Made by a program: the position numbers and the translations under genes | Notes under the pieces: generated by a model | What the model saw: the letters and a program-made list of their open reading frames with translations, nothing else | Told to the model about the DNA's origin: nothing | The model's database searches: none | Virus record (IMG/VR): IMGVR_UViG_3300030207_001146 | Span: 1 to 33,870 of that record | DNA: 33,870 nucleotides | Source: a virus | Taxonomy: Duplodnaviria; Caudoviricetes | Direction: 5' to 3' (one strand) | In this document: positions 1-33,870 of the stretch, piece by piece | Layout of the letters: every line of letters begins with the position of its first letter | Numbering within the stretch: the first letter of the stretch is position 1

Positions 1-4
1 ATAA

Positions 5-1048
5 TTAAAATATTAAATAGTTAAACCCAAATTTTACCTCGTATATTTCTTTGCCCCAATATCTCATGTGTACGCCTTCTACAAATAAACCTAAACTTTT
101 AGTTATTTTAGTTCCAAATATAATGCCAGCATCCCACTCTGCCATACTATCTTCGTATTTATACGAGTAATCATCTAAGCCTTTATGGTATGGTAAAAAA
201 TTATACCATGTGTGTAGCCAAAAATTAGGCGTGTACTTATAATAAGCAACTCCAATGACAGCGCTTAATTCTTTTTGCATGCCTAATTTTTCAAGCTCTC
301 GCTCATTGTATCTAGCAACGGCGTCACCAAAATAGTGATTAAAGAACTCATTGTTAGAAGTAGCTACCAGCGTAGAATCACCGCCGCTAACGTCGTACCA
401 GTTTTGATCGACATAAAGCCCTTGTACCCAAGGCTCAGGTGCATAACCAAAATCTTGCGCTAAGTCTTGAAAGTTAGAAGAACCTGGTACCCAAAAATCT
501 TCTATAGGATTTATACCATATGCTGGGTGCACCCTAAATATAGTACCAACAGTAAAATCCCAATTACCTTTATTAAATCTTATTCTATAATCTAATGATG
601 AATATCTTAAGTTTACCCTTTCATTATCTGTGTACTGTGCTTTAACCACAAACCAATCACCGAGGTAACGTAACCAAAAATTTTGCTCAGTAAACTTTTC
701 ACCACGATTACGTATAAAAGAATAATTAAACAAATACTCCCAACCATTAGCGTTACCAATAGTAACATTGTCTGCAGTATTTCTTTCAGTTCCAGTGTAC
801 CATGTTTGTCTCTTCGTCTCATAATCAAATCTTGCTATTTTTCTTAGCCCTATAGTTAAATTATAGTCATAGGGATTAACTTGTGTTATGTCTTCATAAC
901 CTTTCATTACCGCTCTATAATCTTCTCTTTCAACAAAAGACGTATTCATAGATGACGACGTATAGAAAGTTGAGTATTGGAAAAACTCTTTTATCTGCGC
1001 TGTACTTACAGTACAAACTAACAGAAGTAATATTATTATTTGTTTCAT
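5..1048 (-). CDS. Secreted protein, putative outer-membrane beta-barrel (347 aa)
   Basis: N-terminal signal peptide MKQIIILLLLVCTVSTA|Q; many aromatic-rich alternating strands (YNLTIGLRKI, WEYLFNYSF, WDFTVGTIFR, LGLFVEGVHM); C-terminal YEVKFGFNYLIF ends in Phe like a BAM beta-signal. Confidence 0.6.
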   Translation of the reverse strand: MKQIIILLLLVCTVSTAQIKEFFQYSTFYTSSSMNTSFVEREDYRAVMKGYEDITQVNPYDYNLTIGLRKIARFDYETKRQTWYTGTERNTADNVTIGNANGWEYLFNYSFIRNRGEKFTEQNFWLRYLGDWFVVKAQYTDNERVNLRYSSLDYRIRFNKGNWDFTVGTIFRVHPAYGINPIEDFWVPGSSNFQDLAQDFGYAPEPWVQGLYVDQNWYDVSGGDSTLVATSNNEFFNHYFGDAVARYNERELEKLGMQKELSAVIGVAYYKYTPNFWLHTWYNFLPYHKGLDDYSYKYEDSMAEWDAGIIFGTKITKSLGLFVEGVHMRYWGKEIYEVKFGFNYLIF

Positions 1049-1049
1049 T

Positions 1050-1658
1050 TTATATATCTAAATCTTTACTATCTAATAATGTATATGTGAAGCTATTACC
1101 CCACTTATCTCTAGCAACTCTACATATGTCCATGAACTCATGCCAATCATCATTAGCTGCTATTACTTGACAGCCAGCAGACCATTTATCTACTTGGCTA
1201 GATTTTTTACCACCCCATTTAGTTGCTCTATGTATATTAATACCAAACAACCCTGTCTGCGTATTATCATTACTTAAATCAAACTTGTTATCTTTATTAG
1301 CATCTCTGTATACTGTAACAGGACCATTTTGTCCTAATGCTTCATATCTACCTTGGTGTAATCTAATTTTATGAGAACCACGATACTGCCCTTCTTTTAA
1401 GACGGCCACACCTTCTTTTCTCATTATGTTTTCCACCCAATATCTACCGGGATCAGTTGTGCAATCATAACAATAAAATTCCCATTGGTCATCACATTTA
1501 AATGATAGTGTAATTTTATCGTCAAACTTATTTGTTACTTCGGTTCCTGTGTTAGAGTTTCTAACTCCTACGATGTTAAGGTTATAATCACCAGACTCGA
1601 ACCATTTGAATCCTTTACCCTTAACTCCTCGTTCAATTATTTCTCTTGTTAGTTTCAT
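1050..1658 (-). CDS. YkuD/L,D-transpeptidase-fold cysteine peptidase, putative peptidoglycan-acting enzyme/endolysin (202 aa)
   Basis: GINIH-x16-SAGCQV matches the YkuD catalytic pattern H-x14-17-[ST]xGC; no signal peptide; start overlaps the upstream stop by 1 nt (TAATG). Confidence 0.6.
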   Translation of the reverse strand: MKLTREIIERGVKGKGFKWFESGDYNLNIVGVRNSNTGTEVTNKFDDKITLSFKCDDQWEFYCYDCTTDPGRYWVENIMRKEGVAVLKEGQYRGSHKIRLHQGRYEALGQNGPVTVYRDANKDNKFDLSNDNTQTGLFGINIHRATKWGGKKSSQVDKWSAGCQVIAANDDWHEFMDICRVARDKWGNSFTYTLLDSKDLDI

Positions 1659-1966
1659 TATTTTATTATTATTGTTATATCAGCAGTAGAATTAGTAACT
1701 GCTTGTAAGTTGTACCTATCAGAATCAAATTTTATATTATCTTCTAAAAGCAACGAAGCTCTAGGCGGTATATTGGTTTCGTTAATAACGTATATAGTTG
1801 GTGATCCAGCGCCGTCATTTAACTGTATCTTTACCACGCAGCTATCTGAATCATCATGATTAGTAATTAAAATACTTCTAATATTCCCACTAATGCCACT
1901 GCCTTTAGTTATTAATTCTACAGGATCTGAAGTTGTATCTGATGATATATTGTTATATATTGCCAT
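1658..1966 (-). CDS. Small beta-rich hypothetical protein, probably virion-associated (102 aa)
   Basis: Intact ORF tightly packed in the operon; AT-rich leader ending TATTATGGCA; beta-strand pattern (SILITN, VKIQL, ITIIIK). Confidence 0.6.
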   Translation of the reverse strand: MAIYNNISSDTTSDPVELITKGSGISGNIRSILITNHDDSDSCVVKIQLNDGAGSPTIYVINETNIPPRASLLLEDNIKFDSDRYNLQAVTNSTADITIIIK

Positions 1967-1976
1967 AATATTAATT

Positions 1977-3305
1977 TTAAACTGCCGATATAGTTATATA
2001 ACCACCATATACTCTATCACTAGTACCTTGTGATAACTCAATAAGTATATAGTTAGTAGCATCACTTGTTACGTCTGTTATGTTTATTTCTGTACCTACG
2101 TTTCCAGTACCTTTACTAGTAACAGTTGCAGAGTCAATATTAGCCTCATAAACTATTACAGCAGGTGTGCCACTACCGTTTATTTTAACATGCGTAGCAG
2201 CATAGCCATTTGGTATTGGTAAAGAAGCGTATAGCTTAGCTGTTGAAAAAGATTCTAACCACCTATCGCCACTAGTGTCATCAATCATTGCTGGCCTACC
2301 AACATCATCTGGTATAAAATCACTAGGTAATATTTTTATTCTAGTAATAGACCCATGCCAACCAGCTCTGACAACGCCCGTTGTAGGATTAAATGTTACG
2401 TCACCATCAGGCTCAATGTTTATATGACCATCACTTCCCGCTGCATCTACAGTTTTTATCGTAGTGTTACCTTTAGTGGCTATAGATATTTTAAAATAAT
2501 CATCAAAGCTTGCTCCACCCGCTTCATATAGAATAAAATTAGAAGTACTACCACCAGTATCAAACTGCGCGTAGTAAGTACCAGCGTGTAAAAAATTTAT
2601 ACCACCATTTCTAGCAGAATCTATATTAATTAAACCATCAGCATCTAAGGTTAAAACCGCTGCAACCCCACCTGACGCATCTAAAGTAGAAAGTGTTGTT
2701 ACTCCAGCTGCTTCAACATTTATTCTAAATCTATCGTTCATCGTAGATCCGGCTGCCTCGTACATATCTAATCTACCACTATTTGCCGTAGAATAAAAAG
2801 AAGCCATTGGGTTTGATTGATAAGAACTCAATGAAGTTCCTGTTGAACCCGTTAAAGCAGTATAAAAATCTATACCACCATTTTGTGAGTTGCCCGTAGA
2901 AAGACCAGTATACAAAGCTAATCTACCACCGCGTTTATTCGTTTGGCCAGCTGTGGCGTTAGCACCTAATATACTAATTTGACCAGCATGATCATCACTA
3001 TGGGCTAGTTTTTGTATTTTAGTTTCAGTGTCGTTATCCGCACCAAGAGTTATATCATTACCGTCAAACAAGAAATTAGCTTCAGCATTCAATCCAGTTC
3101 CACCAGTTGATGTTGTAACTCTATTATCTCCAGCGTTAGTTATAGTTAGCTCACCTGATTCGGTGTCTGCTTTTACTATTTTATTATTTGAATCTAGGCC
3201 AAGATTACCTCCACTAGCAATTGTACCAGTGGAGATATCTTCTAAGTATACGTCATTACGAAATCTTGATACAAAATCGTATATTTGTTGGCCTATCCAT
3301 TTCAT
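1977..3305 (-). CDS. Putative tail fibre/spike-like structural protein (442 aa)
   Basis: Gly/Thr/Ser/Asp-rich beta sequence with an internal duplicated module; located in the structural region. Confidence 0.55.
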   Translation of the reverse strand: MKWIGQQIYDFVSRFRNDVYLEDISTGTIASGGNLGLDSNNKIVKADTESGELTITNAGDNRVTTSTGGTGLNAEANFLFDGNDITLGADNDTETKIQKLAHSDDHAGQISILGANATAGQTNKRGGRLALYTGLSTGNSQNGGIDFYTALTGSTGTSLSSYQSNPMASFYSTANSGRLDMYEAAGSTMNDRFRINVEAAGVTTLSTLDASGGVAAVLTLDADGLINIDSARNGGINFLHAGTYYAQFDTGGSTSNFILYEAGGASFDDYFKISIATKGNTTIKTVDAAGSDGHINIEPDGDVTFNPTTGVVRAGWHGSITRIKILPSDFIPDDVGRPAMIDDTSGDRWLESFSTAKLYASLPIPNGYAATHVKINGSGTPAVIVYEANIDSATVTSKGTGNVGTEINITDVTSDATNYILIELSQGTSDRVYGGYITISAV

Positions 3306-3309
3306 TTAT

Positions 3310-3489
3310 TTATATTTCAAATCCAAAATTTAAGATCATAAATCTAAATCTAGGACATGTCCCTTTTTTTTTACACTTAGCACAAGGACAAAACATTACT
3401 TCAAACATTGTCCATGTTCCTAGTCTAAAAGTTAATTCATATATTTCTTTTTTATTTCCTGCTTTCCAGGAATTAATCCAGTTTATCAT
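3310..3489 (-). CDS. Small Cys-cluster protein (59 aa), absent from the ORF track
   Basis: Manual translation: MINWINSWKAGNKKEIYELTFRLGTWTMFEVMFCPCAKCKKKGTCPRFRFMILNFGFEI*. It fills the gap, its TAA lies 4 nt before the next ATG (3305), and a promoter-like motif precedes it. Confidence 0.75.
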   Translation of the reverse strand: MINWINSWKAGNKKEIYELTFRLGTWTMFEVMFCPCAKCKKKGTCPRFRFMILNFGFEI

Positions 3490-3503
3490 ATTTTTTTTGT
3501 TTT

Positions 3504-3524
3504 GATTCTATATTATAATCACAC
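3504..3524 (-). promoter_or_regulatory. Degenerate copy of the putative phage promoter motif (GTGTGATTATAATATAGAATC)
   Basis: 15/21 match to the identical copies at 16385 and 26392, sharing the TATAATATAG core; intergenic, 14 nt upstream of the ATG at 3489. Confidence 0.5.
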
Positions 3525-3526
3525 GT

Positions 3527-6500
3527 TTATTGGTGAGCATAACATCTTTTATTCTCGTTCTCTGTTTTATTCTTGCATCTCTTACCATTCTTTTTAATAC
3601 CAGTACATCTATATTCTTTAATACCATCACCATCTCTATCCATGCCGTCAGTAAATGCAGCATGGTGGTAACATAGGAATTTTTTATCTTTAGTAGGTTG
3701 TGACATTATACTACATCTCTTACCATTTGATTTTATACCAGAGCATCTAATTGTTTTGTAACCTTCTTCTTTTAATCTTTGCTCTTCTTTCTTTTTTTCT
3801 TCTTCTTTTTCTATTTTCTTTTGTTCTGCTCTTTTTGTTTTAGCAGTTTCTTTCGCGGCTTCAAGCTCTTCATCTTCAATACCAATATCCCATCTACTCC
3901 AACCAAGAACTAATGCTACTTTTTTCCAAGTATCATGACCGCCTGTAAAAGCTTCTTCTAAGTTGTTAGCTTTATTTTGTAATCTAGCTAAAGGAATATT
4001 AGTTAAACCTTCTACGATATTAGCCCACTTTGATATCTCTGGATTTTCTATTCTAAGTCCTAATTCTTCAGAAACTCCTTTGTTATATTTTTCAGCGTAA
4101 TAAGCATTATATATTTTTCTAAGTTTACTACCAATTGGTGGAGACAAGTTTAATATTTCAAGTCCTATTTTTTCTGGTCTATCTTTACCAAAGTCAGCTT
4201 CTTGCTGTTTGTTCCATTGTATAATAGTGTTTTTAAGAGTAGATACTAGAGCTCCATATATACCCGTACCACGTAAAAAACTATCTAAAGCGCTATTAAG
4301 AGCTCTTTCTGTTTTATCATCTATTAACTCTTCATCTTCATCCCCAAACAATAAAAAAGCTAAAGCTGATTGTAAAGAAGCAAATATAATATTTTGTACA
4401 GCACCGTAGTATAATATTTTAGATACGTTAGTTTTAAAATCACCTCTACCATTTATTAAATCAACTAACGATTTTTTAGTTAATCTACCATATTGCATTG
4501 TTACGTTTTGAAAAGCTAATATAAATCTACCTAATACACTAGCTTGCTGCTGTGATATTAAATCTTCTCTTGAAGACTGCTGTGTTTCTTCTGCCACCTG
4601 CTGAAAGTCAAGCATTGCTTGATCGTGGGCTTGAGCTGGACTCATACCTTTTTTGATTAAGCTTTTATATCTGTTTCTATAAAAACTAGCACCACCAAAA
4701 GCTATAGCAAAACTATCCGCAACCTGTGTTGGTAAAAAACCTTTTTGTAATAAATATCTAATAACACCAACTGGTGTAGCTCTACCTTCTCTAAAAGTTT
4801 TTGTTAACTCAGCGGCAGATACGTCTGTCTGCAAACCAGATCTTCTTTGTTTTAGCATTGGTGAATTAAATAACATGACAAAGTCTTTCCAAAATTGAGG
4901 TTGATTGGCCCACGCTGCTGATGCTTTAAATATATTGTTATCACTCCAGTTTATAAAGTTAACAGTAGACAAAGTTTGAAGTAAAGCTGATCTTGTATTA
5001 AAAAACATAATAGAACCAATAGAAGCATTAATCCAACTAGTAAAGCCAGATACAATTCTACTTTGTCCACTAGGTCTATTACCTCCATTTTCCATACGAA
5101 ATAAAGAATCTAATAAAGCACTTGTAAAATCATTTCCGTATATAGCTCTTATTTTATTAATATTTTGTTGACTAAATATTATGTTTTTGTTATGGATAAA
5201 CTCATGTAAAAACTCTTGTCTACCTATTTTATCAACAATGTTTCTTAAATCAGTTGATATACTCTCAAGCATCCATGTTTCTGAAGGTGCCGTGTAGCCA
5301 TCTTTTCTTTTAGTTATAAGAGATAAACTATCAGCAAATGCTCTTATTTCAGGATTATTATTAACGTGATTTATTAATCTTATTTTTACTTTATCTGATA
5401 TGCCTTCTATTTCAAAACCGTTTTTATTCCATAAGTAAACACGGACAGCTGTATCAACAGTTAAACCAGTTAATGGAACGTTATTATTAAGCTTTATTTT
5501 ATGTTTCTTTTTTAAATTTTTAAAATCTTCAACCATTGTTTGCTTGTAAGTATTCCAAGCTCTAATACCTTTACCAAAAGGCGTTACTAAATTATCAACA
5601 AGATATTTAAAATCAACTTCCCCTTGTTTACCTGAAGTTATAAAATAATACAACAAACCTTTAAAATCTTCTGCTGATGGTGGTATGTAAAGGCTTTTTA
5701 AAAATCTTTTAATGTTTGTTTGTGAAGCTAACTTTCTAGCCTCTGCCGAAGAAAATACTTTACCTGCTTCGATTCCTTTTTTACGTTCTAGTATTTCGTT
5801 AAATTCTACACTTGCTTTTTCACTAAACTTTATTTTAGCTTGTACTACATCTGATTTAATATCTAATTGATCTAGCGCTTGTTTAACAGCTTCAACGTTT
5901 TGTAAGGCATCATCAACAAAATACATATCATTATATCCTTCTGCAAACTTTTGTAAAAACCATTTTGCTTTAGCGTCACCAGTACTATTAGCTAAACCAG
6001 TAATATTTTCTATAGGTATATTTAACCCTTGTGATTTTAAAAACTCGTGTATAGCTTTAGCTGATTGCTGAGGTCTAGCGGTTAAAACAAACATGTCTTT
6101 AGTACCGAACTTAGCAGCCCGCTCTTTAGCTTTGTCTAACAACGGGCCTGGAGTTCCGTCAACAACATCATTAAACTCTGAAAAATCAAACTCGCCACCT
6201 TGTTCTAATATAGCATCTCCTTGCTCTGCAAACTCAGCGGCATCTAATCTAAGCTTTTCGTAACTAGAAACAAAGTCTTCCATTTGACGAACTAACTTAC
6301 CTGGCATAGGGCTTTGCATTGTTAAGTTGTCTGTGTTGACTTCCATAAATCTATTGCCAAACATTTTTTTAAATGTAGGCTTATTATTTTGTACCGCCTC
6401 ATGATTACGCTTTACTATAGTATCTAACAACGAGCGTTCTTTTCTAGCTCTATTACGCTCTAAGGCTACATCTAATGAAGTATCTACAAATAACATACTA

Positions 6501-9500
6501 ACATCATACCCTTTAGATTTAAACTCATCTACGAGCCTCTGCATTGATTTAACACTACCTCCAGTACCGTCTACTATAACTCCGTTAGCATTACCTTGAT
6601 ACTTCATCATTTTACGTCTAGCTATTTTTCTAGCTTGAGCTCCTAACTTACCTAAAGTACTTCTTTGTTCTTTTGTTAAGTCTCTCATATCTGCAGGTAA
6701 TCCTGAGTTTTTCTTTAACCACTCTAGCGATATATCAGAGTTAACTATTTTAAAGCCCATACCTTCTAAACCAAGTTGGCTTATAACATTTCCTTTACCA
6801 CTACCAGCGCCACCAGCTAAAAATATAACTTTACGATTTGGCTTAGGCGTCCCGTCTGGATTTGGCACCGTTGCTCTTACGCCTGACTTAGTAAAACCTA
6901 ATGTATCATCAAAATCAAATGTTGACATACCTCTAGGCTTAGAACTATTTTTTACAGAGTTAACATCAGCGTCTGCTATGTTTTGATCTGTTTTTATTTT
7001 TTCACTAGATCTAAGACCGGTTGGTTTACCATCAGCTTTTATTTTATATATTTGCTCAAACGTTCTACCATCAAGGCCTATTAAAGAAGAGGGTGGTATA
7101 CCTATGCCGTCTACAGCTACTACTATAGCATTAAAATATCTTTCCCACCAATTACCATCTATAACACTAAAGTTATCATTCATTCTTCTTTGTAAACTAA
7201 AACCGCTTTCTGTTCTAGCGCTTCTTAGTTTATTATCCATAGCTTTATCTAGAGCTATTAGCGTATAGTTTTTCATTAAAAATTTATACGAGGCTTCAAA
7301 ATTAACATCAGATTTTAAAGCTGAATCTAATAAATACAAGTATGCGGCTGTTGCCGGCATAGCGTGTTCATATTCAAATCTCTTACCTGTTATTGTTTCA
7401 GAATAACCTATAAATCTAGCACCTAATTTATGCCAATGTCCAGTATCATTAGCTACTAAACCAAGATATGTAGCTATGCCTCTAGCGTTTTCAGGATTTT
7501 CTTTAATTACTTGATTAAATCTAGACCACATTTCTTCATGAATCTTAGTAACTTTATCGTTCCACCTATCTATACTACCATCTTCTATGCCCTTTTTTAT
7601 AGTCTTGTTATCTTTAAATATAGAAGAATAAGCTGATACTTTAAAATCTGATATACCTTCTATAGGTGGTCCAAAGTTTTCGTCAGGTAAATTTCTTAAG
7701 TCTCTTAACGAGTGTCTAAATTCGTTATATGATTTAGCTTCTTTAGGGTTTTTAAATACACCTGGCGATGTTTGTGACATAGAAAAATTACCATAAGCGT
7801 CGTGGCTAGGAGTGAACACAGTTCCCCAATGCTGTATGTTTAAATCTTTTATTACCTTTTTTAAATTTTTATTATTTTTGCCAGGCTCTTTTATTGCTTG
7901 ATCAATTAAAGGTTTAGCTACTTTAATATCTAAGTTATATTGTTTATAAAACTTATCTCCCATTAAAGCTATTTGTTTTTGAATTTCGTCTACAGCTATA
8001 GATCCAACGTCACCAAACCAAAACTCTCTAGGCATTATAGGAAGTAACACGTCTTTAATAAAAGTTCTAAACTTTTTTCTACCTTCGTTAGTTTTTAAAT
8101 CAAAAGCGTTACCAATGTTGTTCATATTTAAAACAACATTTTTACCATTAGCGTCAATATCTAAATAGTTGTTTACATTTAAAAACTCGTCTATTTCAAC
8201 AGTAGATTTAGAACTAAACTTTAAATCAGGATCTCTGTTTATAGCTTCGTTTATTTCTTTAACAACTTCTTGAGGCGTTATACCATCAATGCCTTTTAAA
8301 TCCATGTATTTTTCTACAAATTCTCTATTTAAAACTTCAGGAGTAGCATCTTTAGCTATAGCTATAGCAGACTCAGAAAGTATTTTTATTTTATTGTTAC
8401 CTCTAGTTCCAGATCTTTTTCCAGTTCTAGGATTTATAAGAGGCGCGTTTATAAAAGACTCCCATTGTGATGTTGTTGTTTCTAGTCTTTCGTATACTGG
8501 TACGCCTTGAGCTCTTTTCTTTTTACTTATAGTACTATTATTTAATATCTCCTCTGGTAATAGTCTTTTATTGTCAGGGTTTCTACCAGACTCGTTTCTT
8601 CCGTAAACAAAATCAGATAAAATAGTTTTATTAGTTGCTCTGCCGTGAGATTTAATAAATATCTTTTCAGGCAATTGCTTTTGCATTTGAATTAACGTTG
8701 ATATTGGTATAGATTCTAGTATAGCTTTTCTATACTTAATTAAATTAGCTGGATTTTTAAACACTCTTTCCATCGTACTGTAAAGAGTATTGGCAGAGTT
8801 TTGCTCAAATGATTTTAAAAACTCTTTAGGATTTCTAAAATCACTAGACATTATTATAGATGTTTTAACTTTTGCAAAAACCTCTGACTTACCTATATCA
8901 CTTATACCTATTTCTTTTCTAAATTTTGATTCTATATTTTTAGATTCAACGTTTCGATCTTTAACTACATCATCAAATAAATTTATCGAATCTGTTATTT
9001 TATCTAAATCGTAGGTTGTATCTTGTATTTGCACAATAGGCCCATCTTGCATTTGAGCGTCTAGACTTTTAGTACCTAATGGTGCTTTTCCAGCATTAAA
9101 TAACTTAAATACATCGTCAGCTCTAAATCTTAATTGACCTTGTATGTACCCAAAAAGACTATCGTTCTGTCTATTAGTTCCCCACAAACCTCTATTAAAT
9201 CTATCAATCATGTTTTTAAATTCAGGAGAATTTTTAACATCGTTAACCCACGTTTTTGGTATAGGTCTTACTTTATATTTCCCTCGGATCAAACCATCTA
9301 ACCAAGTATTTTTCTTTAATTCGCTTAAAGCTCTTTTAGCACCTTCGGTTTTCCACTCTTCATCAGTGTAGACCTTACTAGTTCTTGGATTTATCATTAA
9401 ACCATTAACATCGCCATCTGCTTTAGCAGACATCTTAGCGTCTTCTTTTATTTTCTTTTCTTCTTTTTTCTCTTTTTCAGCTTTCTTTCTAGCTTCAGTA

Positions 9501-12500
9501 GCTATTTTACTTTTTTTAATTTTTTCTCTAAGTTTTTGATTAACCTCACCTGCTTTAATTTTTTTAGCTAGTTCAGTTAAAAATCTAATAACATCTGTCT
9601 CTCCTTCAAAATCAAACTCAACGTCAGAGTTAGTAGCTTTTTGTGTACCTTTTGTAAATAAAAATCCAGCCATAGCCGCTATACCAGAATTTTTTTCGCT
9701 CTTTAAATCAAACTTTCCTTCAGCAACCATTTCAAAAAATGTAACAACAGCCTCATCTATTGGCATTTGGTTTTTAGTACCCCAATTAGTTCTTAAAGCT
9801 AACTGTAAATAAAGAGCTGGATTTACTTGCTGTATAAAATCAAATAGTTCTTCAACAATTTCTTTAAAAGCTTCTGGGTTTTCTGATATAGCTTCTGTTA
9901 ATATAGTGTGACCAAGCTCATGAGTTCTTGTTTCCAACCTATCATCTTTAGCCATATTTTCTTCTACTTGAAAAGGTATAAAATCAACTATATCACCGTC
10001 TTTGTTTCTTATTGCTATATTACTTCCGTGTCCACCTTTTAATATGTTTTCTATTAATTTCTTTTTATTAGCTTCAGATATATCCATTTTATTTATAGCA
10101 TCTATAGCTTCATTAACAGTTTTAAAACTTAATAAAGATTTACCTAATTTAGTTTTACCTCTTTTACTTTTATAATCTCTTCTAATCTCTTCAATATTGT
10201 ATTGTAATCTAGCCTCTTCATTTATCTGATCGTCAGTAGGATTTTGAATTTTTTTACCATCACCAAAAAGTTGTTGCCCGCTCTCAAGCCTGTTCCTAGC
10301 GTCGTTAATTAATTTTTGTTTTCTTTCGATGTCAGCGTCAGAGTTACTATTCATTAGAGCTATCCACTTGCTACCAAACTCCTTAGAGTTTCTCATTACC
10401 TCCATATAATCAGTGACTCTATTGTACTCTGCTTTTAAAATTTTTAATGCTGCATTTTTTTGTTTTCTGTTTAATTTTTTATCAGCGTGTATTGATTTAG
10501 CCTCTTGAGTTATAGCTTGCGATCTAGCGTGGTATTTTAAATACACATCAGTAAACTCTTTACTTAATTTGTTTTTTACTTTAGATTCTACTTCTTTAAG
10601 TATTTTTTGATTATTTTTACCTAAAGATTCTATCTCAGTCTCTAATGACTTTATATACTCTTTATTTACTTTAGCTTTAGGATCTTGTTTTAAGCTTCTA
10701 TTGTATTTATCTAGCTCTTGTTTTTTCTTTTTTATCTGCTTTAAATTATTTTGAAATTCAAGGTTTTGTTTAGTATCAGCCATAGCGTTCATAAACATAC
10801 CTTTTATTACAGGCGCTCCACCAAATATAACACCAAACATTCCACCTGAAAATAACGCATGGCTTAGGTTTTCAGATAAAGGTCTTCCAGTTATTAAGTT
10901 TTGAAACAAAGAAGTAAAACCTTCTGCTGCCATTTCTTGAGCACCACCTCTTAAAAACCCAGTCCAATTGTTTTTAAACCAATCATTAGCCCCTCTAAAA
11001 CCACCTTGTAATAAAGATTTTGTTCTTCCAAACGTACCAGCCCAAGATCTCTTTAACATAGGCACAGTAAATAACCTATCAAAAACAGCTTCAGCAGCGC
11101 CGTAACCAGCGCTAGTCCAAAACTTTTCATGCTCTGATGTTTTTCTACCCGTTAACATTTCTGTTTGTAACATTTGCGCGTAGTTGTCTACACCACTAGA
11201 TCCAGCAACAGCGAATAAACCAGCGCCACCACCAACTCCTAGACTAACAAATATAGGTATTTGTTGCCCTACTTCTTGCGCGAACCACTTACCAAAGTTA
11301 GTTATATTACTAAAAGCATCGTCAAAATCTATTCCTTTTTGATATCTATTTCTTTGATAAGCATTTAGTATACTGTGATCCATTATCCTACTATCTACTA
11401 CTTCTTGAAGATTAGTTCCAGCGATATTATCAAGTGTATATTGTGTTATTTTTGCACCAGCAAGTAAACCACCAGAAAATAAATCTTCAAAACCATCCAT
11501 TATCAAACCGTTCCAAAAAAGATCTAGATCGTTGTAGTTTTTCATAGCTAACTCAGCTTTATAAGGCGTCCAAGTTAAACCTTCCATGACTTTATAATTT
11601 TCATCTAGCCATTCATCTAAATCTGACTGTTCTTTTTTTAGTATAGATAAACCATTTATATACTTATCCCATATTTTTTTAGGTATTTTTTTATCTATAT
11701 CTTCAAAAGTATAATACTGCTCACCAGGTTTTATTTCGAAAATGTAATCAGGGTCTGATATTAAATTATCTATTTTTATTTTATAAGCTAATTCATTTTT
11801 AGGATTATCTACAGTACCAAATCTATCTACAATATCTCTATGTTTTTTATCAGACATAGCGTTAAAGTCAAGTAAAGCTTTAGCATCTCTATCTTCTTTT
11901 ACTCTAAACGCAGCTCTAACTTGCTCTATAGTTCCCTTAGAAAACCAACCGTCTTCTATAGAGTCCATATAATTTAACATTTTTTCGTCTATTAACTTTG
12001 GCTTTACGCCAGCTAGTAGTAAGTTCCAAGCTACGGCTTGCACTTGTTCATTAAAATCAGGGCTAAGAGAAGGATCAGGTAGGTTGTTTTTATGAGCCAT
12101 TGCTAATAAAAAATTTTCAGCTTGCTCTAGAGTTTCAGAGTGAGGTACGTAAAATCCTCCATTATGAGTTCTGTAGCCATCAAACAAGCCTGGCTTCATT
12201 ATCATTATTTTTTCTCCACTAGGATCTAAGATTAATTCACCATTTTCATCTTTCTTGTAAATACTAAACTTCATTTTAGCGTCTATAACTTCTTGATCTG
12301 ATATGTATAGAGCGCCTTGTTCCCCAGTATCTGGGTTTATTTTCATCTCTTGTTTTCTAATTTCTTGTATACTAGCTTCTAATCTTTCGTTTGTTTTATT
12401 ATATTTTTCATCATCTGTTAAATTTTGATCTAAAAACATTTGAAGCTTGCTAGAGTTTTCGTCAATAGATTTTTTATAATAATAATCTTTTTTTTGATCA

Positions 12501-13813
12501 CTTGTTGTAAGGCCTGGTAGTAAAAAATATAATGGATCAAATCCCATGTCTATGCCAAAATAACCTTTGCCTTCTCCAAACATTGATTCAAATTTTTTAT
12601 ACTCCTGGTCATAGTTTATTTTAGTGTCTATTATTACGGACTTTCCAGTACCTTTGTGTATTACTTTAACTCTTCTAAAATCATGTATTAGTCCTAATTG
12701 AGAAGCAGCGCCAGGTCCCATATTACCTTCCCAACCAGTACCTGTTAATGCGTCTAATGTTGCTCCAGCTATTTCATGTACGCTATCCATATCTGGATGT
12801 AGTATTTGAAATTCTAAAACATCTTCTCCATAATAAGTTTGCATTTGTCTAATAAAAGATTCAGCATTATTTTCATATAAAGAAGTATCACCAACATCAA
12901 CAAAACTATCTTTACCATTAGCAACGCGCTTTACTTTTTTTCCTTTTTCAGTATAAAGATCTCTATAATTTAAAATGTCACCTGTAGGATTACCATCTTC
13001 ATCTAATACCGAGGTACTCCAAAGTTGAGCGTTGTAATCGTAATCTAAATAATTTGTATCAGGATCTCCGTAATCAAATTTTGCAAAACTCCCTTCTTGT
13101 CCATTAGTGAGTATATAATTTAGTCTATTAATAGTTCCTTCGTCTTCTACGAATTTATTATTGTTACGCTTAAATGCCCACTGAAAATTAGGGTCATCAC
13201 CTCCCATATAAATATAGTCATCATAAAACATATAACCTTCATACGTGTCTTCAATAAATAGTCTAGAGTTTCTTATATCTCTATCGCTCATTTGCTCTAT
13301 GCTGTTAAGCTCGTCAATAATAGCTTGATCTAATTTAATTTCAAAATCTCCGCCAGGATCATGCTTATACTCCCATTCACCATCTTCATTTTTTGTAAAA
13401 TCACCGTAAACAAGGCTGTCGTGTTTAAACATATTATGACCTTTTGATACGTTTTTTGGATTAACCCTTTTAGTATCTCTAAGATTATTGTCTTTAGCTT
13501 CTATTTCTTTTTGTTTGATATTTTCGTCTGATTCGACTGGAGTAGTTTCTCCTTCAGGTGTTTCTACTTTAGGAGTTTCTAGCTTTATAGCTGTGAGGTT
13601 TTTATTTTTTAGCTCTTCTTGAAAAGCCTCTTCGTGTTCCGCATCTACGTTTACTTGCCTACCATCGGATAGGCTATATTTATTTTCTTTATCTTGTTCT
13701 TGAACGAGAGTAGCAGTTAAACCAGCCTCTTCCAAAGCTTTAAAAAAAGCTTCTTCATGCTCTGGTGAAACCGTTTTGGTTCTACCATCAGATAGTAAAT
13801 ATTTTCTTTCCAT
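3527..13813 (-). CDS. Giant multidomain (polyvalent-type) internal virion/ejection protein (3428 aa)
   Basis: Follows two ejection-like genes. Visible motifs: Gly-rich hydrophobic segments, HELGH (aa 1298), EYEHAMP (His at aa 2150), HAD motifs DFDDT/LTAR/K/VDD, Walker A GGAGSGKG, two C-terminal C-x9-C...C-x2-H units. Confidence 0.75.
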   Translation of the reverse strand: MERKYLLSDGRTKTVSPEHEEAFFKALEEAGLTATLVQEQDKENKYSLSDGRQVNVDAEHEEAFQEELKNKNLTAIKLETPKVETPEGETTPVESDENIKQKEIEAKDNNLRDTKRVNPKNVSKGHNMFKHDSLVYGDFTKNEDGEWEYKHDPGGDFEIKLDQAIIDELNSIEQMSDRDIRNSRLFIEDTYEGYMFYDDYIYMGGDDPNFQWAFKRNNNKFVEDEGTINRLNYILTNGQEGSFAKFDYGDPDTNYLDYDYNAQLWSTSVLDEDGNPTGDILNYRDLYTEKGKKVKRVANGKDSFVDVGDTSLYENNAESFIRQMQTYYGEDVLEFQILHPDMDSVHEIAGATLDALTGTGWEGNMGPGAASQLGLIHDFRRVKVIHKGTGKSVIIDTKINYDQEYKKFESMFGEGKGYFGIDMGFDPLYFLLPGLTTSDQKKDYYYKKSIDENSSKLQMFLDQNLTDDEKYNKTNERLEASIQEIRKQEMKINPDTGEQGALYISDQEVIDAKMKFSIYKKDENGELILDPSGEKIMIMKPGLFDGYRTHNGGFYVPHSETLEQAENFLLAMAHKNNLPDPSLSPDFNEQVQAVAWNLLLAGVKPKLIDEKMLNYMDSIEDGWFSKGTIEQVRAAFRVKEDRDAKALLDFNAMSDKKHRDIVDRFGTVDNPKNELAYKIKIDNLISDPDYIFEIKPGEQYYTFEDIDKKIPKKIWDKYINGLSILKKEQSDLDEWLDENYKVMEGLTWTPYKAELAMKNYNDLDLFWNGLIMDGFEDLFSGGLLAGAKITQYTLDNIAGTNLQEVVDSRIMDHSILNAYQRNRYQKGIDFDDAFSNITNFGKWFAQEVGQQIPIFVSLGVGGGAGLFAVAGSSGVDNYAQMLQTEMLTGRKTSEHEKFWTSAGYGAAEAVFDRLFTVPMLKRSWAGTFGRTKSLLQGGFRGANDWFKNNWTGFLRGGAQEMAAEGFTSLFQNLITGRPLSENLSHALFSGGMFGVIFGGAPVIKGMFMNAMADTKQNLEFQNNLKQIKKKKQELDKYNRSLKQDPKAKVNKEYIKSLETEIESLGKNNQKILKEVESKVKNKLSKEFTDVYLKYHARSQAITQEAKSIHADKKLNRKQKNAALKILKAEYNRVTDYMEVMRNSKEFGSKWIALMNSNSDADIERKQKLINDARNRLESGQQLFGDGKKIQNPTDDQINEEARLQYNIEEIRRDYKSKRGKTKLGKSLLSFKTVNEAIDAINKMDISEANKKKLIENILKGGHGSNIAIRNKDGDIVDFIPFQVEENMAKDDRLETRTHELGHTILTEAISENPEAFKEIVEELFDFIQQVNPALYLQLALRTNWGTKNQMPIDEAVVTFFEMVAEGKFDLKSEKNSGIAAMAGFLFTKGTQKATNSDVEFDFEGETDVIRFLTELAKKIKAGEVNQKLREKIKKSKIATEARKKAEKEKKEEKKIKEDAKMSAKADGDVNGLMINPRTSKVYTDEEWKTEGAKRALSELKKNTWLDGLIRGKYKVRPIPKTWVNDVKNSPEFKNMIDRFNRGLWGTNRQNDSLFGYIQGQLRFRADDVFKLFNAGKAPLGTKSLDAQMQDGPIVQIQDTTYDLDKITDSINLFDDVVKDRNVESKNIESKFRKEIGISDIGKSEVFAKVKTSIIMSSDFRNPKEFLKSFEQNSANTLYSTMERVFKNPANLIKYRKAILESIPISTLIQMQKQLPEKIFIKSHGRATNKTILSDFVYGRNESGRNPDNKRLLPEEILNNSTISKKKRAQGVPVYERLETTTSQWESFINAPLINPRTGKRSGTRGNNKIKILSESAIAIAKDATPEVLNREFVEKYMDLKGIDGITPQEVVKEINEAINRDPDLKFSSKSTVEIDEFLNVNNYLDIDANGKNVVLNMNNIGNAFDLKTNEGRKKFRTFIKDVLLPIMPREFWFGDVGSIAVDEIQKQIALMGDKFYKQYNLDIKVAKPLIDQAIKEPGKNNKNLKKVIKDLNIQHWGTVFTPSHDAYGNFSMSQTSPGVFKNPKEAKSYNEFRHSLRDLRNLPDENFGPPIEGISDFKVSAYSSIFKDNKTIKKGIEDGSIDRWNDKVTKIHEEMWSRFNQVIKENPENARGIATYLGLVANDTGHWHKLGARFIGYSETITGKRFEYEHAMPATAAYLYLLDSALKSDVNFEASYKFLMKNYTLIALDKAMDNKLRSARTESGFSLQRRMNDNFSVIDGNWWERYFNAIVVAVDGIGIPPSSLIGLDGRTFEQIYKIKADGKPTGLRSSEKIKTDQNIADADVNSVKNSSKPRGMSTFDFDDTLGFTKSGVRATVPNPDGTPKPNRKVIFLAGGAGSGKGNVISQLGLEGMGFKIVNSDISLEWLKKNSGLPADMRDLTKEQRSTLGKLGAQARKIARRKMMKYQGNANGVIVDGTGGSVKSMQRLVDEFKSKGYDVSMLFVDTSLDVALERNRARKERSLLDTIVKRNHEAVQNNKPTFKKMFGNRFMEVNTDNLTMQSPMPGKLVRQMEDFVSSYEKLRLDAAEFAEQGDAILEQGGEFDFSEFNDVVDGTPGPLLDKAKERAAKFGTKDMFVLTARPQQSAKAIHEFLKSQGLNIPIENITGLANSTGDAKAKWFLQKFAEGYNDMYFVDDALQNVEAVKQALDQLDIKSDVVQAKIKFSEKASVEFNEILERKKGIEAGKVFSSAEARKLASQTNIKRFLKSLYIPPSAEDFKGLLYYFITSGKQGEVDFKYLVDNLVTPFGKGIRAWNTYKQTMVEDFKNLKKKHKIKLNNNVPLTGLTVDTAVRVYLWNKNGFEIEGISDKVKIRLINHVNNNPEIRAFADSLSLITKRKDGYTAPSETWMLESISTDLRNIVDKIGRQEFLHEFIHNKNIIFSQQNINKIRAIYGNDFTSALLDSLFRMENGGNRPSGQSRIVSGFTSWINASIGSIMFFNTRSALLQTLSTVNFINWSDNNIFKASAAWANQPQFWKDFVMLFNSPMLKQRRSGLQTDVSAAELTKTFREGRATPVGVIRYLLQKGFLPTQVADSFAIAFGGASFYRNRYKSLIKKGMSPAQAHDQAMLDFQQVAEETQQSSREDLISQQQASVLGRFILAFQNVTMQYGRLTKKSLVDLINGRGDFKTNVSKILYYGAVQNIIFASLQSALAFLLFGDEDEELIDDKTERALNSALDSFLRGTGIYGALVSTLKNTIIQWNKQQEADFGKDRPEKIGLEILNLSPPIGSKLRKIYNAYYAEKYNKGVSEELGLRIENPEISKWANIVEGLTNIPLARLQNKANNLEEAFTGGHDTWKKVALVLGWSRWDIGIEDEELEAAKETAKTKRAEQKKIEKEEEKKKEEQRLKEEGYKTIRCSGIKSNGKRCSIMSQPTKDKKFLCYHHAAFTDGMDRDGDGIKEYRCTGIKKNGKRCKNKTENENKRCYAHQ

Positions 13814-13845
13814 ACTGTATCGTTAGTTACCCGTTATTAAAATGT

Positions 13846-15687
13846 TTACAGAGAGTCTCCTGTTGTAAAATTTGTGTCTATATTTTTACCAGGAAAATTA
13901 GCCTGTATAAATGCATTCATTTCTGCCCTTGAATCTGATTCTGCACCAGCGCCATAATAATCATATCCAAATTCTTTTTTCTTACCGTTAGGTGCTGTTA
14001 TTATAAGTTTACCCTCGCCTTTCGCAATTACGCTAAAACCGTACCGCCCAAGTTTTTCAGCGTTACCAGCCGCTAAATCTTCAGCCCCGTCATCAAAATA
14101 CATATGTGTTGCTCCGCTTTGAGCGTAAGATGGCACTATAGTAGGTATGCTTTCTTCACCAGATCTAACGCTGTAAATATTATCAAGAACTTGTTGTTGC
14201 GTTCCTTTAAAACCGTATTTTGTAGTACCAAAAGTTAACTCTTGCTCTGGGCTCTCAAAAAGATCATCAAAAAACTTCATATCTGGAGAGCTCTTTAAAG
14301 TTGTTAAGTAGTTATCTTTATATTGAGTAGAGCTTGTGACTTCGGCGTTATCATCACCAGCATCACCAGTATCACCAGTATCACCGGTATCGCCAGTATC
14401 ACTAGTGTCGCTAGTATCGCTAGTGTCGCTAGTATCGCTAGTATCGCTAGTATCATCTGTGCCGCCGCCGCCACCTTCTTTTTTATTATCTTTCTTACTG
14501 CTATCAGGTAAACTATTATTGTGATTTTGCTCTAAGCCTTTAGTTATATATTCAGCTAATAGATTTTTAGCTAAATCATCGTCACCTTTTATAGCTTTCA
14601 TTATCCTTTTAATATCTCTTTTAGTTATTTTACCATTATCAGTTGGATCTAGTCTTTCTATTATTTTTTTATCTATACCCAAGTTTTGATAAGTTCCGTT
14701 TTGTAAAGCTTCTGTTAAGTCGTCTGTAAAGTTTCTACCAGCAAACATTGGGTCTTCCATTAATGACTTTAAATCCCCAGTTTCAATTATATTATTTCTA
14801 ACATTTTGAAACATCTGATTATAATTAAACTGAGCATTGTCTCCAGGTTTTATGTTAGTTGCTTTTTCTACAACAGTGTCTAGCAAACCTGTTATTGTAT
14901 CTTTACTTTTACTATCTACTTTTTTACTATCAACTAAAGATTGTATTTCGTCGGTTGTTTTAAAAATTTCGGTTTCAAAAGGAACACTATTACCTACTTT
15001 AGCCCCTCTCTTGTCTATATCATCTTGTTGATATGGATGAAACTCTTCTAACTTATTTCCTGTTTTTTTACCTGACCACATAAAGTTAGTCCATTTAGAA
15101 AAGTCCATACCATGAAGCTTAACGTTCATGTCTCTGTTAGCTTTAAATGCCTCGTCAAATGTCATGCCAGCATATTTATTAGCGTCTGGATTTGTTATCA
15201 TATATCCAGTTTTACCATCTTTTTGTATAAGCTCTTTGTCACCATTAACAATATCAACAATATCATCAGCGTTGTCACCAAGTTTATTTTTAGGATCATC
15301 TCCTAGATCACCACCTGTAATACCACCAGCTATATCTTTTTTTAAATTTTCATTTTTTTCTAGCCCTTTTTTCATTTCAAGAATATCTCTCTTAGCTAGC
15401 ATTTTATCTTTTTTGTTTAAATAAACATATCCGAATCTTTTCTTTTTTAATTTTTTATACATAGCGCTATACTCAGCTTCAGACATACCAGGATCTCTTT
15501 CTAGCTCAGAGTTCATTATTCTCATTAAATTTTGATTAAACTCTATGTTGTTTCTTTTGATAGTCTTAGCTGTGCCTTCGGCAACGTATGCTGCAGCTTT
15601 AGTTAACTCTGTAGTAACAGCTAACTTGCCACCTCCTTTTGTTTGAGCAACCGCCGCTGCCCCTCGTATTAATTGTGAATCTGCCAT
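13846..15687 (-). CDS. Putative internal virion/ejection protein (613 aa)
   Basis: Lies between the pilot-like gene and the giant gene, as in podoviral three-gene ejection cassettes; Ala/Gly-rich N-terminus, charged helical body, acidic tripeptide-repeat linker. Confidence 0.5.
   Translation of the reverse strand: MADSQLIRGAAAVAQTKGGGKLAVTTELTKAAAYVAEGTAKTIKRNNIEFNQNLMRIMNSELERDPGMSEAEYSAMYKKLKKKRFGYVYLNKKDKMLAKRDILEMKKGLEKNENLKKDIAGGITGGDLGDDPKNKLGDNADDIVDIVNGDKELIQKDGKTGYMITNPDANKYAGMTFDEAFKANRDMNVKLHGMDFSKWTNFMWSGKKTGNKLEEFHPYQQDDIDKRGAKVGNSVPFETEIFKTTDEIQSLVDSKKVDSKSKDTITGLLDTVVEKATNIKPGDNAQFNYNQMFQNVRNNIIETGDLKSLMEDPMFAGRNFTDDLTEALQNGTYQNLGIDKKIIERLDPTDNGKITKRDIKRIMKAIKGDDDLAKNLLAEYITKGLEQNHNNSLPDSSKKDNKKEGGGGGTDDTSDTSDTSDTSDTSDTSDTGDTGDTGDTGDAGDDNAEVTSSTQYKDNYLTTLKSSPDMKFFDDLFESPEQELTFGTTKYGFKGTQQQVLDNIYSVRSGEESIPTIVPSYAQSGATHMYFDDGAEDLAAGNAEKLGRYGFSVIAKGEGKLIITAPNGKKKEFGYDYYGAGAESDSRAEMNAFIQANFPGKNIDTNFTTGDSL
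14356..14454 (-). repeat. In-frame 9-bp tandem repeat, 11 units, encoding (DTS)6(DTG)4DAG
   Basis: Direct read of + strand units such as gctagtatc and accagtatc. Confidence 0.95.
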
Positions 15688-16374
15688 TTATTCGTCTTCT
15701 TTTAAATCTTCATATAACTTCTTGTAGTCTGTTTGATCACCAAAACCAGCTACCATATCAGCCGCTCCTTGTATTCCTCCAGATATAGCTGCCATCTTAG
15801 CCTGCTCTGCTGCGGCTATTCTTTGTTGTGCTCCAGCTAATTCCTGTTGTGACATTCCTAATAGTGTAGACTGCTTTTCTCTCTCCATGTTTCTAGACAG
15901 TATCTCTCCTTGTCTTTCCATAGATTGTATTTGACTAGCTTGAGCTGCCGCCGCTCTTTGATTAGCAGCTTCTTGCTGTCCTATACTAGCTGACGATTGT
16001 TGTGATGCTATCTGTCCTTGCTGCGCTAGTGACTGAGCTAGAGCAGCTATACCACTACCACCAGCCGCACCTCTTAACTCACCCATTATATTAGCTTGAC
16101 TTTGTGCAAACTGTTGTGATTGAAATTGAGCCTGCTGTTGATTTATAGTTAAATCTTCCATAGTATTTTCCATATTAAGATATGGGTTACTTGTATCAAG
16201 ATTAGCATATATATCTTTAAGCCTTTTCATTTCTGCTTCTTTTTTCTTAGCCTCTCTTTGTGCTTGCTTTTTAGCTTGATTAGCTTTTACAGCCCCAAAA
16301 ATACTCAGGCCTGTCGAGACCGCTGCCCCAACTATAGGTACAATTTTAAGTGGACTATTAGAATTTTCTGCCAT
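15688..16374 (-). CDS. Putative DNA pilot/ejection protein (228 aa)
   Basis: N-terminal Gly/Ala hydrophobic helix (IVPIVGAAVSTGLSIFGAVKA) followed by Gln/Ala-rich coiled coil, as in small podoviral ejection proteins; first gene after a promoter-like motif. Confidence 0.55.
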   Translation of the reverse strand: MAENSNSPLKIVPIVGAAVSTGLSIFGAVKANQAKKQAQREAKKKEAEMKRLKDIYANLDTSNPYLNMENTMEDLTINQQQAQFQSQQFAQSQANIMGELRGAAGGSGIAALAQSLAQQGQIASQQSSASIGQQEAANQRAAAAQASQIQSMERQGEILSRNMEREKQSTLLGMSQQELAGAQQRIAAAEQAKMAAISGGIQGAADMVAGFGDQTDYKKLYEDLKEDE

Positions 16375-16384
16375 AATTATTTAA

Positions 16385-16405
16385 TTTACTATATTATAGT
16401 TACAT
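16385..16405 (-). promoter_or_regulatory. Putative phage promoter/operator ATGTAACTATAATATAGTAAA
   Basis: Identical 21-mer at 26392-26412; both copies are intergenic and end exactly 10 nt before an ATG. Confidence 0.7.
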
Positions 16406-16415
16406 TTTTTGGTCA

Positions 16416-16805
16416 CTATTTACTACTTTCAGACACTTGACATGCTGCCGAATACATCTCAGCTTTTTCATCAGAACTGTTTTTAAATCTAACTAAACCG
16501 TAATAACCAACTAAAGAAGAGCAATTAACAGCGTTGTCTTTAGAAAAGAATATAAAGTTAGAAGAAGTAGGTGGTGTTACGCTATCAGCCATATCAAAAG
16601 TAATACTTGTTGTCAATGTGCCATCTGTTAAAGAAGTTGAGTGATCTATTGATTTAACTTTACCTATTTCAACAAATTGCTCTTGTGTATTATTTACTTG
16701 GAATCCAGCCACTGCCTCTGATTCTAGCACAGCATAATAACCAACGTCTCCAACCTGAAGTGAAGGGTAGCTATTTCTAGGAAATTGTAATGTTGTATTT
16801 GCCAT
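16416..16805 (-). CDS. Tail-associated protein, possibly the separated C-terminal module of the stabilization protein (129 aa)
   Basis: Beta-rich; ends FIFFSKDN...LVGYYGLVRFKNSSDEKAEMYSAACQVSESSK, resembling from recall the C-termini of related phage tail-stabilization proteins. Confidence 0.5.
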   Translation of the reverse strand: MANTTLQFPRNSYPSLQVGDVGYYAVLESEAVAGFQVNNTQEQFVEIGKVKSIDHSTSLTDGTLTTSITFDMADSVTPPTSSNFIFFSKDNAVNCSSLVGYYGLVRFKNSSDEKAEMYSAACQVSESSK

Positions 16806-16806
16806 A

Positions 16807-18354
16807 TTATGTTATTGTTAAAAAATCACTAGTAGTTAACTCCATTGTAACAGTAGCATTACCAAATTTTACAATTCTAACACTACCAGTTATTGTTGCT
16901 ACCGTTGGGGTTGTTTCGTCGTTCACTGTTGTTTTTAAGTTATACATTTCTAATTGAGTACCACCATTGTTAGCTGAAACTGAGTTAGTCCAGTTTGAAG
17001 CAGAAGCATCTGTGCTAGACCAAGAAGGGTTAGCATGTGCACTAAACTTAGTGCCTCCACCACCTTTAGTTGCTACGTATGTAAAATCAAAAGCTCGAAC
17101 AGGGACTGTTACGCCAACTCCGCCACCGTTTAATTGATCTATAGTGTGATTAGCTTTTCCTATATATCTTATAGTAGGGCTAGTAGTTATTGTGTAATTA
17201 GTACCAGCGGAGACTGTTAGATTTAAAGTTATATCAGCAAGCTGACTAATCGTTATATCAGAAGACAGCGTTGATAATATTGTAGTTGATCCTTTTGGTT
17301 GAACTTTAATTTCATAAGTATCTGTGCCAGCTGGAAATTCTTGTATTACTGAAACAAAACCTTTATTAGGTATTGTTGCGGAATGACCTTTTATAATACC
17401 AGCTATTGGATGAAAAATATCAGCATTAGATATACTAGTACTGGCACTCATTATAGATGTATTGTTACTATTTTTTATTATTGTTAAATCAAATTGTGAG
17501 CCAACATCACCATATATTTTTATATTTCTACGATCTCCTTTATCTGAAACTTGATTTGAGCCATATACAATATTTTTTATTAAGTTAGTGCTAGTTATTG
17601 CTTTTGCAACTGAAGCGTTTATAAAAGCCGCTGTATGATTAGCACTTATTGAAGTAGCACTAGGATGTGGTATGTTTGTATCAGAAATAAAAAACACATC
17701 CATTATATATTCTGTTATCTTATTATTACTATCCCTTGTTACGCTATTTACTTTTAAGTTTATATTAGGAGTTTGTGGTTCAAACAATCTAGTAAAACTC
17801 AAAGTGGGTTGTGATAAAAAATAATAACCACTACTAGATGTTATTTTTATTTGAGCTATTTTTGCAGCAACATTAGCTGTTAAATTTGGTGTGTTTAAAA
17901 TGTGTATTCTAATATTATTATCTACACCTATTATATAGCTACTACCAGCAGGCTGTTTAGTAACATCAATGCTTGTTGACACATTAGGATATTCATTTAA
18001 ATCAAGTGAAATAACTAAAGTACTAGTGCCAATGCTAACATCTTGTGCTGCTAATAGTTTTGCGTCACCAGCTATATCTAAATTAATAGTTTTGCCAGCT
18101 GTTATAGTAAACAAAGATCCAAACGTTACAGTAACTGTTACATTATTACTAGGTGTTCCAGCTGTACCAGTGTCAGTAAAAACAACTGATGTGACGTTAT
18201 CAGGTAGCGTTGATATAGAAAAATCAGATGCTGTTACTACGTAACCTGACTTAGGTGATATAGTTAACGTTCCAGAAGTAATCATGTTACCACCTATAAC
18301 AGAATCTCCTATTCTCTCAGTAAACTTAAGTGTTGTTGATGTATAATTAGCCAT
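16807..18354 (-). CDS. Beta-rich (Ig-like repeat) tail-associated structural protein (515 aa)
   Basis: Thr/Ser/Ile/Val-rich beta-sandwich-like composition; starts 10 nt after the stabilization gene stop. Confidence 0.55.
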   Translation of the reverse strand: MANYTSTTLKFTERIGDSVIGGNMITSGTLTISPKSGYVVTASDFSISTLPDNVTSVVFTDTGTAGTPSNNVTVTVTFGSLFTITAGKTINLDIAGDAKLLAAQDVSIGTSTLVISLDLNEYPNVSTSIDVTKQPAGSSYIIGVDNNIRIHILNTPNLTANVAAKIAQIKITSSSGYYFLSQPTLSFTRLFEPQTPNINLKVNSVTRDSNNKITEYIMDVFFISDTNIPHPSATSISANHTAAFINASVAKAITSTNLIKNIVYGSNQVSDKGDRRNIKIYGDVGSQFDLTIIKNSNNTSIMSASTSISNADIFHPIAGIIKGHSATIPNKGFVSVIQEFPAGTDTYEIKVQPKGSTTILSTLSSDITISQLADITLNLTVSAGTNYTITTSPTIRYIGKANHTIDQLNGGGVGVTVPVRAFDFTYVATKGGGGTKFSAHANPSWSSTDASASNWTNSVSANNGGTQLEMYNLKTTVNDETTPTVATITGSVRIVKFGNATVTMELTTSDFLTIT

Positions 18355-18364
18355 GTTATGTGTT

Positions 18365-21300
18365 TTATGCTGGTGGATAATTTGTTTGATTTATTACTGA
18401 AACAAGTTGACCTTGAGCGCCGTCACTATCAGTAACTGTTATTGTATAAGTACCAGGGCCTCCTATGCCATTTTGATTAGAAGGAATTGTCGTGTACGCT
18501 TCAGTGAAAACAAGACCACTTTTACCCCATTGAGAAGCAACTGGATTGCTTGTTGAATCATAACCATTTGGCCCTTGAAGATTAAAAACGTATGGAGGTT
18601 GACCACCGCTGGCTTGAAAGAAAAAGAAGCCATACTGAGTAACATTTGGCAAAAAATTAATATTTATATTAAGCGTGCTAACCACAACTTCTTCCTCTGT
18701 TTGAGTTGATGGAGTGGTAGTACCTTCATCAACAGGATTTTCTAATGGAAAGCCTATACCTTGTAAAGATAATTCACTAGGATCAATATTACCTATAGCA
18801 GTTTGTATTCCACTTATTTTATTAAACCATTTGTTTTCTTTATTTATAAATTCAAATAACTTGCCATCTTGCATGTCAGTGCTAAATAAATCTACATACC
18901 AACCAGCATTTGCTTGTAAATTATAGTACTCACCATCGCCATCATTAGCGCCAGCGTAAGTTTCTATAACATTACCATCATCATCAGTATGAGTTGTTAT
19001 TTGACTTATAGCCGCTTTAGAACCTTCGTAAATTACAGTTTTAAATGATTTTACTATACTAGCTTCGTCATTGAATACCACTTCTATTTCTGAATCAACA
19101 AAGTCATCATCATAAAATGTATTTCTATTAACATCTTCATCGTAATGCTCATATATTTTATATGTGTTTGAAGTTATATATTTTCCGTTTACAGAAACTC
19201 CAGATGAAGGGACAAAAGATTTAAAACTAACCCAACCTTTACTACCTTCGTTAAATGAAACTGTTATCGGTTTTATTGCCGGGGTGGTTACACAACCACT
19301 ATCAGGGCACGTTACTGAAGCTACTTGATATTCCTCAGCTATATTTAAAGTTAAGTTATACTCACCGTTAACTACATCGAAGGTTCCAACTAAGTCATCA
19401 CAAAGTTTTAAGTGCTCTCTAAAATAAGATTTCATGCCTACATTAGATATAGGTGTTAAACCATCTTGTGATAATCTTAATACAGCGCCCCTTTGCTTGT
19501 CCGAAAAATATAATCTATATTGGTCATGAGCTAGTGACTCAGGGTTTTTTGATATACCGTAATCCCCAGCAAATGGTATAGCTTGTCCTAAAGTTTTACT
19601 TGTAGCAGTTAAGTTTGTATTACCATCAGCATTAAATACAGCGTCTTTATTTGCTAACACTCTTAAAACTTTATCTTCACAAAAAGTAATTAAGTCTGTA
19701 TCTCTAGTCTTTAAAGCTTGTATAGAGCCATATGCTGGATTTAAATTTTTAGTAATTTTTTCAGCCATATTAAACTGATTAAGCTCATTAACGCTTGATG
19801 TAGAATTATACAAACCTGAGTGTATTAATCCACTACCTATTTTTTCTTGACCGTATTCTAAAAACGTTGAAGAAACTTTTATTCCATTATTTATTGTTGG
19901 TGCATTAAAATCATCACGTATTCTATCTGATTCTATTCCATTACCAAATGAATAACAATTAAACCATCTTAATTCTGTTGGATAGTTCCAAACTTCTTTA
20001 TCTATTTTGTATATGCCAGATGTTTCTAGAAACTGTATAGATAGGCCAAGAATATTAGAAACTAAAGCTGGTTTATTTAAAGTTATTGTTGGAGGATCAA
20101 GCTGAATACTCTCTACAAAAGTTCCTGAATCTATGTTTCCATCTGATACTACTTGAAACCCAGGGCCTACATTAACTCCTTCTAAATCACTAGTAGTTAG
20201 TTGAGTGTTGTTGCCAAGAATACTACAAGTTAAGGTAGTTACATCTGCGTCATATGCTACGTTAACGCCAGAAAAGCTAGTTGATTTATAATGACCTAAT
20301 ATTTTAGATCTAGTAGTCGTGCCATCTTTATGTATAAATTTGATTTCATCATTTATTGCCAAAACACCAGTTAAATTAGTTAGCACGCCATTATCATCTT
20401 GTTGTATTTTTACGCCGTCATCACTAAGATTTTCTATAGCATAACTAATATTAGGTAGCAATACCGGTTGCGTTATAGTTTGATCACCAGATATAATGCT
20501 TCTAACAGCTCGTATTTCACTAGCTTTTTTTATGTCTGTAGAAGCTTTAGTAAATAATTGTATATTGTCGTTATTTAGCTCTATAGGTATTGCGCTACTA
20601 GCTTCATAATAAATATCTAAACCAACATCTTCTTTAGGCTCTGTTTCCCAACAAGCTGAATTTGTTATAATACTATCATCTTGTAAATCTTCATCAGGCA
20701 TTCTTTCTAATATCTCTATAGTAAAACTACCCATACCATTATGTGACACTTCGCCCCTTGGGTCCCAAACAGATATATCTATACCAGATCCAACAATAGC
20801 ACCACCATCTTGATCAAGTTTTGCAAATCTAGTTATTATAGAATGTCTAGGATTTAAAGGGTTTATATTAGCGCCAAGTCCATTACCAAGATTTTTAGCG
20901 TCAATATTTACTTGGCCTTCATATGGAGTGTTTATGCCACTATAATCTTCGCCAAATATATTAGTATTTATATCTTGTTGTATATGTGAAACTCTATAAA
21001 CAACTTGATTAGGGTCTGCTGTAAACCTAAATAATGTACCCTCTGTTTGCATTAAAGATTTAAATATAGAGTCTTTACCTGGAGCAAATCCACCCACCGT
21101 ACCTACGCTCGAAAAAGTAAGCTGCCCTCTATTATCTTGCATATAAGCTGGTCCTTGTGCTAAACCCACGGGCTTCCAGTTAGGCAATATACCTTGATCC
21201 CAAGGAAAACTAGCGGTAGACGTGTAGTCTGGAAAACCTTCGTGCTTTCCAAATACAGTAAACTGCGCTGGGTCACTACCATAATAAGTGTCAGAGCCAA

Positions 21301-24300
21301 AATTTAATCCTTCTGACATCCAAGTAGCACTAATAAAATCTGACATCCCTCCATCACCATGAGAGAAAAACGGCATTACCTGTAAATAACTTTCAAGACC
21401 TACTCCTGTGTATTTTATTTGATAACCAGTGTGAGCAGGTACTTCGTCAATAAATATACTAGCGGTTCTAGCCGTATTGCCTAGGCCCTCGGGGCCTTGT
21501 CCAGGTAAATCTAAATAATTTGTACCCTGGCCGTACCACCATTGCCAAAAATTGTTTGTTGTGTTAGGATCACCAGGTCCAAATTTAGGAACAGGCTGTG
21601 GTCCTATTTCTTCATCAAAAGAGTTTTCATCTTCTAAGTCATAATTTTCTACGTAACCCGATAAAGCGTCTAAGTCAGCTTGTGTACTAGAATTTGTAAA
21701 AGGTGGTGAAACATTGGTAGCAATATCAGCGGCTGTAAATACAGAATCAGCTGGCCAGGCTGCATTAGCAAAATCACCAGTAGTAGCAACATTATTTGCT
21801 GTATTAGCTATGTAACCTATTTCGTAAGTGTCTAAAATATTATACAATCCAGACGTTTCGTTTAAAACTCTAGATCGTAACGTGTTATCTTTTTTTATTT
21901 TAACAAAAAATCTACCATCAAACTGAGGTTTATTTTCTACAACCTCATCTCTAAGTTCAATAAAATATAGTATCGCATCAGCATCAGTATAATCGTCTAC
22001 GTTTGCAGTGGTTATTTCAGAAGGATCTTCAATAATAGCAGATATTTTTTGAAACATATCTACTTCAGATTGTTTAAAAGTATCTTTTAATATAAGCATA
22101 CCTTGACCAGTGTCGCCATCAGTTGCTACTTTAGTAACAACTTTAAAAGGGCTAAATGCTCTAATTTTTCCGCCAGTACTTGTTGTAAACTCACCAATTA
22201 TTCTTACTTTTTTAGTACCTTTAAATCTTTCGTCTCTTATACTCATTTCTTCCCAAGCGCCGTCTGTTGTTCTAATTTTGCTCTGGTTTATTAATTTATC
22301 TGGAACAGCGTTTGTAACATCATCATTCTCGTAAACATTATCTCTGTTTATTAAAATAGGTGAATAATCATTTTTGTTAGTTTTAATATAATCAGGCGCT
22401 TCATTTTCTATGGCTAATATTTTATATCTAGCTTCTTCTTTTACTGGAACTTGACTTCCGTGTTCATTTTTTAATATTAGATAAGTTTCTTCATCTAATT
22501 TGTTTCTATCAGCAGAAGCAAAGGCTAACCAAACATTACCGTCGCCAGCATCGTACCATCTATCCATTACTAAATTGTGATACTCATTAGAAGTTTCTTT
22601 TACATAGTATTTAATATACTCAATCCAAGGTTTACCATTGTAAAGAAATGCAGTTGGATTACCTCCCCAATTTTGTTGTAAACTAAATCTATTACTAAAG
22701 TCACTGAAGTTTTTATCTAAATATATACTACCTGAGTTATCATTACCGTTATCATCTTCATAGCCATACGCTATAACAGGCGTTTCTCTACCATACTTAT
22801 CACCAATAACAATGCCAAATTTATACTCTCTATCTGTTTTAACTGACTTGGCTGGAACTGGAAAAGATACTGCATCTGATATTATTGATTGAGTTAATCC
22901 TACTGGATATTTTAAATCATAGCCTTGCAAGTAATTTCCATAAACAAGCCTGTTACCTGTTATCTCTTGAGTTACAGCGGTCTTAGGAACATTATCCCAG
23001 GATCTTAATAATTGATTTGAAGGAAGAACTCTATGTATCATTTCAGAGCTTATCTGCAGCTCTCCTGTATTTATTTCATTTTCATCTGTAAAATTTTTCC
23101 ACTCAGCGTCAAAACCTCTAGTTATAGTTTTTATTATATATACATTAGCATTATCTGTCGTTTTCCAAAGTATATCTACAGCCTTTACGTCGATAGGTCT
23201 TATTGATATATCTGGTATAAAACCTGTTATAATTAGCTCTCTAACAATGTTAGTCATACCATCATTAAATCCTTGACTAGCTGTATAAGAAAATTCACCA
23301 GGTAAAAAAGCTAGTTCTGAAAAAGGAGAAAATGAAGAACATTCATTATCTTCATATTTATATCTATAACCAAACCTACCAAATTTAGTTTCAAATAAAG
23401 GTCTTTTTTGCTCTAATTTAAATTCCCAAGTATCAGGATTTTCACCTGATAGTGCAGTATCAACAAATGTTAAAACAACATTAAAAAGGTTTTCATCTGA
23501 ATCAAAGTTAAAAGATTGAGAGTCTACAGTACCTATAATAATAACTGGGTCAAAGTTATCATTAGCGCTAGTAAAAGTAAATACATCACCATTAACAATT
23601 TCTACATTATTTGGAAATTGTATTGTTTTAACAGCGCCTTCTACCGGAACTGAAGGTATTGCGTTTTCGTCTATAAAAGAGAAGTTGTTGATAACACCTG
23701 TAATAGCGCCGTCTCTTTCTTTTTCCCTCATTAATAAAGTTGGTGCTGATTTCGGTGCTTTACGTATTACTGTAATATGTTCTTTTTTTATATCTGAAGT
23801 TATAACATTTTCTAAATCACTAATAATAATTAAATCATTTTCATCAGATAAATTTTCTGGATTTTGTACATAAAGTTGAGTTTGATTATAATTATATTCT
23901 GTACCTGCTTTTGATCTTCTTATATTTATTTTTTTAGGCTCATCGTTGCCATCTGTAAAAAATAACAAATCATCTATAACATTTATACCTGTTATTAGTT
24001 TTTCTTGTTTAAAGTTTAAAACTCTTTCTTTGTGAATAAATTTAAAAGCAACGCCTGTATCTAAATCACCTGTTTGAACACTTGCTAGCGTAAGTTTATT
24101 TGTTGTTGAATCTAAATCTACTATTTCAACTCCAGGTACACCATCAGTAAAAAGCAAGTGATCATTATTACTATTCTGAGCAAACATAACCATACCAACC
24201 CTATATCTATCAGCGTCTATAACCGTTATTCGATCATAGCCATTAGCTGGATTTGATTGGCCAGCACCGAAAGTAGAATACACGTCCGAGTTGCTTGTAA

Positions 24301-24802
24301 AATTACCGCCACTTAAAGTAAAAACATCTTGCTTTTGCCCCATCACAGCAAATCTATCTACAAATATCGATCTAGCATTTTGCGTAACTGTATCTACTTC
24401 TACTATACTATCAACAAAAACTCTTTGCGTTGGTGATGTAGCTTGCGTTATATTTGTTGCTGTTGTTTTACCGATATCTGGAGCAGCAGCAAAAAAATAA
24501 GCTTTATCATTTTTTTCATCAGCTACACTACCAATTATTTTTGTAGAAGGTATAGTACCATTTTCCAATGTAATATAAGATATACTATTATAAGCTCCAT
24601 CATTATCATTGCCGCCATCACTAATATGAGAGTTACCTTGTAAATTTTGTACGACACCTGCATTACCTATACCTTCAGAATCACCATCAGTAGTTCTAAC
24701 TTGTATATTTAAAGCGTCTCTATATTCACCGTTAGGAACTAGTCTCTCATCGAGATCTTTGTTCATTTTACCGGCTGTAAATGTGTGTTTAATTTCCGGC
24801 AT
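18365..24802 (-). CDS. Tail stabilization/muzzle protein (P22 gp10-like, crAss-type), enlarged (2145 aa)
   Basis: N-terminus MPEIKHTFTAGKMNKDLDERLVPNGEYRDALNI; beta-propeller-type motifs (LLFFTDGNDEPKKINI, GNRLVYGNY, YGISKNPES, GWVSFKSF); position after the ring/tubular genes. Confidence 0.75.
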   Translation of the reverse strand: MPEIKHTFTAGKMNKDLDERLVPNGEYRDALNIQVRTTDGDSEGIGNAGVVQNLQGNSHISDGGNDNDGAYNSISYITLENGTIPSTKIIGSVADEKNDKAYFFAAAPDIGKTTATNITQATSPTQRVFVDSIVEVDTVTQNARSIFVDRFAVMGQKQDVFTLSGGNFTSNSDVYSTFGAGQSNPANGYDRITVIDADRYRVGMVMFAQNSNNDHLLFTDGVPGVEIVDLDSTTNKLTLASVQTGDLDTGVAFKFIHKERVLNFKQEKLITGINVIDDLLFFTDGNDEPKKINIRRSKAGTEYNYNQTQLYVQNPENLSDENDLIIISDLENVITSDIKKEHITVIRKAPKSAPTLLMREKERDGAITGVINNFSFIDENAIPSVPVEGAVKTIQFPNNVEIVNGDVFTFTSANDNFDPVIIIGTVDSQSFNFDSDENLFNVVLTFVDTALSGENPDTWEFKLEQKRPLFETKFGRFGYRYKYEDNECSSFSPFSELAFLPGEFSYTASQGFNDGMTNIVRELIITGFIPDISIRPIDVKAVDILWKTTDNANVYIIKTITRGFDAEWKNFTDENEINTGELQISSEMIHRVLPSNQLLRSWDNVPKTAVTQEITGNRLVYGNYLQGYDLKYPVGLTQSIISDAVSFPVPAKSVKTDREYKFGIVIGDKYGRETPVIAYGYEDDNGNDNSGSIYLDKNFSDFSNRFSLQQNWGGNPTAFLYNGKPWIEYIKYYVKETSNEYHNLVMDRWYDAGDGNVWLAFASADRNKLDEETYLILKNEHGSQVPVKEEARYKILAIENEAPDYIKTNKNDYSPILINRDNVYENDDVTNAVPDKLINQSKIRTTDGAWEEMSIRDERFKGTKKVRIIGEFTTSTGGKIRAFSPFKVVTKVATDGDTGQGMLILKDTFKQSEVDMFQKISAIIEDPSEITTANVDDYTDADAILYFIELRDEVVENKPQFDGRFFVKIKKDNTLRSRVLNETSGLYNILDTYEIGYIANTANNVATTGDFANAAWPADSVFTAADIATNVSPPFTNSSTQADLDALSGYVENYDLEDENSFDEEIGPQPVPKFGPGDPNTTNNFWQWWYGQGTNYLDLPGQGPEGLGNTARTASIFIDEVPAHTGYQIKYTGVGLESYLQVMPFFSHGDGGMSDFISATWMSEGLNFGSDTYYGSDPAQFTVFGKHEGFPDYTSTASFPWDQGILPNWKPVGLAQGPAYMQDNRGQLTFSSVGTVGGFAPGKDSIFKSLMQTEGTLFRFTADPNQVVYRVSHIQQDINTNIFGEDYSGINTPYEGQVNIDAKNLGNGLGANINPLNPRHSIITRFAKLDQDGGAIVGSGIDISVWDPRGEVSHNGMGSFTIEILERMPDEDLQDDSIITNSACWETEPKEDVGLDIYYEASSAIPIELNNDNIQLFTKASTDIKKASEIRAVRSIISGDQTITQPVLLPNISYAIENLSDDGVKIQQDDNGVLTNLTGVLAINDEIKFIHKDGTTTRSKILGHYKSTSFSGVNVAYDADVTTLTCSILGNNTQLTTSDLEGVNVGPGFQVVSDGNIDSGTFVESIQLDPPTITLNKPALVSNILGLSIQFLETSGIYKIDKEVWNYPTELRWFNCYSFGNGIESDRIRDDFNAPTINNGIKVSSTFLEYGQEKIGSGLIHSGLYNSTSSVNELNQFNMAEKITKNLNPAYGSIQALKTRDTDLITFCEDKVLRVLANKDAVFNADGNTNLTATSKTLGQAIPFAGDYGISKNPESLAHDQYRLYFSDKQRGAVLRLSQDGLTPISNVGMKSYFREHLKLCDDLVGTFDVVNGEYNLTLNIAEEYQVASVTCPDSGCVTTPAIKPITVSFNEGSKGWVSFKSFVPSSGVSVNGKYITSNTYKIYEHYDEDVNRNTFYDDDFVDSEIEVVFNDEASIVKSFKTVIYEGSKAAISQITTHTDDDGNVIETYAGANDGDGEYYNLQANAGWYVDLFSTDMQDGKLFEFINKENKWFNKISGIQTAIGNIDPSELSLQGIGFPLENPVDEGTTTPSTQTEEEVVVSTLNININFLPNVTQYGFFFFQASGGQPPYVFNLQGPNGYDSTSNPVASQWGKSGLVFTEAYTTIPSNQNGIGGPGTYTITVTDSDGAQGQLVSVINQTNYPPA

Positions 24803-24804
24803 AA

Positions 24805-25680
24805 CTATTTAATTTGTTTACCCATACCTTTTAGTACTTGTGTAAATTCTTCTATTTTAATATTTGATAACCTAATTTTTGCTTTTCTAGTTTCAGCAAA
24901 TCTTTCTTTTTTAAATCTTTGAACTATATACTCTGGTATATTAGATCTTGTAGATAATATACCATAAGCTATATGTTTATAACAAGCTTCTTCACAAAAC
25001 TTATGAACTACCATTTCAGCATCATTGCCTAACCCATCGCTAACATAATGTAGCGTTATTGTCTTACCGGCTAAATCAGAACTAAATTTTAACAAGCCTC
25101 TTAAGTTATCTATAAAATAACTTCCATTAATTTGAGAGTGTTCAGGTTCTAATCCATATCTTCTACCTTCTGTTGATATTTCTATATCTGATGAATAATT
25201 AATATCATATAATTGGTAATCAACTGGCGTTTGGCTTTTAAAACTTTCAGAAGTATTACTTGGTGACTGTTCAGTTAAATCGTTACCAGTAAATTGATAA
25301 TTACCATCAGCGTCTTGTGTTATAGCAAATGGATCAGATGTTTTTCTAGCAGGATATAAAATTCTTTCTAAACCATCAGTTCCAACTCTAACAACTTTAA
25401 TGTAATTAACATAATCTTGCGGTAGTATCATTGATAGAGTATTTGGCACTTCTATCTCTTGAGATTTAAAAGATCTTAAAATATCATATGATAATTCTTG
25501 TATAGCACGCATAGCGTGAAACTGAACATCTGTTCTACTAACTTTAGATATTATTTTACTTTCACCTACATAAGATATCATAAAAGCATTTATAATATTA
25601 TCTAATGTTACAAACTGATAATCACCAAAGTTGCTACCAGTGTAATAAGAATTTTGACTTTGATTATCTAATAATCCCAT
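24805..25680 (-). CDS. Putative tail tubular/ring (adaptor) protein (291 aa)
   Basis: Directly upstream of the stabilization gene; N-terminal helices then LPQDYVNYIKV and C-terminal helices, in the style of P22 gp4-like/crAss ring proteins. Confidence 0.55.
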   Translation of the reverse strand: MGLLDNQSQNSYYTGSNFGDYQFVTLDNIINAFMISYVGESKIISKVSRTDVQFHAMRAIQELSYDILRSFKSQEIEVPNTLSMILPQDYVNYIKVVRVGTDGLERILYPARKTSDPFAITQDADGNYQFTGNDLTEQSPSNTSESFKSQTPVDYQLYDINYSSDIEISTEGRRYGLEPEHSQINGSYFIDNLRGLLKFSSDLAGKTITLHYVSDGLGNDAEMVVHKFCEEACYKHIAYGILSTRSNIPEYIVQRFKKERFAETRKAKIRLSNIKIEEFTQVLKGMGKQIK

Positions 25681-25682
25681 AA

Positions 25683-26381
25683 TTAACTATTTTGTTCTTG
25701 ATTGTTTAGTTGAATACTTCCAGCGCCAGCACTTTGAAGATCAGGTTGTTTCATTGTTATACCAAAGTATATTAATAATCTAGAAACTAAGTTTTCTTCT
25801 TCAGAAGGATGCAGCTCAAAGTTTTGTAAATCATTTGCATTGGCGTTGTATAAAGCTTTACCATTTAAAACCACATATGTCCATTTAGGATCAGCTGGCT
25901 TTTTATAATAACTAACCTCAAAATCTTCAGACATTAAAGCAGGGGCTGGATATATAGTTACTATACCAGAGTCTTCTCTAACAAATATTGATCTAGATGT
26001 TGTTGCTTTTGTTAATGGGTGGTTCTCAGTATAAGCAGCTTGGCTTTTATTCATTTGAGTTACTTTGTTGCCAGCTCTAGTAATTCCAATTATTTTATAT
26101 ATATCTGTAGGTAAAGTTAAACTAGCAGTACTGGTTTGTACTGTAGTATCAATATGGAAAGGATGTAATTTTTCTTCTAGCATTTCTATATTATCAGCGT
26201 AAACCATTTGATTTTTAGGTTTTAATTCTGCTGTATTTATTTTATAAAAATAACTTTCAAATATTTCAAGTTGAGATTTGTTAGATAACAAGTTAAATTC
26301 TTGAGGCGTTATATAACCTCTCTGCTCTTTGTTAGCTAATGTTAAAACTTTTTGATATACACTATTTATATTTATTGCCAT
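25683..26381 (-). CDS. Putative tail ring/head-tail connector protein (232 aa)
   Basis: Motifs NKEQRGYITPQEFN, LPTDIYKI and YYKKPADPKW; position matches crAss-like genes following the capsid block. Confidence 0.55.
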   Translation of the reverse strand: MAININSVYQKVLTLANKEQRGYITPQEFNLLSNKSQLEIFESYFYKINTAELKPKNQMVYADNIEMLEEKLHPFHIDTTVQTSTASLTLPTDIYKIIGITRAGNKVTQMNKSQAAYTENHPLTKATTSRSIFVREDSGIVTIYPAPALMSEDFEVSYYKKPADPKWTYVVLNGKALYNANANDLQNFELHPSEEENLVSRLLIYFGITMKQPDLQSAGAGSIQLNNQEQNS

Positions 26382-26391
26382 TTGTTTATAT

Positions 26392-26412
26392 TTTACTATA
26401 TTATAGTTACAT
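26392..26412 (-). promoter_or_regulatory. Putative phage promoter/operator ATGTAACTATAATATAGTAAA
   Basis: Identical to 16385-16405; lies just downstream of a terminator and 10 nt before the ATG at 26381. Confidence 0.7.
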
Positions 26413-26436
26413 AATAAAGCGGAAGGTTAGCCTCTA

Positions 26437-26469
26437 AATAAAAATAGCCACCCGTAATGAGTGGCTATT
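26437..26469 (-). terminator. Rho-independent terminator after the 275-aa gene
   Basis: Inverted repeat AATAGCCAC (26443-26451) / GTGGCTATT (26461-26469), followed on the minus strand by TTTATTT. Confidence 0.8.
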
Positions 26470-26488
26470 AATATTAGTTAAAAGATTA

Positions 26489-27316
26489 TTAGTTAAATCT
26501 TTTTTCTATATTTGCATATATCTCCATGCCTTCATCAGTTTTAAACCAATGTGCTAACGCTGTATATGGATGTTCGTCAAAAGGAACGGTCATTAATTTT
26601 CTATCAGTTGACGCCCAAACAAAATGCCTTTGATCGCTTGATAACTTTAATATTCCTTGCTCAACAGCTTTTATACCAAAGTTTCTAAGTTCAACATTAC
26701 CGTCATTAGCTAATTCTAAAAATAAATCAGGATTATTTCTAGCAAATAATAATAAGTCTCTTTTTAATTCTTTAGAACTCATATTAGATACTTTAGAACC
26801 TTTTTCTACTCTCATTATTGCTTCAGCTTTATCAATGTCTATTTGTCTAGCCATTAGTATAGCATCTGCTTCTAATTCTAACCTATCAATTTGATGCGCA
26901 GCCACCTCAACGGGTTTGTGTTCATAAAATAAACTTCCATTATTAGGATGATATAAAGATAAAAACTTTTGTAAAGTTACTTTTGCTTTTTCAACAAATA
27001 AAGCCCCATTTCTAAAAACAATGTGCTCTAATCTTTGTTCGCCTTTCATTTCGTCAACAAATACTGTTCTTTGATTTTGACAATATTTTATTTCTCTTTC
27101 ATATCCTTTTTCTTCATCAAACCAAAATAAATTAGAAGTTCTAATAGAATAAGATAAAGGTTTTTTACTACCTCTTAAATAATAAATTCTATCTTTTATT
27201 TCCCAAGTATTTTTTGGTTTAGCTTTTATTTTAGGAGCTTCAACCTTAGGTTGTTCAACAACCAATGCTTCTTCAACTATAGGTTCTTTAACCTTAGTTT
27301 GTTTTTTCTTTGCCAT
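26489..27316 (-). CDS. Conserved hypothetical morphogenesis protein following the major capsid gene (275 aa)
   Basis: Intact ORF; position equivalent to the gene downstream of MCP in crAss-like phages; function unclear. Confidence 0.6.
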   Translation of the reverse strand: MAKKKQTKVKEPIVEEALVVEQPKVEAPKIKAKPKNTWEIKDRIYYLRGSKKPLSYSIRTSNLFWFDEEKGYEREIKYCQNQRTVFVDEMKGEQRLEHIVFRNGALFVEKAKVTLQKFLSLYHPNNGSLFYEHKPVEVAAHQIDRLELEADAILMARQIDIDKAEAIMRVEKGSKVSNMSSKELKRDLLLFARNNPDLFLELANDGNVELRNFGIKAVEQGILKLSSDQRHFVWASTDRKLMTVPFDEHPYTALAHWFKTDEGMEIYANIEKRFN

Positions 27317-27338
27317 AATATAATATATAATATAATTA

Positions 27339-27374
27339 ATAAAAATATAAGGGCGATACTAGACCGCCCTTATA
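27339..27374 (-). terminator. Rho-independent terminator after the major capsid gene
   Basis: 10-bp stem TATAAGGGCG (27346-27355) / CGCCCTTATA (27365-27374), then TTTTTAT on the minus strand; 11 nt past the MCP stop. Confidence 0.85.
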
Positions 27375-27385
27375 AATAAATAGTC

Positions 27386-28906
27386 TTACTTCATTAACAT
27401 AAAGTTGTTAGCACCTTGTACTATTAAACATCTTTCAGTTAAAAAGTGTAACTGCATTGCATCTAGCGCTGATGTAGCAGCTCCAACTGAACCAGTAGTC
27501 CAAGTCTTCATTCTTCTATCATCAGTTGCAGAAGCTCTGTATCTAACGTGTAAGAAAGGTCTCTTTAAGTTTTTACCTAATTGTTGGTCATAAACTGTAG
27601 AAACACCAGCTGGAATCATAACACCTCTAATTGCGTTAGAACCAGCAGCATCGTTAATACCACCTCTTGTAGCTTTATCATTTAAGTATCTAAAGTCAGA
27701 CTTGTAGAAGTCATAAGAACCTCTTCTAAAACCTGAAAAACCTAAATTTAACGCCATATCTTCGTCGTTGTTGAACACTCCATAAGAAGTACCACCAGCT
27801 CCGTAAGAATTCATTGAAGCAAGCATGTCGTCCATTGCTAAACTAGTAGCTCTGTTTACAAACATCATATATTCTTCAATAGCGCCTTGCTTATCAAACT
27901 CAGCTAGTATAAGATCAAACTCAGCTAAATCAGTAGCAGCGTTAACACCAGTAACACCGGATGTAACATTACCTCTTTTAGTTATAGCTGAAAATAAACC
28001 TTCAGTACCAACTTTGTTATCACCGTCACCTGGATTACCAAGAACAGCATTAGTATCAAGAGCTGAAGCCGATAAGTTTAGCTCCGATTCTAGCATAGAC
28101 ATTTCTATATAATCGTTAAACCTAGCTCTAGTATCAGACTCTGCTTTTAAATACCATAAATAACCACCTTGTCCTTGCTCAGATGTAACTTCTACCCAAC
28201 CAATTCTTGAAGCGTCTGATCCAGATACTTCGTAGTAATCTTTCATAATAATTGGTTTATTGCTAAAAGTTTTAAAGTCTGGTTCATTAGCTCCTCTTGA
28301 ATCAGTAGCAGCTGGTGAAGCAGCGGTAGTGTTATAACTTACCCCTTTACCAAACTCAGAACCATAAACTAAAACAGTAGCGCCTAAAGCAGCTGAACTT
28401 GATCCAGCTCCAGCGGACATGTTAGCAGCGTCATAAGGTAATACAGTTAATAAATCTTTATCTGAGCCGTCCATTGCTGTAACAACACATCTGTTTACAC
28501 CAGAAGATGTAGCAATAAGAACAGTATCGTTAACTCTAATACCATGCTTAGCTATTGTAGCTCCTGATCCAGAAATACCGTTTGTAGTATCTTCATTGTT
28601 GCCATCAATATCTGATTGAATTTGTATTGTTGTAGAAGTTTTTATCTCTGCTTTATAAGATAAATGTAATCTTCCTTGTTCCGACCAAATAACTTGATCT
28701 GAGGTCATTGCCTCTTCTGCACCGACTTGTGATAAGAAACCAGAGATCGTTCTTGGTCCGAAAACCTCAGCTTCTTTTTCCATTAAGTCTGGCAGGTATT
28801 GTTGAGCCCAACCCATATCTGTGTTGAAGTCAAGATAGTTTGTGTTTAGTGCTTGCTGCTGTGGGGCAGGTACACTATTCAAACTAGCTCCATTTGTAAT
28901 TGCCAT
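27386..28906 (-). CDS. Major capsid protein, crAss-like (506 aa)
   Basis: Position after portal and scaffold; E-loop-like IWSEQGRLH and GTEGLF motifs; strong terminator immediately downstream. Confidence 0.85.
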   Translation of the reverse strand: MAITNGASLNSVPAPQQQALNTNYLDFNTDMGWAQQYLPDLMEKEAEVFGPRTISGFLSQVGAEEAMTSDQVIWSEQGRLHLSYKAEIKTSTTIQIQSDIDGNNEDTTNGISGSGATIAKHGIRVNDTVLIATSSGVNRCVVTAMDGSDKDLLTVLPYDAANMSAGAGSSSAALGATVLVYGSEFGKGVSYNTTAASPAATDSRGANEPDFKTFSNKPIIMKDYYEVSGSDASRIGWVEVTSEQGQGGYLWYLKAESDTRARFNDYIEMSMLESELNLSASALDTNAVLGNPGDGDNKVGTEGLFSAITKRGNVTSGVTGVNAATDLAEFDLILAEFDKQGAIEEYMMFVNRATSLAMDDMLASMNSYGAGGTSYGVFNNDEDMALNLGFSGFRRGSYDFYKSDFRYLNDKATRGGINDAAGSNAIRGVMIPAGVSTVYDQQLGKNLKRPFLHVRYRASATDDRRMKTWTTGSVGAATSALDAMQLHFLTERCLIVQGANNFMLMK

Positions 28907-28926
28907 AATATATTCTTTTTAAATTA

Positions 28927-30102
28927 TTAATTTCGTTTTCTAATTTTAAAAGATCTGTTTTTAATATCAGAAGAAGATTGACCTAAAACCCTATACTTGA
29001 CACCCCCAACATTAGTTTCGCCGTGCGTTTTTCTAGGTTCTAAATTAATATTTTTATCTTTAGCAATTTGACCTTTAATAGCATCTGCCTTGCCTTGTTC
29101 ATAAAAATGTTTAGCAATAGCATCTGCGTTCATAGCCGTATATAAAGATTTATGATAACCTGCCGCGTCATCAATAGTTGTTTTATCTTCACCAACAAAC
29201 TTGTTGATAAAATTATTGATATCGCTTTGAGTTGTTTTTACTTTATCTACATCTTTAACATTAAACCTGTATTTTTTATCTCCGACATTGTATTCAAAAC
29301 CTTTGAAATCTTGTCCAAAGAAACTTTCAGTTTTATTTAAAAATGTTCTTTTGCTTTTTTCAGATAATTTCTTCTGAGCTACAGAATCTTCGTTGTATTT
29401 GTTGTAGAAATTAATTGCTTCTTGCTGTTCAGTTGTTAACTTAGAGCCAGCTTTAATTTCTTCATAGTATTTAGACTTTTGCCCGTCTAAGTAGGCTTTA
29501 GCCTCGGCAACTTGCTCTTTGAGGGCTATTTTCTTTTTACGTTTAGTTTTGTCATCATCAATTTCTTCATCGACACCAAACGTGTCTTCTAATAAAAAGT
29601 TTCTTTCTTCACTATTTAAATGAGACTTAGTCATTCTGTAGTACTCATCTAAAACGTCAGTGTCATCCATTTTTGAAACGTCTCTATTTAAATTTACATA
29701 ATCGTTTAAATCACCACCTGTTTCATCCATAAACTCTACTAGTTTTTGAACAGATTCTGGTAATGGTTTACCAGTTGTTTGTGATTCTGTTATCGCTTCT
29801 TCAACGGCCTCTTTAACTTCCTCTACTTTCTCTTCGTTAGTAACTTCTTCCATTGCTGGCTGTTCAGCTATCTCTTCAATAGGCTTTTCGTCTACGTTTG
29901 CTTTTACAACATCTTCCTCTTTTTTTGCTTGAGGAGCTTTATCTAAATCTATTTTAATAACATCTGGATCGCCAGCGCTATCAAACTTAGATTCATCTAT
30001 TTCTTCTACAACCTCTTCAATAGATTGCTCTTGATTTTCTTCTGTTGTTTCTTCAACAGAGTCAGTTGTTTCTTCAACAACTTCTTCGTTTAGTTCTTCC
30101 AT
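28927..30102 (-). CDS. Putative capsid scaffolding protein (391 aa)
   Basis: Very acidic low-complexity N-terminus, helical/coiled-coil body and basic C-terminus; lies between portal and MCP. Confidence 0.65.
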   Translation of the reverse strand: MEELNEEVVEETTDSVEETTEENQEQSIEEVVEEIDESKFDSAGDPDVIKIDLDKAPQAKKEEDVVKANVDEKPIEEIAEQPAMEEVTNEEKVEEVKEAVEEAITESQTTGKPLPESVQKLVEFMDETGGDLNDYVNLNRDVSKMDDTDVLDEYYRMTKSHLNSEERNFLLEDTFGVDEEIDDDKTKRKKKIALKEQVAEAKAYLDGQKSKYYEEIKAGSKLTTEQQEAINFYNKYNEDSVAQKKLSEKSKRTFLNKTESFFGQDFKGFEYNVGDKKYRFNVKDVDKVKTTQSDINNFINKFVGEDKTTIDDAAGYHKSLYTAMNADAIAKHFYEQGKADAIKGQIAKDKNINLEPRKTHGETNVGGVKYRVLGQSSSDIKNRSFKIRKRN

Positions 30103-30128
30103 AATAAAATTTTATAAAATATTAAAAA

Positions 30129-32534
30129 TTAGAGACCGAACGTTTCCATGCCCGCATCTCCGCTAAGTATATCATTACCCGATGACTCAAATGTTTTAAT
30201 TGATTCACCATCAGTTTTTTGTGTATTCTTTTTATCAATCATTTGCATTTGCCCTTGAGTTTGCATATTAACTCTTTGATCTCTTCTATCTTCTCTCATA
30301 GCCTCTATTTTATTATTAGTTTGTTGTTTCATAGATTCTAATTTAGAGTTTAGTTGAAATTCAAATTGCATTAACTCCTTCTTTGACTCAACCTCTTGTT
30401 GCAAGTATTGTATTTTTAATTGATTTCTTGTTTGCTCAAGTTGAGCTTCTGTCTGTGCGCTTGCTTGCTGCTTCTGTATTTCAGCTTGTGCCGCAGCTTG
30501 CTGTGCTTGTTGATTTGCTTGAGACTGCGCTTGAATATTTTCTTGCTGCATTTTTTGGTCTCTTTGTATTTTCTTTTTTCTTTTTACTTTTAATAATTGA
30601 TTAGCAAGTTTTATATTTCTTACATTACGTAAATCAATAGCATCATCTAAGTCTATTGACTGCTGTTGTAGCGCTGCTTGTATATTATTTTCAAGTAATT
30701 GTTTTTCTTCTTCATCTGGCATTAATTCTATAAATATACCAAAGTCATACAGATGTAAATTTTTCATTTCATCTAATGTTGCTACGTTGTGAGCGCCTAA
30801 CGCTCTAATAAAAGCATCTTTTGTTGGTGAGTATTCTATTATATCAGCTATACGTAGCGATAAACACTCTGCTACCTCAGCTGTTATAAATAACATAGAC
30901 TGTAATATATGTCTTGTTGCTGTATTAGAATTAGCGGCTGCTATTTTTTGTACACCAACTAAAGCATTACGATCAGGCGTGCTAGCATCTCTCGCTTCAT
31001 TTAATCCAGTTACATCTCTTATCATTTGTAAATAATAGTTGTAAGTTGAAATTAAACTTTGTAGTTTACCGCTATTTACACCATTACTTATTTGCTGTAT
31101 TGGAACTTTACCAGGATTCATGTCACCTTCAGACGTGAAACTTCTACCTATAACACTACCAGTTTGAAAGAACATGTTAAGTGCTTCTTGTGGATTATAG
31201 TTTGTTCCGTTACCTAAATCTATTTCAGCTAAACCATCTGCGTCCATATAAACACCATCAGGTACCATACGTGACATTACTTGTTGTAACTTTAAATGAG
31301 TTAGCTGTATCATATCAGCAAAGCTAGTTATTCTACCAACTAAACTTTCTATTCTACCCTCGTATAGTCTAGGCGCGACTATTTGATAATTCATTTTAAC
31401 TCTTGAAAAATCAGAATCAGTACGCATCATATTGTCGCACATCTTCCAAGTTAATATTTTATCAGCGCCAATTATATAAACACCTTCGTACAAAACCTCA
31501 ACAACTCTTTCTAACTTTTCAAAATTACCATCCATGCTTTCTGCGGGCGGATTAAATGTATCATCTTTTTCTATAATTTTTTCAGCGCCACTACCAACCT
31601 TCTTTAACTTGTAAACGTCGTTCATATGAGTTTTATAATTAAAATACAAAACATTAACTTTGTTTTTATCTCTATTAGCAACGTAATCTATTGGATAAGC
31701 ATATTTATCTACTAAATCTTTTATTTCTTCTTCTGATAATTGTGGAAATTGTTTTACTAACTCATTTATAGGTAATTCTTTTACTTCACCAACATAGTAT
31801 ACATCATCGAAATATGGTGACTCTGTATGAGAATACACTAAATCAGCTGGATCAACATACTCAGCTTTAGCTCCATTGCTAAAATCAAATGTAGTTTTTG
31901 TTGCACCTATACCTAAAACAGTTAGATCATATAAACATCTTCTTCTTATTAGATCATAATCACTGCCTTCCATTAAAACGTTTAAAGCTTGCTCTTCAGC
32001 CAACTCTACGGCTTGCTTGTAATTTAACTGCATGTGTAACGCTAGCTCTTCTTTTGTATCTGGTAAAGTATCGGGATCGTTTTCATAAAGATCTATATCA
32101 AACTGTTCTTTAACCATATCAGTATAGTCTCTAGATTCCATATCCCTTATCATAGACTCCATATACTCTGTTCTTTTACTAACTCCATAAGCATCTTGAG
32201 AAAAACAATTTATTTCGTAATTTCTTTGTGCCATACCATTTACTACAATATCAACAAACTTAGGTATAATAGGTACTGGTTTCCAGTCTAAATTTAAATA
32301 AGATAAATCACCATTTATAGATAATTCATTTTTATACTTTTGTATAGGCTGCTCTCCCCTTGCGTATAGTCTTAATGTGTGAAAATTATTTTTGTGACTA
32401 TTATATTTAGATGTGGCTCCAGAAAACCATTCGTGTCTTATAGCTCTTGCTACTTTTAAACCGTATTCTTCGCTAAGTTTTTCTAAATCGCTAACAGCTT
32501 GTGATGGAAAGTGTATAGAGTGTTCTGATCTCAT
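30129..32534 (-). CDS. Portal protein (801 aa)
   Basis: Directly after the terminase (ATGA overlap); motifs PIIPKFVDIVVNG and IRDVTGLNEARDAS; long Gln-rich C-terminal coiled coil like the P22 portal barrel. Confidence 0.85.
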   Translation of the reverse strand: MRSEHSIHFPSQAVSDLEKLSEEYGLKVARAIRHEWFSGATSKYNSHKNNFHTLRLYARGEQPIQKYKNELSINGDLSYLNLDWKPVPIIPKFVDIVVNGMAQRNYEINCFSQDAYGVSKRTEYMESMIRDMESRDYTDMVKEQFDIDLYENDPDTLPDTKEELALHMQLNYKQAVELAEEQALNVLMEGSDYDLIRRRCLYDLTVLGIGATKTTFDFSNGAKAEYVDPADLVYSHTESPYFDDVYYVGEVKELPINELVKQFPQLSEEEIKDLVDKYAYPIDYVANRDKNKVNVLYFNYKTHMNDVYKLKKVGSGAEKIIEKDDTFNPPAESMDGNFEKLERVVEVLYEGVYIIGADKILTWKMCDNMMRTDSDFSRVKMNYQIVAPRLYEGRIESLVGRITSFADMIQLTHLKLQQVMSRMVPDGVYMDADGLAEIDLGNGTNYNPQEALNMFFQTGSVIGRSFTSEGDMNPGKVPIQQISNGVNSGKLQSLISTYNYYLQMIRDVTGLNEARDASTPDRNALVGVQKIAAANSNTATRHILQSMLFITAEVAECLSLRIADIIEYSPTKDAFIRALGAHNVATLDEMKNLHLYDFGIFIELMPDEEEKQLLENNIQAALQQQSIDLDDAIDLRNVRNIKLANQLLKVKRKKKIQRDQKMQQENIQAQSQANQQAQQAAAQAEIQKQQASAQTEAQLEQTRNQLKIQYLQQEVESKKELMQFEFQLNSKLESMKQQTNNKIEAMREDRRDQRVNMQTQGQMQMIDKKNTQKTDGESIKTFESSGNDILSGDAGMETFGL

Positions 32535-33868
32535 ATTTTATTTTTAATTATCTGTGATGAAAATCCTTTGTTATTATATTTTGATATATTTAAATTTAAT
32601 GGTTCTCTTTTTTGTTTTGGATTAGGTCGATATAAATGTCTATTGCAGGCCATTACCGCTAACCCAGAACTTATTGAAGCATCGTGCTTTGTTCTTCTGT
32701 TTATATCAAACTTAGACCAATCATTTAATGTTTCGTTAAAATACATAGTTCCATAAGTCCCGTCTTTTAATAAACCAACATGATCATTAATATACATTTC
32801 AATAGCTGCGGCATGAGCTTGTTTTATATCTTCACTAGAGTTTGGTATACCACCAACTTCTTTTTCTGCTGTTGATAATTTATTCCAAACTTTGTCTGGT
32901 CTGTTCATGCTAAACGCTCTATATCCTCTTCTTCTTAAATAATATAATAATCTTGGCTTGTTATTTTCTGCAAGTAAAGGCATGCCATAAAAAACCAATG
33001 CCATTAAAACATCTTCAAAAAATATCTCAGCCGTTTGTGGTCTTGCTATGTATTCAAGAAAAAAAGTATTTGCTGGTGCGTCTTCCATTGAAAACTTTGT
33101 TAACCCATGCAGAGCACCTTTTGATCCTCGTTTATCTACTGTTCCAGATATATCGTATGAGTCACAACCAAACGCGCCCATATGTTCGTTACCTGGATAT
33201 CGTACGCCATTTTTTAAAATAACGTTATTTTGTAATTTATCTCCTGGCACCCAGCTTATATTAAATCTACCACCAGGATCTGGATTAAAAGTAACTAGCG
33301 TGTCCTTTTTACCGTTTAACCATTGAAAGTTACCAGTTGTTATTACTGAAGAGTTTCTATTACCTTCGTTATAGTCTATTTGTTCGTATATCTTTATAAG
33401 ATTAAATAAACTATTTTTTGTTTCATCTCTAAACGCATGCTCTTCAGTTCTAGGAAACTGACGGTAAAATTCGTTTAAAGCGTCTTGATCATCTTTTAAA
33501 CCTTCAGCCTCATTTTCCCAATGATCTATAACGCCTTGATCTATCTCTAAGCCTTGAGGATCAATTGATGGTTTGCTAGGAGTGTTAAATACGGGTTGTC
33601 CAAATTCATCAATAAATCCTTCATAGTTCCATTCCATAGGGATAAACAAAGAATATAATCCTGACTTAGTCTGTCCATTACGATTTCTTTTTGTAACATC
33701 TGAATTGTTATATAGATTTTTAAAGTTATCACCACCCTTGTCAAGCGAGTTGCTAGTGCTACCCATCATACATTTACCTACAACTCTACTACCTAACCTT
33801 AGACAGGTTTTTGTAACCCTCCAATTATTTCTTATGTTATCAGGTCTTTCCCACTTACCACTTTCATC
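32531..33868 (-). CDS. terL: Terminase large subunit, 5'-truncated by the window edge
   Basis: Frame stays open to the edge (DESGKWERPDNIRNNWRVTKTCLRLGSRVVGKCMMGSTSN), giving the Walker B DE and the coupling motif; RNase H-like nuclease motifs FGCDSYD, AENN and HDASISSG. Confidence 0.9.
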   Translation of the reverse strand, partial: DESGKWERPDNIRNNWRVTKTCLRLGSRVVGKCMMGSTSNSLDKGGDNFKNLYNNSDVTKRNRNGQTKSGLYSLFIPMEWNYEGFIDEFGQPVFNTPSKPSIDPQGLEIDQGVIDHWENEAEGLKDDQDALNEFYRQFPRTEEHAFRDETKNSLFNLIKIYEQIDYNEGNRNSSVITTGNFQWLNGKKDTLVTFNPDPGGRFNISWVPGDKLQNNVILKNGVRYPGNEHMGAFGCDSYDISGTVDKRGSKGALHGLTKFSMEDAPANTFFLEYIARPQTAEIFFEDVLMALVFYGMPLLAENNKPRLLYYLRRRGYRAFSMNRPDKVWNKLSTAEKEVGGIPNSSEDIKQAHAAAIEMYINDHVGLLKDGTYGTMYFNETLNDWSKFDINRRTKHDASISSGLAVMACNRHLYRPNPKQKREPLNLNISKYNNKGFSSQIIKNKI

Positions 33869-33870
33869 AT

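Follow-up and report, generated by a model that had tools for sequence, protein, structure and literature searches.

A predicted giant ejection protein of a marine flavobacterial podovirus combines a zincin-like peptidase, a sigma-70 domain-2-like module and a nested kinase-phosphatase, with a repeated linker at the module borders

Of the podovirus ejection proteins, the largest is little understood; N4-like and crAss-like phages place a polymerase there. A three-gene ejection layout is described for T7, DEV and N4 in the available text of PMC13434306. N4 gp50 and gp65-67 of the crAss-like phage phi14:2 are of giant size, take the slot after two smaller ejection genes, and have a membrane-type N-terminal part, a zincin motif and proposed processing; DFDxD is given as the hallmark of the crAss-like RNA polymerase (RNAP) in the consulted part of 10.1101/2020.03.07.982082. 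Phage polyvalent proteins, as set out in the main text of PMC5512222, are large, are encoded among late virion genes, and join unrelated enzymes in one chain of variable architecture around a peptidase hub (HExxH plus a glutamate), with a zeta-like kinase among the known cargoes. Except for the RNAP hallmark, the protein described here shares these features of both groups. On its testable features it belongs with the phage polyvalent proteins and not with the virion polymerases of crAss or N4.

The window (the whole stretch of DNA analysed, 33,870 nucleotides) is a 33.9-kb virus record, 61% complete, consisting of a single minus-strand structural module with genes for the terminase, portal, capsid, adaptor and tail, genes of 228 aa and 613 aa, and a 3428-aa ORF. 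The last three occupy the putative ejection slots:

15688..16374, minus strand: 228-aa Ala/Gln/Gly-rich gene, first ejection slot; outer-membrane-channel position by analogy
13846..15687, minus strand: 613-aa gene, second ejection slot by synteny; periplasmic-tunnel position by analogy, without sequence support
3527..13813, minus strand: giant ORF of 3428 aa, third and last of the three putative ejection genes; slot as in cultured relatives

Searches with the capsid and the portal matched 85 and 87 phage records, respectively; the best 40 were listed per search, and the remainder were judged from the host tally. The listed matches were mostly Flavobacterium elemo phages, Cellulophaga phages (Calle, phi38:1, phi19:3, phi13:2, phi18:3 and phi46:3), Gundel, Panino and a Manatee Spring genome, with no crAss-like phage among them. 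The affinity of both proteins was to Elemovirus, Callevirus, Pervagoviridae and Pachyviridae. The original prediction had placed the ORF at the locus where crAss-like phages encode a virion RNAP; these matches overturned the crAss-like identity, and the slot is analogous to the crAss one, not orthologous. In 5 matched phage records, the giant gene closes the module after a gene of ~200-300 aa and then one of ~450-640 aa (phi19:3 has one additional small gene within this layout), and this synteny with the giant gene of cultured relatives bore out the third-ejection-protein slot. The 228-aa protein showed a weak likeness to elemo gp20 (E 0.17) and has the Ala/Gln/Gly-rich composition of its slot counterparts. 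The 'structural protein' labels of the slot orthologues in GenBank were assigned by similarity, and gp101 is unmentioned in the available text of PMC13288928. Judged by analogy, the 3428-aa protein is quite probably an ejected virion cargo of a marine flavobacterial podovirus. It resembles the slot-3 proteins of Elemovirus, Pervagoviridae (phi38:1 gp101), Pachyviridae (phi19:3 gp129) and Maribacter phage Panino in synteny and in a homologous Gly-rich segment, and elemoE gp18 also has a zincin. Unlike it, these cultured proteins are without the sigma-like, HNH-like, HAD, kinase and C-terminal modules, as judged by profile. Elsewhere in the module, the 613-aa slot-2 protein (13846-15687) contains a run of TSD/TGD tripeptide repeats around residues 410-445, and a 2145-aa tail protein (18365-24802), which exceeds those of the cultured relatives viewed by 600-1200 aa, weakly matched the crAss muzzle C-terminal domain (E 1.5e-5, below cut-off).

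The absence of an RNAP catalytic motif had been predicted and was borne out. DFDxD/DxDGD was absent from the 3428-aa protein, where the only look-alike, DFDDT, is motif I of the HAD phosphatase, and no conserved copy occurred in 73 long relatives (two stray matches at unrelated places) or in the locus giants (three with strays). PF00623 had no match in five complete relatives, and the models of aa 1465-2275 and 2667-3325 contained no polymerase fold. We considered whether a highly diverged virion RNAP is nevertheless hidden in the protein, as crAss-like and N4-like phages have one in this slot. The slot, size and zincin are those of the N4 virion RNAP and the crAss gp65-67 block (available text of PMC13434306 and 10.1101/2020.03.07.982082), and residues 90-840 and 1010-1260 lie outside the modelled stretches. 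However, besides the missing motif and fold, the unmodelled N-terminal part is unconserved, with fewer than 200 residues ahead of the Gly-rich segment in some relatives, and a hidden polymerase is extremely improbable. The protein further differs from N4 gp50 and phi14:2 gp65-67 in its mid-chain sigma-domain-2-like module and in a C-terminal domain that matched no solved chain, and the phage is neither crAss-like nor N4-like.

The HAD-kinase region as query retrieved 278 related stretches in IMG/VR (best 80 of 278 used), and a profile of the sigma-like region retrieved 279 clusters (50% identity) at E<=0.001 (best 150 of 279 used). The pooled set comprised 154 proteins of >=2000 aa, with the giants of cultured phages, near-duplicate loci and a split gene excluded; since each query biases its own sample, module frequencies cannot be read as population estimates. 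In L058, the giant gene is present as two ORFs (1947-8819 and 8930-13570), broken in the variable middle, upstream of the HAD, either by a natural split or by an assembly error. The two ends, the Gly-rich segment and the zincin were located as follows:

13571..13807, minus strand: two ~38-aa N-terminal repeats (aa 3-40 and 44-81)
10784..11287, minus strand: Gly-rich, partly hydrophobic segment (aa 843-1010), also in the slot-3 protein of cultured phages
9554..10030, minus strand: zincin-like metallopeptidase, by motif (aa 1262-1420; H1298, E1299, H1302, E1354)
3839..5815, minus strand: all-helical C-terminal domain (aa 2667-3325), the most constant part
3530..3751, minus strand: two CCCH knuckles, DUF5763-like (aa 3355-3428; E 0.004, and E 2e-10 in relative L035)

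The original prediction had named N-terminal repeats, Gly-rich hydrophobic segments, an HExxH zincin at aa 1298, a helical C-terminal domain and CCCH knuckles, and each was recovered. The N-terminal repeat, present in two copies, was poorly shared, with 11 matches among giant ORFs, 2 of them duplicates of one contig. The Gly-rich segment contains two moderately hydrophobic 19-residue windows (aa 852-870, KD 1.88; aa 985-1003, KD 1.45) and invariant E/E/E/N/G residues in 21 aligned sequences. Its profile, built without cultured phages, matched the slot proteins of phi38:1, elemoE, phi19:3 and Panino (E 2e-29 to 3.5e-15) and did not match the Manatee Spring giant; in relative L044, a weak LPD14 match fell here (E 0.0003, below cut-off). 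The segment is likely an inner-membrane anchor. In the zincin, H1298, E1299, H1302 and E1354 were invariant in 57 aligned sequences and HExxH was kept in 149 of 150 zincin-profile matches; the assignment is by motif, and a PDB search with the region gave no significant match. As read from its sequence, the predicted zincin fits the MPTase pattern of polyvalent proteins, namely strands, an HExxH helix and a downstream glutamate helix (main text of PMC5512222). Being C-terminal of the membrane segment, it would face the cytoplasm and not the wall under the inferred topology. A second HExxH, at 2870, had no counterpart beyond the window and its closest relative, and was set aside as chance. The C-terminal domain was modelled as all-helical (pLDDT 78) and occurred in 72 of 73 long proteins retrieved through another module. 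It matched no solved structure, and its model matched predicted viral proteins, 62 in all, of which many bear ART-PolyVal, MuF-C or LPD labels; because of these fold matches, it looks like a common end piece of phage polyvalent proteins. A similar knuckle tail was found in 91 of the 154 pooled proteins. Between the two knuckles lies a DxDGDG motif (window 3620-3640, aa 3392-3397), conserved in several relatives, which we take to resemble a calcium-binding loop.

Between the zincin and the C-terminal domain, the chain carries the modules below and four short linkers, each of them at a module border:

9422..9436, minus strand: linker 1, KMSAK (aa 1460-1464)
8951..9412, minus strand: sigma-70 domain-2-like module (confident fold aa 1465-1576)
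8222..8761, minus strand: conserved helical module (aa 1685-1864), sharing a linker-bounded unit with the sigma-like domain; no fold assigned
8207..8221, minus strand: linker 2, KFSSK (aa 1865-1869)
6992..7696, minus strand: optional HNH-like module (E2149-H2150-x-x-P, D2193, R2225); beta-beta-alpha order, family unconfirmed
6938..6952, minus strand: linker 3, KNSSK (aa 2288-2292)
6860..6931, minus strand: N-terminal part of the HAD phosphatase, by motif (motif I, D2300-F-D2302-D-T2304)
6299..6838, minus strand: P-loop kinase (Pnk/zeta-like) inserted in the HAD hairpin (GGAGSGKG 2334, D2360, DGT 2415, RNxxRxxR lid)
5834..6256, minus strand: C-terminal part of the HAD phosphatase (T2578-A-R2580, K2615, D2634-D2635)
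5816..5830, minus strand: linker 4, KFSEK (aa 2662-2666)

With zincin, HAD and kinase motifs intact in one chain, the architecture is polyvalent, and comparison of domain content among relatives confirmed the suspected cassette-like swapping by module gain and loss. On a tree of the C-terminal domain, 14 changes were needed for the kinase, 9 for the HAD and 35 for the HNH-like module, the last inflated by detection limits; 67 of 125 HAD-bearing proteins on the tree were without the kinase. The position of the HNH-like module is taken by at least 8 other sequence clusters (L012, L024, L047, L075, L072, L052, L026), none of which matched a named PHROG. Ten loci (L035:11141-12640, L037, L038, L046, L051, L052, L063, L064, L066, L067) have an insert of ~470 aa between the HAD and the C-terminal domain, with the conserved motifs KWLATS, NPWC[IL] and YWDRMD and no family match. 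A constant scaffold (Gly-rich membrane segment, zincin motif and helical C-terminal domain) likely carries exchangeable cargo modules. In the HNH-like module, E2149 and H2150 were invariant in 54 aligned sequences (74 of 92 in a wider set), and the model runs from a strand ending at H2150 through two helices and a second strand to a helix with D2193. The beta-beta-alpha order is like that of His-Me finger nucleases. The motif proposed near aa 2150 stands as a conserved E-H pair, and its HNH label is unconfirmed since no HNH family, structure or profile was matched (the module was modelled as part of a longer stretch); we give about an even chance that this candidate nuclease is one.

The linker, which the original prediction had missed, is the best hint of polyprotein processing. 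K-[FMN]-S-x-K occurs in 4 copies, all at module borders, against a mean of 0.36 in shuffles, of which 0 of 500 reached four. In the border windows of 145 relatives, FS[KRE] was found in 34/55, 33/122, 81/145 and 29/100 (the last window being longer than 25 residues) versus 201/5800 random 25-residue windows; these counts are not probabilities, as the pattern was chosen after being seen and the relatives share ancestry. The related [KQ]FS[KR] was 19-fold denser downstream of the zincin, with 139 copies outside versus 12 inside domain cores. K-[FMNY]-S-x-K was absent from the cultured slot proteins, and the main text of PMC5512222 makes no mention of a repeated linker. At the DNA level, the four linkers use differing codons within unrelated flanks and, apart from the codons, have little in common, which argues for a signal acting in the protein, for example a cut site. 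Whether the zincin cleaves at the linkers is evenly balanced in our judgement. The ejection protein might instead stay whole. The linkers would then serve as flexible hinges, or as joints at which modules are exchanged by recombination, and the zincin would act on host proteins or the cell wall, or be regulatory. N4 virion RNAP, which has an HExxH subdomain, is packaged without being processed (PMC5512222 and PMC13434306, available text), the phi24B metallopeptidase is assigned to peptidoglycan by its authors (10.64898/2026.04.10.717836, main text), and the ~470-aa insert is often flanked by the linker motif at both ends, which fits cassette exchange too. However, the linker DNA is too little alike for homologous recombination, the motif is concentrated downstream of the zincin, and the topology given above would point the zincin away from the wall, and we regard an uncut protein as rather unlikely.

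It is moderately probable that the protein is an ejected, membrane-anchored scaffold whose predicted zincin frees the sigma-domain unit, the candidate nuclease and the kinase-phosphatase in the cytoplasm. The 3428-aa protein would be loaded into the head and be ejected once the two smaller proteins encoded upstream have left; the Gly-rich segment would seat it in the inner membrane, with the zincin and everything behind it cytoplasmic; cleavage at the linkers would give fragments of aa ~1462-1866, ~1867-2289, ~2290-2663 and ~2664-3428; and the C-terminal domain would handle the entering DNA. Autoprocessing of polyvalent proteins, long proposed and unproven in the consulted main texts, becomes directly testable, as the linker gives exact candidate cut sites. 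For sigma-like cargo, nested HAD-kinase and linker code, no precedent was found in the main texts searched, including PMC8776804, PMC13288928 and 10.64898/2026.04.10.717836, and the main text of PMC5512222 contains no 'sigma', 'phosphatase' or HAD, which its external domain files may list.

The sigma-like module was modelled as a predicted four-helix arrangement, of which 72-95 residues aligned with sigma entries at an rmsd of 3.0-4.4 A; identity was 4-13%, below every family cut-off. As modelled, aa 1465-1576 has the sigma-70 domain-2 helical fold, and the stretch proposed at about aa 1490-1590 thus held by fold, with weak similarity in sequence. Besides this low identity, the module differs from sigma-70 factors in being embedded in a 3428-aa chain and in that no region 4 was found: no region-4 helix-turn-helix match was listed for aa 1630-1865, a stretch modelled as part of a longer one. 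The flexible stretch after domain 2 presumably resembles sigma region 3.2. The released unit would dock on host RNAP, hijacking it in place of the polymerase that N4 and crAss bring themselves; binding to host RNAP is possible, a little short of evenly balanced. Across an abundant marine family (279 clusters share the sigma-like module), the slot would then be loaded with a sigma-domain-2-like unit plus exchangeable enzymes, a candidate for virion delivery of a sigma factor.

In the non-structural region, a repeat search revealed a promoter-like element on the gene strand, ACAAA-N4-ATACGA-N9-GATAAT, often 4-9 nt before ATG, with 5, 6 and 11 copies against 0-0.25 in shuffles. It was present in 22 of 34 related genomes (including G001, G003 and G004; for example G025:23343-37163 and G003:55768-58761) and in 14 of 18 near-complete ones, and a reversed-motif control gave 4 matches in all. 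Among 8 GenBank phages it occurred once, within a gene and with a 10-nt spacer; the window, which is without the non-structural region, had none. If GATAAT is a -10 box, the element would give leaderless messages. Its upstream part, on the opposite strand, is presumably one base off the host TAnnTTTG box. A free sigma-70-family gene of ~252 aa was found in 5/5 complete relatives (G001:4233-4472+, G003:48918-49061-, G004:64950-65189-, G025:35127-35348+, G032:63520-63753+). It coexists with the sigma-like module in the giant proteins of some of these relatives, a possible two-sigma cascade.

These findings bear on another possible role of the sigma-like domain, that of a decoy or blocker which occupies host RNAP or titrates an anti-sigma factor, with the host sigma or the separately encoded phage sigma reading the phage promoters. 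Domain 2 alone is recognisable, every complete relative has the free gene, and the element does not single out the injected module, since ATACGA-N9-GATAAT is abundant (11, 10, 6 and 5 copies in L007, L069, L076 and L073) where the module was undetected. However, in those genomes the module may be too diverged for detection, the stretch behind domain 2 may resemble region 3.2, and in G001, G003 and G004 most element copies precede the free sigma gene and share its strand (for two of these genomes, when read across the contig ends), so that another factor must start that transcription. On balance we consider a decoy unlikely. The most far-reaching form of the hijacking proposal, in which a self-cleaving polyprotein frees a virion-borne sigma, an end-healing kinase-phosphatase and a nuclease, the sigma redirecting host RNAP to ACAAA-N4-ATACGA-N9-GATAAT promoters immediately on infection, is quite improbable; if true, it would be a third way of starting phage transcription, next to polymerases carried in the virion and promoters read by the host sigma, in a widespread marine flavobacterial podovirus clade.

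The HAD phosphatase with nested P-loop kinase had also been foreseen, and its catalytic motifs were conserved and Pfam cut-offs passed. With these folds and those of the zincin and sigma domain 2, the original prediction stood as to polyvalent architecture, swapping, slot and lack of an RNAP motif, and failed as to crAss-like identity. D2300, D2302, T2304, T2578, R2580, K2615 and D2635 of the HAD were invariant in 36 sequences; in a wider set, HAD motifs I, II and IV were kept in 130-133 of 136 and the kinase motifs in 64-65 of 65. The HAD passed DUF2608 and grouped with viral HAD clusters in Atlas. It is uninterrupted in 14 loci; elsewhere, the kinase lies between two strands of the HAD hairpin (61 of 65 nested, 1 tandem, 3 unscored). 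The tandem case, L069:10001-10585, has the kinase directly upstream of a continuous HAD, the order of T4 Pnkp. Like T4 Pnkp (PseT), the unit pairs a P-loop kinase with lid arginines and a DxDxT HAD phosphatase, all catalytic motifs intact; unlike that enzyme, in which the kinase is N-terminal and in tandem, its kinase is nested in the phosphatase hairpin, optional, and part of a predicted virion polyprotein.

Kinase and HAD together form the Pnkp pair (available text of PMC7824862), which favours end-healing. The released unit would restore 3'-OH and 5'-phosphate ends on nucleic acids broken by host defences, a role we hold tentatively, at slightly less than an even chance. Alternatively, the kinase may be zeta-toxin-like or a nucleotide kinase and the HAD a small-molecule nucleotidase, targeting wall precursors or signalling nucleotides and not nucleic-acid ends. 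Zeta toxin kinases are specific for UDP-GlcNAc. The kinase passed Pfam Zeta_toxin (34.7 bits, cut-off 22.3) and matched PezT (E 0.05), zeta-like kinases being reported in polyvalent proteins (main text of PMC5512222), and the HAD often occurs without the kinase. However, AAA_33 scored higher (42.5 bits), the best of the PDB matches, all weak, was a bacterial Pnkp kinase domain (E 0.008), with the ERNxxRxxR lid aligned, followed by mammalian Pnkp, and both kinase and HAD halves weakly matched PHROG polynucleotide-kinase families. We take the best match to be the Clostridium Pnkp kinase domain and the Arg of HAD motif II to be a residue of Pnkp phosphatases. Targets other than nucleic-acid ends are thus somewhat doubtful, and end-healing is retained as the working assignment. 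The nearest outside relatives of the kinase are stand-alone kinases of 220-230 aa, such as those of HTVC008M and Melnitz. T4-type Pnkp works together with an RNA ligase. PF09511 was found in 0/5 complete relatives, in a search whose control was silent, and PF09414 ligase-family genes, which may be DNA ligases, were found in 2/5 (G001:66137-66613 and G004:983-1498).
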